Below, one piece after another: positions 1-64,000 of a DNA stretch of 64,000 nt. The stretch's first letter is position 1, and every line of letters starts with the position of its first letter. The position numbers and the translations under genes were made by a program. Source of the DNA: Actinomycetota bacterium (lineage in GTDB: Bacteria > Actinomycetota > Actinomycetes > Mycobacteriales > JACQDL01); the NCBI GenBank assembly GCA_016201065.1, contig JACQDL010000039.1, forward strand, positions 1,870-65,869, given 5' to 3'. The notes under the pieces were generated by a model. It saw only the letters and a list, made by a program, of their open reading frames with translations. It did no database searches and had not been told where the DNA came from.

Positions 1-5998
<5,998 letters not shown>

Positions 5999-6002
<4 letters not shown>

Positions 6003-6952
6003 GACGCACCCCCAGCGGCCGATCCACCGGCTGGCTCGTTGGGCACCACCATCGTCCCGATGCCCTCCGCGGTGAAGACCTCCAGCAGCAGGGCGTGCGG
6101 CAACCGGCCGTCCAGCACGTGCGCCTGCGGCACCCCGCCCCGGACCGCGCGCAGGCACGCCTCCATCTTCGGCGCCATCCCGGCCGCCAGCCCCGGCAGC
6201 ATCGCCGCGAGCTCGTCGGTGCCGATCTGGCTGATCACCTCGGCCGGGTCGGTCGGCTCGGGTCCGCCGTCGGCCGGCCAGCCCGAGTAGAGACCCTCGA
6301 CGTCGGTGAGCACGACCAGCTTGGCCGCGCCCAGCGCGACCGCCAGCGCCGCGGCGGCGGAGTCGGCGTTGACGTTGTAGCTCGCCCCGTCCTCACCGCG
6401 GGCCACGGTGGCGATGACCGGCACCCGGCCGTCGTCGAGCAGGCTGAGCACGGTGCTCGGGTCCACCGACACCACGTCCCCGACCAGGCCCAGGTCGACG
6501 TCCTCGCCGGCCACCGACACCGTCCGCCGCCGCGCCGTGAGCAGCCCGCCATCCTCGCCGGACAGCCCGACACCGAACGGCCCGTGGTCGTTGATCAGGC
6601 GGACGACGTCCTGGTTGACCTGGCCGACCAGCACCATCCGGACCACATCCATCACCTCGGGGGTGGTCACCCGCAGCCCACCGCGGAACTCGGTGACCAT
6701 CCCGAACCGGTCCAGGGTGTCGCTGATCTGCGGCCCGCCGCCATGCACGATGACGGGGCGCAGCCCGGCGTACCGGCAGAACACGATGTCCTGGGCGAAG
6801 GCCCGGCGCAGCTCCTCCTCGGCCATCGCGTTGCCGCCGTACTTCACCACGACGATCGCGCCGTGGAAGCGCTCCAGCCAGGGCAGCGCCCCCACCAGCG
6901 TCATCGCCTTGCCGAGCGCGATCGCCCGGTCCCGGGTCATCTCCGGGGTCAT
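5999..6952 (-). CDS. argB: acetylglutamate kinase
   Basis: ORF 5999..7225 trimmed to ATG 6952 ([43 protein letters not shown]). ATGA overlap with the argJ stop. Confidence 0.93.
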
Positions 6953-8097
6953 GAGGAGTACGCCGAGTTCTCGCGCACGTAGCCGACCGACAGGTCGTTG
7001 GTCCACACCGTTGCCGCCGCCGGGCCGGCGTGCAGGTCGATCCGGAGGTGCACGGCGCGGCCGGTGAGGTCGCACCCCTCGCGCGGCTCCCCGATCGCCC
7101 CGGCCCGGCACAGCCACACGCCGTTGAGCGCCAGATCGATCTGGTCGGGCTCGAAGACGGCCCGGGTGGTGCCGACCGCGGCCAGCGCGCGCCCCCAGTT
7201 CGGGTCGTTGCCGTAGAGCGCGCACTTGAGCAGGTTGCTGCCCGCGACCGCCCGACCGACCTCGACGGCGTCGTCCTCGCTCGCCGCTCCGATGACCTCG
7301 ATGGTGACCTCCTTGGTGGCGCCCTCGGCGTCGGCGAGCAGCTGCATCGCGAGATCATGGCAGAGGGCCGTCAGCCCATCCCGGAACCGTGGGTACGGCG
7401 GGGCCACCCCCGATGCGCCGGAGCTGAGCAGCAGGACGGTGTCGTTGGTCGACAGGCAGCCGTCGGAGTCGAGCCGGTCGAAGGTGACCCGGGTCGCCTC
7501 GCGCAGCGCGCGGTCGCAGGTCGCCGGATCGACCACCGCGTCGGTGGTGAGCACGGCGAGGAAGGTGGCCAGCCCCGGGGCGAGCATGCCCGCACCCTTG
7601 GCCATTCCGCCGACGGTCCAGCCGTCCCCGGGGTGGACGGCCTGCTTCGGCACGGTGTCCGTGGTCATGATCGCCCGGGCGGCAACGGAGCCGTCACCGG
7701 ACAGCGCGGCGACGGCCTCGTCGACCCCGGACAGCACCGCGGGCATCGGCAGCCGATGCCCGATCACGCCGGTGGAGCAGACCGCGACCTGCGCCGGGCC
7801 GAGCCCGAGCGCGCCGGCCACCCGCTCAGCGGTGTGGTGCGTGTCGCCGAACCCCGCCGGGCCGGTGCACGCGTTCGCGCCGCCGGAGTTGAGGACGACG
7901 GCACGCAGCCGGCCGGTGGACAGCACCTGCCGCGACCACAGCACCGGCGCGGCCTGCACCCGGTTGCGGGTGAAGACCCCGGCGGCCGCGTCGCCCGGGC
8001 CGTCGTTCACGACCAGGGCGAGGTCCGGCCCGCCGTCGGTCTTGATCCCGGAGGCGACGCCGGCCGCCCGGAACCCCCCGGCCGCCGTGACGCTCAC
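6949..8097 (-). CDS. argJ: bifunctional glutamate N-acetyltransferase / amino-acid acetyltransferase
   Basis: ORF 6949..8097 with GTG start ([19 protein letters not shown]). [21 protein letters not shown] matches the ArgJ self-cleavage region. Confidence 0.95.
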
Positions 8098-8153
8098 GGT
8101 GTTCCTCGGTTCGCTGCGCTCACGGTGTTCCTCGGTTCGCTGCGCTCACGGTG
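8091..8153 (-). repeat. 26-bp tandem repeat (2 full units plus an 11-nt partial) at the argC-argJ junction
   Basis: Plus-strand unit cgctcacggtgttcctcggttcgctg at 8091-8116 and 8117-8142, with partial cgctcacggtg at 8143-8153. Each unit carries a GTGA (start/stop overlap) and a GAGGAA Shine-Dalgarno-like motif on the minus strand. Confidence 0.9.
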
Positions 8154-9159
8154 CCACTCCGTTCGCCGTCAGGCCGGCCGTCTCGGCCAGCCCCAGCATG
8201 AGGTTGGCGTTCTGGACGGCCTGGCCGGCGGCGCCCTTGCCGAGGTTGTCGATCGCGCAGACCACGATGAGGCGGTCAGCGTCGATGTCGGCAAAGACCT
8301 GTAGGTGTGCCGCGTTGGAGCCGATGGTGGACGCGGTGTGCGGCACCCGCCCCTCCGGCAGCAGCCGGACGAACGGCTCGTCGGCGTACGCCGCGGCCAG
8401 CGCCGCCCGAGCCGCCGCGAGTCCCGCGCCACGCACCGGGCGGACCGCGACGGTGGCCAGGATGCCGCGCGGCATCGGCGCGAGAACCGGGGTGAGGGAC
8501 AGCGTCGACGCGCCGGTCGCCTGCTTGATCTCGGGCACGTGCCGGTGGCTGCCCACCTGGTACGGCGAGAGGTCGGCCATCACCTCCGAGCCGAGCAGGT
8601 GCGGCGCGGCGGAGCGGCCGGCGCCGCTGGTGCCGGAGGCGGACACCACGACCACGTCGGCGGGGTCGGCGACGCCCGCCGCCAGCAGCGGGGCCAGCGC
8701 GAGGATCGCCGCCACCGCGTGGCAGCCGGTGTTCGCCACCCGGCTGGCGGCACCGATCATCGGCCGCTGGCCAGCCAGCTCCGGCAGCCCGTAGGTCCAG
8801 GTGCCCGCGTGGGAGGTCTTGTAGTAGTGCTGGAACACCGCGCCGTCGGCGAGGCGGAAGTCGGCGCCGAGGTCCACCAGCCGGACCCGTTCCGGCAGCG
8901 CCCGGGCGATCGCGGCGGACGCGCCGTGTGGCAGGGCGAGGAACACCAGGTCGGCCTCGGCGAGCAGCTCCGGATCGGTCGGCGCGAGCACCCGGTCGGC
9001 GAGACCGGACAGCTGCGGGTGGACCTCCCCCAGCGGCTGGCCCGCCGCACCATGCCCGGCGGCCACCACCAGCTCGAGCTCCGGGTGGCCATCGACGAGC
9101 CGCAGGAGCTCACCGCCGGCGTACCCGCTGGCTCCCGCGATGGCCACCGCAACACTCAT
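8146..9159 (-). CDS. argC: N-acetyl-gamma-glutamyl-phosphate reductase
   Basis: ORF 8146..9180. The likely start is ATG 9159 (MSVAVAIAGASGYAGGELLRL). GTG 9180 is the longest alternative. Confidence 0.93.
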   Translation of the reverse strand: MSVAVAIAGASGYAGGELLRLVDGHPELELVVAAGHGAAGQPLGEVHPQLSGLADRVLAPTDPELLAEADLVFLALPHGASAAIARALPERVRLVDLGADFRLADGAVFQHYYKTSHAGTWTYGLPELAGQRPMIGAASRVANTGCHAVAAILALAPLLAAGVADPADVVVVSASGTSGAGRSAAPHLLGSEVMADLSPYQVGSHRHVPEIKQATGASTLSLTPVLAPMPRGILATVAVRPVRGAGLAAARAALAAAYADEPFVRLLPEGRVPHTASTIGSNAAHLQVFADIDADRLIVVCAIDNLGKGAAGQAVQNANLMLGLAETAGLTANGVAP

Positions 9160-9176
9160 GTGCATTAGTATGCCGA
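9159..9176 (-). promoter_or_regulatory. putative ARG box (ArgR operator) overlapping the argC start codon
   Basis: Plus strand TGTGCATTAGTATGCCGA versus the actinobacterial version of the ARG box, TNTGCAT-WWWW-ATGCANW, with one mismatch. A half-site TGCAT follows at 9181-9185. Confidence 0.5.
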
Positions 9177-9252
9177 CCACTGCATGAACCTACAAGCGAT
9201 CCCGGGGTACCGGGCCGTAAACCATCCATCCGGTTGACGTCGCGCGCACGGG

Positions 9253-11784
9253 TCAGGCGCGCTGCACCGCGCCCGTGCGCCGGGCCGCCTCGGCCACCGC
9301 CGACTGCGCGGCCTGGCTGGCCTCCTGCACCGTCAGCGTGCGGTCCACGGCCCGGAACCGCAGCGCGTATGCCAGCGACATGCGCCCCGGTCCGAGCCGG
9401 TCGGGGTCGGCGTACCGGTCGAAGAGCCGGACCGACTCCAGCAGCTCGCCGGCGCCCGCGCGCAGCGCGGCCTCGACCTCACCGGCGGGCACCGCGTCGT
9501 CCACGACGACCGCGACGTCGAGGAGGGCGGGCGGGAACGCCGACACCGTCGGGGCGACCGGGACATCCCCGACACCGAGGAGCTCCAGGTCCAGCTCCAT
9601 CGCGCAGGTCCGGGGCGGCAGGTCGAACGCGGCGATCACGCCGGGATGCAGCTCGCCGGCGTGCCCGACGAGGCGTTCGGCGTCCGTACCGGCCGCGACG
9701 AAGATCGCGGCGGACCGCCCGGGGTGCCAGGGCGCGTGCGGATCGGCCCGCACCGACACCGGCACCCGGCTGGCCCCGGCCACGGTCCGGGCCGCCTGCA
9801 CCGCGTCCGCCCACCCCGCCGGCCGGCCCGGCCCCCACCAGCCGGTGGGTTCCCGCTGCCCGCACAGCACGACGGCGACCCGACGCGGCTGGGCGGGCAG
9901 CGCCCGGTCCAGCGCGGCGAGCTCGGCCGGGTCGGGACGGCCGCCGACCCCCACCCGGGGCGCCGGCACGAACTCCGGTCCGGGCCGGAAGACCAGCCCG
10001 GTCTCGAACAGCGCGAGGTCCCGGTTGCCCCGACCGACGTTGCGGGCCAGGGCCTCCAGCAGCCCGGGCAGCAGCGTGGTACGCAGCAGCGGCTGCTGGT
10101 CCGACAACGGGTTGGCCAACCGCATCGCGGTACGGCGTGGGTCGTCGGCGGGCAACCCCAGGTCGTCGTAGCGCTGCTCCGCGACGAACGGGTAGTTGAT
10201 CACCTCGACGTACCCGGCGGCGGCGAGCGCACGCCCCACCGCCCGCCCGGCGCGCTGCCGGGCGGTGAGCCCACGCCCGGCCGGCGCCGCCGGCAGCGCG
10301 GCCTCGATCGCGTCGTACCCCTCCAGCCGGAGGACCTCCTCGACCAGATCCGCCGGGTCGGCCAGGTCTGGGCGCCACGACGGCGGCACCACCGTGAAGA
10401 TGTACTCCCCCTCCACCTGACACCCGACCTCGGTGAGCCGGCGCATGACGGCGGCCGGTGGGATCACCCGGCCGGCCAGCCGCCCGGGCTGCCCCGCGGC
10501 CAGCGCGATATGCGGCCGCGGGTATGGGCTGCCGACCACCGTGAGCCCGGCATCGGTCGCCCCGCCAAGCTCGGCGAGCAGCGCCGCGGCCCGGCGCAAC
10601 GCCGGCAGCGCGACCTCCGAGTCCACGTCGCGCTCGAACCGGCGGGCCGCCTCGCTGGGCAGCTTGTGCCGACGCACCATCCGCATCACGGTCGGTGGGC
10701 TCCAGTGCGCGGCCTCCAGCACGATGTCGGTGGTGAACGGTCCGATCTCGGTGCTCGCCCCGCCCATCGTGCCGGCCAGCGCGATCGGCCCGGCCACATC
10801 GCTGACCAGCAGGTCGTCGCCGTCCAGCGCCCGGGTGACCCCGTCCAGAGTCTTGATCATCTCCCCGGAGACGGCGCGCCGGACGACGATCTCGCCGGTC
10901 AGGCTGGCCCGGTCGAAGGCGTGCATGGGCTGTCCGAGCTCGAGCATCACGTAGTTGGTGACGTCGACGGTCAGCGAGATCGGCCGCATCCCGGACAGCA
11001 GCAGGCGGCGCCGCATCCACACCGGCGTGGTGGCCGAGGGGTCCAGGCCGGCCAGGGTCCACGCGGTGAAGCGGTCGCACCCGATCGGGTCGTCGATCCG
11101 CACCGGCCAGCCGGGCGGCAGCACCGGGTCCGCCCCGGCGGCGGCGGTGCGTTCGACCGCCAGCCGTTCGACCGCCAGCCGCTCGACCGCCAGCCGCTCG
11201 ACCGGGTCGGCGAACGGCAGGTCCAGGCTGTGCGCGACCTCCCGGGCAATGCCCCGCATGGACAGGCAGTAGCCACGGTCCGGCGTGACGGCGATGTCCA
11301 GCACCGCGTCCGGCAGCTCGAGCTCCGCCAGCGCGTCCGCACCCGGATCCGCGCACTCGCCCAGGACGAGGATGCCGGTGTGGTCGTCACCCAGGCCGAG
11401 CTCGCGCGCCGAGCAGATCATCCCGTCGCTGACGTACCCGTAGGTCCTCCGCGCGGTGATCGCGAACCCACCCGGCAGCACCGCACCCGGCAGCGCCACG
11501 ACCACGCGGTCACCGGTGGCGAAGTTGGTCGCGCCGCAGATGATGCCGCGCGGCCGCTCCTCGCCGACGTCGACCTGGCACCACCGGATCGGCTTCTTCT
11601 GGCCGGCCAGCTCCTCGAACCCCGCCACCTGCCCGACCACCAGCGGCCCGGTGAGGCCGGCACCGATCTCCTCGACCCGCTCCACCTCGAGCCCGAGCCG
11701 CACCAGCCCGGCGGCCACCTCCCGGGCGGTCAGCGACGCCGGCAGCGCGACGAGCTCGCGCAGCCAGGACATCGGGACCCGCAT
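9253..11784 (-). CDS. pheT: phenylalanine--tRNA ligase beta subunit
   Basis: ORF 9253..11784, 843 aa. [35 protein letters not shown] is a typical PheT N-terminus. Contains an in-frame (VERLA)n repeat. Confidence 0.96.
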
Positions 11785-11865
11785 GAGACCTCCTGTTGTT
11801 GCCGCGGCCCAGCAACCTACCGGCCGCCTGCTTGACGAAACGCCTGCTCAACGACGCGCTGCCGG

Positions 11866-12963
11866 TCAGACCTCGCTGCCGAAGGGCAGGGTGAAGCGCA
11901 CGTCACCCTCGACGAGATCGCGCATGTCGTCCACCCCGTGCCGGAACTGCACCGCCCGCTCGACACCCATCCCGAACGCGAACCCGGAGTACCGCTCCGC
12001 GTCGATGCCGCACGCCGTGAGCACCCGAGGGTTGACCATCCCGCATCCCCCCCACTCGATCCACCCCTCGGACCGGCAGGTCCGGCAGGGTCGGTCCGGG
12101 TTGCCGACCGAGCCGCCCCGGCAGGCGAAACACTCCACGTCGAACTCGGCGGACGGCTCGGTGAAGGGGAAGTACGACGGCCGCCACCGGGCCCGCAGAC
12201 CGGCACCGAACATCACCTCGGCGAGGTGGTCCAGCGTCCCCTTCAGGTGCGCCATCGTGATGCCCTCGTCGACCACCAGCCCTTCGATCTGGTGGAAGAC
12301 GGGGGTGTGGGTGGCGTCGAGCTCATCGGTGCGGAAGACCTTGCCGGGGCACACCACGTAGATCGGTGGCGCGCCGCGCTCCAGCATGGCCCGGACCTGC
12401 ACCGGCGAGGTGTGCGTGCGCAGCACCAGGCCGGCGCTCTCCGGCTCCAGGAAGAAGGTGTCCATCATCGACCGCGCCGGGTGGTCCCGCTTGAAGTTCA
12501 GGGCGTCGAAGTTGTGCCACTCGGTCTCCACCTCGGGGCCCTCGGCAACGTCGTACCCCATCGCCACGAAGACGTCGGTCATCCGCTCCATCACCGTGGT
12601 CAGGGGGTGCCGGGCACCGACCGGCCGGCGGTCCCACGGCAACGTGACGTCGACGGCCTCCGCCCGCAACGCCACGCTGTCGCGCAGCCGGGTCAGCTCG
12701 GCATGCCGTGCCTCGTACCAGGCCTGGATCGTGGCCAGCGCCTCGTTGACCCGCCGGCCGGCCGCCGACCTGACCTCGGCCGGCAGGCCGCCGATCGCCC
12801 GTCTGGCAAGCAACACCGGAGACCGGTCGCCCAGGTGGGCCGCGCGGACCGCGGCCAGCTCCGCAAGGTCGGCCGCCTCGGCGAAGGCCTTCTCCGCCTC
12901 GCGCCCGGCGGCGTCGAGCAGCTCGGGTGCGGCGACCTCGGCTGGGTCGTTGGGACCGGACAT
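11866..12963 (-). CDS. pheS: phenylalanine--tRNA ligase alpha subunit
   Basis: ORF 11866..13239 trimmed to ATG 12963 ([27 protein letters not shown]...). Class-II aaRS motifs [19 protein letters not shown] and [10 protein letters not shown] are present. Confidence 0.95.
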
Positions 12964-13045
12964 GGGTACCGCGGCTCCTGTCGACTCTGCGGGCGGACGG
13001 CTCAGTCTAGAAGCGTCCGGTCGCCCGGCCGCACCAGGCTCCGCC

Positions 13046-14101
13046 TCACACCTCGTACGGCGGCCGGCCGGCCGGCAGGAACACGGTAAACCGGGCCCCT
13101 CCGGCCGGCGGGTCGTCCACCTCGATGGTGCCGCCGTGCGCCTCGACCAGCCCGCGCACGATGTACAGCCCCAGCCCGGTCCCGTTGCCGGCCCCGCCGG
13201 CCCGCCAGAACCTGGTGAAGATCCTGGCCCTCGCCTCAAGGCCGATGCCGGGTCCCTCGTCGCAGACGGTCAGCCGGGCGCCCCGACCGGCCTCCGGGAC
13301 GGTGACCGGTGCGACGTCGACGCAGATCCTGCCCGCGCCATGCCGCAGTGCGTTGTCGACGAGGTTGCCGACCATCTGCGCGACCTTGTCCTGGTCCAGC
13401 CACATCTCCGGCAGCGGGGCCGTGCTGCTGAGCACGAACCGCTCCTCGGTCTCGCCCGCCGCGACCAGCCCGGCGATCACCCGGGCCACCACCTCTGGAA
13501 GGTTCACCACCTGGCGGCGCAGGACGAGCCGGCGGGCATCGATCCGGGAGACGTCGAGCAGGTCGGACAGCAACCGGGTGACCCGGTCGGCGTCGGAGTT
13601 GATCGCGGTGAGCATGATCCGCTTCTGCTCGTCGGAAACCTGGTCCCAGCGGGCCAGCAAGGTGGCGGTGAACCCCTTCACCCCGGTCAGCGGCGACCGG
13701 ATCTCGTGCGCGACGGTGGAGATCAGCTCGGCCTGCTCGCGGGCGGCCCGCTCCCGCGAGGCCGCGCCCCGGAAGGACACCACCAGCCGGACCACGCGGC
13801 CGCCCGCCCGCCGGAACCGGGACGCGACCAGCAGCTGGCACCCCTCGGCCGGGCCCTTCCCCACCTCCAGCAACCGCTCCGGCTGCCCGGTCCGGATCGC
13901 CAGCCCGGCGTAGGGGTCGGTGCATGCCCACCAGTCCCGGCCGGCGGAGTCCACCAACGGCAGCACGTCGCCGAAGCTGCGGCCGATCGCCTCCGCCGCT
14001 CCGATCCCCAGCAGCCGCGCGCCAGCCGTGTTGAGGCGCAGGACCAACCCTCCTGGCCCGGCGACGAGCACTCCGTCGGGCAGGTCGTCGTAGAGCTCCA
14101 T
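13046..14101 (-). CDS. cytoplasmic PAS-domain sensor histidine kinase (orphan: no adjacent response regulator)
   Basis: ORF 13046..14167 trimmed to ATG 14101 ([35 protein letters not shown]). H-box [15 protein letters not shown] boxes [18 protein letters not shown] and GTGLGLYIV. No TM segments seen. Confidence 0.85.
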
Positions 14102-14134
14102 GGTGTCGTTCAGCGGGGCCCCCAGTCTCCGAGA

Positions 14135-14208
14135 CCAACAGTGCATGCACCAACGGTGCATGCCCACCGACGGTGCATGCCTACCGACGGGTGCCGGCCC
14201 ACCAGTCT
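14135..14208. repeat. approximately 15-18 bp direct repeats containing GTGCATGC, upstream of the PAS kinase
   Basis: GTGCATGC occurs at 14141-14148 (inside the 10-bp palindrome GTGCATGCAC), 14156-14163 and 14173-14180. A degenerate fourth copy lies at about 14189-14198. The block is flanked by CCAGTCT at 14122 and 14202. Confidence 0.6.
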
Positions 14209-14326
14209 GCGCCCGACCGGCGCCAGCTCCATCCCACCAAGACTGCCTGATGGGGCAGCGTTACTCCACTATCCGGAACGATTTGGGTCCATCGGGACAT
14301 TCTGAACGGCGGCCGCGACGGTCCGG

Positions 14327-15016
14327 TCACCCGCCGTGCCGCGCCTGCGCGGTCTCGTAGAGGCAGATCGCCGCGGCGGCGGCGAGGTTCAGGCTCTCCG
14401 CCCGACCGACGATGGGGATGCGGACCCGGGCGTCGGCGGCCGCGGCCAGCTCATCGGGCAGGCCACCGGCCTCGTTGCCGAACATCCAGGCCACCGGCCG
14501 ACCAGGGGTCACCGACCGACCGATGTCGGCCAGCCTGACCTCGCCGGTCGCGGTGGCCGCGAGTACGGCGAACCCGGCAGCGGCCAGAGCCGCAACCGCC
14601 TCGGCCGGGTCGACCGACCGCGCCACCGGCAGGTGGAACAGGCTGCCCGCGGAGGCCCGCACGCACTTGCCGTTGTAGGGGTCGACCGACGCGGTGGAGA
14701 ACACCACCGCGCCCGCTCCCACCGCCTCCGCCGTGCGCAGCACGGTCCCCGCGTTGCCCGGATCCCGGATCGCGGCCAGCAGCACCACCAGCCGCGGTCC
14801 GCCAGCAACCAGCTCGGCGAGACCGATGTCCAGGAACCGGCACACCGCGACGAGGCCCTGTGGGCTGGCCGTCTCCGAGAGACCTGCCATCCCCCGCTCG
14901 GTGACCGTCGAGACGGGCACCGAGCGCCGGCCAGCCAGCCGGACCAGCTCCGGGTTGCGGGCAAGCGCGCGCTCCGTGCCGAGGAGCTCGACCACCGCGG
15001 TCTCCGCCTGCGCCAA
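14327..15016 (-). CDS. TrmH/SpoU-family RNA 2'-O-methyltransferase; the true start is probably upstream of the TTG at 15016
   Basis: ORF 14327..15016. C-terminal SpoU motifs MFGNEAGGLP and SLNLAAAAAICLYE are present. In-frame upstream sequence encodes FTERTPRVTAARRLTRRSERNATRRFLAEGAPAV, the conserved N-terminus of this family, without any ATG/GTG/TTG. Confidence 0.8.
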   Translation of the reverse strand: MAQAETAVVELLGTERALARNPELVRLAGRRSVPVSTVTERGMAGLSETASPQGLVAVCRFLDIGLAELVAGGPRLVVLLAAIRDPGNAGTVLRTAEAVGAGAVVFSTASVDPYNGKCVRASAGSLFHLPVARSVDPAEAVAALAAAGFAVLAATATGEVRLADIGRSVTPGRPVAWMFGNEAGGLPDELAAAADARVRIPIVGRAESLNLAAAAAICLYETAQARHGG

Positions 15017-15164
15017 GGCGGCCGAGACCGCCGGTGCCCCCTCGGCGAGGAACCGGCGCGTGGCGTTCCGCTCGGACCGCCTGGTCAGGCGCCGAGCAGC
15101 GGTGACCCGGGGAGTGCGTTCGGTGAACGCCGGCTCCCCGGGTCGCGTGCCGCCTGGTCCCGGC

Positions 15165-15572
15165 TCAGGCAGCGGAGCCGTCAGCCGTCGCGCCCTTCAC
15201 GCCGGTGACGGCGGCGTCGGCGAGCGCCGCCTGGGCGGTCTTGACGAGCGCGGCGAACGCCGCGGCGTCGTTGACCGCGAGGTCCGCCAGGATCTTGCGG
15301 TCAACCGCCACCTCGGCAATCCTCAGCCCCTGGATGAACCTGTTGTAGGTCATGCCGTTGGCGCGGGCGGCCGCGTTGATCCGGGTGATCCAGAGCTGCC
15401 GGAAGTCGCCCTTCCTCGCCCGCCGGTCCCGGTAGGAGTACTGGAAGGAGTGCAGGAGCTGTTCTTTGGCCTTGCGATACAGCCGCGACCGCTGGCCTCG
15501 ATAGCCGCTTGCGGCCTCCAGCGTGGTTCGGCGCTTCTTCTGGGCGTTGACCGCCCGCTTGACGCGTGCCAC
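15165..15572 (-). CDS. rplT: 50S ribosomal protein L20
   Basis: ORF 15165..15572. Sequence [42 protein letters not shown]. Confidence 0.97.
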
Positions 15573-15648
15573 GGATCTCGATCCTCAAATCTCGGCACCG
15601 CCGGCTAGCCGGCCGGTGGCGCGGTCTACGGGGAATTTCGGGTGCTGC

Positions 15649-15843
15649 TTACAGACCCAGCAGCTTCTTGACCCGCCGGGTGTCGGTGGCGGCGACCTCG
15701 GTGACGCCAGCCAAGCGTCGGGTCAGCGTGGTCCGCTTCCGCTCAAGCAGGTGCCGGCGGCCGGCCCGCTCGTGCACCAGCTTGCCGCTGCCGGTCACCT
15801 TGATGCGCTTCTTGGTGCCGCTGTGGGTCTTGTTCTTCGGCAT
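15649..15843 (-). CDS. rpmI: 50S ribosomal protein L35
   Basis: ORF 15649..15843. Sequence [34 protein letters not shown]. Confidence 0.97.
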
Positions 15844-15917
15844 GACAAAACTCTCTGCTCGGTCGGTGGTGCCTGGCGACAGGCGGCCCAGCGTGGTGCG
15901 GGACCGCCCCCGCGATG

Positions 15918-16565
15918 TCAGACGGTCGCGCCGTCGTCCGCGGTGACGCTGTCGTCCGCGGTCGACTCGGCGCCCACGGCCAGCTCGGCGTCCGCGGTCG
16001 AGTCGGCGCTCACGCCCGAGTCGGCGTTCGCGTTGGTCATCCCGCGTGACGGCTTCTTCTTGTGCGGGGCCATCACCATGATCATGTTGCGACCGTCCTG
16101 CTTCGGTGAGGCCTCGACGAAGCCCAGCTCGACGACGTCGTCGGCGAGCCGCTGCAGCAGCCGGAACCCGAGCTCCGGACGGGACTGCTCGCGCCCCCGG
16201 AACATGATCGTGACCTTGACCTTGTCTCCCGCGCGAAGGAACCGCTCGACGTGACCCTTCTTGGTCTCGTAGTCGTGCGGGTCGATCTTCGGCCGGAGCT
16301 TCATCTCCTTGATCACGGTCAGGCTCTGGTTGCGGCGGGCCTCGCGCGCCTTCTGTGCCGTCTCGTACTTGAACTTGCCGTAGTCCATGAGCTTGCAGAC
16401 CGGCGGCCGGGCCATCGGAGCGACCTCGACCAGGTCGAGGTCCGCTTCGGCGGCCAGCCGCAGCGCATCCTCGATGCGGACGATGCCGACCTGCTCACCT
16501 TCCGGACCGACGAGGCGAACCTCGGGAACCCTGATCCGCTCGTTGATACGGGGCTCGACGCTGAT
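15918..16565 (-). CDS. infC: translation initiation factor IF-3, ATC (non-canonical) start
   Basis: ORF 15918..16415 holds only the C-terminal two thirds. In-frame hand translation upstream gives [67 protein letters not shown] at 16565-16563 is preceded by GGAGG (plus strand cctcc, 16570-16574). The length 15918-16565 is 216 codons, in frame. Confidence 0.9.
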
Positions 16566-16848
16566 GGGACCTCCTCAGGGTTGGCGGACCGATGGCGACC
16601 CACCCTCCGCAGCCCCGCCAGCACGGCAGAGGCCCCGCAGCGATGTGCTCGCGGGGCCCACTCGACCGGTCGACCCAACCTCACGGCGCGGCGGCCGTCG
16701 CCGCCAGGCACCGCGCGATGAGCGCGCATCACGCCGACACCGTCGCCGCGATGGACCGGACCCGGCCACCGGTAGGCGGCTCGGGTGGGAGCGGGGCTCC
16801 ACTTACACGTCCCCGAACGGGGGTCCGGGGACAGGTCGCGGGACCAGA

Positions 16849-17379
16849 CTAGCAGCGTTCGGCTCGATGAGACCGATCAGTCGAGGCCCGGTGCAGGGCC
16901 CGCAGGGCGCGGACCGCGGCCACCGTCCGGTCACCGTCCACCGCCTGCACGGCCATCAGCGCGATCTGCTCGTCGGCCGCGAGCTCCAGCGTGGCCCACG
17001 GCGCCCCGTCCCGGAAGCTCACCGCGCGGACCAGGCCCCAGGGCACCTGGTAGTGACCGACGATGTTGCGTATCCGCAGACCGTCCGGGGTGGCCTCCAG
17101 CCGCGCCCTGGCCAGCCACAGCAGCCCGACGGCCACCGCGACCCCGACGCCGAAGATGCCGATCCGGTCGGCCAGCCCGACGCTGGTCTGGCCATTCGGG
17201 GTGGTGACGATCCGGTCCGAACCGGAACTCGGCAGGGTCAGGGTGATGGCCGCGAAGATGACGACGACCGCCGCCGCGGCGCTCCAGCAGACCATCCGCA
17301 TCCGCCGCGGCCGGACGGTCAGCCGGCCCGCCGGCGCCGGGCCGGTGGGGTCCACCGGGTCCACCGGGTCCGCGAGCAC
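16849..17379 (-). CDS. PH-domain (bacterial pleckstrin-like) membrane protein
   Basis: ORF 16849..17379. Two predicted TM helices (AAAVVVIFAAITLTL, IGIFGVGVAVAVGLLWLA) are followed by LEATPDGLRIRNIVGHYQVPWGLVRAVSF, which matches the low-molecular-weight-antigen/PH-domain family pattern. Confidence 0.7.
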   Translation of the reverse strand: MLADPVDPVDPTGPAPAGRLTVRPRRMRMVCWSAAAAVVVIFAAITLTLPSSGSDRIVTTPNGQTSVGLADRIGIFGVGVAVAVGLLWLARARLEATPDGLRIRNIVGHYQVPWGLVRAVSFRDGAPWATLELAADEQIALMAVQAVDGDRTVAAVRALRALHRASTDRSHRAERC

Positions 17380-17381
17380 CG

Positions 17382-18257
17382 CTACTCCACGATCTTGGAG
17401 ATCGGAAGCTCCAGGATGTCCCGGCCACCGGCCGCCTTCAAGGCCGGGATCAGGGTGTTCACGCCCCGCTTGGCCACCACGGTCTCCACCGCGCGCATCT
17501 GCTCATCCGCGAGCCGGGTCACCGTCGGGGAGCTCAGCGCCGGCAGCAGCCCGAGGACCTGCTCCAGCCGGTCGGCGGGGACGTTCAGCTTGAGCAGGAC
17601 CTGGCTGCGGGCCCGGATCGCGCCGCGCAGCAGCAGGGCGATGTCCTCCATCGCGGCGCGCTTCGCCGGATCGGCGTACGCGGTGGTGTTCGCCACCAGC
17701 TCGGTGTAGCTGGTGAGCAGCGTGTCCAGGATCCGCAGGCCGTTCTTGCGCAGCGACGAGCCGGTCTCGGTGAGGTCGACGATGGCGTCGACGATGTCCG
17801 GCACCTTCGCCTCGGTGGCGCCGTAGGAGGGCACCACCATGGCCTTGACCCCGTGCCCTTCGAGGAACTGCCGGGTCAGCACCGGGAACTCGGTGGAGAT
17901 CCGGATCCCCGGTGGCAGCTCGGCCGCGCTCTGCCAGGGCGCGTCCTTCGGCACGGCGAGCACCACCCGGACCGGGTTCGCGGTCGCCTTGCTGTAGCGC
18001 AGCTCGCCGAGGCTGGTCACCTCCGCAGCGGTCTCGGTGATCCAGTCCCGGCCGGTGATACCGAGGTCGAACAGCCCCTGCTCGACATACTGGGGGATCT
18101 CCTGCGGGCGCAGGAACCGCACCCGGTCGATCCGGGGGTCGTCGATCGCCGCGTGGTAGTCGCGGTCCGAGCCACGCCGCACCGACAGGTCGGCGGCGTC
18201 GAAGAGCTCCAGGGTGGCCATCTCCAGCGAGCCCTTGGGGAGCACGACGGACAGCAT
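17382..18257 (-). CDS. hisG: ATP phosphoribosyltransferase (long form)
   Basis: ORF 17382..18257. Sequence MLSVVLPKGSLEMATLELFDAADL...RFLRPQEIPQYVEQGLFDLGITGRDW. Confidence 0.95.
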   Translation of the reverse strand: MLSVVLPKGSLEMATLELFDAADLSVRRGSDRDYHAAIDDPRIDRVRFLRPQEIPQYVEQGLFDLGITGRDWITETAAEVTSLGELRYSKATANPVRVVLAVPKDAPWQSAAELPPGIRISTEFPVLTRQFLEGHGVKAMVVPSYGATEAKVPDIVDAIVDLTETGSSLRKNGLRILDTLLTSYTELVANTTAYADPAKRAAMEDIALLLRGAIRARSQVLLKLNVPADRLEQVLGLLPALSSPTVTRLADEQMRAVETVVAKRGVNTLIPALKAAGGRDILELPISKIVE

Positions 18258-18339
18258 GCGGGCGCCTCTCTGGTCGACACGGGTGCGGGCGGCTGAGCGG
18301 CCAGGGGTTCAGCTGCCGGGGGCACGGCCGCCGGGGGTT

Positions 18340-20113
<1,774 letters not shown>

Positions 20114-20117
<4 letters not shown>

Positions 20118-20713
20118 GTGGCCTCCTCGACCGAGATCAGCCGCTGCACGTACTTCGCCAGCACATCGACCTCGAGGTTGACCGGATCGCCGCTGGTGCG
20201 GGCACCGAGCGTCGTCCCGGCGAGCGTGGTCGGGATCAACCCGACCTCGAAGTAGTCCGGCCCGACCGCGGTGACCGTCAGGCTCACCCCGTCGACGGCG
20301 ATCGCGCCCTTCTCCGCCACGTAGCGGGCCAGCTCGACCGGCAGGCCGAACCGTACGACCTCCCAGGCCTCGCCCGGGGTCCGGGAGAGCACCGTTCCGG
20401 TGCCGTCAACGTGGCCCTGCATGATGTGGCCGCCAAGCCGGCCACCGGCCGGCACCGCCCGTTCGAGGTTCACCGGGTCTCCGGGGCGCAGCGCGCCGAG
20501 CGTGGTCCGGACGAGCGTCTCGGCCATGACGTCGGCGGCGAAGACGCCATCGCCGAGCTCGGTGACGGTCAGGCAGACGCCGTTCACGGCGATCGAGTCG
20601 CCGGGGCGGGCGTCGCTGGTGGCCAGCGGGGCGCGCACCCGCAGCACCGCGGACTGCCCGGTGGAGTTGACATACAGAAGCTCGCCGCGTTCCTCGACGA
20701 TGCCGGTGAACAT
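20114..20713 (-). CDS. ribE: riboflavin synthase (alpha chain)
   Basis: ORF 20114..20827 trimmed to ATG 20713 ([15 protein letters not shown]...[13 protein letters not shown]). A GAGGGAGGG Shine-Dalgarno lies just upstream. Confidence 0.94.
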
Positions 20714-20846
20714 CCGGTCATGCCCTCCCTCGCGGTCGGTCGCGACGACCGGGGAGGCGCTGGGAGGTACGGCGGAACGCGGCCCAGGAACGGCCGCGAC
20801 CCTCGCGGTCAGCACGCCGGGAGCCACTCGGCCACCGGCACTGCCC

Positions 20847-20974
20847 GCGCGCTACCTCCCATCCGGACTTTCACCGTCGGTGCCGGAATCTCACCGGCTC
20901 CACCACTGGCTGGCTGCCAGCGGGTCGCGGACTGTCACCGCCGGTTCGGAGTTTCACCGACCCCGGAGCGCGCG
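20847..20974 (-). ncRNA. FMN riboswitch (RFN element) controlling ribE-ribBA-ribH
   Basis: Minus-strand RNA reads CGCGCUCCGGGGUCGGUGAAACUCCGAACCGGCGGUGACAGUCCGCGACCCG...GGAGCCGGUGAGAUUCCGGCACCGACGGUGAAAGUCCGGAUGGGAGGUAGCGCG. This matches the conserved RFN core segments (GGUGAAAnUCC, ACCGGCGGU, CCGACGGUnAAAGUCCGGAUGGGAG) and has a closing P1 helix. Confidence 0.9.
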
Positions 20975-20992
20975 ATCTTGCGTGTCGGCCCC

Positions 20993-20998
20993 ATCATA
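20993..20998 (-). promoter_or_regulatory. candidate -10 hexamer TATGAT for the rib operon/riboswitch transcript
   Basis: Plus strand atcata, which is TATGAT on the minus strand, about 20 nt upstream of the riboswitch 5' end. No convincing -35 was seen. Confidence 0.3.
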
Positions 20999-21096
20999 GC
21001 CACACCTATCGGTAGGTCGTGCGGAGACCGTGCCGAGATGTCCGGTCGTCACCGCCGTTCTCAGCTGAGTCGCCGCGGAGGATGGGGCGAGCCGGG

Positions 21097-22233
21097 TCAG
21101 CGGGGTGGGTAACCGGTGACCGGCTCGGGTCCGAGGTCGACGATGGCCGCGACCGGACCGCCACCGTCGGGTCCCTGGTGGGCCGCCGAGACTGAGACGA
21201 ACACCGCGGGGTCCCCGGTCACCGAGGCGGCCACCCCGCCGACACACGCCTTGATCTGCCGGTGCCAGTGCACGTCGGAGTCGTCGAGCATGGCGTTGCG
21301 CCGGCCGCGCACCATCCCGTCCGCGGATGCCTCGCACTTGAGGAAGACGTTGACCAGCCGCCCGGCGAGGTCCCCGGAGCGGGGCCGGTCCGGCAGCGCC
21401 AGGCCGGCGTCGGCGATCGCGGTCCAGATCCCGTCGGCGTCCAGCGCGTCCCGCATCACACCGTGCCCGATCCGGTACCGGCCGCCGATGCCGCGCACGT
21501 TGCCGACCACGACGACCTGCGCCCGATCCAGCTCCACGCCGGAGGAGCAGCTCGCGACGGCCGAGTAGACGGAACGGTCGTGCAGCACGACCGAGTCGTC
21601 GGGCATCTCGATCTCACCGAGCGCGACCGCGATGCCCAGCGCGGTCGCGCCGTTGGACAGGTCCATCGACTCGTGGGTGTTCTCCGTCCACACCCGCTGC
21701 CCGCGCGCCTTCGCCTCGCGGATGGTCTGGATCGTCAGCAGCGGGGTCTTGGTCTGCACGTAGTGGACATCCGCCGGGTCGATGATGCCGGCGCCGGCCA
21801 TCGCGGCCCGCACCCCGGCCGCCACCTTCTCGATCATGCCGCGCCGCCCGATCTCCTCCGGACGCAGCGGCTCGCTCATCGCGAAGCCGACCGACAGCCG
21901 GGGCTCGTCGCTGGCCACGGCCTGGTCGGCCGGCACCGTGGCGAAGATCGTGGCGTGCGGCGAGATCACCCCATCGGTGCCGCCGGACCAGACGATCGGC
22001 ACCCCGGCGACCTCCTCGGCGCTGCGGCTGCCCTTGGTGACCAGCACCTCACGGAACGCCCGGTCGGCGATGATCCGGGTGTAGTCGTTGACCCCGCCAT
22101 TCCCCTCGGTCTTGCCGATGACCGCGATCACCCGGTCGGCCTCCAGCACCCGCGAGTCGATCAGCTCGGCCAGCCCGGAGGCGTCCGAGACGTGCCGCAG
22201 CGGGATCTTGCGCACCTCGATGGGCTCGGGCAC
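21097..22233 (-). CDS. ring-opening amidohydrolase, cyanuric acid amidohydrolase (AtzD/TrzD) / barbiturase family
   Basis: ORF 21097..22233, 378 aa. From my memory of AtzD it aligns along the full length. Matching segments are [78 protein letters not shown] and [11 protein letters not shown]. Confidence 0.85.
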
Positions 22234-22239
22234 GGTGGC

Positions 22240-23229
22240 TCACCCTTCCTCTCGTACGGCGGTCTGGCCTGGCTCGGGTGTCTGTGGTGGCTCGTCGGGG
22301 AGTACGACGGTGCCGGCTTCGCCCCGGCTCGCGGCGGAGATCCGGTCCAGGTCGGTGATCACCGCGCGCCGGCCGCCGTGCTCGACGAAACGGCAGGCGG
22401 CCTCGACCTTCGGCCCCATCGCCCCGCTGCCGAAGTGCCCGGCGGCGGCGTACCGGCGCAGCTCGGCGACCCCGACCACACCGAGCGGGCGGGCGGCGGG
22501 CGTCCCCCAGTCCAGCATTGCCGCGGGTACGTCGGTGGCGATCACCAGCACGTCGGCGCCGACGCTGCGGGCCAGTATCGCGGCGGCGAGGTCCTTGTCG
22601 ATCACGGCCTCGACCCCGCGCAGCCCGCCGTCCGGATCGCGCACCACCGGGATCCCGCCACCGCCGCCGGCGACCACCACCACCCCGGCTGCGGCGAGCA
22701 GGCCGACGACCGGCGCGTCGAGCACCTCCAGCGGCTCCGGGCTGGCGACCACCCGGCGCCAGCCGCGCTCACCCCGGTCCTCCCAGACCTGGCCGTGGTC
22801 GATCATGGCCTTGGCCTCGGCCGCCGGCAGGTACCGGCCGATCGGCTTGGTGGGGTGGGTGAAGCCGGGGTCCGCGGCGTCGACGACGGTCCGGGTCACC
22901 ACCGCGGCGACCGGCCGGACCAGGCCCCGCGCGGCCAGCGCCCGCTCCACCGCGTTGATGAGGATGAAGCCGATCGTGCCCTGGGTCTGCGCGCCGCACC
23001 AGTCCAGCCCGACCGGCGGGACCACGGCGGCGGCGAGCTCGTTCTTCACCAGCAGGTTGCCCACCTGCGGGCCGTTGCCGTGGGTGACCAGCACCTCGTG
23101 ACCGGTGGCGATCAGCTCGGCGATCGGGGCGGCGGCCCGGTTGACCGCGGCGATCTGGTCCGCCGGGGCGGCGCTGCCGTCCGGCGCGGTCATCGCGTTG
23201 CCGCCGAGGGCCACCAGCAGCCGGCTCAT
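22240..23229 (-). CDS. arcC: carbamate kinase
   Basis: ORF 22240..23229. MSRLLVALGGNAM...VTHGNGPQVGNLL...GGGGIPVV are carbamate kinase / amino-acid kinase motifs. Short Pro-rich C-terminal extension. Confidence 0.88.
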   Translation of the reverse strand: MSRLLVALGGNAMTAPDGSAAPADQIAAVNRAAAPIAELIATGHEVLVTHGNGPQVGNLLVKNELAAAVVPPVGLDWCGAQTQGTIGFILINAVERALAARGLVRPVAAVVTRTVVDAADPGFTHPTKPIGRYLPAAEAKAMIDHGQVWEDRGERGWRRVVASPEPLEVLDAPVVGLLAAAGVVVVAGGGGGIPVVRDPDGGLRGVEAVIDKDLAAAILARSVGADVLVIATDVPAAMLDWGTPAARPLGVVGVAELRRYAAAGHFGSGAMGPKVEAACRFVEHGGRRAVITDLDRISAASRGEAGTVVLPDEPPQTPEPGQTAVREEG

Positions 23230-23245
23230 CCGGAAATCCGCCCGC

Positions 23246-25072
23246 TCATACGAAGTCCAGCTCGGAGTGGGGTTGGCCGGCGAGCGCGGCGTACCCGGGT
23301 CCGCGGTCGAAGAACGGCGCGCCCGGGTCGCGCCCGGCCCGCAACCGGGAGCGCAGCGCGTCGCTGGCCGGCTCGTCGACCTCGCCGTCCTGGCCCAGGA
23401 CCACCCCGTAGTCGGTCCGCGCCCCGGTCGCGCTCACCTTCCCCCAGGCGAGGTCGCGGGCCACCTCCCCGTACGGCCGGTCCAGCGGGTCACCCCAGCC
23501 ACCGCCCCCGGTGGTGCGGATCCGGATCAGCTCGCCCGCCCGCACCGGCTCGGCGTCCGCCAACGCGTCCACCTCCCGCTCGTCCGGCCCACCGGGGTCG
23601 ATGACCACTGCGAACGGTTGGCCGGCCCGGCCGCCGTTGACCCCCCAGCAGGACAGCATCGACCGGTCGGCGATCGACATGAAGTGCGCGTCCCGCAGCA
23701 TCCGGATGTGCTTGTCGTAGCCGAGGCCGCCGCGGTGCCGCCCCGGCCCGCCGGAGTCGACGGCCAGCCCGAGCCGCTCCACCACGAACGGCCAGCGGGA
23801 CTCGGCGAACTCCACCGGGATGTTGCGGGAGTCGGGGACCACGTGGATGGTGTCCTCGCCGTCGGCGTAGTACCGGCCACCGGAGCCGCCGCCGAGCACC
23901 TCCCGCATCAGGTACGGCGCGCCGTCGGCGTCGGTGCCGTACACGCCGGTGTAGCGGATCGTCTCCTGGTCGGCCGGCATCCGGCCGTCGGTGGCCTTGG
24001 CCAGCACGCCGGCGAGCACCCCGAGCAGCCGCAGGATGACGAACGTGCGGGCGTTCGTCGGCGCCGGGAAGATCGGGGTGAGCAGGGTGCCCGGCGGCGG
24101 GAAGCGCATCTCGATCAGCGGCACGACGCCCTCGTTGACGTCGAGCTCCGCCATCCGCTCCGGGGTGTCGGCGAGGTTGCGCAGGATCGGCGCGAGCCAC
24201 TTCTTGAGAAAGTTGCCGTCGGCGTGGTCGGCACAGTGGTTGATCGGCCCCTTCGCCTGCGGTGAGGTGCCGGTGAAGTCCAGCACCAGCCGGTCGGGTG
24301 TCTTCGTCAGGGTGATCCGCTGGGCGTGCAGCTTGGGCGGGTCGACGCCGTCGTGCTCGGCGTAGTCCTCCCACACGTAGCTGCCGTCCGGAATCTTGGC
24401 CAGCACCTCGGTGCGGAACGCCCGGGTCGTCCGGTCGATGATCGCGTCGAAGCACCCCTCGACGGCGGCGACGCCGTACCGGCCGAACAGCTCGGCCAGC
24501 CGGCGGGCACCCATCAGGCACGCCGAGCACTCCGCGTCGAGGTCGGCGGCGAGCGACTCGGGCATCCGGGAGTTGCGGGTCATGATCTTCAACGCCGCAT
24601 CGTTGGGGACCCCGGCGTCCCAGAGCCGGATCGGCGGCACCATCAGCCCCTCCTCGTACACGCTGCGCGCGTGCGAGGGCATCGACCCGGGGACGGCACC
24701 GCCGATGTCGTCGTGGTGACCGAAGGCCTGGACGAACGCGACGACCTGCCCGTCGTGGAAGACCGGCACGGTGACGCACAGGTCCGGCAGGTGCCCGATG
24801 CCGCCCTCGGAGGAGTAGACGTCGTTGTGGAAGAACACGTCGCCGGGGCGCATCGTCTCGGCCGGGTAGTCGCGGACGATCGGGTGGACCAGCGCCGAGT
24901 AGGAGCGGCCGGTGAGCTTGCGCAGCCGCCGGTCGTGGATGCCGGCCCGGAAGTCGTGCGCGTCGCGGATCATCGGGGAGCGGGCGGTCCGGCCGATCGC
25001 CGTCTCCACCTCGGCCTCGATCGAAGCCAGGGTGCCCTCGACGATCTCCACCAGGATCGGGTCAGCCGACAT
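23246..25072 (-). CDS. hyuB: hydantoinase B / oxoprolinase family protein (ATP-dependent N-methylhydantoinase B-like)
   Basis: ORF 23246..25072. MSADPILVEIVEGTLASIEAEVETAIGRTARSPMIRDAHDFRAGIHD is a typical HyuB N-terminus. Overlaps the hyuA stop by 11 nt. Confidence 0.9.
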   Translation of the reverse strand: MSADPILVEIVEGTLASIEAEVETAIGRTARSPMIRDAHDFRAGIHDRRLRKLTGRSYSALVHPIVRDYPAETMRPGDVFFHNDVYSSEGGIGHLPDLCVTVPVFHDGQVVAFVQAFGHHDDIGGAVPGSMPSHARSVYEEGLMVPPIRLWDAGVPNDAALKIMTRNSRMPESLAADLDAECSACLMGARRLAELFGRYGVAAVEGCFDAIIDRTTRAFRTEVLAKIPDGSYVWEDYAEHDGVDPPKLHAQRITLTKTPDRLVLDFTGTSPQAKGPINHCADHADGNFLKKWLAPILRNLADTPERMAELDVNEGVVPLIEMRFPPPGTLLTPIFPAPTNARTFVILRLLGVLAGVLAKATDGRMPADQETIRYTGVYGTDADGAPYLMREVLGGGSGGRYYADGEDTIHVVPDSRNIPVEFAESRWPFVVERLGLAVDSGGPGRHRGGLGYDKHIRMLRDAHFMSIADRSMLSCWGVNGGRAGQPFAVVIDPGGPDEREVDALADAEPVRAGELIRIRTTGGGGWGDPLDRPYGEVARDLAWGKVSATGARTDYGVVLGQDGEVDEPASDALRSRLRAGRDPGAPFFDRGPGYAALAGQPHSELDFV

Positions 25073-27188
25073 GGCCAGCCGCCTCCCCTGCCGCGTGCTC
25101 CGCTGGCACGATCACCAGGTTGCCGAACCGGTCGACCCGGGCCGCGTACCCGGGGTGGAGCGGGACGGTCGCGCCGTACTCCTCGATGATCGCCGGTCCG
25201 GTGATCGCCGCTCCAGTCGCCAGCTCGGCCCGCTGGTAGATCGGGGTGTCGAGGTGGGTGGCGTCCCCGGCGCCGGTCCCGAAGCACACCGGGCGGGTGC
25301 CGGACATCACTGGCGGCGCGGGCGGGCGGCCGGTGTCGGGTTCCTCCCGCAACCGTGGCCGGCGGATCGGCCCGACGCCGGTGACCCGCAGGTTCACCCA
25401 CTCCACCGGCTGCTCGGGACGGCCGGCGAAGCTGTAGCCATACAGCCGGTGGTGCGCCTCGTGGAACGCCGCCGCCACCGCGTCGGCGTCCAGCAGCGGC
25501 TGGACCGGGACCCGCACCTCGAAGGCCTGCCCGAAGTACCGCAGGTCGGCCGAGCGGACGTAGCGGTGGCCGGACCGCGCGAACCCCTCGGCGTCCAGCG
25601 CCTTGGCGGCCCGGTCCTCCAGCGCGGCGAAGTGCGCGGTGACCGCGGCGACGTCCAGGCGCTCGTGCCGGGCCACGAAGGTCTGCACGTAGTCGTTCTT
25701 CACGTCGACGCTGAGCAGGCCGAACGCCGACAGGTTGCCGGGATCGCGCGGCACCACGACGGTCCGCACCCCGAGGATGTCCATCAGCCGGCAGGCCAGC
25801 AGCGACCCGGAGCCGCCGAAGGTGGTCAGGACGAAGTCCCGCACGTCCAGCCCGCGCCTGACGGTGATCTGGCGCAGCGCGTTGGCCTGGTTCCACGCGG
25901 AGATCTCCAGGATGCCGGTGGCGGTGGCCGTCGCGTCCAGGCCGAGCGCCGCGCCGAGCTCGGCCAGCCCGTCGCGGGCCGCGTCCGGATGCAGCGGCAC
26001 CTCGCCCCCGAGCAGGCTGGCCGGTATCCGGCCGAGCAGCAGGTGCGCGTCGGTGACGGTGGGCTGGCTGCCGCCGCGGCCGTAGCAGAGCGGCCCCGGG
26101 TCGGCGCCGGCCGACGCCGGCCCCACCTTCAGCGTGCCCTCCCGGGACAGCCACGCCACCGACCCGCCGCCGGCACCGACGGTGCCCACGTCGATCATCG
26201 GGATCTTGGAGGGGTAGCCGCCGACCGTCCCCTCGGTGGTCAGCGTCGGCTCACCGGAGAGCACCACCGACACGTCGGTGGAGGTGCCGCCGCCGTCCAG
26301 GGTGAGCACCCGGTCGAAGCCGGCGGCCTGCGCGACCAGGGCGGCACCCAGGGCGCCGGCCGCCGGCCCGGACAGCACGGTGGTGATCGGTTGGTGCACG
26401 ACCTCCTCGGCCGAGAGCACCCCGCCGTTGGACTTCATGATGTAGAACGGCACGCCGGGCGCCAGGCCGCCGAGGCGGGACCGGATCGCGGCGACGTACC
26501 GCCCGACGGTGGGTTTGACGGCGGCGTCGACGAGGGTGGTCATCGCCCGCTCGTACTCCCGGTACTCGGCGAGCACCTCGCTGGACAGCGACACCACCGC
26601 CTCGGGGTGCTCCTCGGCGAGGATCTCCCGCATCCGACGCTCGTGGGCCGGGTTGGCGTAGGCGTGCAGGAAGCACACGCCGAGGGTGCCGATCCCACGC
26701 TCCCGGTAGCCACGGGCGACCTGGCGGGCGCCGTCGTCGTCGAACGGCCGGAGCTCGCCGCCGGTGTGATCCAGCCGGCCGCCGACGGTGCGGACCAGGT
26801 CGGCCGGGACGATCCGGGGTGGTTTGACCCAGAAGTAGCTGTTGCCGTAGCCGTCCGGGACGCTCTGCCGGGCGATCTCCAGCAGGAACTCGAACCCCTC
26901 GGTGGTGATCAGCCCGATCCGCGTCACCTGCCCCTGGAGGAGCTGGTTGGTCGCCACGGTCGTGCCGTGACAGACGGCGACCAGCTCGGCGCCGCCAACG
27001 CCGTCGAAGCGGGCGAGGACCTTGCGCAGCCCGTCGAGGAACCCGACGGCCGGGTCGGCCGGGGTGGAGGGCGTCTTGGTGGTGACCAGCTCGCCGGTGT
27101 GCTCGTCAAAGGCCACCACGTCGGTGAAGGTGCCGCCGGTGTCGATCCCGACCCGGACCCGACGCCGCTGGCCGGCCGTCCGTCGCAC
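25062..27188 (-). CDS. hyuA: hydantoinase A / oxoprolinase family protein (ATP-dependent N-methylhydantoinase A-like)
   Basis: ORF 25062..27260 trimmed to GTG 27188 (VRRTAGQRRRVRVGIDTGGTFTDVVAFD). GGGAGG Shine-Dalgarno at 27192-27200 on the minus strand. Confidence 0.9.
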   Translation of the reverse strand: MRRTAGQRRRVRVGIDTGGTFTDVVAFDEHTGELVTTKTPSTPADPAVGFLDGLRKVLARFDGVGGAELVAVCHGTTVATNQLLQGQVTRIGLITTEGFEFLLEIARQSVPDGYGNSYFWVKPPRIVPADLVRTVGGRLDHTGGELRPFDDDGARQVARGYRERGIGTLGVCFLHAYANPAHERRMREILAEEHPEAVVSLSSEVLAEYREYERAMTTLVDAAVKPTVGRYVAAIRSRLGGLAPGVPFYIMKSNGGVLSAEEVVHQPITTVLSGPAAGALGAALVAQAAGFDRVLTLDGGGTSTDVSVVLSGEPTLTTEGTVGGYPSKIPMIDVGTVGAGGGSVAWLSREGTLKVGPASAGADPGPLCYGRGGSQPTVTDAHLLLGRIPASLLGGEVPLHPDAARDGLAELGAALGLDATATATGILEISAWNQANALRQITVRRGLDVRDFVLTTFGGSGSLLACRLMDILGVRTVVVPRDPGNLSAFGLLSVDVKNDYVQTFVARHERLDVAAVTAHFAALEDRAAKALDAEGFARSGHRYVRSADLRYFGQAFEVRVPVQPLLDADAVAAAFHEAHHRLYGYSFAGRPEQPVEWVNLRVTGVGPIRRPRLREEPDTGRPPAPPVMSGTRPVCFGTGAGDATHLDTPIYQRAELATGAAITGPAIIEEYGATVPLHPGYAARVDRFGNLVIVPAEHAAGEAAGHVG

Positions 27189-27270
27189 CGCACACCTCCC
27201 GTCGTACCGAGCTGGCCGTGCCGTGGACTGGTGGTCCCCCGCCGAGCATTCAACCGGCATCGCCGCGACC

Positions 27271-27299
27271 GTTCCTCGGCAACATCTGCCGAGAGGAAC
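27271..27299 (-). terminator. imperfect hairpin between ydjM-like and hyuA (terminator or operator)
   Basis: gttcctcggca / acatc / tgccgagaggaac: an 11-13 bp stem with a 2-nt bulge. It lies 50-78 nt downstream of the ydjM-like stop and about 85-110 nt upstream of the hyuA start. No U-tract. Confidence 0.3.
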
Positions 27300-27348
27300 C
27301 GGGTACGGTCGTCAAGACACGCCGCTCCGGCGCACCAAGCCGGGGAAC

Positions 27349-28041
27349 CTAGCGCGGAGCGATGGTCAACACGTACAGGGCAGCCACGGTCCCCACGCTC
27401 ATCAGCGGCGAGACGACCCACACCTCCACCCTGTTGCCGGTCCGGGAGATCAGCGGGATCTCGAACCGCATCTTGATCGGCCACAGGAGCGGGACGCCCC
27501 GCTCGGTCATGAAGTCGCCCGCGAGGTGGACCAGGCACCCGAACCCAACCAGCCAGGGCAACCACACCGGCTCGTCGGGGAGCCACTGGTCGATCATCGC
27601 CGTACCGAGTGTCGCGGCGATGACCACCGGCCCCCACGCGCGGACGCCGTCACCACCGGGGTGCAGGTGCAGCGCGATGCCGGCGAGCGCGAGCAGGACG
27701 AAGGTCACCCCGACCGCGAAGTACCGCCCCAGGTAGTGCACCCCCGCCCAGCTCCCGCCACCCGCCGCAGCGGCGAACAACAACGAGTGGGTCGCGTGCC
27801 GGTGCCCGCCGGAGACCCGCTCGACAAAGCGGGTGAGCACCTTCGTCACCGGCCCGAGGGCGTTGGCGATGGTGCCACCGTGGTGGTCGAGATCGGGGAT
27901 CAGGGCCGCACCGGCTGCGAGCGCGGTCCCGACGATCACGTCGTGCGCGCTGAGCGTCGTGTGCAGCCAGATCGGCGGAAGGGTCGGGGCGAGGGCCGCC
28001 CAGGCGAAGGCGCCGCTGATGGCGTGCGAGTGTCCGAGCAC
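27349..28041 (-). CDS. membrane-bound metal-dependent hydrolase, YdjM/DUF457 family
   Basis: ORF 27349..28098. The probable start is GTG 28041 (VLGHSHAISGAFAWAALA), or GTG 28062. Multiple TM helices, the IPDLDHHGGTI and GHRHATHSLLF His motifs, and a HLAGDFMT motif are present. Confidence 0.7.
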   Translation of the reverse strand: MLGHSHAISGAFAWAALAPTLPPIWLHTTLSAHDVIVGTALAAGAALIPDLDHHGGTIANALGPVTKVLTRFVERVSGGHRHATHSLLFAAAAGGGSWAGVHYLGRYFAVGVTFVLLALAGIALHLHPGGDGVRAWGPVVIAATLGTAMIDQWLPDEPVWLPWLVGFGCLVHLAGDFMTERGVPLLWPIKMRFEIPLISRTGNRVEVWVVSPLMSVGTVAALYVLTIAPR

Positions 28042-28472
28042 GAGCCTGGACGCTAACAGCACGCACCGACACGTTGCCGACGTACCTCCGCACGCCACCC
28101 GTTGCGGTGCGGGCCGGGCGCGGGCTGGGGCTCCCCAGATCCGGTGACGCAGGCTCCTCCGGTCGCCCGCCAGCCGATGGGTGCGACCGTGGATGTTTCC
28201 GACCTTGTCGACCCATCGTCAGCAATCCGGGCGATGAGCACTTCCGACATGATTGCGAGCCGTTGCGCACCGCAAACTCAGGGGCGCAGCGCAAGGCCGT
28301 CGATGTTCGGGTTGCGCGACGCGCCCGGACGGCTTCGGTCGGGTAGCGGAGGTCAGCTACCTCGGCCATGTCTATGGCACCCGGATCGCATTGGACCGGA
28401 TGCTGCCGCGACCGGCGGACGATCGTGCAGGTCGGCACTGACCGTCCCCGTACGCGGGACCCGGCCGAGCCT

Positions 28473-29435
28473 TCACGCCTCCGACGTCCCGTACGGCCCG
28501 AGAAAACGCTCACCATCAAAGTGGATGAGATGGGTCGGATTGTCCGCGCACCACGCTTCCGTCTCCCAGGCTATGGCGGCCAGGTACCTACGCATCTCGC
28601 GGCGATCAGGAAAACACGACACGTAAACCAGACCGGCGGAGGAGCCGGCAAAGAGTGACGTCAGCTCGCCGTGACGCTTTCCGTCGATCGGTCCGTGCGA
28701 GGATGTGGCTTCCAGCAGCACGAGCCAATTCTTCTCCGGCAAGTGGACGACAAGATCGGGCATCTTGCCGTGAGTGTTGACCGTGACGCCAAGCGCCTCC
28801 AACGCCGCCTGGTCGAAAACCGCCCACTTCGTGTCCGCGTCGCCGATGTAGAGCACCTCGCCGCCGGGCATGAAACGGGGACAGAAGTCCTCAACGATCT
28901 GCTTCAGGAGAATGTTCTGCCCGCCCGGGCTCAGAGTCAGCGCCGACCCGCCTGGCAAGGTGACCGGTATCCGGTTCATCTCGCGCGCAGCGTTGTAAAG
29001 AGCCCGCAGACCAGGCACGTCCTTGAGGTACCGCTCCAGGAGAATTGCGTGATCGTCTTGGCCAATCGTCCTGACGACGTCAAGCGCGCGCGGGTGGATG
29101 CAGTAACACCAACGAGGCGAGTTCACTGGCCGATCGGGTTTGTCGGGATTCTGCTCAACAAGCAGGGCCTCCGCGAACTGATGGAGTGTGAAACGTCGGA
29201 TTGTCTCGCGCGTGTTCGGTGCGTAATCCCGGTCGTACTCGTCGCGGGCCCAGTCCATGATCGCGCGGGTGCCAAGCAGCGGATTCGCGACATGGCTCCA
29301 CGGTGTTGTCGGAGTCAGGCCAAGTAGTGCCAGGACAACAAGCGCCGATCTCTCGTTCGTTCGCTCGCGGTCAAACCCCAGCTCTGCCAGCAACACCCGC
29401 GCTTCTCGAATTCTGTGGGCGGCATGCTCGTTCAC
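28473..29435 (-). CDS. type II restriction endonuclease, BsuBI/PstI family
   Basis: ORF 28473..29435, 320 aa. N-terminal HTH-like region, and a C-terminal catalytic region (PDLVVHLPEKNWLVLLEATSSHGPIDGKRH) as I recall for BsuBI/PstI enzymes. 4-nt overlap with the upstream methyltransferase. Visibly lower GC than flanking DNA. Confidence 0.8.
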   Translation of the reverse strand: MNEHAAHRIREARVLLAELGFDRERTNERSALVVLALLGLTPTTPWSHVANPLLGTRAIMDWARDEYDRDYAPNTRETIRRFTLHQFAEALLVEQNPDKPDRPVNSPRWCYCIHPRALDVVRTIGQDDHAILLERYLKDVPGLRALYNAAREMNRIPVTLPGGSALTLSPGGQNILLKQIVEDFCPRFMPGGEVLYIGDADTKWAVFDQAALEALGVTVNTHGKMPDLVVHLPEKNWLVLLEATSSHGPIDGKRHGELTSLFAGSSAGLVYVSCFPDRREMRRYLAAIAWETEAWCADNPTHLIHFDGERFLGPYGTSEA

Positions 29436-30976
29436 GCGGCAATTCCGCGCGCAGTGACTACCTTGTTCACGATGGCATCGAGCTCAGCCTGGTCAGGTAG
29501 GAGTACCGAACGGTCAGCTCCGAGGGCGCGAAGCTGGGCGACCGATGGAAAACGGAGGGTACGCAGGTCGCCGGCGTTGACCTGAGTGTGACCAGAAAAT
29601 GTTCTGAAATATGTGTCGACCACGCTACTGTTCAACCAGTAGCTCAAGCCGAGCGCCAGCGGCAGATCGAGTCCCGCTCCGCGGACGTGCAGGACATTGA
29701 CATGATTCTCGAAGGCAACGGGGTCGGCGCTTTGCTCAGCGAGCCACACCGCGGCAACAACCCGGCGTCGCTCCTCCTTTGCCGAAAAACGCTTCACGAG
29801 TACGTAGTTGCCGGGGGGAAGAAGTAGCTTCTCGTCGGCCGGCTCAGTGACAAGGAAACCCTGCGCCTTACGAATATCGCGCGGCCATTCCACAACGCCT
29901 GAGCGGAGGTTCCCGGGATAGACCAATGGTACAGCGCGATCACGGTCAGCAGGCACGAGAGAGGTGCGGGAGCGGAAGTCAACAACACGACCAGTCGATA
30001 CCTGGACTCCAAGATCGGAACAGGAAGCAGGCATCGACGTCATCAGTTCGGCAATCGTGGTGTCATCGTCGCCGGCCGGTATCCGAATGAAGCGGTGAAC
30101 GTCGCCAGAGTTCACGACGGCGGAGTACGGTACGACGCGGACCGACGCCGGGTCCTTGTGTCCGTGGCTCACCGTGAGGACCACGTCCTCGCCCTTTCGG
30201 CCGCGTGTTGCCGCAAAAATAATGTTCTCCTGCAAGACGCCGGTCTCCGAAAAGACGGTGGATCGCGACTCGAAGATGTGGATGTGGTCCAGCGCCACCA
30301 TGTCCAGCATGAATCGACGGAACTGAGCGAAGTATGGGCCGTTGGCGAACGAACGCGGCGTGATGGCGACGAGTTGCCCGTCCGACGAGAGCGCCACGGT
30401 GCCGAGCGCGAGGAAGGCGGCGTAGAGGTTCGGGCACTCGACGCCCTGCTGCAACAGCGCCTTCCGCTGCGCAGAGGAGGAAGCAAGCTTGCGATACGGC
30501 GGATTCATGATCACGATGTCGAACGGCTCATCGACCGATGGGTGCCGGTCGAGCAGACCGGTTGATAGGTCGATGAAGTCACCGACAACGACCCCAGTGG
30601 TGACCCGCAATCCGTACCGGTCGAAGGTCTGCGTGATGTCCGCCAAGGTTTCAGCGAGAGCCTTGGCCACAGCTGCGTCGATCTCGACGGCGACTATCTC
30701 AAGATCGATTTCCAGACATTCACCCAGGACGCGGGCCGCGAGCGCGGCCGCGAGCGCACCTGTGCCGGCTCCAGGATCGAGGACCCTGAGCCGGCCGGAC
30801 AGTGGCAGACGAGGAAGCGCGGCGATCAGGGCAGCCGCAGCCTCCGGCGTGAAGAACTGGCCAAACTTGGCTTGATCGACGTCGTTGAGACCCGCGAGGC
30901 ATCGGACACGACGCGCTTCGGCGCGCTCCCTGAGCCGCAGCGCGTCGCGCTGCCGATCTGCCGCTGACACCGCCAT
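29432..30976 (-). CDS. N6-adenine DNA methyltransferase (gamma class, Eco57I/PstI-methylase-like)
   Basis: ORF 29432..31063. The likely start is ATG 30976 (MAVSAADRQRDAL...). Carries FGQFFTP, motif I VLDPGAGTGALAAA and motif IV IVIMNPPYRK. Confidence 0.88.
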   Translation of the reverse strand: MAVSAADRQRDALRLRERAEARRVRCLAGLNDVDQAKFGQFFTPEAAAALIAALPRLPLSGRLRVLDPGAGTGALAAALAARVLGECLEIDLEIVAVEIDAAVAKALAETLADITQTFDRYGLRVTTGVVVGDFIDLSTGLLDRHPSVDEPFDIVIMNPPYRKLASSSAQRKALLQQGVECPNLYAAFLALGTVALSSDGQLVAITPRSFANGPYFAQFRRFMLDMVALDHIHIFESRSTVFSETGVLQENIIFAATRGRKGEDVVLTVSHGHKDPASVRVVPYSAVVNSGDVHRFIRIPAGDDDTTIAELMTSMPASCSDLGVQVSTGRVVDFRSRTSLVPADRDRAVPLVYPGNLRSGVVEWPRDIRKAQGFLVTEPADEKLLLPPGNYVLVKRFSAKEERRRVVAAVWLAEQSADPVAFENHVNVLHVRGAGLDLPLALGLSYWLNSSVVDTYFRTFSGHTQVNAGDLRTLRFPSVAQLRALGADRSVLLPDQAELDAIVNKVVTARGIAA

Positions 30977-31114
30977 CCGCGCTCCCGCCTCCCCAAGTGT
31001 CCACGAAAGGCTAGCGCGAGAGGCTGACGTCTCCGCTGCGGCTCGCTTGGCTACGCAGGCCACGGGTCGGGCGGCCGGGTCGTCGAACCGCGCTTCCGGC
31101 CGCCCCAGCGGCGC

Positions 31115-31324
31115 TCAGGCGAGGTGGTCGAACTCGCCCTTCTTGGCGCCGTCCAGCCACGCGGCGAACTCGGCGGGGGTGTAGCGCAGGACCGGACCGG
31201 CCTGGTCCTTGCTGTCCCGGACCTCGATGACGTCCCCGTCGCGCCGCATCTCGACGCAGTTCATGTTGTTGCCCGAGCGGGTCGCCTTGATCCACTGGGG
31301 GGCCTCGCCGGCCTCGATGCTCAT
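31115..31324 (-). CDS. DUF397 domain protein (BldB/WhiJ-associated small protein)
   Basis: ORF 31115..31324. WIKATRSGNNMNCVEMRRDGDVIEVRDSKDQAGPVLRYTPAEFAAWLDGAKKGEFD is the DUF397 pattern. ATGA overlap with the upstream XRE gene. Confidence 0.85.
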   Translation of the reverse strand: MSIEAGEAPQWIKATRSGNNMNCVEMRRDGDVIEVRDSKDQAGPVLRYTPAEFAAWLDGAKKGEFDHLA

Positions 31325-32178
31325 ACCGGGTGCTCCTCGAACGGGACGCTCTGCGGGTAGACGTGGTCGATGATACGGGCATAGCGCGCGACCTGGTCCG
31401 GCAGCTCGAAGTAGGAGCTGCCGACCGCCGACTCGACGTAGACCACGGTCGGGTCGTCCGGGTCCTCGAACCGCATCAGGGTGAAACCGCCGGCCATCGC
31501 CGCGTGGGCGCCGCTCTCCCAGGGCAGGATGCGCAGCTCGACCCGGTCGTCGGCGGCAAGCTCGCGCAGGTGGGCGAGCTGCCCGGCCATCACGGCGGGG
31601 CCGCCGACCTGCCGGGCCAGCGCCCCCGGCCCCAGCACCACCTGGAGCCGGACCGGCGGGGTGCGCCCGAAGATTATCTCCTTCCGCTGCATCCGGATTG
31701 CGACCCGCCGCTCGACGGCCTCCTCGTCCGGGTCCGACTCATGCGCCCGCTCCACCTCGCGGGCGTAGTCGGCGGTCTGCACCAGCCCCAGGATCACGTC
31801 CGGCATGTAGCTCTGGATCACCGAGGCGGCCGACTCCAGCCCGATGTAGAACCCCATGCTGGTCGCGGACAACGTCTCCTTGTCCTCCCACCAGCCCCGG
31901 GACTGGGAGCCGACGGCGAGCTCGTAGAGCGACAGCGTCGTCGGCCGGTCCAGGCCGTAGAGCAGGCTCAGCTCCAGGACGGTGCCGGGGGTGACCGCCA
32001 CCCGGCCGCTCTCGTAGCGGTGCAGGGTCGCCTTGGAGACGACACCCGAGACGCTGACGTCGTCGATCTTCTTGCCGGCTCCGATCCGGGTCTGGCGCAG
32101 CCGCCGGCCCAGCTGGCGGCGGACGATGGTGGGCCCACTGACGGACATCCGCATCTCCCGAACGTTGAGCGAGGACAA
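31321..32178 (-). CDS. XRE-family HTH regulator, WhiJ-like (DUF5753 C-terminal domain)
   Basis: ORF 31321..32178. The start is possibly the internal ATG 32148 (MSVSGPTIVRRQLGRRLRQTR). HTH region KATLHRYESG. C-terminal region VLGLVQTADYAREV...LRILPWESGAHAAMAGGFTLMRF. Confidence 0.85.
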   Translation of the reverse strand: MSSLNVREMRMSVSGPTIVRRQLGRRLRQTRIGAGKKIDDVSVSGVVSKATLHRYESGRVAVTPGTVLELSLLYGLDRPTTLSLYELAVGSQSRGWWEDKETLSATSMGFYIGLESAASVIQSYMPDVILGLVQTADYAREVERAHESDPDEEAVERRVAIRMQRKEIIFGRTPPVRLQVVLGPGALARQVGGPAVMAGQLAHLRELAADDRVELRILPWESGAHAAMAGGFTLMRFEDPDDPTVVYVESAVGSSYFELPDQVARYARIIDHVYPQSVPFEEHPV

Positions 32179-32256
32179 CAGTGTCAGGTCTCACGCTGAG
32201 ACCATGATCGTGATGAGAGGTGGCGGGGCAGGTTGCCTGCGGCCGATGCTCGCACC

Positions 32257-32715
32257 ATGACGCACGACACACCCAGCCTCCGTCGCCGCGTGGCGCGATC
32301 AATCACCCGGTCTCGCGACGCGGTAGCCGGCCAGGGGCGCGACGGGCCGCCGGCGGGGTGGGCGCTGCTGATCCCGGCCCGCACCGAACTGCCCTGCGAG
32401 CTGGTTCCGGTGCCGCTGACGGCGGCCGGCATCAGCGACTCGATCGGCGGGGGCCTGCTGGAGGAGGTCGTCTGCGGCCCCGACCCGGACGGGGCACACA
32501 CCGTCTACCAGGACGCCGCCCGCGAGATGAAGGCGCTACCGGACAACCCTCGGGCCGCGCGGCTGGCCGCCCGGTTGGGGTGGCCCTACCTCACCGGCCC
32601 GACCCCGCTGCGCGGGGACGCCCTCGTGCTCGGGCTGGACGAACACGGTGCGGACGCCGACGTGCCCGATGTCGTCCTGGCCGCCGCCGTACGCGAGGGG
32701 CTGCTTCGCGGTTGA
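32257..32715 (+). CDS. DUF3846 domain protein
   Basis: ORF 32233..32715 with ATG 32257 preferred. ALLIPARTELPCELVPVP...GGLLEEVVCGPDPDGAHTVYQDAAREMKALPDNPRAARLA...GDALVLGLDEHGADADVP follows the DUF3846 pattern from memory. Divergent from the XRE gene. Confidence 0.55.
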   Translation: MTHDTPSLRRRVARSITRSRDAVAGQGRDGPPAGWALLIPARTELPCELVPVPLTAAGISDSIGGGLLEEVVCGPDPDGAHTVYQDAAREMKALPDNPRAARLAARLGWPYLTGPTPLRGDALVLGLDEHGADADVPDVVLAAAVREGLLRG

Positions 32716-32719
32716 CCCG

Positions 32720-32769
32720 GCGCCGCGGCTCAGTCCCGGCGGAATGGGCTGCGGGCCGGCCGCCGCAGG
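32720..32769. repeat. 50-bp direct repeat, copy 1 (duplicate of the CN-hydrolase 3' end)
   Basis: gcgccgcggCtcagtcccggcggaatgggctgcgggccggccgccgcagg is identical to 34484-34533 except for one base. This is visible in three reading frames of the ORF track: [28 protein letters not shown] and [13 protein letters not shown] each occur twice. Confidence 0.9.
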
Positions 32770-32778
32770 CCCGGGACC

Positions 32779-33063
32779 GCGCTGTACTGGTTCACCGGCA
32801 CAGCGGGCTCCTCGGCACGGCTGTACCACGAGGGCGCGGCCGTCGCGTGGGGCCCGCAGCGACTCTCGACGGTGCCCACCGGGGTCGCCGTCTTCGCGAG
32901 GGACATTGGCATCCGCCGGTTCGCGGAGCGCACCAACATCATCGTGCACTGGTCGGAATTCGATCGGGGCGGCCACTTCGCCGCGCTCCAGGCACCCGAC
33001 CTGTTGGTGGGTGACGTGCGCGCGTTCTTCCACGGCAACGTCGCGGTGGCACCTGGATGGTGA
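32779..33063 (+). pseudogene. C-terminal fragment of an epoxide hydrolase (alpha/beta hydrolase), 5'-truncated
   Basis: Frame of ORF 32872..33063 extended upstream gives ALYWFTGTAGSSARLYHEGAAVAWGPQRLSTVPTGVAVFARDIGIRRFAERTNIIVHWSEFDRGGHFAALQAPDLLVGDVRAFF. Only the last ~90 aa of a ~380-aa family are present, and homology begins right after repeat copy 1. Confidence 0.65.
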
Positions 33064-33087
33064 TGCGCGGCAGATCACGCACCAACT

Positions 33088-33158
33088 GTGCGGCAAGATC
33101 CGCCCATCCTTTGCGGCAGAATACGCACCCACCTTGCGGCGAGATACGCACGCCCAGC
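33088..33158 (+). repeat. three 23-bp direct repeats (TGCGGC-N4-AT-N-CGC...CCA) immediately upstream of the DUF4143 ATPase gene
   Basis: The three copies are gTGCGGCaagATcCGCcCAtcc, tttGCGGCagaATaCGCaCCCAcc and tTGCGGCgagATaCGCaCgCCCAgc. The TGCGGC cores sit at 33089, 33112 and 33135, exactly 23 bp apart. The block ends 13 nt before GTG 33172. Confidence 0.7.
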
Positions 33159-33171
33159 GTATCGTGGGCGC

Positions 33172-34455
33172 GTGAACACCAATGCTTGGCTCCCCGGCGC
33201 CCACCGGCGGATACGTCCCCGGCGCGCCACAGACGCTGTCCGCGAGGCCCTGGCCGACACCAGGGTCGTGCTGGTCAACGGCGCCCGGCAGGCCGGCAAG
33301 AGCACCCTGGTGCGGCTCGTCGCCCAGGACCGCGCCGCCGAGTGGCGCACCCTGGACGACCCCGCCACGTTGCATGCGGCGACCGAGGACCCGACTGGGT
33401 TCGTCGACAGCGGCGGGTTGATGGTCATTGACGAGATCCAACGCGCACCAGAGCTGCTGCTCGCGATCAAACGACGGGTGGACCTCGACCAGGCTCCCGG
33501 CCAGTTCCTGCTGACCGGCTCGGCCCGGGTGCTGGGCCTGCGGCAGCTGCCGGACACCCTGCCGGGGCGGATGGAGACCATCGAGTTGTGGCCCTTCTCT
33601 CAGGGTGAGATCGACGAGGTGCCGGACACCTTCGTCGACGCGGTGTTCACCCTGGGCGCGGAGCGGCGCCACGCCTCCCGGGTCACCCGTACCGAGTACG
33701 CCGAGCGGCTCGTCCGCGGAGGCTTCCCCGAGGCGGTCGCCCGCACCCAACCCACGCGACGGCAACGGTTCCTCGACTCCTATGTTGCCGACCTCATCAG
33801 CCGCGACGTGACCCAGCTAAGCGAGATCGAGCGAACCAGCGAGATGGCGGCGCTGGTCCGGCTGCTGGCGGCCCGCTCCGGGCAACTCCTCGTGCCCACC
33901 ACGGTCGGCAGCGAGGCGCGGCTTCCGCAGCGAACCGTCGAGCGCTACCTCGCTCTGTTGGAGGAGGTCTTCCTGATCAAACGGATACCCGCGTGGTCCC
34001 GCAACCTCGGCACCCGGGCCACCGCGACCCGCAAACTTGCCCTTACCGACTCCGGGGTTGCCGCCAACCTGCTCGGCACCACCCCGCGCCACCTGCTCAG
34101 GCCCGGCGGAGCGTTCGGGCCGCTACTCGAAGGGTTCGTGTTGATGGAGATCGCCCGGCAACTCTCCTGGAGCAGCCAGCGGGCAGACCTCTACCACTAC
34201 CGCACCCGCGACAACGTCGAGGTCGACGCCGTGATCGAGAACCGGCGGGGCGAGGTGGTCGCGATCGAGGTCAAGGCGGCCTCCACGGTCCGTACCGAGG
34301 ACTTCCGTGGCCTGCGCCACCTGCAACAACGACTCGGCGACGAGCTCATTGCCGGTCTCGTGCTCTACACCGGGGACCAGACGCTGCCCTTCGGTCCCCG
34401 CCTGCGCGCGATGCCGGTCAGCGCCCTCTGGCAAGCCACCACACCCACACCGTGA
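33172..34455 (+). CDS. AAA+ ATPase, DUF4143-containing (AAA_14 family, COG1373-like)
   Basis: ORF 33088..34455 trimmed to GTG 33172 (VNTNAWLPG...). Walker [12 protein letters not shown] and Walker B LMVIDEIQ are present. C-terminal [10 protein letters not shown]...[14 protein letters not shown]...VVAIEVKAA is a DUF4143/restriction-endonuclease-like fold pattern. Confidence 0.85.
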
Positions 34456-34483
34456 CCACGCGCCCCACACCGCACATGCCCCA

Positions 34484-34533
34484 GCGCCGCGGGTCAGTCC
34501 CGGCGGAATGGGCTGCGGGCCGGCCGCCGCAGG
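34484..34533. repeat. 50-bp direct repeat, copy 2 (native 3' end of the CN-hydrolase gene)
   Basis: gcgccgcggGtcagtcccggcggaatgggctgcgggccggccgccgcagg. It covers the last 12 codons plus stop of ORF 34494..35399. Confidence 0.9.
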
Positions 34534-35399
34534 TCGTCGAGGTGCCGCTCGACCAACGCCAGGTTGCGGTTGGCGAGGTGGTCGAACCGCTGCGGGATGT
34601 TCGAGCCGGGGGTGAGGCTCGCCAGCGCGGTCGCCGGCTCCAGCCGGGCGCTGACCCAGCCCTGGTGGCTGGCCGCCCGGGCCACCACCTCCGCGATCGG
34701 GGTGACGATCATCGAGTTGCCGAAGTACAGCACGCCCGCAGGGTCGGTGCCGGTGGCGTTGGCCGCCACGACGTAGACGTGGTTGTCGTAGGCGCGGGCC
34801 CGGTTGGTCAGCTCCCAGATGTCCGCCGAGCGGAGCAGCGCCGAGGGGCGGCAGATCAGCTCGGCGCCGAGCACCGCCTCGGCCCGGGCCAGCTCCGGGT
34901 AGTCGCCGTCGAAGCAGATCATCAGCCCGATCCGGCCGAGGTCGGTGTCCACCACGACCGCCTCGTCACCCGGGGTGACCCAGCCGCCGTCGGCCCGGTC
35001 CTCCCCGCTGAACAGGTGGGTCTTGTGGTACGTCCCGAGGATGTCGCCGGTCGGCCCGATGAGCACCGCGGCGTTGTGCACCACGCCCCGCTCGTCGCCG
35101 CGCGCGTAGCTGCCGAGCACGACGTGCACCGACCGCCGCCGGGCCGCCTCCTGCACCGGTTCGGTGATCGGACCCGGGACCGCGCTGACCAGGTCCCACA
35201 GCTGCTCCGGCGGGAGGCCCGGCGTGAAGCCGGTGGTCGCCGTCTCCGGCAGCACCACCAGCTCGGCACCGGTGGCGTCCACCGCACGGTGGAGGTGATC
35301 GACGCAGTTGTCGAGGTTCGCCTTGATCGTCTCCGCCGACAGCGGGCCGGCCGCCGGGGCAACCTGCACCGCGGCCACGGTCATCGCGCGCATCGCCAC
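34494..35399 (-). CDS. carbon-nitrogen hydrolase family protein (nitrilase/amidase superfamily)
   Basis: ORF 34494..35399. The catalytic triad context [11 protein letters not shown] (Glu), YHKTHLF (Lys), [12 protein letters not shown] (Cys) is present. Confidence 0.88.
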
Positions 35400-35403
35400 T
35401 CCT

Positions 35404-35458
35404 CGCCTCGCCCGTCGTCGCCGTTGGTCGCCCCGCCTCGCCCGCCGTCGCCGTTCGT
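35404..35458. repeat. approximately 30-bp tandem duplication in the CN-hydrolase/mprA intergenic region
   Basis: 35404-35428 (cgcctcgcccgtcgtcgccgttggt) versus 35434-35458 (cgcctcgcccgccgtcgccgttcgt): period 30, 2 mismatches in 25. Confidence 0.75.
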
Positions 35459-35486
35459 ACTGCCGGCGCCGGCTCGCCGGCGCACC

Positions 35487-35505
35487 TCTCAGCCAGTCCT
35501 CAGGG
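35487..35505 (+). promoter_or_regulatory. direct repeat TCTCAGCC-N2-TCCTCAGGG (CTCAG cores 11 bp apart), candidate MprA autoregulatory box
   Basis: CTCAG at 35488-35492 and 35499-35503, 20-40 nt upstream of the mprA GTG. It resembles the tandem CTCAG-containing MprA box as I recall it from M. tuberculosis. Confidence 0.35.
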
Positions 35506-35525
35506 CTCGGACGCAGACTAGTCCG

Positions 35526-36227
35526 GTGCGGATACTGGTGGTGGACGATGATCGGCCGGTCCGCGAGTCACTGCGACGGTCGCTGACCTTCAACGGCTTT
35601 GACGTCGAGGTGGCCGCCGACGGCGCGGAAGCCCTGGCGCGGCTGTCGCCACACCGGGTGGGCGCCGAGTTCCCCGACGCCGTCGTGCTGGATGTGATGA
35701 TGCCCCGGCTGGACGGTCTGGAGACCTGCCGGCGGTTGCGCGCGGCCGGCTCGGACGTGCCGGTGCTGATGCTGACCGCCCGGGACGCGGTCGCCGAACG
35801 GGTCGCCGGCCTCGACGCGGGCGCCGACGACTACCTGCCGAAACCGTTCGCGCTGGAGGAGCTGCTGGCCCGGCTGCGGGCACTGCTGCGGCGGACGGCC
35901 CGGCCCGGCGAGTCCGGCCGGGAGGTGCTGCGGTACGCCGACCTGTCCGTGGACCTCGCCAGCCGGGACGTGACCCGGGGCGAGCGGTCGATGCGGCTGA
36001 CCCGGACCGAGTTCGCGCTGCTGGAGCTGCTCGCCCGGCACCCGAGGCAGGTGCTCACCCGGGCCCAGATCCTGCACGAGGTCTGGGGCTACGACTTCCC
36101 CACCACGGAGAACTCGCTGGAGGTCTACATCGGGTACCTGCGGCGCAAGACGGAGGCCGGCGGCGAGCCCAGGTTGATCCACACCGTCCGCGGCGTGGGA
36201 TACCTGCTGCGCGACACGCCGCCATGA
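35526..36227 (+). CDS. mprA: OmpR-family response regulator MprA
   Basis: C-terminal 233 aa of ORF 33993..36227 from GTG 35526 ([30 protein letters not shown]...[12 protein letters not shown]...[26 protein letters not shown]...[20 protein letters not shown]). Near-collinear with M. tuberculosis MprA from memory. Confidence 0.92.
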
Positions 36228-37651
36228 CGAGTCCAGCCGGCGACCCCCGGGCCGGCCCCCGCCTGCGGGCCGGCCCCAGCCCCCGTGCCGGCCTCAGCCT
36301 GCGGGCCCGGGTCGGGCTGCTGGTGGGCATCGCGGTCGGCGCGGCGGTGGCATTGACCGCGACGGCGGCGTACGTGACCGCACGCCACCAGCTCACCCGG
36401 CACGCCGAACAGGTCCTGATCGATCGCGCCCGGGCGGCCGCGGCCAACCTGCGGGCCGATCCGCAGGCGATCGGCTCGCTGCCCAGCGCGGCCTTCGGGG
36501 TCGCGTCCGACGTGCGGATCGCGATCCTCGACGCGCAGGGCCACGAGTTCGTCGCGGCGAACTCGGTGGCACCGCCGGTGGGCGGCGCCGAACTCGAGGT
36601 GGCGCAGATCGGCGCCGCGGGGTCGCTGCGGACCACGGTCGACGCCGGGGTGCGCTACCGGGTGGTGGCGGTGCCGGTGGTGCGGGGCAGCGCGCTGGTG
36701 CTGGCCCAGCCGACCCGGGAGACCGACCTGGAGCTCGGCGGGCTGGGCGTGGTCATGCTCGTGGTCGGCGGCGTCGGTGTGGTGCTCGCCGCGTCGGTGG
36801 GCGCGGCCATCGCCCGCGCCGGGCTGGCGCCGGTGGAGCGGTTGACCGCCGCCGCCGAGCGGGTGGCCCGCACCGAGCGGCTGGAGCCGATCCCGGTCGT
36901 CGGCGGTGACGAGCTGGCCCGGCTGACGGTCAGCTTCAACGCGATGCTCGCCGCGCTGGCCCGGTCCCGGGCGCGGCAGCAGCAGCTCGTCGCGGACGCC
37001 GGCCACGAGCTCCGCACTCCGCTGACCAGCCTGCGGACCAACCTCGACCTGCTCGCCCAGTCCCAGCAACAGGACGGTCCACGCCTCACGCCGGCCGACG
37101 CCGCGGAGTTGCTGGCCGACGTGCGGGCCCAGGTCGCCGAGCTGTCCGCGTTGGTCGGTGACCTGGTCGAGCTCGCCCGCGACGATCCGCCACCGCTGAT
37201 GTCGGCTCCGGTGGAGCTGCTCGACGTGCTCGCTCGGGCGCTGGACCGGGTACGACGGCGGGCGCCGGCCGTCCGGTGGCAGATCGACACCCGGCCGTGG
37301 ACGGTGCGCGGCGACGCCACCGCGCTCGAACGGGCGGTCACGAACCTGCTGGACAACGCGGCGAAGTGGAGCCCGGCGGGCGCGGTCGTGACGGTGACCC
37401 TGGCCGACGGGCTGCTGTCGGTGGCCGACGAAGGGCCCGGCATCGCCCAGGCGGACCTGCCACACGTGTTCGAGCGCTTCTACCGGTCACCGGAGGGGCG
37501 GGGGCAGCCCGGATCGGGGCTGGGGCTGGCGATCGTGCGCCAGGTCGCGGAGCGGCACGGCGGCTGGGTCACCGCCGGGCGCTCCGCGGGCGACGGCGCG
37601 CTGTTCCGGCTGTGGTTGCCGGGGAGCCCCGCGGACGCCACGATTCGTTAA
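36224..37651 (+). CDS. mprB: HAMP-domain sensor histidine kinase MprB
   Basis: ORF 36224..37651. Two TM segments, HAMP, H-box [15 protein letters not shown], plus [16 protein letters not shown] and [13 protein letters not shown] overlap with mprA. Confidence 0.88.
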
Positions 37652-37770
37652 TGTCCCCTATGTGGGGCACGGCGTGGCGTCCTTGTGGCGGCAGCCGGGG
37701 CCACCGCATTCGTTGGCTCTACTCATCAAACATTCAGCTTCCTCTCAGCCCGGCGAGGAATGGTGGGCGC

Positions 37771-39414
37771 ATGGCAGACGAGACGGCACCGTCGACGGAC
37801 CGGCCGGCGGAGAGCGCGACCGGCGGCAACCGGTCCGACGCTGCGCCGGCACCCGGTGGCCGGCAGCCTGCCGAGGAGGTCGTGTACGACATCACCTCCT
37901 TCGGGGCCGCCGCCGCAGCCGCGGCCAGACCGGTCCGGCCCAGAATGGACCCGGACGGGCCGTCGTTCCCCGGGGTGTCGGGAGCGGCGTACGACCCGAT
38001 CTTCGCGCAGGACGGATGGCCGGCACCGGACGCCGGACCCGACCGCCCCGCCGGGGGTGACGAGCAGGCCCTGACCCCGCCGCCACCCTGGTCGCACGCG
38101 GCCGCGAGTCACGCCGGCAGCCACGTCGGCGGGGACGCCCCGCCGGACGATCAGGGCGGCTGGTTCGCCCCACCCGACCGCACGGCGCCCGACCCGGGCC
38201 CGCAGGACGCGCCGCCACCGCACGACCCCCTGCCGGTCGACCACGACCCGGTGCCAGTCGACCACGGCCATGTGCCGGTCGAGCGGGTCCCGCTGGTCCC
38301 GCCGGCGCTGACCGGTGGCCCGCTGTACCGCAGGCCGCCCCGCCGGAGGTTCCCGGTACTGGCGATCGTGCTGGTCACGGCGGTCGGCGGCGGCGCCGCG
38401 GGCGCGGTCATCGACCGGACGGTCCTCGGCCAGCGCACCGTGATCAGCGCGCTGGCGACACCGCCGCTGTCGATCCAGGACACCGGGACCGCTCCGTCCG
38501 GATCGGTGCAGCAGGTCGCCCAGGCCGTGCTGCCCAGCGTCGTGTCGGTCGTGGTCAGCGCCGGCCAGAACGGCGGCGAGGGCAGCGGCGTCGTGCTGAC
38601 CTCGGACGGGTTGATCCTCACCAACAACCACGTGGTCAGCTCGGCGGCCACGGGCGGTCGGATCACCGTGCAGTTCCACGACGGGCGGAGCGCGCAGGCC
38701 AGCATCGTCGGTCGGGACCCGCTGACCGACCTCGCCGTGATAAAGGCCGAGTCGGTCAGCGGTCTGCGGCCGGCGACGTTCGGGAGGTCCTCCGACCTCG
38801 CGGTCGGGCAGACCGTGGTGGCGATCGGCTCACCGCTGGGGCTGTCCGGGACGGTCACCTCGGGGATCGTCAGCGCGCTGGATCGCCCGGTCCGCACCGG
38901 TGACGCCCAGTCCGGTGTCCAGGACACCGTGATCGACGCCATCCAGACGGACGCGGCGATCAACCCGGGCAACTCCGGTGGCCCGCTGGTCAACCTCCGC
39001 GGCTACGTCGTCGGGATCAACTCGGCGATCGCCAGCCTCGGTCAGGGCAGTGGCAGCCAGTCCGGCAGCATCGGCCTGGGCTTCGCGATCCCGACCGACG
39101 AGGCGCAACCCATCGCCCAGCAGCTGGCCACGTCGGGCCAGGCCACCCACGCCCAGCTCGGCGTGTCGGTCCGGGACGCCGACGGCGGCGGCGCCACGGT
39201 GATGGAGGTGACCGCGGGTGGCCCGGCGGACAAGGCGGGGCTGCGCACCGGCGACGTGGTGACCAAGGTGGAGGAGCGGACCATCGACGGCGCGGACGCG
39301 CTCGTCGCGGCGGTCCGCTCGCACCGGCCGGGTGAGCGGATCGTGGTGACCTACGTCCGCGACGGACGCCCGGCCACCGCGACCGCGACGCTCGGCGCGC
39401 AGACGACCAGCTGA
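37771..39414 (+). CDS. pepD: HtrA/PepD-type trypsin-like serine protease with PDZ domain
   Basis: ORF 37276..39414 trimmed to ATG 37771 (MADETAPSTDRP...). Long Pro-rich N-terminal region, one TM (VLAIVLVTAVGGGAAGAV), the catalytic triad context TNNHVV, DLAVIK, GNSGGPLV, and a C-terminal PDZ. Confidence 0.9.
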   Translation: MADETAPSTDRPAESATGGNRSDAAPAPGGRQPAEEVVYDITSFGAAAAAAARPVRPRMDPDGPSFPGVSGAAYDPIFAQDGWPAPDAGPDRPAGGDEQALTPPPPWSHAAASHAGSHVGGDAPPDDQGGWFAPPDRTAPDPGPQDAPPPHDPLPVDHDPVPVDHGHVPVERVPLVPPALTGGPLYRRPPRRRFPVLAIVLVTAVGGGAAGAVIDRTVLGQRTVISALATPPLSIQDTGTAPSGSVQQVAQAVLPSVVSVVVSAGQNGGEGSGVVLTSDGLILTNNHVVSSAATGGRITVQFHDGRSAQASIVGRDPLTDLAVIKAESVSGLRPATFGRSSDLAVGQTVVAIGSPLGLSGTVTSGIVSALDRPVRTGDAQSGVQDTVIDAIQTDAAINPGNSGGPLVNLRGYVVGINSAIASLGQGSGSQSGSIGLGFAIPTDEAQPIAQQLATSGQATHAQLGVSVRDADGGGATVMEVTAGGPADKAGLRTGDVVTKVEERTIDGADALVAAVRSHRPGERIVVTYVRDGRPATATATLGAQTTS

Positions 39415-39455
39415 GCAGACGACCAACTGACCGGACCACAAGCCTGTTCCCACCA

Positions 39456-39491
39456 GGACCGGTCGGCCGCACCCCTGCGGCCGACCGGTCC
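39456..39491. terminator. perfect 16-bp-stem hairpin between convergent pepD and VOC genes (bidirectional terminator candidate)
   Basis: ggaccggtcggccgca (39456-39471), loop cccc, tgcggccgaccggtcc (39476-39491). The arms are exact reverse complements. Confidence 0.7.
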
Positions 39492-39505
39492 GACCAACCG
39501 GGAAT

Positions 39506-39539
39506 GCCGTCAGGAGAACACCGCCGTCAGGAGAACACC
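39506..39539. repeat. perfect 17-bp tandem duplication including the VOC gene stop codon
   Basis: gccgtcaggagaacacc occurs at 39506-39522 and again at 39523-39539. The ORF-track stops at 39510 and 39527 are the two copies of the same tca. Confidence 0.9.
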
Positions 39540-39886
39540 GCGATGCAGAACTGGTGACCGGCCGGGTCGTTGAGGACCCGCCACTTCTCCCCGCCCGGCT
39601 GGTACTCCGGCTTGGTGGCACCGAGCTCCAGCAGCTGCTTCTCGGCGTCGTCCATGTCCTGGACGCTGAAGTCCAGGTGGAACTGCTTCGCCGAGCTCGG
39701 CCAGCTCGGTGCGGTGTGGTCGGCGACCCGTTGGAAGGCCAGCCGCGGCGTCCCACCGGGACCGATGTAGGTGACGTCGTCGCTGCTGAAGATGACGTCC
39801 CAGCCGGTGACCTTGGAGTAGAACTCGGCGAGCTCCTTCGGGTCCCGGGCGTCCAGCGTGGTGGCGGCAAGTTCGCCGATGGGCAT
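39527..39886 (-). CDS. VOC (glyoxalase/bleomycin-resistance/dioxygenase) family protein
   Basis: ORF 39527..39886. Carries LDARDPKELAEFYSKVTGW...PRLAFQRV...HLDFSVQDMDDAEKQLLELGA...WRVLNDPAGHQFCI. Confidence 0.85.
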   Translation of the reverse strand: MPIGELAATTLDARDPKELAEFYSKVTGWDVIFSSDDVTYIGPGGTPRLAFQRVADHTAPSWPSSAKQFHLDFSVQDMDDAEKQLLELGATKPEYQPGGEKWRVLNDPAGHQFCIAVFS

Positions 39887-39937
39887 CTCCGCGTTCCTTC
39901 CTGACGTGGGTGCGCGCCGAGTCGGGTTCGCGGGCGG

Positions 39938-40894
39938 TCACCGGCCGCGGCCGTCGATCACCGCGAGCGGCCCCGCGCGACCCAGCCGGCGCCGTGCGAC
40001 GCAGCGTAACCGCGCACCCCGGTCCGGGTGACGGGGCCCCCGGTTGGGCCATCGCCAATGGCCCGCAGTGATCACCACCAGCGCCGCCGCCGTCAGCCCG
40101 AGGCCGAGCGCGCGGCGAGCGGTGCACGGCTCGTGCAGCAGCACTATCCCGACCACGGCGGCGACGACCGGCTCGGCGAGCACCAGGCCGCCGACGTGCG
40201 CCAGCGGTACGGCGCGCAGTCCCCTGCCGTAGGCGACGTAGGCGCCCATCGTCGCGACCACCGCCAGGTACCCGACCACCGCGATCCCCCGCCCCGTCCC
40301 CAGCCAGCCCTGCTGGCCCACGACGAGGACCGGGCTGAGCAGCAGGCCGGCGGTGCCGAAGGCGAACGCCATGACGGTGCTCGACCGAACCCCGCCCGTG
40401 ACGGCACGCGAGGATGCGGCGGTGAACCCGATGTACGCGGCGCCCGCGGCGACCCCGAACAGGACGCCGAGCACCATCCGGGCGCCGGCGGCGGCTGGCC
40501 CGCCGGCGAGCAAGAGGCAACCACCGATCGCGAGCCCTGTCGAGACCGCCCAGCGGTGACCCGGCCGGCGCCGCCGGCTCAGCGCCTCCAGCGCACCCCC
40601 GAACACCGGCACGGTGCACATCGTCACCACCACGCCGGTGGCGACACCGGCGCGGCCCAGCGCCAAGAAGAACAACCCCTGGTACGCCGCCATCGCCACA
40701 CCAGCGGTGAGCACCCGGCGCCGGCTGACCGGGTCGGCGAGGACCGCGCCGACCTCGGCCGGCCGGCAGCAGAACGCCAGCAGCAACGCCCCACCGACCG
40801 CCGTACGGGCGGCAGCCACCGCCACCGCTGGTACCGAACCGGGCAGGAACGACCTGGCCAGCCCGATCGTGCCCCAGAGCGACGCCGCGAGCAC
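39938..40894 (-). CDS. EamA/DMT-superfamily transporter
   Basis: C-terminal part of the artefactual 891-aa ORF 39938..42613. About 10 TM helices are present, with LAASLWGTIG at the N-terminus. The first canonical start is GTG 40894. No ATG/GTG/TTG lies between it and the upstream gene stop at 40975. Confidence 0.75.
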   Translation of the reverse strand: MLAASLWGTIGLARSFLPGSVPAVAVAAARTAVGGALLLAFCCRPAEVGAVLADPVSRRRVLTAGVAMAAYQGLFFLALGRAGVATGVVVTMCTVPVFGGALEALSRRRRPGHRWAVSTGLAIGGCLLLAGGPAAAGARMVLGVLFGVAAGAAYIGFTAASSRAVTGGVRSSTVMAFAFGTAGLLLSPVLVVGQQGWLGTGRGIAVVGYLAVVATMGAYVAYGRGLRAVPLAHVGGLVLAEPVVAAVVGIVLLHEPCTARRALGLGLTAAALVVITAGHWRWPNRGPRHPDRGARLRCVARRRLGRAGPLAVIDGRGR

Positions 40895-40974
40895 GATCGC
40901 CCCGCTCCCGCACGCTGCCTCGCGGTGCTCGGCGGCTCGCGCCGTCCGTGACCCGACCCGGAGGCTGCCGGGGC

Positions 40975-42537
40975 TCAGCACGCTCCGGTCCCGCGCAGCA
41001 CGGCGCCGACGGTCCGCAGCATGATCGCGAGGTCGAGGCTGATCGTCCAGTTCTCGACGTAGTACAGGTCGAGCCGGACGGTGTCCTCCCAGGCCAGCTG
41101 CGACCGGCCGGCGACCTGCCACAGGCCGGTGATCCCGGGGCGCACCCGCAGCCGGCGCCGGACGTCTCCGACGAAGTCGGAGTCCTTGACCGGCAGGGGC
41201 CGCGGCCCGACCAGCGACATGTGGCCGAGCAGGACGTTCAGCAGCTGCGGCAGCTCGTCGAGGGATGTCCGGCGGAGGAACCGCCCCAGTGGGGTGACCC
41301 GTGGATCGTCCGCGATCTTGAAGAGCAGCCCGTCGGTCTCGTTGCGGGGGCGCAGCGCGGCCAGCCGGCCTTCCGCGTCGGCGTACATCGTGCGGAACTT
41401 GAAGACCCGGAACTCCTGGCCGTCGCGGCCGATCCGCACCTGCCGGAACATCGCCGGTCCCGGGCTGGTCATCCGGATGCTGGCGGCGGTCACGACGAAG
41501 ACCGGTGCGAGCAGACCGAGCAGTGCCACCGCGCCGACCCGGTCGACGAGCTGCTTGGCGAGCCACCGGGCACCGGAGAGCTCGGGCTGGTCCACGTGCA
41601 GCAGCGGCAGGCCGGCCACCGGCCGGACCGACACCCGTGGCCCCGCGACGTCGGTGATCGACGGCGCGACCACGAGGTCGATCCCGGAACCCTCCAGTGC
41701 CCAGGCGATCCGCCGGACGGCCTCGGCCGGGGCGGCCGAGCTGGCGGCGATCGCGACGGTGTCGACGCCACTCGCCAGGGCGACATCGGCGGCGTCCGCG
41801 ACGGTGCCGAGCACCGGAAGCTCGTCGTCGAGCGGCGACGTCGGTGTCGGTGTCGGTGTCGGTTGGTCCGGCAGGCAGGTACCGACCACGGTGAACCCGG
41901 CGGCGTGTTCCCGGTGCAGCTGCCGGGCCAGCGTGTACGCCGACGTGCGATCGCCGACAACCAGCACCCGATGCATCGACCGGCCGCGGGCGCGGCCGGT
42001 GACGAGCCAGTGCCGCGCGAGCACGCGGCAGCCGAGCAGCAGCACGAGCCCGCTCGGGATGGCCAGCAGGACGAACCCACGGGCCACATCGACCTTCGCC
42101 GCGTAGCAGGCGACGGCGGTGATCGACCAGGTCCGGAAGGTGCCGTTGGTGATCCGCTTGTACTCCTCCGCTCCGGTACCCAGGAAGCGGACGCGGTACG
42201 CCCCGGCGCCGACGAGCGCGGCGATCCAGCCGGCTCCGACCAACGCGCCCACGAACACATATGGCACGCCGCCGACGCGGAGGTCGCGTACCACGCCGAA
42301 CCGCGCGAAATATCCACCGCACAGCGCCACCGTGACGGCGACAACGTCGAGGCAGGCCATGCGGGCAATGCACCATCTTTGCCATGAGTCGTCCCGTGCG
42401 GCGAACCGTCGGCCGGGCGGGCCGTCCGCGGATCTGGTCGGGGCCGGGATTCCCGCGACGATCCGGGATCCGGAAGCAATAGCGCGCCGCCCCATGATTC
42501 CCCCGGATTCGTCGCGGACAAGGCTGTATTCCGTCAA
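40975..42537 (-). CDS. polyprenyl-phosphate sugar phosphotransferase (WbaP/CpsE-type priming glycosyltransferase)
   Basis: ORF 40975..42537. The start may be the internal ATG at about 42495. The C-terminal bacterial sugar transferase domain is present: FRQVRIGRDGQEFRVFKFRTM...DELPQLLNVLLGHMSLVGPRPL...PGITGLWQV. Confidence 0.88.
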   Translation of the reverse strand: MTEYSLVRDESGGIMGRRAIASGSRIVAGIPAPTRSADGPPGRRFAARDDSWQRWCIARMACLDVVAVTVALCGGYFARFGVVRDLRVGGVPYVFVGALVGAGWIAALVGAGAYRVRFLGTGAEEYKRITNGTFRTWSITAVACYAAKVDVARGFVLLAIPSGLVLLLGCRVLARHWLVTGRARGRSMHRVLVVGDRTSAYTLARQLHREHAAGFTVVGTCLPDQPTPTPTPTSPLDDELPVLGTVADAADVALASGVDTVAIAASSAAPAEAVRRIAWALEGSGIDLVVAPSITDVAGPRVSVRPVAGLPLLHVDQPELSGARWLAKQLVDRVGAVALLGLLAPVFVVTAASIRMTSPGPAMFRQVRIGRDGQEFRVFKFRTMYADAEGRLAALRPRNETDGLLFKIADDPRVTPLGRFLRRTSLDELPQLLNVLLGHMSLVGPRPLPVKDSDFVGDVRRRLRVRPGITGLWQVAGRSQLAWEDTVRLDLYYVENWTISLDLAIMLRTVGAVLRGTGAC

Positions 42538-42709
42538 GCGAGACCAACGCTGCCATCGCGGAACCCGTCCGACTTAGGTGATCCGCCGCATACGACCATG
42601 AGATGTATAGCACTTCGGGACGAGCATGCGCTACTCTCCGCGTTCGTTGGGCACCAAGCGTAGTCGGGAGCGGTGTGCGCCAGGCAACTTTGCGTATCTT
42701 GGGGGATGA

Positions 42710-43684
42710 ATGGGACGACGTGTGGTCGTCACGGGAGGAGCGGGATTCCTCGGCTCACACCTGTGTGAGCGGTTGATTTCCGATGGTGCAGACGTGATCT
42801 GTCTCGATAACCTCAGCACCGGCCACCCGGCCAATGTCGCACACCTGCGCGAATCGCCGCGGTTCAGGCTGCTCCGGACCGATGTCACCGACTTCATCCA
42901 TGTCCCCGGTCCGGTCGATGCGGTCCTGCACTTCGCATCGCCGGCCTCGCCGGTCGACTACCTGCGGCATCCGATCGCCACGATGAAGGTCGGCTCGATC
43001 GGCACGCTCCACGCACTCGGCCTGGCCCGCGAGAAGAACGCCCGATTCCTCCTCGCGTCGACGTCGGAGACGTATGGCGACCCACAGGTCCATCCGCAGC
43101 CGGAGTCGTACTGGGGGCACGTCAACCCGATCGGGCCGCGCAGCGTGTATGACGAGGCGAAGCGTTTCGCCGAGGCACTCACGATGGCCTACCGCCGGAC
43201 CCACGGTGTCGACACCGCGATCGTGCGCATATTCAACACATTCGGTCCGCGGATGCGGTCACACGACGGCCGGGCCGTGCCGACGTTCATCCGGCAGGCG
43301 CTCGCGGGCGAGCCGATCACGGTCAGCGGGGATGGTTCACAGACCCGCTCGATCTGCTACGTCGACGATCTCGTCGAAGGCGTCATGCGGCTCCTGGACT
43401 CCGACCTGGTCGGGCCGGTGAACATCGGCAACCCGCACGAGGTGACGATGCTAGAGCTCGCGGAGTGGGTGCGCACGCTCGCCTCGTCGGACTCGCCGAT
43501 CCGGTTCGTTCCCCGTCCCGAGGATGACCCGATGATCCGGCGCCCCGACATCTCCCTCGGGCAACGCGAACTCAAATGGGAGCCCACAGTCCCCGTTGCC
43601 GTCGGACTCGGTCACACCATTTCCTGGTTCCGGTCCACACCGGAGCACGTGACGGCGCCCGAACCACGCCTGGCGACGGTGTAG
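42710..43684 (+). CDS. UDP-glucuronate decarboxylase (UDP-xylose synthase), SDR family
   Basis: ORF 42710..43684. Carries [33 protein letters not shown] and [10 protein letters not shown], the UXS signature set. Confidence 0.9.
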
Positions 43685-43691
43685 GGGCCCG

Positions 43692-44495
43692 ATGAACCAC
43701 CATTCCGCACCGCACCTCACCGTCGTCCCGTGCGCCGGAGTCCCGATCACCGCGTGCCGGCGCACCGAAGCCGCCCGAGAGCTCGTGCGGATCGCCACCA
43801 CCGCACCGGAAGCGGGAATGGACGTCCACCTCTGCAACGCGTACACCCTCGCCCTGGCCGACCGTGATCCGGCCCTGCACAGCATGCTGCGGCAGGCCGA
43901 CTTCAACTTTCCCGACGGCATGTCCGTGGTGTGGGCCAACAGGCTCCTGCACCGGGCCGCGCGGCTTCCGCGCGAGCGGGTCTACGGGCCGGATCTCTTC
44001 CTCGACGTGTTCGACCTCGGGCAGGAGGTCGAGCTACGCCACTACCTCCTCGGTGGCGCACCCGAGGTGCTCGCCAGGCTCCGTGCCGAACTGCTGCGCC
44101 GCTTCCCGGTGGCCGACGTCGTCGGCGCGGAGTCCCCGCCGTTCCGCGAGCTCACCCGGCAGGAGGCCGACGAGCAACTGGAGCGGATCGCCGCCTCGGG
44201 CGCCCAGATCGTCTGGCTCGGCCTCGGTACACCCAAACAGGACTGGGCGGCGGCTGATCTCGCCAGCCGGCACCCAGCCGTGTTCGTCGCGGTCGGCGCA
44301 GCGTTCGACTTCGTCGCAGGAACCAAGCGCCAGGCGCCCCGATGGATGCAGCGCAGTGGCCTCGAATGGCTCTTCCGCCTGGCAACCGAACCACGCCGCC
44401 TCTGGCGGCGCTACCTGTTCGGGAACATCAGATTCATCATCGCTGCCACTACCAGGGCGGACACCAACCACCGAACTGCTGCGAGGGGCCGATAG
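43692..44495 (+). CDS. WecB/TagA/CpsF-family glycosyltransferase
   Basis: ORF 43692..44495. Carries NFPDGMSVVWA, YLLGGAP, VWLGLGTPKQDWA and LEWLFRLATEPRRLWRRY. Confidence 0.88.
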   Translation: MNHHSAPHLTVVPCAGVPITACRRTEAARELVRIATTAPEAGMDVHLCNAYTLALADRDPALHSMLRQADFNFPDGMSVVWANRLLHRAARLPRERVYGPDLFLDVFDLGQEVELRHYLLGGAPEVLARLRAELLRRFPVADVVGAESPPFRELTRQEADEQLERIAASGAQIVWLGLGTPKQDWAAADLASRHPAVFVAVGAAFDFVAGTKRQAPRWMQRSGLEWLFRLATEPRRLWRRYLFGNIRFIIAATTRADTNHRTAARGR

Positions 44496-44668
44496 TTCTG
44501 GCCGGCCGCACGTCTCCCGAACTACACTGACCCCACTATTGGGTCCAGCGGCTAGCGTTCCCACTGGTCGACGATCCGAAAGCGCCACACCTCTCCAACA
44601 TCGATCGCTATCCCGAACGGTCAACGCTCCATAACACCTGACTGTTACTCGAGAATCGACGAATATCT

Positions 44669-45856
44669 ATGCGGACGTTGGTAGTTCACAACAAGTATCG
44701 GTCAGCGCTCCCATCAGGCGAAAACGTCGTGGTCGCCGACGAATGCCGGCGCCTTCGCGCTCACGGAATTGATGTACATGAACTGATACTCAATTCGGAT
44801 GACATCGCAAAGAATGGCATCGCCTCAAGGCTTGGCATTGCAGCGGGACCCGTATACAACATTGATGGCGTACGTCGATTCCGCACCATGGTTCGCGCCA
44901 TCAACCCGGATATCGTGCATCTACACAACGTGTTTCCGATGATCTCACCTTGGGTCATAAAGGTGGCGCGGTCTGCGAGAATTCCGATTGCACACACGGT
45001 TCACAACTATCGACACACCTGTATATCCGGCTTGCATACGCGCAAGGACCTGATCTGCGATTCGTGTCACGGGAAGAGATTTCCCGCTCCCGCGATAATA
45101 CACGGATGCTACAGAAATTCGCGAGTACAGTCGCTTGCGATGTCAATCGGTCAGACTATCCACTGGTCAACATGGCAGGAAGTCGATACGGTGTTGGTCG
45201 CACATGACTTCCTGCGTCACAAACTTGCGGCAACCGGCATAGACCCTTCTCGTGTGCGAGTACTTCCGAACACCGCGCCAGATCCGGGAGATCCGTGCGA
45301 GCCTGGCAAGAATGTACTCTTTGTCGGGCGCCTTGAATCAGCCAAGGGCTGCGACCTTCTGCTCGATTCCTGGCACGAAGTCAACGCGCTGACTGGTGCG
45401 ACACTACGAATAGTTGGAGACGGACCAATGCGCGCCGCAGTAGCCAGCGCCTCCGAAAGGAACCCGACGATCGAGTATATCGGCCGCCTTGGACAAGAGC
45501 AGATGGGGGCAGAATACGCATCGGCCGCCGTTGTTGTTCTGCCATCTCGAGCTTACGAGGGTCAGCCTAGGGTGTTGGTCGAGGCGTTCTCGTACGGTCG
45601 GCCCGCGATCGTCCCAGACTATGGCGGTATCGCGGCCTCAGTCACTGACGAAACGGCTTGGAAATGCGAGAATACGGTTGAGGCGTGGGGCGCGAAGCTC
45701 GTAGAGGTCCTTTCCGATCGCTGTTTACTGGAGCAGAAAGCGAATGCGGCGCGCCGCCGATATCTTACCTATCATGAGCCGAGTCGCAATACCGCCACGC
45801 TTGTCAAAGCGTACCGCGAAACAATTAGCAGAGCGGCACGAGAAGTGAACAAATAG
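44669..45856 (+). CDS. glycosyltransferase family 4 (GT-B, group 1)
   Basis: ORF 44669..45856. Carries FVGRLESAKG, VLPSRAYEGQPRVLVEAFSYGRPAIV (EX7E region). Lower GC than the core genome. Confidence 0.85.
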   Translation: MRTLVVHNKYRSALPSGENVVVADECRRLRAHGIDVHELILNSDDIAKNGIASRLGIAAGPVYNIDGVRRFRTMVRAINPDIVHLHNVFPMISPWVIKVARSARIPIAHTVHNYRHTCISGLHTRKDLICDSCHGKRFPAPAIIHGCYRNSRVQSLAMSIGQTIHWSTWQEVDTVLVAHDFLRHKLAATGIDPSRVRVLPNTAPDPGDPCEPGKNVLFVGRLESAKGCDLLLDSWHEVNALTGATLRIVGDGPMRAAVASASERNPTIEYIGRLGQEQMGAEYASAAVVVLPSRAYEGQPRVLVEAFSYGRPAIVPDYGGIAASVTDETAWKCENTVEAWGAKLVEVLSDRCLLEQKANAARRRYLTYHEPSRNTATLVKAYRETISRAAREVNK

Positions 45857-45989
45857 AGGCTCGCCGGAAACCCCAACGACGAGGTACGAGTTGCGCGTCG
45901 CACCGTGAACAGACACTCGCCGACACCCAACCTCCGCAACCAGTCCAGCAGAGACTGGTCGCCCGCCCCTTCCGCGACACTAGGACATG

Positions 45990-46285
45990 ATCGCCAGGTG
46001 GCCGGCGGACATGATCCTCCGGTTCACCACCGACCTGGCCGACGGGTTCACCGCGCCAACCAGGCCGAACGCAACATCCGCCCCGTCAAGGTCGAGCAGC
46101 GCACCTCCGGCGGCATCTGGCGCACCCTCAACGGCCTCGCGACCGTCCAGTCACACCTGTACACCACCACCAGATGGGGCATCCATCAGCTCGACGCCCG
46201 CACCCAGCTCTTCGCCACCGGGCCCTGGCCACCACCCGCCACCGCACAGCCGCAACTCAGGCCGCATACTGAGGAGAATCTATAG
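45990..46285 (+). mobile_element. IS66-family transposase remnant (C-terminal ~95 codons, frameshifted)
   Basis: Frame of ORF 45987 gives DMILRFTTDLADGFT. It then shifts to the frame of ORF 45905, giving ANQAERNIRPVKVEQRTSGGIWRTLNGLATVQSHLYTTTRWGIHQLDARTQLFATGPWPPPA. This matches the FTNNxAERdIRp.Kv..K.SG..RT......irSYl.T..K.g......l..lF.g.PW C-terminal pattern. No N-terminal part and no inverted repeats were found. Confidence 0.6.
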
Positions 46286-46369
46286 TTCTGGACCGCAGCG
46301 CATGTCCCTGAGCTGGCCAGACGCAATTTTTCAGGTCCAGAAACCACCGTTCCCATTGGTAGCTACCGA

Positions 46370-47326
46370 TCAAGCACCATGAGACCGAAATTCGCTGTGG
46401 CGCACGCCTCGCCGTACCGCACCAACCAGACCGCGACCAGACCGCACGAATGACCTACCAGAACCGTGACCAAGACCTACGATCGAAACTAGCCTCTCGC
46501 AATTCGCGGCAGCATCGCAGCTGCGAAACCAGGACAGATCACAGCCGGCGAAGGATGCAGCCTCGCACTCACGCAGGTACGAACCGTCCCGGATCTTGAG
46601 AATCCCGTGCATGACCGTACCCGCTACAGTACCGGCCCGGGAGAGCCTAATCCCATGCCGCGACGCGATCCGGGTCCATTCAGCGGTATCACCCTCCGCA
46701 AGCACCACGCTCTCTTGCCGTTCGTGCCGGCGATAGGTGCCAAGCGGGACTGAAGTATACCCAAACCGAGCACTCATCCGGTGTAACGTGAGAAATAGGT
46801 CCCAGTCCATGAGCTTGCGAGTCAATGGGTCAAACCCACATCTCGCCAGGATCTCGCGTCGAACAAACATCGCGCTGGGAGCAACGTGGGGCCCAAAGCG
46901 CCGCAGCACGGTGTGGCTCATCCGATGCTGACCGACAAGACGCAGCAGCTGGCCGCGCTGATCTACGAGAGCGTGGTCGCCAAAGACGACATCAACCTCC
47001 GGAGAACCCTGAATGTAGCGATCGACAAGCGACAGCGTGTCGGGAAGATAGAAGTCATCCGCATTGAGCCACCCAATCCACTCACCCGATGCCATACCTA
47101 GGCATCTGTTCAAGGTCCGCGCCAATCCCTCATTTGCCGTCCGAAGATCCAAGACAAGATCATCGCGCCTCGCAAGAAGGATATCGATCGCTGCCTGCTC
47201 CCCGGATGCGTCGTCAACCACTACATGCTCGACGGCGCCGCCGAAGCTCTGCGCCCGAACGCTTTCAAGGGTGTCCGTCAAGTACTCAGAGTAGTTGTAC
47301 GACGGAGTGATGATTGAAAACCGCAT
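46370..47326 (-). CDS. glycosyltransferase family 2
   Basis: ORF 46370..47377 trimmed to ATG 47326 (MRFSIITPSYNYSEYLTDTLESVRAQS...VVVDDASGE...WLNADDFY). Confidence 0.85.
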   Translation of the reverse strand: MRFSIITPSYNYSEYLTDTLESVRAQSFGGAVEHVVVDDASGEQAAIDILLARRDDLVLDLRTANEGLARTLNRCLGMASGEWIGWLNADDFYLPDTLSLVDRYIQGSPEVDVVFGDHALVDQRGQLLRLVGQHRMSHTVLRRFGPHVAPSAMFVRREILARCGFDPLTRKLMDWDLFLTLHRMSARFGYTSVPLGTYRRHERQESVVLAEGDTAEWTRIASRHGIRLSRAGTVAGTVMHGILKIRDGSYLRECEAASFAGCDLSWFRSCDAAANCERLVSIVGLGHGSGRSFVRSGRGLVGAVRRGVRHSEFRSHGA

Positions 47327-47476
47327 GCGAAACGCCCCCAGATCAAGTTTCCATTCACTGCCGATGCCATACCGCACGGTCGACCGCCACCAGGCCAGGC
47401 GAGCCTGATCGTCAAGAATGCACTGACGGTCCGCGGCCGCTCAGTATCGACCCGGACAAAAAATGCGCCACCATTC

Positions 47477-48712
47477 CTAGTCTCCACGCCCTAGTGAGCG
47501 GGTCGCCGCGAGCAGCCAAGTCGTCGACTGCAACACCATCCCGACCGCAGCGCCAGCGATCCCGATCTGGCCGGCGAGAACCACAACGGCTACCATACCA
47601 ATGACGCTGCAACTGAGCTGCGTCGTGAATAACGATCTCCCAGCATTCTTGGCACGCAGGCCAGCCCCGACCGGTATTCCCGCAGCTTGCAGCAGGTAAG
47701 CAAGCGCCAACATGTCAAGCATGTCCGCGAAACGGATGTAGTCAGGGCCAAATACGACGCCCACCAATGGCTTGCCGAAAACAACGATGAAACCGCCCAC
47801 AACGATAGTGATCAGCGAAAGCTGTATCGAGGAGGCCGCTACGGACCTGAGAAACTTCGCTCGAAGATGCCTTATCGCGGCAAGTCTTGGAGCGAGGACC
47901 GGAATCATTGCCGCTAGTATCAAGCCAATGGGTTGGAGCAGCGTTGACATCGCACGGAGTCCGCCGACATCGTCGAATCCGGTAATGCCGGCCAACGCAA
48001 AGATCGTGGCTTGGCTGACCAAGTTCACACCTGCGACCTGCGCCGCGGACCACAGCGAGTACCCCCTCAGTTCCTCGAACCAATGTCTGATCCTTCCAAG
48101 CGTGCCTACTCGGAGACGCGGTATGACCGCGACTGTGCCGAATAAAGCTCCCAGACCCCAGAGCAGCACAACGATCTCGGCACTGGGAACAAGCACGCCA
48201 TAGTGGAATGCGGCGAAGGCGAGCACTTGCTCGATAAGCCACACAGAATCGCTGACAACCGCAACGTGGGCACGTTTCCTCGTCATCGCGACGTAGCGTA
48301 GAAAGTCCTGGAAGACGATCGCCGCTCCCCCGAATGCCAGCGCAAGCAACAGTCCAGAGTAGGGGAGGACCCGACTCAATGCCGCGCACGTCGCAGCTGT
48401 CGCGAGAGATAGAAGGACCGCGAGCTTCGTCCCTGCGGCCTCGAGCTGCATCCTTCGTTCCGCCGATACCACCAATACTAGTAGTGGCTCCCCAATAGCA
48501 GCTCGCTGCACCGCCACGAAGACAAAGATCAAAGCCGTGCCTGCCGCCACCTTTCCGAATGTCTCCGGCGCGAGAAAATGCGCGGCCGTCAACGTCATGA
48601 CGAGGTTACTCGCAGAAGAAAGCGCCTGATCCAGGATGGTATTGAGCGTCTGCCGACCGGACAGCAGCCCGGCATCGCCCGTGGCGCTGTCCCGGATCCT
48701 GGGGAGATTCAC
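47477..48712 (-). CDS. polysaccharide flippase (Wzx-like, MOP superfamily)
   Basis: ORF 47477..48712. About 12 TM helices. The N-terminal region ILDQALSSASNLVMTLTAAHFLAPETFG is typical of oligosaccharide flippases. 4-nt overlap with the upstream gene. Confidence 0.7.
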   Translation of the reverse strand: MNLPRIRDSATGDAGLLSGRQTLNTILDQALSSASNLVMTLTAAHFLAPETFGKVAAGTALIFVFVAVQRAAIGEPLLVLVVSAERRMQLEAAGTKLAVLLSLATAATCAALSRVLPYSGLLLALAFGGAAIVFQDFLRYVAMTRKRAHVAVVSDSVWLIEQVLAFAAFHYGVLVPSAEIVVLLWGLGALFGTVAVIPRLRVGTLGRIRHWFEELRGYSLWSAAQVAGVNLVSQATIFALAGITGFDDVGGLRAMSTLLQPIGLILAAMIPVLAPRLAAIRHLRAKFLRSVAASSIQLSLITIVVGGFIVVFGKPLVGVVFGPDYIRFADMLDMLALAYLLQAAGIPVGAGLRAKNAGRSLFTTQLSCSVIGMVAVVVLAGQIGIAGAAVGMVLQSTTWLLAATRSLGRGD

Positions 48713-50199
48713 ATCGGACGCCCCGTACTCCCGCTCGTAACAGTTACTCTGCCACGCGCCGATGTCGAGGCGCCTGACAGCCAGCTCACGAGAACAAGCA
48801 GCGCGAAGAGAAAGCCTGGAATCGCGAACGATTCGCTCACCAAGGATACTGCAAGCAGGAAGACGGCACAGGCCACGACTAGCCCGCGCAACTCTGACGG
48901 AGGTCCACCATCCCGCCGGAGTAGCCTTTGCGTGAGCAAGAGAAATGTACCGATCATAGCCAGTAACGCTGGAATACCGACATCAACGAGAAGCTCGACC
49001 CACGCGTTGTGGCCGCTTCCCGCCCACTTGTAGGTCGGGTAGACAAGCACCCGAATTGAAGCGTATCCGACCCCGAAGATCCAGTCCTGCCATCCGCCGA
49101 GCTGGTCTAGGGCAAATGTCCACACCGGCACTCTTCCGTCGAGCTCTCCGAGATCCCTCGTAGCCTCGCCTCGTACGGCGAATGCCATGACGCCATCTCG
49201 ATCCACCAGCCACAAGAATGCCGCTGCGGCCGCTGCAAGGAGCGACAACGCGGTACGCGGAGGTCGGAGCGAGCGTTCACATACGACACTGCCAACGAGT
49301 ATTGCGACAAGAGCACCTACTATCGCACTCCGGGTGTGGTTGAAGTACAAGGCCGCGCACATGATGCCAGCCGAAATCGGACGCTCGTAGCGGACGCTGC
49401 TCGTACGAACACGTGGCACGAAGTACATGAGCATGAGGGATACCGAGAAGAGGTTCGCGGATAGCCCCGGGTGCGCGCCCGGCCACGTGAAACGGTTATC
49501 AGGATAGTTTCCAACAAGCGACCCCCATAGGACGAAGATCACGGCGATACGTGGCATCGCAGTTGCGAGGGTGCCGACGAATTGTTGGAGTCGCCGCGGC
49601 CGGTCGACGATTCTCGCGGTTGCCGCCACCAAGAATAGCGGAACGGCCAACTGGATCGCCCGAACTACGCTCAGCGCGACGATCGCAGATCGCGGAGCCG
49701 TTGCGACCGCCCAGATCGGCACAAATGCTAACGTCCACTCGACGTAGGACCGTCGCCCGCCAGCGCTCCACATTCTCGCAGCGGCAAGTCCTACCAGAGC
49801 ATAGGCGGTAACTTCGATCAGGTTGTCAATTGAGTATCCGGAACTCCTGGCGGACGCAAGAGCGAGTGGGTCTCGCGCGAAGTAGCGTTGGTTCGACACG
49901 AGAAAGAGTAAGATCCACGCCGCCGGCAGATAGCGTCTGGTTGCATGTTCGGCTGATACTGGTCGAAGGACGCCGAAACGAAACGTCAATGCCAATCCCG
50001 CTAGATAGAGAACTAGGCCAGGAGCAATTATGGCTAGGAATCCGAGTGGTCCAATTGACCATCCAAAGGCTGCAGCTGCTATGGCGGCCGGGATAGCCCA
50101 CAGCCAGACATCTCGTCCTTGCTTCAGCGTTCCAGTGCCGAGCCTTCCCTTCATGAAGGCGTCCCTTTCCTTAGCCGCAGCTCGAACCACATCCACCAT
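48709..50199 (-). CDS. O-antigen ligase/polymerase-family membrane protein (Wzy-like)
   Basis: ORF 48709..50199. Polytopic, and carries the Wzy_C-like segment YFNHTRSAIVGALVAILVG ... GSGHNAWVELLVDVGIPALL. Confidence 0.7.
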   Translation of the reverse strand: MVDVVRAAAKERDAFMKGRLGTGTLKQGRDVWLWAIPAAIAAAAFGWSIGPLGFLAIIAPGLVLYLAGLALTFRFGVLRPVSAEHATRRYLPAAWILLFLVSNQRYFARDPLALASARSSGYSIDNLIEVTAYALVGLAAARMWSAGGRRSYVEWTLAFVPIWAVATAPRSAIVALSVVRAIQLAVPLFLVAATARIVDRPRRLQQFVGTLATAMPRIAVIFVLWGSLVGNYPDNRFTWPGAHPGLSANLFSVSLMLMYFVPRVRTSSVRYERPISAGIMCAALYFNHTRSAIVGALVAILVGSVVCERSLRPPRTALSLLAAAAAAFLWLVDRDGVMAFAVRGEATRDLGELDGRVPVWTFALDQLGGWQDWIFGVGYASIRVLVYPTYKWAGSGHNAWVELLVDVGIPALLAMIGTFLLLTQRLLRRDGGPPSELRGLVVACAVFLLAVSLVSESFAIPGFLFALLVLVSWLSGASTSARGRVTVTSGSTGRPM

Positions 50200-50387
50200 G
50201 TGTCCAAGCTCACCCCTATCAGCAGTTCAGGATGCGCCGAGACCGCTTGTGGTCGACCCGGCGCCGCATTGGGAATCGGTGGTGCGGTCATCTTCGGCAA
50301 ATTCACTCGTGCCGACCTGCCGGCACTCGGACACGACGTCGGCGCGTGCCGGACGCACGCATCGAATGACGCATGGCGATAACGTAT

Positions 50388-50419
50388 CGTTCGGTGCCGA
50401 TCGCGACTGGCACCGAACG
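50388..50419 (-). terminator. hairpin downstream of gmd (11-bp perfect stem, 10-nt loop)
   Basis: cgttcggtgcc (50388-50398) and ggcaccgaacg (50409-50419), about 120 nt past the gmd stop and upstream of the wzy-like start. Confidence 0.4.
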
Positions 50420-50537
50420 GGTTGGCCTCACGTGCCCATTCGCCTGTCGTGACACGTGACCGACGCGAGCGCTCCCGTATCGCGCCCGTTCCTGCGTTGA
50501 GTCGCGGCTGGTGCTGAACGTCAGGACGACGACTTTC

Positions 50538-51515
50538 TCAGCAAGGTTCTCTTAGATCGCTTTCGACCATTATCCGTGCCAGCCCACGGCCGTAGATCTG
50601 AGCTGACCAGCCAAACTCGTGACCAGCCTTCGACGCATCGCCTATGAGCGCGTCGACCTCGGTCGGCCGGTCGTATCGAGGGTCATGACGGACATACTTT
50701 CTGTAGTCGAGGTTCACGCACCCAAATGCGAAGTCCAGGAAGTCCCTTACAGTGTACGCAGTTCCGGTGGCGATGACGTAGTCGGTTGGCTGGTCATCTT
50801 GGAGCATCAGCCACATCGCCTCAACGTACTCGGGAGCGTAACCCCAGTCGCGGACCGCGTCGAGGCTTCCCAGGTAGAGATGATCCTGTTTTCCTGCGGC
50901 AATGTTGGCAACGGCCTTCGAGATCTTGCGGGTCACGAATGTCTCTCCGCGCCGCGGACTTTCGTGATTGAACAAGATCCCGTTGACGGCAAACATGTCG
51001 TACGCCTCACGGTAGTTGCGTGTCATCCAGTAGGCGTAGACCTTGGCGGCACCGTACGGACTGCGTGGCCAGAACGAGGTTTCCTCGTTCTGCGGCGGCG
51101 GCGTTGCGCCGAACATCTCCGAGCTGCTCGCCTGGTAGTAGCGGCAAGTGAGGCCGATCATACGAATTGCTTCGAGCAGCCGCGTCGTGCCCATGCCCGT
51201 TGCCAGTCCCGTGAACTCGGGTTCGTCAAACGAGACCCGCACGTGACTCTGCGCGGCAAGGTTGTACACCTCGTCCGGCTGGACCTTCTCCAGCAGGGTC
51301 ACGAGGCGTGATCCATCGGTAAGGTCACCGTAGTGCAGAAAGAGCCGGGCTGCCGGATCGTGCGGGTCCTGGTAAAGATGGTCGATTCGGCCGGTATTGA
51401 AGCTCGATGAACGCCTGACGACGCCGTGCACGGTGTAGCCCTTTTCTAGCAGAAGTTCCGCCAAATATGAGCCGTCTTGACCCGTGATTCCGGTAATCAG
51501 CGCGGTCCTGGACAT
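50538..51515 (-). CDS. gmd: GDP-mannose 4,6-dehydratase
   Basis: ORF 50538..51515. Carries [31 protein letters not shown]...YNLAAQSHV...[12 protein letters not shown]...[17 protein letters not shown]. Confidence 0.95.
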
Positions 51516-51665
51516 GATCCCCTCACGAGTTGAGCCGGCCTGACCGTTACCCGATGGCTTCGGCTGAACACAGAGGGTAGTAGGTTGGTGGCCGGAACGC
51601 CACTGCCTCGATGGGGCATGAATGGATGGCTCGAAGCGTCCGAAATTGTCGGCTGGGAGTATTAC

Positions 51666-53078
51666 ATGGAAATTCGCGGGTATCTGCGCCTGCTACGGCG
51701 GCGGTGGTTCGTCGTCGTCGGGCTGGCGGTAGCGGGTCTTATCGGCGCCATCGGCGTGACCTTGACTGCGACCCCCGTGTACCAGGCCAAAACGGAAGCC
51801 TTCATCTCGTTGCATGACGGCACATCCGTCGCCGACGCCTATCAGGGCGGACAGTTCAGCATGCAACGGGTGAAGTCGTATGCCCAGGTCGTCACCTCGC
51901 CTGCGGTCACCGGCCCGGTGGTCGCCGAGCTTCGCCTTGACCTGACGCCGGAGCAGCTGGCCCGGCGGATCACAGCCAATGCGCCGCTCGACACGGTTCT
52001 GATCGATATCGCCGTGAAAGACCCGTCACCAGAGCGGGCGCAGCAGATCGCCACCGCGGTAGGCACGACGTTCAGTGCGGTGGTCGCCCAGCTGGAGGCT
52101 CCGAACGACAAGGTGGCCTCCCCGGTCACGGTGACGATCGTTCGACCGGCCGCGCTGCCGACGACACCGGTGTCCCCCCGCAGGGCGGTCAACCTCACGC
52201 TGGGCCTGCTCATCGGGCTGGCGCTGGGCGTGGGTGTCGCCATGCTCCGGGAGTCGCTGGACACCAGCGTCAAGTCCGACACCGACCTCGCCGAGCTCAC
52301 CGGCAGCGCCGCACTCGGTGTCGTGGGCTTCGACCGGGAGGCCGCCAAGCAGCCGCTGGTGTCCCTGAAGGAGACCCGGTCCCCCCGGGCCGAGCACTAC
52401 CGGTCGCTCCGCACCAACCTGCGGTACGCCGACGTCGACACCCCACCCCGGGTCGTCGTCGTCACCAGCTCGGTCAGCCTCGAAGGCAAGTCGGTCACCG
52501 CCTGCAACCTCGCCCTCTCACTGGCCGGCGCCGGCGCCCGTACCGTGCTCCTGGAGGGCGACCTGCGGCGGCCCAGCGTCGCCGACTACCTGGGGCTGGA
52601 GGGCGCCGTCGGCGTCACCGACGTCCTCGTCGGGCGGGTCCAGCTCGCCGACGCGCTGCAACCCTGGGGCGACGCCGGACTGCCGCTACAGGTCCTGCCC
52701 AGCGGCGCGCTGCCCCCCAACCCGAGCGAGCTGCTCGGCTCGGCGAACATGCTCCAGCTCCTCACCCAGCTCCGGGAGCGAGCCGACTTCGTCATCGTCG
52801 ACGCGCCCCCGCTGCTCGCCGTCACCGACGCCGCGATCCTCACCAAGGCCGCCGACGGCGCCCTCCTCGTGGTCCGGCACGGAAAGACCCCGCGCGACCA
52901 GGTCCGCCGGGCCCTCGACGCGCTCGGTAACGTCGACGCCAAGGTCCTCGGCACCGTCCTCAACATGGTCCCGGTCACCGGTCACTCCGGCGGCCGGTAC
53001 GGCCACTACGGGTACGGCTACCACGCCGTCACGGCACCCGAACCCCGCGCCGCCAGCTCCGCCGACCAGCCGGTCTGA
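51666..53078 (+). CDS. polysaccharide co-polymerase / BY-kinase (Wzz domain fused to tyrosine autokinase)
   Basis: ORF 51585..53078 trimmed to ATG 51666 ([22 protein letters not shown]...). Walker [13 protein letters not shown], Walker A'/[11 protein letters not shown] and [10 protein letters not shown], and a C-terminal Tyr cluster [11 protein letters not shown] are present. Confidence 0.88.
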
Positions 53079-53117
53079 TCGCCCAGCACACCGAGCGCGC
53101 CGCCGCCGGCCGGATCG

Positions 53118-53855
53118 TCACCAGCCGGCGGCACGGGCCGCCGCGTCATACCGGCGCAGCGCCAGCTCCGCGAGGAGCGGGTGCGGGGCCATCGGCGGGC
53201 TCACCCGGACCGCCCCGAGGGTCGCCAACCGGGCGTGGAAGAGCCCCGGCGCGAGCAGGTACGACGCGACCGTCACCGGGCGCCGGACCGAGCCGACCGA
53301 CCGGACCGAGCCGCCCGACCGGACCGCACCGGCCGACCGCACCGCCTCGGCGACCGTCGGCCGGGCCGCCGACAGGAACGCCGCGCGCACCGACCCGCCA
53401 CGCCGCTCCGCCAGCGCGGCCGCCACCGCCGCCACGTCGACGGCCGCCCGCGCGTCACTGGACCCGGCCGCGGCGAGCACCACCAGGTCGTCGTCCCCGG
53501 CCCCGCACTCCGCCAGCCGCTCCCCCAGCACGTCGACGAGCGCGGCATCCGGTCCCAGCGCCGGGGCGGCCACCGCCAGCCCACCACCGGCCCGCACCGC
53601 CGCCGCCACGTCCACCCGCAGGTGGTAGCCGGCCGACAGCAGCAGCGGCACGACCACACACCGCCGGCCGGCCCCGGTCAGCCGCGCCACCACATCCGGC
53701 AACGCCGGCTTGTGCACGTCGATGTTCGCGGCCACCACCCGAAGCCCCGGTCGCAGCGCCGCCACGTCCAGCCGCAGCCGGGCCAGCGCGCGCCGGCCGG
53801 CCGGGTCCCGGGTGCCGTGCCCGCACCCCACCAGCACCGGCGGGTCAGCCTCCAT
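53118..53855 (-). CDS. cbiX: sirohydrochlorin chelatase (CbiX/SirB family)
   Basis: ORF 53118..53891 trimmed to ATG 53855 (MEADPPVLVGCGHGTRDPAGRRAL...VVPLLLSAGYHL). Overlaps the nnaR stop by 11 nt. Contains an 18-bp x3 in-frame repeat. Confidence 0.82.
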   Translation of the reverse strand: MEADPPVLVGCGHGTRDPAGRRALARLRLDVAALRPGLRVVAANIDVHKPALPDVVARLTGAGRRCVVVPLLLSAGYHLRVDVAAAVRAGGGLAVAAPALGPDAALVDVLGERLAECGAGDDDLVVLAAAGSSDARAAVDVAAVAAALAERRGGSVRAAFLSAARPTVAEAVRSAGAVRSGGSVRSVGSVRRPVTVASYLLAPGLFHARLATLGAVRVSPPMAPHPLLAELALRRYDAAARAAGW

Positions 53856-55023
53856 CGGGTGGCCCCGCCGGCACGTCGAGGCAGTACCCACGCTTGACGA
53901 CGGTCCGCACCACCCCCGGAACGCCGATGCCGGACCGCAGCCGACCCACGGCCACCTCCACGGCGTGCGGATCCCCGGCGGCCGGCAGTGCGGCCAGCAG
54001 CGTCTCGCGGGCGACGATCTGCCCGGGGAGCCGGGCCAGCGCCCGCAGCATCGCCATCGGTGCCGGCGACAACGTCAGCGGCCGCCCGTCCAGGCTGGCC
54101 GACTGGCCGCGCAGCTCCAGCGCCCCACCCGCGGTCGGCACGGTGCGCACCCGGGTGGCCACCAGGTGATCGGCCACGGCCCGCACCAGGGCGCCGAGCC
54201 GGTACCGGTCGGGCACGACCGGCTCCAACCCCGCCTCCCGGAGCGGGCCGGCCGTCACCGGACCCACCGCCGCCGGTACGACGTCGTCCCGCAGCGCGGC
54301 CAGCACCTCGGCACCCCGACCGGCGGCCTCGGCGGCCCGCAGGAACGCGGCGCTGCCCGGTGCGCTGGTGAACACCACGGCGTCGACCGCCCGGGCACTG
54401 GTCGCCTCGATGGCCCGCTGCACGGCCGCCGGGTCCGGCGCGGGTCCCCACCGGTACACCGGCACCTCGACCACCTCGGCCCCGGCGGCCCGCAGCCGGT
54501 CCAGCAGATCCGGGTCGGTGGCGCCGTGCAGCTGGACGGCGACCCGCCGCCCCGCCACCCCCTCGGCGAGCAGGTGGTCCACCGCCTCCACCGTCGTCTC
54601 CGACGGCGCGGACCAGCTCTCGACGAGACCGGCGGCCCGGACCGCGCCGCGCCCCTTCGGGCCGCGGACCAGCAGCCGGGCCCGGGCGAGCACCCGGAGC
54701 AGGTCGGGGGCCAGCCCCGCCGCGTCGGCCGCCTCCACCCACCCCCGGAACCCGATCGCGGTGGTCACGACGACATCGTCCGGAGGCTCGGCGATGACCC
54801 GGACCGTCACGCGGTGCAGCACGGCGTCCTCCACCAGCGGCACGATCCGCAGCAGCGGTGCGCGCAGCACGGCCGCGCCGCGCCGCTCGAAGCTGCCAGC
54901 CAGCTCGTCGGCACGCCGGTCCGAGGTGAGCACGATCGAGAAACCGGCGAGCTGCCCGGGATTCGGTGGCTGCCCGGGACTCGGTGGTTGACCGTGCCCC
55001 GGGCTGCCCCCGGGCTGGCTCAC
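53845..55023 (-). CDS. nnaR: HemD (uroporphyrinogen-III synthase)-domain protein fused to an OmpR/PhoB-type winged-helix DNA-binding domain; NnaR-like nitrate/nitrite assimilation regulator
   Basis: ORF 53845..55443 trimmed to GTG 55023, with a GTGA overlap with the nirD stop. HemD-like region FSIVLTSDRRADELAGSFERRGAAVLRAPLLRIVPL...VVFTSAPG. C-terminal LDGRPLTLSPAPMAMLRALARLPGQIVARETLL...AVEVAVGRLR...VVKRGYCL is a trans_reg_C-like wHTH. Confidence 0.82.
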   Translation of the reverse strand: MSQPGGSPGHGQPPSPGQPPNPGQLAGFSIVLTSDRRADELAGSFERRGAAVLRAPLLRIVPLVEDAVLHRVTVRVIAEPPDDVVVTTAIGFRGWVEAADAAGLAPDLLRVLARARLLVRGPKGRGAVRAAGLVESWSAPSETTVEAVDHLLAEGVAGRRVAVQLHGATDPDLLDRLRAAGAEVVEVPVYRWGPAPDPAAVQRAIEATSARAVDAVVFTSAPGSAAFLRAAEAAGRGAEVLAALRDDVVPAAVGPVTAGPLREAGLEPVVPDRYRLGALVRAVADHLVATRVRTVPTAGGALELRGQSASLDGRPLTLSPAPMAMLRALARLPGQIVARETLLAALPAAGDPHAVEVAVGRLRSGIGVPGVVRTVVKRGYCLDVPAGPPDGG

Positions 55024-55382
55024 CCGGTGCCCGCCGCGGCGCGGACTGCCACCACCCCACCGGAGACCCGTACCGGGTACACCCGCAGCGCGGTCGACGG
55101 GTCGTCCAGGCACGCTCCGGTCCGCAGGTCGAAGACGTGCTTGTACATCGGCGAGGCCACCGTCGGCACGTCGCCCCGGCTGCCCACGATCCCGCGGGCG
55201 ATCACGTTCGCCCCGCTGAACGGGTCGTGGTGGTCGACGGCGCGCACCGTCCCGTCGGCCAGGCGGAACACGGCCACCTGCGTCCCCTCGACGAGCGCGG
55301 CCACGCCGCGCTCGACCTCCAGGTCGTCGTACCGGCAGACCGGCACCCAGCTCACCACCGCATGATCGGTCGTGGGTGTCAT
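55020..55382 (-). CDS. nirD: nitrite reductase [NAD(P)H] small subunit
   Basis: Last 120 aa of ORF 55020..56693 from ATG 55382 (MTPTTDHAVVSWVPVCRYDDLEVERGVAALVEGTQVAVFRL...SPMYKHVFDLRTGAC). ATGA overlap with nirB. Confidence 0.92.
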   Translation of the reverse strand: MTPTTDHAVVSWVPVCRYDDLEVERGVAALVEGTQVAVFRLADGTVRAVDHHDPFSGANVIARGIVGSRGDVPTVASPMYKHVFDLRTGACLDDPSTALRVYPVRVSGGVVAVRAAAGTG

Positions 55383-58012
55383 CGGGGCACCACCTCCAGC
55401 GCAACGCGGGTGTGCAGGACGGCGCCGTCCGGGTCGCCCCCATCGTGTCTCACGGTTGTTTCGCCCACGTGACGGGCCGGCGGCACCAGGTCCGGGTCGG
55501 GTGTGCCGGGCGCGTTGACGAACGTGGTGAACCGGCGCAGCTTCACCGGGTCCTCCAGCGCGTCCCGCCACTCGTCGGCGTACCCGGCGACGTGCGCCTC
55601 CATCGCGGCGTCCAGGTCCCCGGCGATGCCGAGGGAGTCCGCCAGCACCACGGCCCGGACATGCTCCAGCCCGCCCTCGATCTCCTCCAGCCACGCCGCG
55701 GTGCGCTGCAACCGGTCGGCGGTGCGCACGTAGTAGATGAGGAAGCGGTCGATGGTGCGCACCAGGGTGTCGGTGTCCAGGTCCTCGGCGAGCAGCCGGG
55801 CGTGCCGGGGCGAGAAGCCGCCGTTGCCGCCGACGTAGACGTTCCACCCCTTGTCGGTGGCGATCACACCGACGTCCTTGCTGCGGGCCTCGGCGCACTC
55901 CCGGGCGCAGCCGGACACCCCGAGCTTGAGCTTGTGCGGCGCGCGCAGCCCCCGGTAGCGCAGCTCCAGCGCCACCGCCAGGCCGACCGAGTCCTGCACG
56001 CCGTACCGGCACCAGGTGGAACCGACGCACGACTTCACCGTCCGCACCGCCTTGCCGTAGGCGTGCCCGGACTCGAAGCCGGCGTCGACCAGCCGCCGCC
56101 AGATCTCCGGCAGCTGCTCCAGCCGGGCGCCGAGCAGGTCGATCCGCTGCGCCCCGGTGATCTTCGTGTAGAGGCCGAACTCCACCGCGACCGCCCCGAT
56201 CGCGATCAGCCCCGCCGGGGTGACCTCGCCGCCGGGGATCCGCGGCACGACCGAGTAGGTGCCGTCCTTCTGGATGTTGGCCAGCACGTGGTCGTTGGTG
56301 TCCTGCAGCGTCGCCTGCTCGCCGTCGAGCACGTGGCCGGCGCCGAGACTGGCCAGCACCGAGGCGACGACCGGCTTGCAGATGTCGCAGCCCCGGCCGC
56401 GCCCGTGCCGGGCCACCAGCTCGCTGAACGTCCGCACCCCGGTGACCCGGGCCACCTCGAACAGCTCCGCGCGGGAGATGTCGAAGTGCTCGCACAGCGC
56501 CCGGCTCACCCCGACCCCGGCCGACACCAGCTCGGCCGTCATGAGCTTCTTCACCAGCGGCAGGCAGGAGCCGCAGCTCGTGCCCGCCTTGGTGCCGGCC
56601 TTCACCGCCGCCAGGTCGCAGCCGCCGCCCGCGGCCACCGCGCCCCGGACGGCGCCGCGGACCGTGCCGGCGGAGACGTTGTTGCACGAGCACACCGCGG
56701 CGTCGTCCGGGAGGTCACCGGACGGCCCGCCGGCCACCCCCTCCGGCAGCAGCCACGCCGCCGGGTCACCGCCGAGCGGCCGCCCCAGCAGCGGGCGCAG
56801 CGCGGCGTACGCCGAGGCGTCCCCGACCAGCAGCCCACCGAGCAGGGTACGGGCGTCGTCGGAGAGCACCAGCTTCTTGTAGACGCCGGCGACGGGGTCG
56901 GCGTAGACGACCGGCAGCGCGCCCGCGGTCTCGCCGGCCGCGTCGCCGAAGCTGGCCACGTCCACCCCGAGCAGCTTCAGCTTGGTGGACAGGTCCGCGC
57001 CGGGGAACGTCGCGGTGCCGCCGAGCAGCCGGTCGGCGACGACCTCGGCCATCGAGTACCCGGGGGCGACCAGACCGAGGGTGCGGCCGCCGATGCACGC
57101 CACCTCACCGACCGCCCACACCTTCGGGTCCTCGGTTCGGCAGGTGTCGTCGACGACGACCCCGCCGCGCTCCCCCACCGGCAGGCCGCAGGCGCGGGCC
57201 AGCTCGTCCCGGGGGCGCACACCGGCCGCGAAGACGACGACCCGGACGTCGAGCCGGCCACCGTCGGCGAAGTCCATCCGGCGGACCCGGCCGTCCGGCC
57301 CGGCGTGCAGCCGCGCCGTCGCGGTGGAGGTGTGCACGTGCACGCCGAGCTTCTGCACCAGCCGGCGCAGCCCCTCCCCGCCGCCCTCGTCGACCTGCAA
57401 CGGCATCAGCCGGGGCGCGAACTCGACCACGTGGCTGTCCACGCCGAGCGCCCGCAACGCCCCGGCGGCCTCCAGCCCGAGCAGGCCACCGCCGACGACC
57501 GCGCCGGCCAGGGCCGTCTCACCGCCGCGCCGACCCCGCGCGACGGGACGGTCCCGCAGCTCCTCCACGTAGGCGCGCAGCGCGGCCACGTCGTCGATCG
57601 TCCGGTAGACGAAGCAGCCGGGCAGGTCCCGACCGTCCACCGGTGGGACGAACGCCGACGAGCCGGTGGCGAGCACGAGGGCGTCGTAGGAGTGCTCGCG
57701 GCCGCTGGCGGTGCTGACCGTCGTGGCGACCCGGTCGATGGCCGTGACCGGGTCGCCACGGTGCAGGGTGACCCTGGGGTCGCTCCACAGCGCCGGGTCG
57801 CCGAGCTGCAGGTCGTCCGGGTCCCGGCCGGAGAAGTAGGAGGTGAGGGCCATCCGGTCGTACGGCGCCCGCGGCTCCTCGGCGAGCACGGTGACCTGCC
57901 AGCTGGCGTCGGCGCCCTGGCGCTGCAGCAGCGCGTCGACGAGCCGGTGGGCGACCATGCCGCCGCCGACCACGACGAGGTGGGACCGGGTAGCGGGGTG
58001 GGCGGGGTTCAT
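55379..58012 (-). CDS. nirB: nitrite reductase [NAD(P)H] large subunit
   Basis: ORF 55379..58279 trimmed to ATG 58012 (MNPAHPATRSHLVVVGGGMVAHRL...). BFD-like 2Fe-2S CSCNNVSAG...CGSC and sirohaem/4Fe-4S region SCVGSTWCRYG...SGCARECAEA are present. ATGA overlap with the upstream gene. Confidence 0.95.
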   Translation of the reverse strand: MNPAHPATRSHLVVVGGGMVAHRLVDALLQRQGADASWQVTVLAEEPRAPYDRMALTSYFSGRDPDDLQLGDPALWSDPRVTLHRGDPVTAIDRVATTVSTASGREHSYDALVLATGSSAFVPPVDGRDLPGCFVYRTIDDVAALRAYVEELRDRPVARGRRGGETALAGAVVGGGLLGLEAAGALRALGVDSHVVEFAPRLMPLQVDEGGGEGLRRLVQKLGVHVHTSTATARLHAGPDGRVRRMDFADGGRLDVRVVVFAAGVRPRDELARACGLPVGERGGVVVDDTCRTEDPKVWAVGEVACIGGRTLGLVAPGYSMAEVVADRLLGGTATFPGADLSTKLKLLGVDVASFGDAAGETAGALPVVYADPVAGVYKKLVLSDDARTLLGGLLVGDASAYAALRPLLGRPLGGDPAAWLLPEGVAGGPSGDLPDDAAVCSCNNVSAGTVRGAVRGAVAAGGGCDLAAVKAGTKAGTSCGSCLPLVKKLMTAELVSAGVGVSRALCEHFDISRAELFEVARVTGVRTFSELVARHGRGRGCDICKPVVASVLASLGAGHVLDGEQATLQDTNDHVLANIQKDGTYSVVPRIPGGEVTPAGLIAIGAVAVEFGLYTKITGAQRIDLLGARLEQLPEIWRRLVDAGFESGHAYGKAVRTVKSCVGSTWCRYGVQDSVGLAVALELRYRGLRAPHKLKLGVSGCARECAEARSKDVGVIATDKGWNVYVGGNGGFSPRHARLLAEDLDTDTLVRTIDRFLIYYVRTADRLQRTAAWLEEIEGGLEHVRAVVLADSLGIAGDLDAAMEAHVAGYADEWRDALEDPVKLRRFTTFVNAPGTPDPDLVPPARHVGETTVRHDGGDPDGAVLHTRVALEVVPR

Positions 58013-59607
58013 CGGGCGGCTCCCTCGATGACGGCGGCCGCGCGGGCCGGGATGGTGGCGGCGGGATCGGTGCCCGCCGCCGGGGTGGGGGCCGGAATCC
58101 CCGCGCCGTCGGGTGCGGGTTCCGGGTCGGCGTCGGTGAGCCAGCAGAGGATGCCGTCGACGGTGGCCCGGCAGGTGCCGCACCCGGTGGCCGCGCGGGT
58201 CGCGGCGGTGACGTCCTCCACGGTGCGGGCACCGGCCGTCCATGCGGCGACGATGGAGCCCTTGGTGACGCCGTTGCACCGGCAGACGGTCGCCCGGTCC
58301 GGGATCAGGGTGGGCGCGTCGGAGACGTCCGTCGCCGCCCGCAGTCCGGGCAGCAGCAGCACCGCCCGGTCCCGGGGGGCGGGCGAGCCCCGCTCGGCGA
58401 GGAGGGTCAGCTCGGCGGCGGCCCGCGGCTCCCCGATGCTGATCGCCCCCACGACCACGCCGTCGCGGAGCACCGCCTTGACGTAGCGGCCGCGCGCGGC
58501 ATCCAGGAGCTGCACGACCTCAAGCCCGGCGTCCTCGGCCTCCCACGGGTCGACCAGGGCGGTGCCGAGGGCCGCCACGTCGAGGTCGGCGGCCTTCAGC
58601 CGGGTCACCGGCCGGTGCCCGGTGTACGCCGCGTCCGGGTCGGTCCCGGTGAGCCGGTCGGCGACCACCCGGGCCTGCTCCCAGGCGGGCGCGACGAGGC
58701 CGGAGCACTCGCCGCGGTGCTCGGCGCAGTCGCCGATGGCGAGGATGTCCGGGTCGCTGGTGGTGAGGGTGTCGTCGACGAGCACGCCCCGGCCGACGGC
58801 CAGCCCGGCGCGTTCGGCCAGACCGGTCCGGGGGCGCGCCCCGATCGCGACGACGAGCAGGTCGGCCGGGACGACGCTGCCATCGTCCAGCTCCAGCCCG
58901 GTGAGCCGGCCGGCACGGCTGGTCGCCGCGACCGTGAGCGCGCCGGTGCGCACCCGCACCCCCAGCCGCCCCAGCCGGCGGGCGAGGACCGCGCCACCGG
59001 CGGCGTCGAGCTGGCGTTCCATGACGTGCGGCGCGGCATGCAGCACGACGACGTCCAGCCCCCGGCTGGCCAGCCCGCGGGCGGCCTCCAGGCCGAGCAG
59101 GCCACCGCCGAGCACGACGGCGCGCCGGGTGTTCGCGGCGGCCGCGACGATCGCGCGCGCGTCGTCGAGGTCCCGCAGCGTGTGCACGCCGGTCGGTGGG
59201 GCGGCCGGGTCGACCCCGCGCAGCGGCGGGACGATCGGGCTCGCCCCGGTCGCGAGCACGCAGCTGTCGTACGGCACATGCGTGCCGTCGTCCAGCCGCA
59301 CCACCCGAGCGGCGCGGTCCACCGCCAGCGCGCTGGTGCCCAGCCGCACGTCGACGCCGCCGGCGGCCAGCCCGGCCGGGTCGCTCATCGCCAGCCCGGC
59401 GACGTCGGCCCGGCCGGCGACGACCTCCGACAGCAGCACCCGGTTGTACCCGCCGTACGGCTCGGTGCCGACCACGCTGAGGTGCAGTGGCCGGCCGGAG
59501 GCGTGCCCGCCCCGGCCGAGCAGCTCCTCGACGAGCCGGGCGCCGGCCATGCCGTGGCCGACCACCACCACCCGGTGCGGCGGACCAGGGTCGGGTCCGT
59601 GGGTCAT
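58009..59607 (-). CDS. FAD/NAD(P)H-dependent oxidoreductase with C-terminal BFD-like [2Fe-2S] domain (NasB-like electron-transfer partner of nitrate reductase; NirB N-terminal paralogue)
   Basis: Last 532 aa of the 979-aa ORF 58009..60948 from ATG 59607 (MTHGPDPGPPHRVVVVGHGMAGARLVEELL...). Second Rossmann motif VVLGGGLLGLEAA and CRCNGVTKG...TGCGTCR are present. ATGA overlap with the nasA stop. Confidence 0.85.
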   Translation of the reverse strand: MTHGPDPGPPHRVVVVGHGMAGARLVEELLGRGGHASGRPLHLSVVGTEPYGGYNRVLLSEVVAGRADVAGLAMSDPAGLAAGGVDVRLGTSALAVDRAARVVRLDDGTHVPYDSCVLATGASPIVPPLRGVDPAAPPTGVHTLRDLDDARAIVAAAANTRRAVVLGGGLLGLEAARGLASRGLDVVVLHAAPHVMERQLDAAGGAVLARRLGRLGVRVRTGALTVAATSRAGRLTGLELDDGSVVPADLLVVAIGARPRTGLAERAGLAVGRGVLVDDTLTTSDPDILAIGDCAEHRGECSGLVAPAWEQARVVADRLTGTDPDAAYTGHRPVTRLKAADLDVAALGTALVDPWEAEDAGLEVVQLLDAARGRYVKAVLRDGVVVGAISIGEPRAAAELTLLAERGSPAPRDRAVLLLPGLRAATDVSDAPTLIPDRATVCRCNGVTKGSIVAAWTAGARTVEDVTAATRAATGCGTCRATVDGILCWLTDADPEPAPDGAGIPAPTPAAGTDPAATIPARAAAVIEGAAR

Positions 59608-61796
59608 GGCAGCACCTCCGGGGTGGCTCCGGCGACCCGGGTCACGCTCACCGCGCAGACCTTGACCTCGGGCATCCGGCTGATGGGGTCCAGCGTGTCG
59701 TTGGTGACCTCGTTGGCGCCGCCGGGTCCGGCCCAGTGGAACGGCACGAACACGGTGTCCGGCCGGACCGTGTCGGTGAGCCGGGCCGGGGCGACGAGGC
59801 TGCCCCGGACGCTGGTGACCCGGACCGTGTCGCCGTCGGCGATGTCGCTGCGCGCGGCCAGGTCGGGATGGATCTCGACGTACGGGCCGGGCACCGCGGC
59901 GACCAGCTCGGCGACCCGCCGGGTCTGCGCCCCCGACTGGTAGTGCTGGAGCACCCGGCCGGTGATCAGGTACGTCGGCGCGTCCGCGCGCAGGTCGTCG
60001 GCGACCGGCCGATGGTCGACGGCGACGAACCGGGCCCGGCCGTCCGGGGTGCCGAACCGGTCCAGGAACATCCGCGGGGTGCCCGGGTGCGCCGCCTCGG
60101 GGCACGGCCAGAACAGCTCCTCCCCCGCGTCGAGGCGCGCGTACGAGACCCCGGCGTAGTCGGCGGGGCCACCCGAGCTGGCCCGGCCCAGCTCGTCGAA
60201 GACCGCCGACGGTTCGGTGCCGATCACCCCGGGGTGGCCGAGCCGGTCGGCGAGGCCGGCGAGGACCGCCAGGTCGCTGCGCGCACCGGGTGGTGGCCGC
60301 ACCGCCTCGCGGCGGCGCACGATCCGTCCCTCCAGGGTGGTCATCGTGCCGTCCTCCTCGGCCCACTGGGTGACCGGCAGCACGACGTCGGCGAGCAGTG
60401 CCGTCTCGCTGGGCACGACGTCGCTGACGACGAGCAGCTCCAGCGAGCGCAGCCGGTCGACGATCGCGGCGGACCGCGGGACCGAGACGACGACGTTGCT
60501 GCCGTGCACCAGCAGCACCGTCGGCCCGCCGGGGGTGCCGAGCGCGTGCAGCAGCTCGACCGCGGACCGGCCGGGCGCGGGCAGGCTGGCCGGGTCGACG
60601 CCCCAGACGGCGGCGACGTGGGCCCGGGCCGCCGGGTCGTCGAGCTTGCGGTAGCCGGGGAGCTGGTCGGCCTTCTGGCCGTGCTCCCGGCCACCCTGCC
60701 CGTTGCCCTGGCCGGTGAGGCAGCCGTAGCCGCTGCCGACCCGGCCGGGCAGGCCGAGCGCGAGGGCGAGGTCGATGCACGCCGAGACCGTGTCGGTGCC
60801 CTTCGCGTGCTGCTCGGCACCGCGCCCGGTGAGCAGGTAGGCGCCACGCCCACCGCGGGCCGGCGCGGCAGCCGCGAGCCGGCGGGCCGCACCGCGCAGG
60901 GTGCCGGCGGGCACGCCGGTGACGCCCTCCACCCGCTCCGGCCACCACGCCGCGACGGAACGCCGGACCGCGTCGTACCCGGTCGTGCGGTCGGCGATGT
61001 AGCCGGCGTCGACCAGCCCCTCGTGCACGACGACGTGCAGCAGGCCGAGCAGCAGCGCCAGGTCGGTGCCGGGGACGTTGGGCAGGTGCAGGCCGCCGCC
61101 GTCCTCGGCGAACGCCGCCGTGGCGGTGCGCCGGGGGTCGATGACGATGAGGCCGCCCCGCCCGGCCGGGCCGGCCAGGTGCGCCAGCGCGGGGGGCATC
61201 GTCTCGGCGATGTTGCTGCCGACCAGCAGCACGGCGTCGGCACTGCCGACGTCGGCCAGCGGGAACGGCAGCCCACGGTCCACCCCGAACGCCCGGATGC
61301 CGGCCGCGGCGGCCGACGACATGCAGAACCGGCCGTTGTAGTCGATCTGGGCGGTGCCGAGGACGACCCGGGCGAACTTCCCCAGCGCGTAGGCCTTCTC
61401 ATTCGTCAGCCCACCGCCACCGAAGACCGCGACCGCGTCCGGGCCGCCAGCCGCGCGCGCCCGCACGATGCCGGCCGCGACGAGGTCCAGCGCCCGGTCC
61501 CAGCCCACCGGGACGAGCTCGTCGCCCGCCGGGCCGCCCGCGCCGAGAAGGCGGCCCCGGACCAGCGGCGTGGTCAGCCGGTCCGGGGCGCGCAGGACGG
61601 CGGCGGCGGTCCACCCCTTCTGGCACAGGCCGCCGCGGTTGGTGGGGAAGTCGCGCCCGTCCACCCGCACCGCGCCGCCGGGTGCCCCGCCGCCGCCCGT
61701 CTCGTCGACGGTGAGCGTGGTGGCGCACTGCAGCGCGCAGTACGGGCAGTGGGTCGCCACCGCGGTCCCGGTGGCGAGCGCGGTCATCTCAGGCAC
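59604..61796 (-). CDS. nasA: assimilatory nitrate reductase catalytic subunit (molybdopterin oxidoreductase)
   Basis: ORF 59604..61796. N-terminal 4Fe-4S motif HCPYCALQCATTL...NRGGLCQKG. MopB and C-terminal molybdopterin-binding domains are present. Confidence 0.92.
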   Translation of the reverse strand: MPEMTALATGTAVATHCPYCALQCATTLTVDETGGGGAPGGAVRVDGRDFPTNRGGLCQKGWTAAAVLRAPDRLTTPLVRGRLLGAGGPAGDELVPVGWDRALDLVAAGIVRARAAGGPDAVAVFGGGGLTNEKAYALGKFARVVLGTAQIDYNGRFCMSSAAAAGIRAFGVDRGLPFPLADVGSADAVLLVGSNIAETMPPALAHLAGPAGRGGLIVIDPRRTATAAFAEDGGGLHLPNVPGTDLALLLGLLHVVVHEGLVDAGYIADRTTGYDAVRRSVAAWWPERVEGVTGVPAGTLRGAARRLAAAAPARGGRGAYLLTGRGAEQHAKGTDTVSACIDLALALGLPGRVGSGYGCLTGQGNGQGGREHGQKADQLPGYRKLDDPAARAHVAAVWGVDPASLPAPGRSAVELLHALGTPGGPTVLLVHGSNVVVSVPRSAAIVDRLRSLELLVVSDVVPSETALLADVVLPVTQWAEEDGTMTTLEGRIVRRREAVRPPPGARSDLAVLAGLADRLGHPGVIGTEPSAVFDELGRASSGGPADYAGVSYARLDAGEELFWPCPEAAHPGTPRMFLDRFGTPDGRARFVAVDHRPVADDLRADAPTYLITGRVLQHYQSGAQTRRVAELVAAVPGPYVEIHPDLAARSDIADGDTVRVTSVRGSLVAPARLTDTVRPDTVFVPFHWAGPGGANEVTNDTLDPISRMPEVKVCAVSVTRVAGATPEVLP

Positions 61797-63141
61797 CGAT
61801 CCCGGTGAGCCGACCTCCGGGGCGCAGGTAGGCCACCCAGGTCAGGACCAGCATCGCCGCGAACATGCCGACGTAGAAGCGGAGGGCGGGCTGGATGCTG
61901 CCGGTCGCGGAGACCGACCAGGCGTAGAAGAGCGGCACCAGGAACCCGCCGAACGCGCCGACCGCCGAGATGATGCCGAGCGCACCAGCCGCCTCCCGCT
62001 TCATCGCCAGCCGGTTGCCCGCGGTGCCCTCCATCGCCCGGAAGACCGCGGGGACCATCCGGTACGTCGAGCCGTTGCCGATCCCGGTGGCCGCGAACAG
62101 TGCCAGGAAGCTGCCGAAGAACAGCCCGAGGTCGTGTCGCTGCACCGACAGCAGCGCGCCGACCGCACCCGCCACCATCAGCGCGAACGAGTAGACGGTG
62201 ATCAGCGCGCCGCCGTACCGGTCGGCCAGCCGGCCACCGATCGGGCGGGCCGCCGAACCCACCAGCGCGCCGAGGAAGCCCCAGACCAGCGCGATGTCGC
62301 GACGGTGGAACGCGGTGGACAGCAGGGTCGGGAACGCCGAGGAGTAGCCGATGAACGAACCGAAGGTGCCGATGTACAGAACCGACAGCAGCCAGGTCTG
62401 GCCACGCCTCGCGGCCCGCGCGGTCGAGCCGACATCGGCCTTGGCCTCGTGCAGGTTGTCCATGAACAGGAAGGCCAGGACGGCGGCGACAACCGCGAGC
62501 GGGACGTACATCAGGCCGGCCCGGGCCAGCGCGAGCCCACCCCCGGCGACCACGACCAGCGGTACCGCCTTCTGCACCACGGCGACCCCGACGTTGCCAC
62601 CGGCGGCGTTCAGCCCGAGCGCCCACCCCTTCTCCGACTCCGGGTAGAAGAAGGAGATGTTGGCCATGCTGGAGGCGAAGTTGCCACCACCCAGGCCGGC
62701 CGTGGCGGCCACCGCGAGCAGCACGCCGTAGGAGGTGGTCGGATCGCTGACCGCCCAGGCGAGGCCGAGCGAGGGCACGAGCAACAGCAGTGCCGAGATC
62801 ACGGTCCAGTTCCGCCCGCCGAAGATCGGCACGGCGAAGGTGTACGGCAGCCGCAGCACCGCGCCGACACCGCTCGGGACGGCCGTGAGCGCGAGCTGCT
62901 GACCGACGCTGAGGTGGAAGCCGGCGCTGTTGAGCCGGACGACGACGATGCTCCACAGCAGCCAGACCGAGAAGCCGAGGTGCTCGGCGAAGATCGAGAA
63001 GATCAGGTTGCGCCGGGCGATCCGCCGCCCGGTGGACTCCCAGAACGCCGGGTCCTCGGGGTCCCAGTCGTGCAGCCAGCGCCCGGTCCGGGCCGGGCGG
63101 CTGTCGACGACAGCAGTGGTCGAGGTCGTGGTGGTGGCCAA
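61789..63141 (-). CDS. narK: nitrate/nitrite transporter (MFS, NarK/NasA family)
   Basis: ORF 61789..63141. TTG start preceded by GAGGAG. Carries WDPEDPAFWESTGRRIARRNLIFSIFAEHLGFSVW, GGRNWT and GLGGGNFASSMANISFFYP (nitrate signature motifs). Confidence 0.93.
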   Translation of the reverse strand: MATTTTSTTAVVDSRPARTGRWLHDWDPEDPAFWESTGRRIARRNLIFSIFAEHLGFSVWLLWSIVVVRLNSAGFHLSVGQQLALTAVPSGVGAVLRLPYTFAVPIFGGRNWTVISALLLLVPSLGLAWAVSDPTTSYGVLLAVAATAGLGGGNFASSMANISFFYPESEKGWALGLNAAGGNVGVAVVQKAVPLVVVAGGGLALARAGLMYVPLAVVAAVLAFLFMDNLHEAKADVGSTARAARRGQTWLLSVLYIGTFGSFIGYSSAFPTLLSTAFHRRDIALVWGFLGALVGSAARPIGGRLADRYGGALITVYSFALMVAGAVGALLSVQRHDLGLFFGSFLALFAATGIGNGSTYRMVPAVFRAMEGTAGNRLAMKREAAGALGIISAVGAFGGFLVPLFYAWSVSATGSIQPALRFYVGMFAAMLVLTWVAYLRPGGRLTGIGA

Positions 63142-63213
63142 GGCAACTCCTCATGAGGATGCCGTTCCCCCGCCAGGTCCGGCGGCGCAGTCACCACGAC
63201 GCTAGGAGCGGAA

Positions 63214-63252
63214 GTTACCCGGACCGGTCACGAGCGGTTACGCGAGCGAAAC
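63214..63252. promoter_or_regulatory. GlnR-box-like repeats upstream of narK: GTTAC-N8-GTCAC-N5-GTTAC-N6-GAAAC
   Basis: GTTAC 63214-18, GTCAC 63227-31, GTTAC 63237-41, GAAAC 63248-52. The last pair matches the actinobacterial GlnR consensus gTnAc-N6-GaAAc exactly. The site lies 73-111 nt upstream of the narK start and overlaps the 3' end of the PAP2 gene. Confidence 0.45.
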
Positions 63253-63988
63253 GTTGTGCGCACATCCGCCGGGGCCGGTTGTGAGGGCGCCGGGCGACCA
63301 CGATCATGAGACCGAGCCAGCCGGCGCCGAGTGCCCAGCCGCCGATCACGTCGCTGGCCCAGTGCGCGCCGAGGTAGACCCGGGAGGCGCCGACCAGCCC
63401 GGCGGTGGCCAACGCGGCGGTCCACAGGGCGATCCTCTGGCTCCGCGCCGGGATCCGGGCCACGAGCAGCCAGGCCAGCGCCCCATAGCTGACTGCCTGG
63501 ACGGTATGTCCGGACGGGAAGGCATAGCCGGGTGCCGGCTCCAGCATCAGCGCGGCCGATGGTCGCGGGCGCGCCACGGCCGCCTTGACCACCGCGTCGA
63601 GCAACGCCGCCCCCAACGAGACGGCGGCCAGCCACCCCAGCGGGCGCCACGACCCGCCGACCCGCCGCAGTCCAAGCCCCGCGGCAACGATCGCGGCGGC
63701 CATCACCGGGCCGGAGCCAGCGCGGGTGACGGCGCGCATCACGGCCGTGAGCCAGCCGGAGCGGTGCTCGACCGCGAACCTGGTGACCGCCGGGTCGAGC
63801 CGAGCGATGCCCGTCCCGGTCCGCACCCACGCCAGCGTCAGCGCGAACGCGCATGCGGCGACCACGAGCGCCGCGAGCGCGGGACGCACGCTCCGCCCGC
63901 GCACCACGACGAAGGGCATGAGCGAGCCTACCCGGAAGTACTCGATCACCAGGCCAAGCGCGACGCCCTGCGGCGTGCCCGCGAGCAA
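63215..63988 (-). CDS. PAP2-family phosphatase (phosphatidic acid phosphatase type 2 / undecaprenyl-PP phosphatase-like)
   Basis: ORF 63215..63988. PAP2 motifs PSGH and SRVYLGAHWASDV are present. Polytopic. The start is possibly internal (MPFVVVRG, about 63919). Confidence 0.8.
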   Translation of the reverse strand: MLAGTPQGVALGLVIEYFRVGSLMPFVVVRGRSVRPALAALVVAACAFALTLAWVRTGTGIARLDPAVTRFAVEHRSGWLTAVMRAVTRAGSGPVMAAAIVAAGLGLRRVGGSWRPLGWLAAVSLGAALLDAVVKAAVARPRPSAALMLEPAPGYAFPSGHTVQAVSYGALAWLLVARIPARSQRIALWTAALATAGLVGASRVYLGAHWASDVIGGWALGAGWLGLMIVVARRPHNRPRRMCAQRFARVTARDRSG

Positions 63989-64000
63989 CAGAGCGGCTCC

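Follow-up and report, generated by a model that had tools for sequence, protein, structure and literature searches.

A barbiturase ortholog, an ATP-dependent hydantoinase pair and a carbamate kinase at the tail of a predicted actinobacterial cluster for uracil breakdown

The classical oxidative pyrimidine pathway of Rhodococcus erythropolis consists, in the outline that PMC3758960 gives of the work of Soong et al. (2001/2002), of uracil/thymine dehydrogenase, barbiturase and ureidomalonase. Barbiturase is inactive on cyanuric acid, and the barbiturase subgroup has been reported to lack an Arg typical of cyanuric acid hydrolases, enzymes in which three Arg, including Arg188 (A. caulinodans numbering), contact the three carbonyls (PMC4051656). 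The cyanuric acid operons, in which atzD or trzD is found with atzEGH-atzF or with biuH, encode a ring-opening enzyme that shares with barbiturase the Toblerone fold and the Ser-Lys chemistry (PF09663/TIGR02714).

Allantoin fermentation, in which oxalurate yields oxamate and carbamoyl phosphate, relies on a module of carbamoyltransferase and carbamate kinase, and the ygeW-yqeA cluster of E. coli is a ureide-catabolic module of this kind. Classical hydantoinase sets pair the hydantoinase with a carbamoylase. To our knowledge, every characterised hydrolase-type HyuAB enzyme acts on cyclic amides, opening rings, and we know of none that releases acyl or carbamoyl phosphate, nor of any HyuA/HyuB lactamase paired with a carbamate kinase. 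In the HyuAB family, which includes N-methylhydantoinase, 5-oxoprolinase and CapAB, the substrate is phosphorylated in HyuA and from there reaches the HyuB metal site through a tunnel (PMC8453981). A module of UGTCase and carbamate kinase is known from Rubrobacter (PMC4016543).

Four intact, tightly packed and co-directional genes at positions 21097-27188 of the window (the whole 64 kb stretch of DNA analysed) encode HyuA, HyuB, a carbamate kinase and a barbiturase ortholog (Table 1). An earlier, sequence-only reading had described these genes well: all the open reading frames were confirmed on the minus strand, the four family assignments hold by Pfam/NCBIfam profile matches, and the packing is indeed operon-like, with an 11-nt overlap between hyuA and hyuB, a 16-nt gap between hyuB and the kinase gene and a 6-nt gap before the barbiturase gene. 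The quartet lies, as had also been stated, between the riboflavin operon and an accessory island; an FMN riboswitch separates the barbiturase gene from ribE and marks both the downstream boundary and the start of a separate rib operon. The same arrangement is found in four independent assemblies and is thus not an assembly artefact. We also agree that the described pathways leave the hydantoinase pair and the carbamate kinase unexplained. These components, which have no described role in the oxidative pyrimidine pathway, are what is new here; the barbiturase and the route from uracil through barbiturate to malonate are already known.

Table 1. Features of the window, with strand and basis of assignment
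Feature	Coordinates	Strand	Basis
ribBA	18843-20117		profile matches
ribE	20114-20827		profile matches
FMN riboswitch	20845..20975	-	Rfam RF00050, 93.7 bits (gathering score 66.2), full length
Barbiturase ortholog (AtzD/Toblerone-fold ring-opening amidohydrolase)	21097..22233	-	81.0% identity to 5HWE
Carbamate kinase (arcC family)	22240..23229	-	AA_kinase; NF009007, 301.7 bits
hyuB, metal-binding hydrolytic subunit	23246..25072	-	Pfam Hydantoinase_B, 472 bits
hyuA, ATP-binding subunit, ATP-dependent hydantoinase/oxoprolinase-type	25062..27188	-	Pfam Hydant_A_N + Hydantoinase_A + Hydant_A_C
Inserted accessory segment	27261..34493		Pfam, GC, no homologs in related loci
YdjM (in island)	27349-28098	-	Pfam
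BsuBI/PstI-type endonuclease (in island)	28473-29435	-	Pfam
N6-adenine methylase (in island)	29432-31063	-	Pfam
HTH/DUF5753 regulator (in island)	31321-32178	-	Pfam
DUF4143/AAA ATPase (in island)	33088-34455	+	Pfam
CN_hydrolase (nitrilase-superfamily amidase)	34494..35399	-	Pfam CN_hydrolase, 169 bits

By its sequence, the last gene is an ordinary rather than a diverged ortholog of a characterised barbiturase. Its product matches the family models over their full length (PF09663, Amido_AtzD_TrzD, 486 bits, positions 1-358 of 358; TIGR02714, 575 bits) and scores 649 bits against the crystallised R. erythropolis barbiturase 5HWE (81.0% identity over 368 aa), as compared with 319, 315, 260 and 246 bits against cyanuric acid hydrolases; with 5T13 and 6BUM, two such hydrolases, it shares 48% identity. 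In a neighbour-joining tree with the cyanuric acid hydrolases as outgroup, it falls inside the clade containing 5HWE. The AtzD-family motifs quoted in the sequence-only reading are all present; the third-repeat motif SVSAAHQGP, which had been taken as a hint of diverged specificity, is identical in 5HWE and is a barbiturase signature. The position of Arg188 is occupied by Asn194, and Asn is also found in 5HWE and in all 108 barbiturase-clade sequences (PMC4051656 names Gln, whereas our alignment shows Asn). K162 and S230, the Ser-Lys dyad of domain B, and R53 of domain A are invariant in 110 aligned sequences, and the three Lys, the Ser of domains A and B and the Arg of domains A and C are invariant. 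Because the gene is orthologous to a characterised barbiturase, its predicted substrate is almost certainly barbiturate. That the enzyme is instead a cyanuric acid hydrolase, in an operon degrading s-triazine-derived cyanuric acid, is scarcely credible: the NCBIfam equivalog NF052395 (CyanAcHdlAtzD) does match with 472 bits, above its 360-bit cutoff, and close homologs go under the name 'cyanuric acid amidohydrolase' in some sources, but barbiturase gives a score double that of the cyanuric acid hydrolases, Arg188 is replaced throughout the clade, and cyanuric acid is not a substrate of barbiturase (PMC4051656). Furthermore, no biuret hydrolase, AtzEGH or allophanate hydrolase occurs in the neighbourhoods of related loci, and the later enzymes of the cyanuric acid operons, those for biuret, carboxybiuret or allophanate, are absent from the window.

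The gene neighbourhood was followed in a forward census of 84 species-level loci and a reverse census of 80 HyuB-centred metagenome loci. Of 105 related loci, 85 have a carbamate kinase gene immediately before that of the barbiturase ortholog; among the 63 loci whose upstream sequence extends for 9 kb or more, 44 contain HyuB, and HyuA and HyuB are adjacent in 100/107. Upstream of HyuA, CoxG (41/59) or a hydrolase (39/59) is frequent, and a Mo-hydroxylase lies upstream in 13 of 20. The linkage is far beyond chance, real and old. The sequence-only reading had named two observations that would together count against its proposed pathway, nesting of the enzyme in a characterised clade and a linkage not conserved in relatives: the first is what the tree gives, while the linkage is conserved.

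In relatives, the same four genes belong to a co-directional array of about 12 genes, in the order RutG/uracil-type permease, CoxSML-type Mo-hydroxylase, CoxG, CN_hydrolase or PRK07486-type amidase, HyuA, HyuB, family-III CoA-transferase, carboxyltransferase, carbamate kinase and barbiturase. Called gene tables of the cluster are available for the relatives L083 and L084. The Mo-hydroxylase (NF040766, 'CODH group 5', 1427 bits), which is absent from the window sequence, is found together with a permease resembling RutG/uracil permeases; the carboxyltransferase is a fused AccD/AccA-type protein with weak similarity to malonate decarboxylase and to mmdA, and a malonyl-CoA-synthase-like ligase is an alternative to it. 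Judged by gene content, the quartet is the tail of a widely conserved actinobacterial cluster, present in dozens of genera, for uracil breakdown via barbiturate, and it probably represents the 3' half of an operon that was inherited vertically and serves the oxidative catabolism of pyrimidines. The overall route would lead from uracil through barbiturate and ureidomalonate to malonate or malonyl-CoA plus nitrogen: the Mo-hydroxylase of the relatives may act as uracil/thymine dehydrogenase, barbiturase would open the ring, the CN_hydrolase or amidase would cleave the acyclic ureide or amide, and malonate might be taken to acetyl-CoA by the CoA-transferase and carboxyltransferase or by the ligase.

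The relatives' cluster thus corresponds to the known route, not to the pathway for an undescribed N-heterocycle that had been suggested. A diverged AtzD-family enzyme acting with HyuAB and the kinase on an N-heterocycle that is neither pyrimidine nor barbiturate is, in our view, very improbable. The combination of HyuAB, carbamate kinase and barbiturase was not found described in the searchable literature, which would suit such a system; against it stand the 81% identity to a crystallised barbiturase with identical signature motifs, the pyrimidine and malonate context of the cluster, and the fact that no residue column of the alignment separates barbiturases of kinase-type clusters from those of classical, amidase-type clusters. 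The R. qingshengii ortholog at L033, where an amidase comes next, shares 99% identity with 5HWE.

Compared with the R. erythropolis pathway, the window shares the barbiturase and, by prediction, the intermediates barbiturate, ureidomalonate and malonate, and the Rhodococcus loci share the CoA-transferase and carboxyltransferase genes of the relatives (L033, L036, L041, L042, L050). The surroundings of the barbiturase gene differ: Rhodococcus and Streptomyces have a PRK07486-type amidase directly after it, with no carbamate kinase or HyuAB beside it, and Haloechinothrix likewise has barbiturase followed by amidase and no kinase, whereas clusters of the window type have the kinase directly before barbiturase, the HyuAB pair, and upstream a CN_hydrolase or a 42%-identical amidase. 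The amidase is directly downstream of barbiturase in 8/76 loci, all but one without kinase, so that the two arrangements are nearly mutually exclusive (both in 1/76).

An amidase adjoining barbiturase, the candidate ureidomalonase, is absent from the window, and to this extent it was right to say that none of the enzymes continuing the known pathways is present. The cluster's CN_hydrolase had nevertheless been missed: its gene, 7 kb upstream of hyuA, encodes a protein that shares 75-80% identity with the CN_hydrolases immediately preceding HyuA in 39 related loci (in other genomes the slot is filled by the 42%-identical amidase) and is, by this similarity, a displaced member of the same ancestral cluster. 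Its nearest solved relatives are PH0642, the omega-amidase Nit2 and beta-ureidopropionase, at about 97 bits. A restriction-modification island has split the cluster between the CN_hydrolase gene and hyuA. The GC content of the island is 0.63-0.68 against about 0.73 in the flanks, and none of its genes has a homolog in 166 related loci. Two 57-nt direct repeats (32713-32769 and 34477-34533, 95% identical), which bracket the DUF4143 gene, duplicate the 3' end of the CN_hydrolase gene.

Could the quartet be a decaying remnant, no longer part of a working pathway after the insertion and the loss of modules? This is unlikely. The 7 kb of foreign DNA interrupt the cluster, and the hydroxylase, CoxG, permease, CoA-transferase and carboxyltransferase are all missing from the 64 kb window, so the set here may be incomplete or completed elsewhere. 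However, the quartet and the CN_hydrolase gene are full-length, with native codon bias (strongly gene-like codon-position GC, GC3 0.94-0.97 in all five) and intact catalytic residues, and tight quartets without CoA-transferase and carboxyltransferase between HyuB and kinase are common in other species (HyuB-kinase gap of 3-60 nt at L015, L019, L029, L030, L039, L048, L051, L054 and L058). The source genome is moreover an incomplete metagenome-assembled genome, and the missing modules may be encoded elsewhere in it.

The kinase scores 301.7 bits with NF009007 (cutoff 266) and 343 bits with TIGR00746, just below the cutoff of 358; it aligns over residues 3-311 with the solved carbamate kinases of P. 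furiosus (1E19, 269 bits) and E. faecalis (1B7B, 258 bits) and conserves the motifs GGNA, HGNGPQVG, GGGGIPV, VIDKD and MGPKV. The best solved relatives of HyuA are N-methylhydantoinase 7HK5 (480 bits) and caprolactamase CapA 6YRA (387 bits), those of HyuB 7HK5 (208 bits) and CapB (180 bits). HyuA keeps the equivalents of the CapA ATP-site residues D11, D295, T299 and D302 and HyuB the Asp-His-Asp-His metal tetrad of CapB (D41/H99/D102/H124), which, with the kinase motifs, suggests that all three proteins are catalytically competent. HyuAB resembles N-methylhydantoinase, 5-oxoprolinase and CapAB in its two subunits and in these sites (PMC8453981); unlike them, it forms a tight subfamily of its own which is restricted to the barbiturase-type cluster. 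HyuB orthologs are 76-87% identical and the next relative 42%, and characterised members share only some 35-45% identity with HyuAB, whose scores fall far short of the NCBIfam equivalog cutoffs (caprolactamase models, 488 and 199 bits, cutoffs 1000). Orthology to a member with a known substrate (caprolactamase, N-methylhydantoinase, oxoprolinase, acetone or acetophenone carboxylase) was thus not found.

We found no recurrent carbamoyltransferase in the 166 related loci and none around the window genes, and no urease or urea carboxylase recurs in the neighbourhoods of related loci, which leaves HyuAB as the sole ATP-handling enzyme without a job. We put forward, with low confidence, that HyuAB and the kinase perform an ATP-activated ureide cleavage in which ATP is recovered via carbamoyl phosphate. 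The sequence-only reading had already envisaged that the carbamoyl unit is turned into ATP, which may be so, although the step that would make carbamoyl phosphate is missing. In our scheme, a pathway intermediate (candidates are ureidomalonate, urea or a second ring, for example 5-methylbarbiturate) would be phosphorylated by HyuA on a ureido or imide carbonyl oxygen, HyuB would break the C-N bond to give a carbamoyl-phosphate-type product rather than free phosphate, and the kinase would turn this product into ATP, CO2 and NH3. The narrower version, in which the ureido carbonyl of ureidomalonate (or urea) is phosphorylated and carbamoyl phosphate is released for ATP regeneration, is more doubtful still. 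Since the kinase would recover the ATP, such a cleavage would be ATP-neutral and carbamoyltransferase-independent; were urea the substrate, its degradation would need neither nickel nor biotin, by a route widespread in soil Actinomycetota. As in the carbamoyltransferase and kinase modules, the kinase gene is part of a cluster for nucleobase catabolism that also encodes a Mo-hydroxylase and a permease of the xanthine/uracil family, and ureidomalonate is a one-carbon homolog of oxalurate, which makes an energy-conserving carbamoyl removal chemically analogous; those modules all differ in possessing a carbamoyltransferase, found in none of the 166 loci here.

The distribution of the genes argues against a partnership of HyuAB and kinase. 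Every insertion in the relatives falls between HyuB and the kinase gene, so the kinase is tied to barbiturase and not to HyuB, and in about 10 loci the kinase-barbiturase pair has no HyuAB inside 10 kb. HyuAB follows the Mo-hydroxylase/CoxG module and occurs without a kinase nearby at L002, L011 and L063 as well as at L089, L115, L129, L148, L156 and on plasmid pRZP2 of Rhodococcus sp. ZPP, the last six having no barbiturase nearby either. It is possible, if on balance improbable, that HyuAB opens a second Mo-hydroxylase product, most plausibly 5-methylbarbiturate from thymine, hydrolysing ATP to ADP and phosphate as usual, and that the kinase serves the barbiturase branch, e.g. with carbamoyl phosphate or carbamate from the attack of the CN_hydrolase or amidase on the carbamoyl group of ureidomalonate. 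Besides these distributions, (i) the characterised hydrolase-type HyuAB enzymes are ring-openers and the closest solved relative is N-methylhydantoinase, (ii) the position of CN_hydrolase directly before HyuA-HyuB mirrors the classical hydantoinase-plus-carbamoylase sets, and (iii) the carboxyltransferase, with its weak mmdA similarity, could equally decarboxylate methylmalonyl-CoA. Such a division of labour gives the kinase no supply of carbamoyl phosphate, and it presupposes that barbiturase does not accept 5-methylbarbiturate, which it is not known to do. The proposed ATP recovery through HyuAB and kinase in turn asks of HyuAB a release of carbamoyl phosphate unlike the cyclic-amide chemistry of its characterised relatives. 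As a minor point, hyuA has two possible starts, at 27260 (732 aa) or at a GTG at 27188 (708 aa) preceded by GGGAGG at 6-7 nt, and gene callers picked either.

The quartet comprises four intact minus-strand reading frames, packed as the sequence-only reading had described: hyuA overlaps hyuB by 11 nt, a 16-nt gap separates hyuB from the carbamate kinase gene and a 6-nt gap separates the latter from the AtzD-like gene. The arrangement is confirmed by its presence in the MAG GCA_016178905.1 and in three independent read-set assemblies, the GC3 of the genes (0.94-0.97, from codon-position GC) is native-like, and searches with Pfam and NCBIfam models upheld all four family assignments. Independent gene callers give HyuA a length of 732 or 708 aa, and GGGAGG lies ahead of the GTG start at 27188. 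Promoter and terminator scans, uninformative at the 73% GC of this genome, returned one weak intragenic match and no match, respectively. The catalytic residues of HyuAB are kept and, judged by its ATP-site aspartates and metal tetrad, the pair is catalytically intact; by sequence, the kinase is a bona fide carbamate kinase.

Features of the window that bear on the barbiturate cluster and its surroundings
Feature	Position	Strand	Remarks
bPH_6-infC-rpmI-rplT-SpoU methylase-pheS-pheT	9253-18257		beyond the rib genes
FMN riboswitch	20845-20975	minus	full-length, 93.7 bits; begins a separate rib operon (ribE-ribBA-ribH)
AtzD/TrzD-family amidohydrolase (barbiturase ortholog)	21097-22233	minus	intact ORF; Pfam/NCBIfam
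carbamate kinase	22240-23229	minus	intact ORF; Pfam/NCBIfam
hyuB	23246-25072	minus	intact ORF; Pfam/NCBIfam
hyuA	25062-27260, or start 27188	minus	intact ORF; three HyuA domains (Pfam/NCBIfam)
BsuBI/PstI-family endonuclease	28473-29435		type II R-M pair with the methylase; GC 0.63-0.68
Eco57I/N6_Mtase-type methylase	29432-31063		overlaps the endonuclease gene; GC 0.63-0.68
HTH_31/DUF5753 regulator	31321-32178		adjoins the R-M pair; DUF397 protein alongside per L167 gene calls
57-nt direct repeat, first copy	32713-32769		95% identical to second copy
DUF4143/AAA_14 ATPase	33088-34455	plus	bracketed by the 57-nt repeats
57-nt direct repeat, second copy	34477-34533		3' end of the CN_hydrolase gene
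CN_hydrolase	34494-35399	minus	75-80% identical to cluster copies
cell-surface polysaccharide locus	40975-53078		low-GC island (GC ~0.60 at 44-52 kb)
411-aa protein of the polysaccharide locus	47477-48712		no Pfam match

Compared with all solved structures, the AtzD-like protein scores 649 bits against 5HWE, the crystallised barbiturase of Rhodococcus erythropolis, and 319, 315, 260 and 246 bits against cyanuric acid hydrolases; in a MAFFT alignment its identity to 5HWE is 81.0% across 368 residues, and to two cyanuric acid hydrolases 48%. The family's shared residues, namely three lysines, two serines and two arginines, do not vary in the alignment, and the position of Arg188 in cyanuric acid hydrolases is occupied by Asn in the window protein, in 5HWE and in all 108 clade members. 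Cho et al. (PMC4051656) described a barbiturase subgroup without the arginine at this position and found no exchange of substrates between barbiturase and cyanuric acid hydrolase. These comparisons identify the enzyme as a barbiturase ortholog, not a diverged member of the family: the motif SVSAAHQGP, previously read as a hint of divergence, is identical in the window protein and 5HWE. The idea of a pathway for an unknown heterocycle is likewise not supported; both the enzyme that opens the ring and the route as a whole are already known. A cyanuric acid hydrolase identity might be suggested by NF052395, the NCBIfam cyanuric acid amidohydrolase equivalog, which the protein passes (472 bits vs a cutoff of 360), and is ruled out by the PDB comparison and the Arg188 position. 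The naming of barbiturases by NF052395 may inflate counts of s-triazine and cyanuric acid degradation in soil metagenomes. Across public sources, near-identical homologs are named 'barbiturase', 'cyanuric acid amidohydrolase' or 'ring-opening amidohydrolase'.

Barbiturase orthologs with 78-88% identity are abundant in Actinomycetota, and a species-level scan (one genome per species) returned 562 barbiturase relatives. A forward census, made by tblastn with proteins of the window and its relatives, covered the best 80 of these 562 loci and four exact look-ups. In 66 of the 81 loci with sufficient sequence, the carbamate kinase gene immediately precedes that of barbiturase on the same strand; HyuB is found within the locus in 44 of the 63 having at least 9 kb upstream, and a quartet as tight as that of the window (3-60 nt between HyuB and kinase) occurs in nine. 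A reverse census, centred on 80 metagenome HyuB orthologs (78-87% identical), placed them in the same cluster at every one of the 80 loci. When the censuses are pooled, kinase adjoins barbiturase (85/105) and HyuA adjoins HyuB (100/107), with CoxG (41/59), a hydrolase (39/59) and Mo-hydroxylase (13/20) upstream, the first two upstream of HyuA; the four-gene linkage described in the sequence-only reading is real. In the plasmid database, HyuB identity falls directly from 76% to 42%, which makes this a discrete subfamily. A search there for HyuAB-kinase pairs in other settings gave just three HyuB orthologs (two lie in chromosome-sized records), with no further match exceeding 42%, and hence no evidence of the subfamily beyond the cluster.

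The quartet belongs to a larger conserved cluster of about 12 genes, which is present in hundreds of actinobacterial species. Pre-called gene tables (loci L083 and L084), an annotated Rhodococcus megaplasmid and family searches give a consensus order in which every gene lies on the same strand: (1) PucR-type regulator and XdhC, (2) RutG/uracil-type permease, (3) CoxM-CoxS-CoxL-type Mo-hydroxylase (NF040766 'CODH group 5', 1427 bits), (4) CoxG, (5) CN_hydrolase or PRK07486-type amidase, (6) HyuA-HyuB, (7) optionally an SDR or NmrA protein, or a Bmp/ABC transporter, (8) family-III CoA-transferase, (9) fused AccD/AccA-type carboxyltransferase, (10) carbamate kinase, (11) barbiturase and (12) a second permease or a malonyl-CoA-synthase-like ligase. 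Four loci (L136, L159, L160 and L112) have the complete form, and co-directional linkage of the quartet with genes predicted to serve pyrimidine uptake, hydroxylation and malonate activation is conserved. Clustering of all predicted neighbourhood proteins revealed no other recurrent partner, the remainder being housekeeping (infC, rplT, pheS, purH) or Mo-cofactor maturation genes; unlabelled families resolved as infC, rplT, pheS, purH, XdhC, MobA-like and others. Neither this family clustering, the unlabelled families nor Pfam searches on gap ORFs yielded a carbamoyltransferase, urease or urea carboxylase.

The Mo-hydroxylase holds a fixed position, with the uracil-type permease on one side and the barbiturate genes on the other, which suggests a uracil/thymine dehydrogenase whose current name is misleading. 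Its large subunit in several loci (L029, L083, L165 and others) passes NF040766, 'aerobic carbon-monoxide dehydrogenase large subunit, group 5'; the window has no copy. L165, on plasmid pRZP2 of Rhodococcus sp. ZPP (505-531 kb), carries XdhC, PucR, permease, CoxM, CoxS, CoxL, CoxG, HyuA, HyuB and NmrA. This megaplasmid copy covers just the cluster's front half, with no barbiturase or carbamate kinase within 12 kb, and shows that the hydroxylase-HyuAB module can be mobile independently of the kinase-barbiturase module.

The biochemistry of oxidative pyrimidine breakdown has been known since the 1950s, and to our knowledge its genetics are almost undescribed. Barbiturase is mentioned in only eight open-access papers since 2017, none of which deals with its gene cluster, and we found no searchable paper that links barbiturase with HyuAB or carbamate kinase or assigns a gene to uracil dehydrogenase; a paper on the M. 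smegmatis nitrogen transcriptome deals with the reductive pathway only. The cluster now supplies a concrete candidate gene for uracil/thymine dehydrogenase. In Rhodococcus, Streptomyces and Haloechinothrix an amidase directly follows barbiturase and there is no kinase, whereas in the window type the kinase precedes barbiturase; both occur together in only 1 of 76 loci, and most carriers of the cluster lack the textbook barbiturase-amidase pair. At the gene level, the searchable literature describes neither the kinase-barbiturase pair that replaces it nor the dedicated HyuAB subfamily. The R. qingshengii ortholog, whose locus has the amidase arrangement, shares 99% identity with the crystallised barbiturase. 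A distinct chemistry of kinase-type barbiturases was considered and dropped, as zero residue columns separate them from the amidase type.

Based on established pathway knowledge (PMC3758960), four steps may be drawn as follows: the Mo-hydroxylase would convert uracil to barbiturate, barbiturase would open it to ureidomalonate, a hydrolase would release malonate, and CoA-transferase plus carboxyltransferase, or the ligase, would turn malonate into acetyl-CoA. The chemistry of HyuAB and the kinase goes beyond what any known pathway predicts. No carbamoyltransferase accompanies the kinase here; in known ureide clusters carbamate kinase is always paired with one (PMC4016543). The unexplained presence of HyuAB and the kinase beside the ring-opening enzyme, pointed out in the sequence-only reading, is real. 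Enzymes of the HyuAB family phosphorylate the substrate in HyuA and hydrolyse it at the HyuB metal site (PMC8453981). Because of this phosphorylation and the absence of carbamoyltransferase from the loci, the most economical proposal is that HyuAB would activate a ureido carbonyl to a carbamoyl-phosphate-type product, from which carbamate kinase would recover ATP. We nevertheless consider it rather improbable, because the way the genes are linked speaks against the two acting as direct partners. The kinase stays with barbiturase, all insertions lie between the HyuB and kinase genes, and the kinase-barbiturase pair is also seen by itself, following a PucR regulator or an IS element. HyuAB, for its part, goes with the hydroxylase module; L089, L115, L129, L148, L156, L011, L002, L063 and pRZP2 have it without the kinase. 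Only slightly less improbable, in our view, is the main rival, in which HyuAB would open another product of the hydroxylase, for instance 5-methylbarbiturate derived from thymine; it would leave the kinase without an explained source of carbamoyl phosphate.

In many relatives, barbiturase is followed by the bPH_6-infC-rpmI-rplT-SpoU-pheST genes. The same neighbourhood is kept in the window, as in L084 and L167; in the window's lineage the rib operon and hisG separate it from the barbiturate cluster, which therefore occupies a conserved core-chromosome position. The listed ribE frame encodes 237 aa; riboflavin synthase models match only from residue 39 and source annotations give 199 aa, so the true start lies downstream of 20827.

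On its other side the window's cluster is split. The CN_hydrolase gene, which adjoins HyuA in 39 related loci, lies 7.2 kb from hyuA, and the intervening segment (YdjM, a BsuBI/PstI-type R-M pair, an HTH/DUF5753 regulator and a DUF4143 ATPase) has no homologs of its genes in the 166 related loci. The 57-nt repeat bracketing the DUF4143 gene suggests that a small element has integrated; it looks like an att-type duplication by an element whose target is the CN_hydrolase 3' end. Hydroxylase, CoxG, CoA-transferase, carboxyltransferase and permease are not detectable in the 64-kb window, which holds no remnants of the first four even at relaxed E-value. A second low-GC island is a cell-surface polysaccharide locus with a Bac_transf priming transferase, an epimerase, WecG-type, GT4 and GT2 glycosyltransferases, a Wzy_C polymerase/ligase-like protein, a GDP-mannose 4,6-dehydratase and a Wzz/tyrosine-kinase-like protein.
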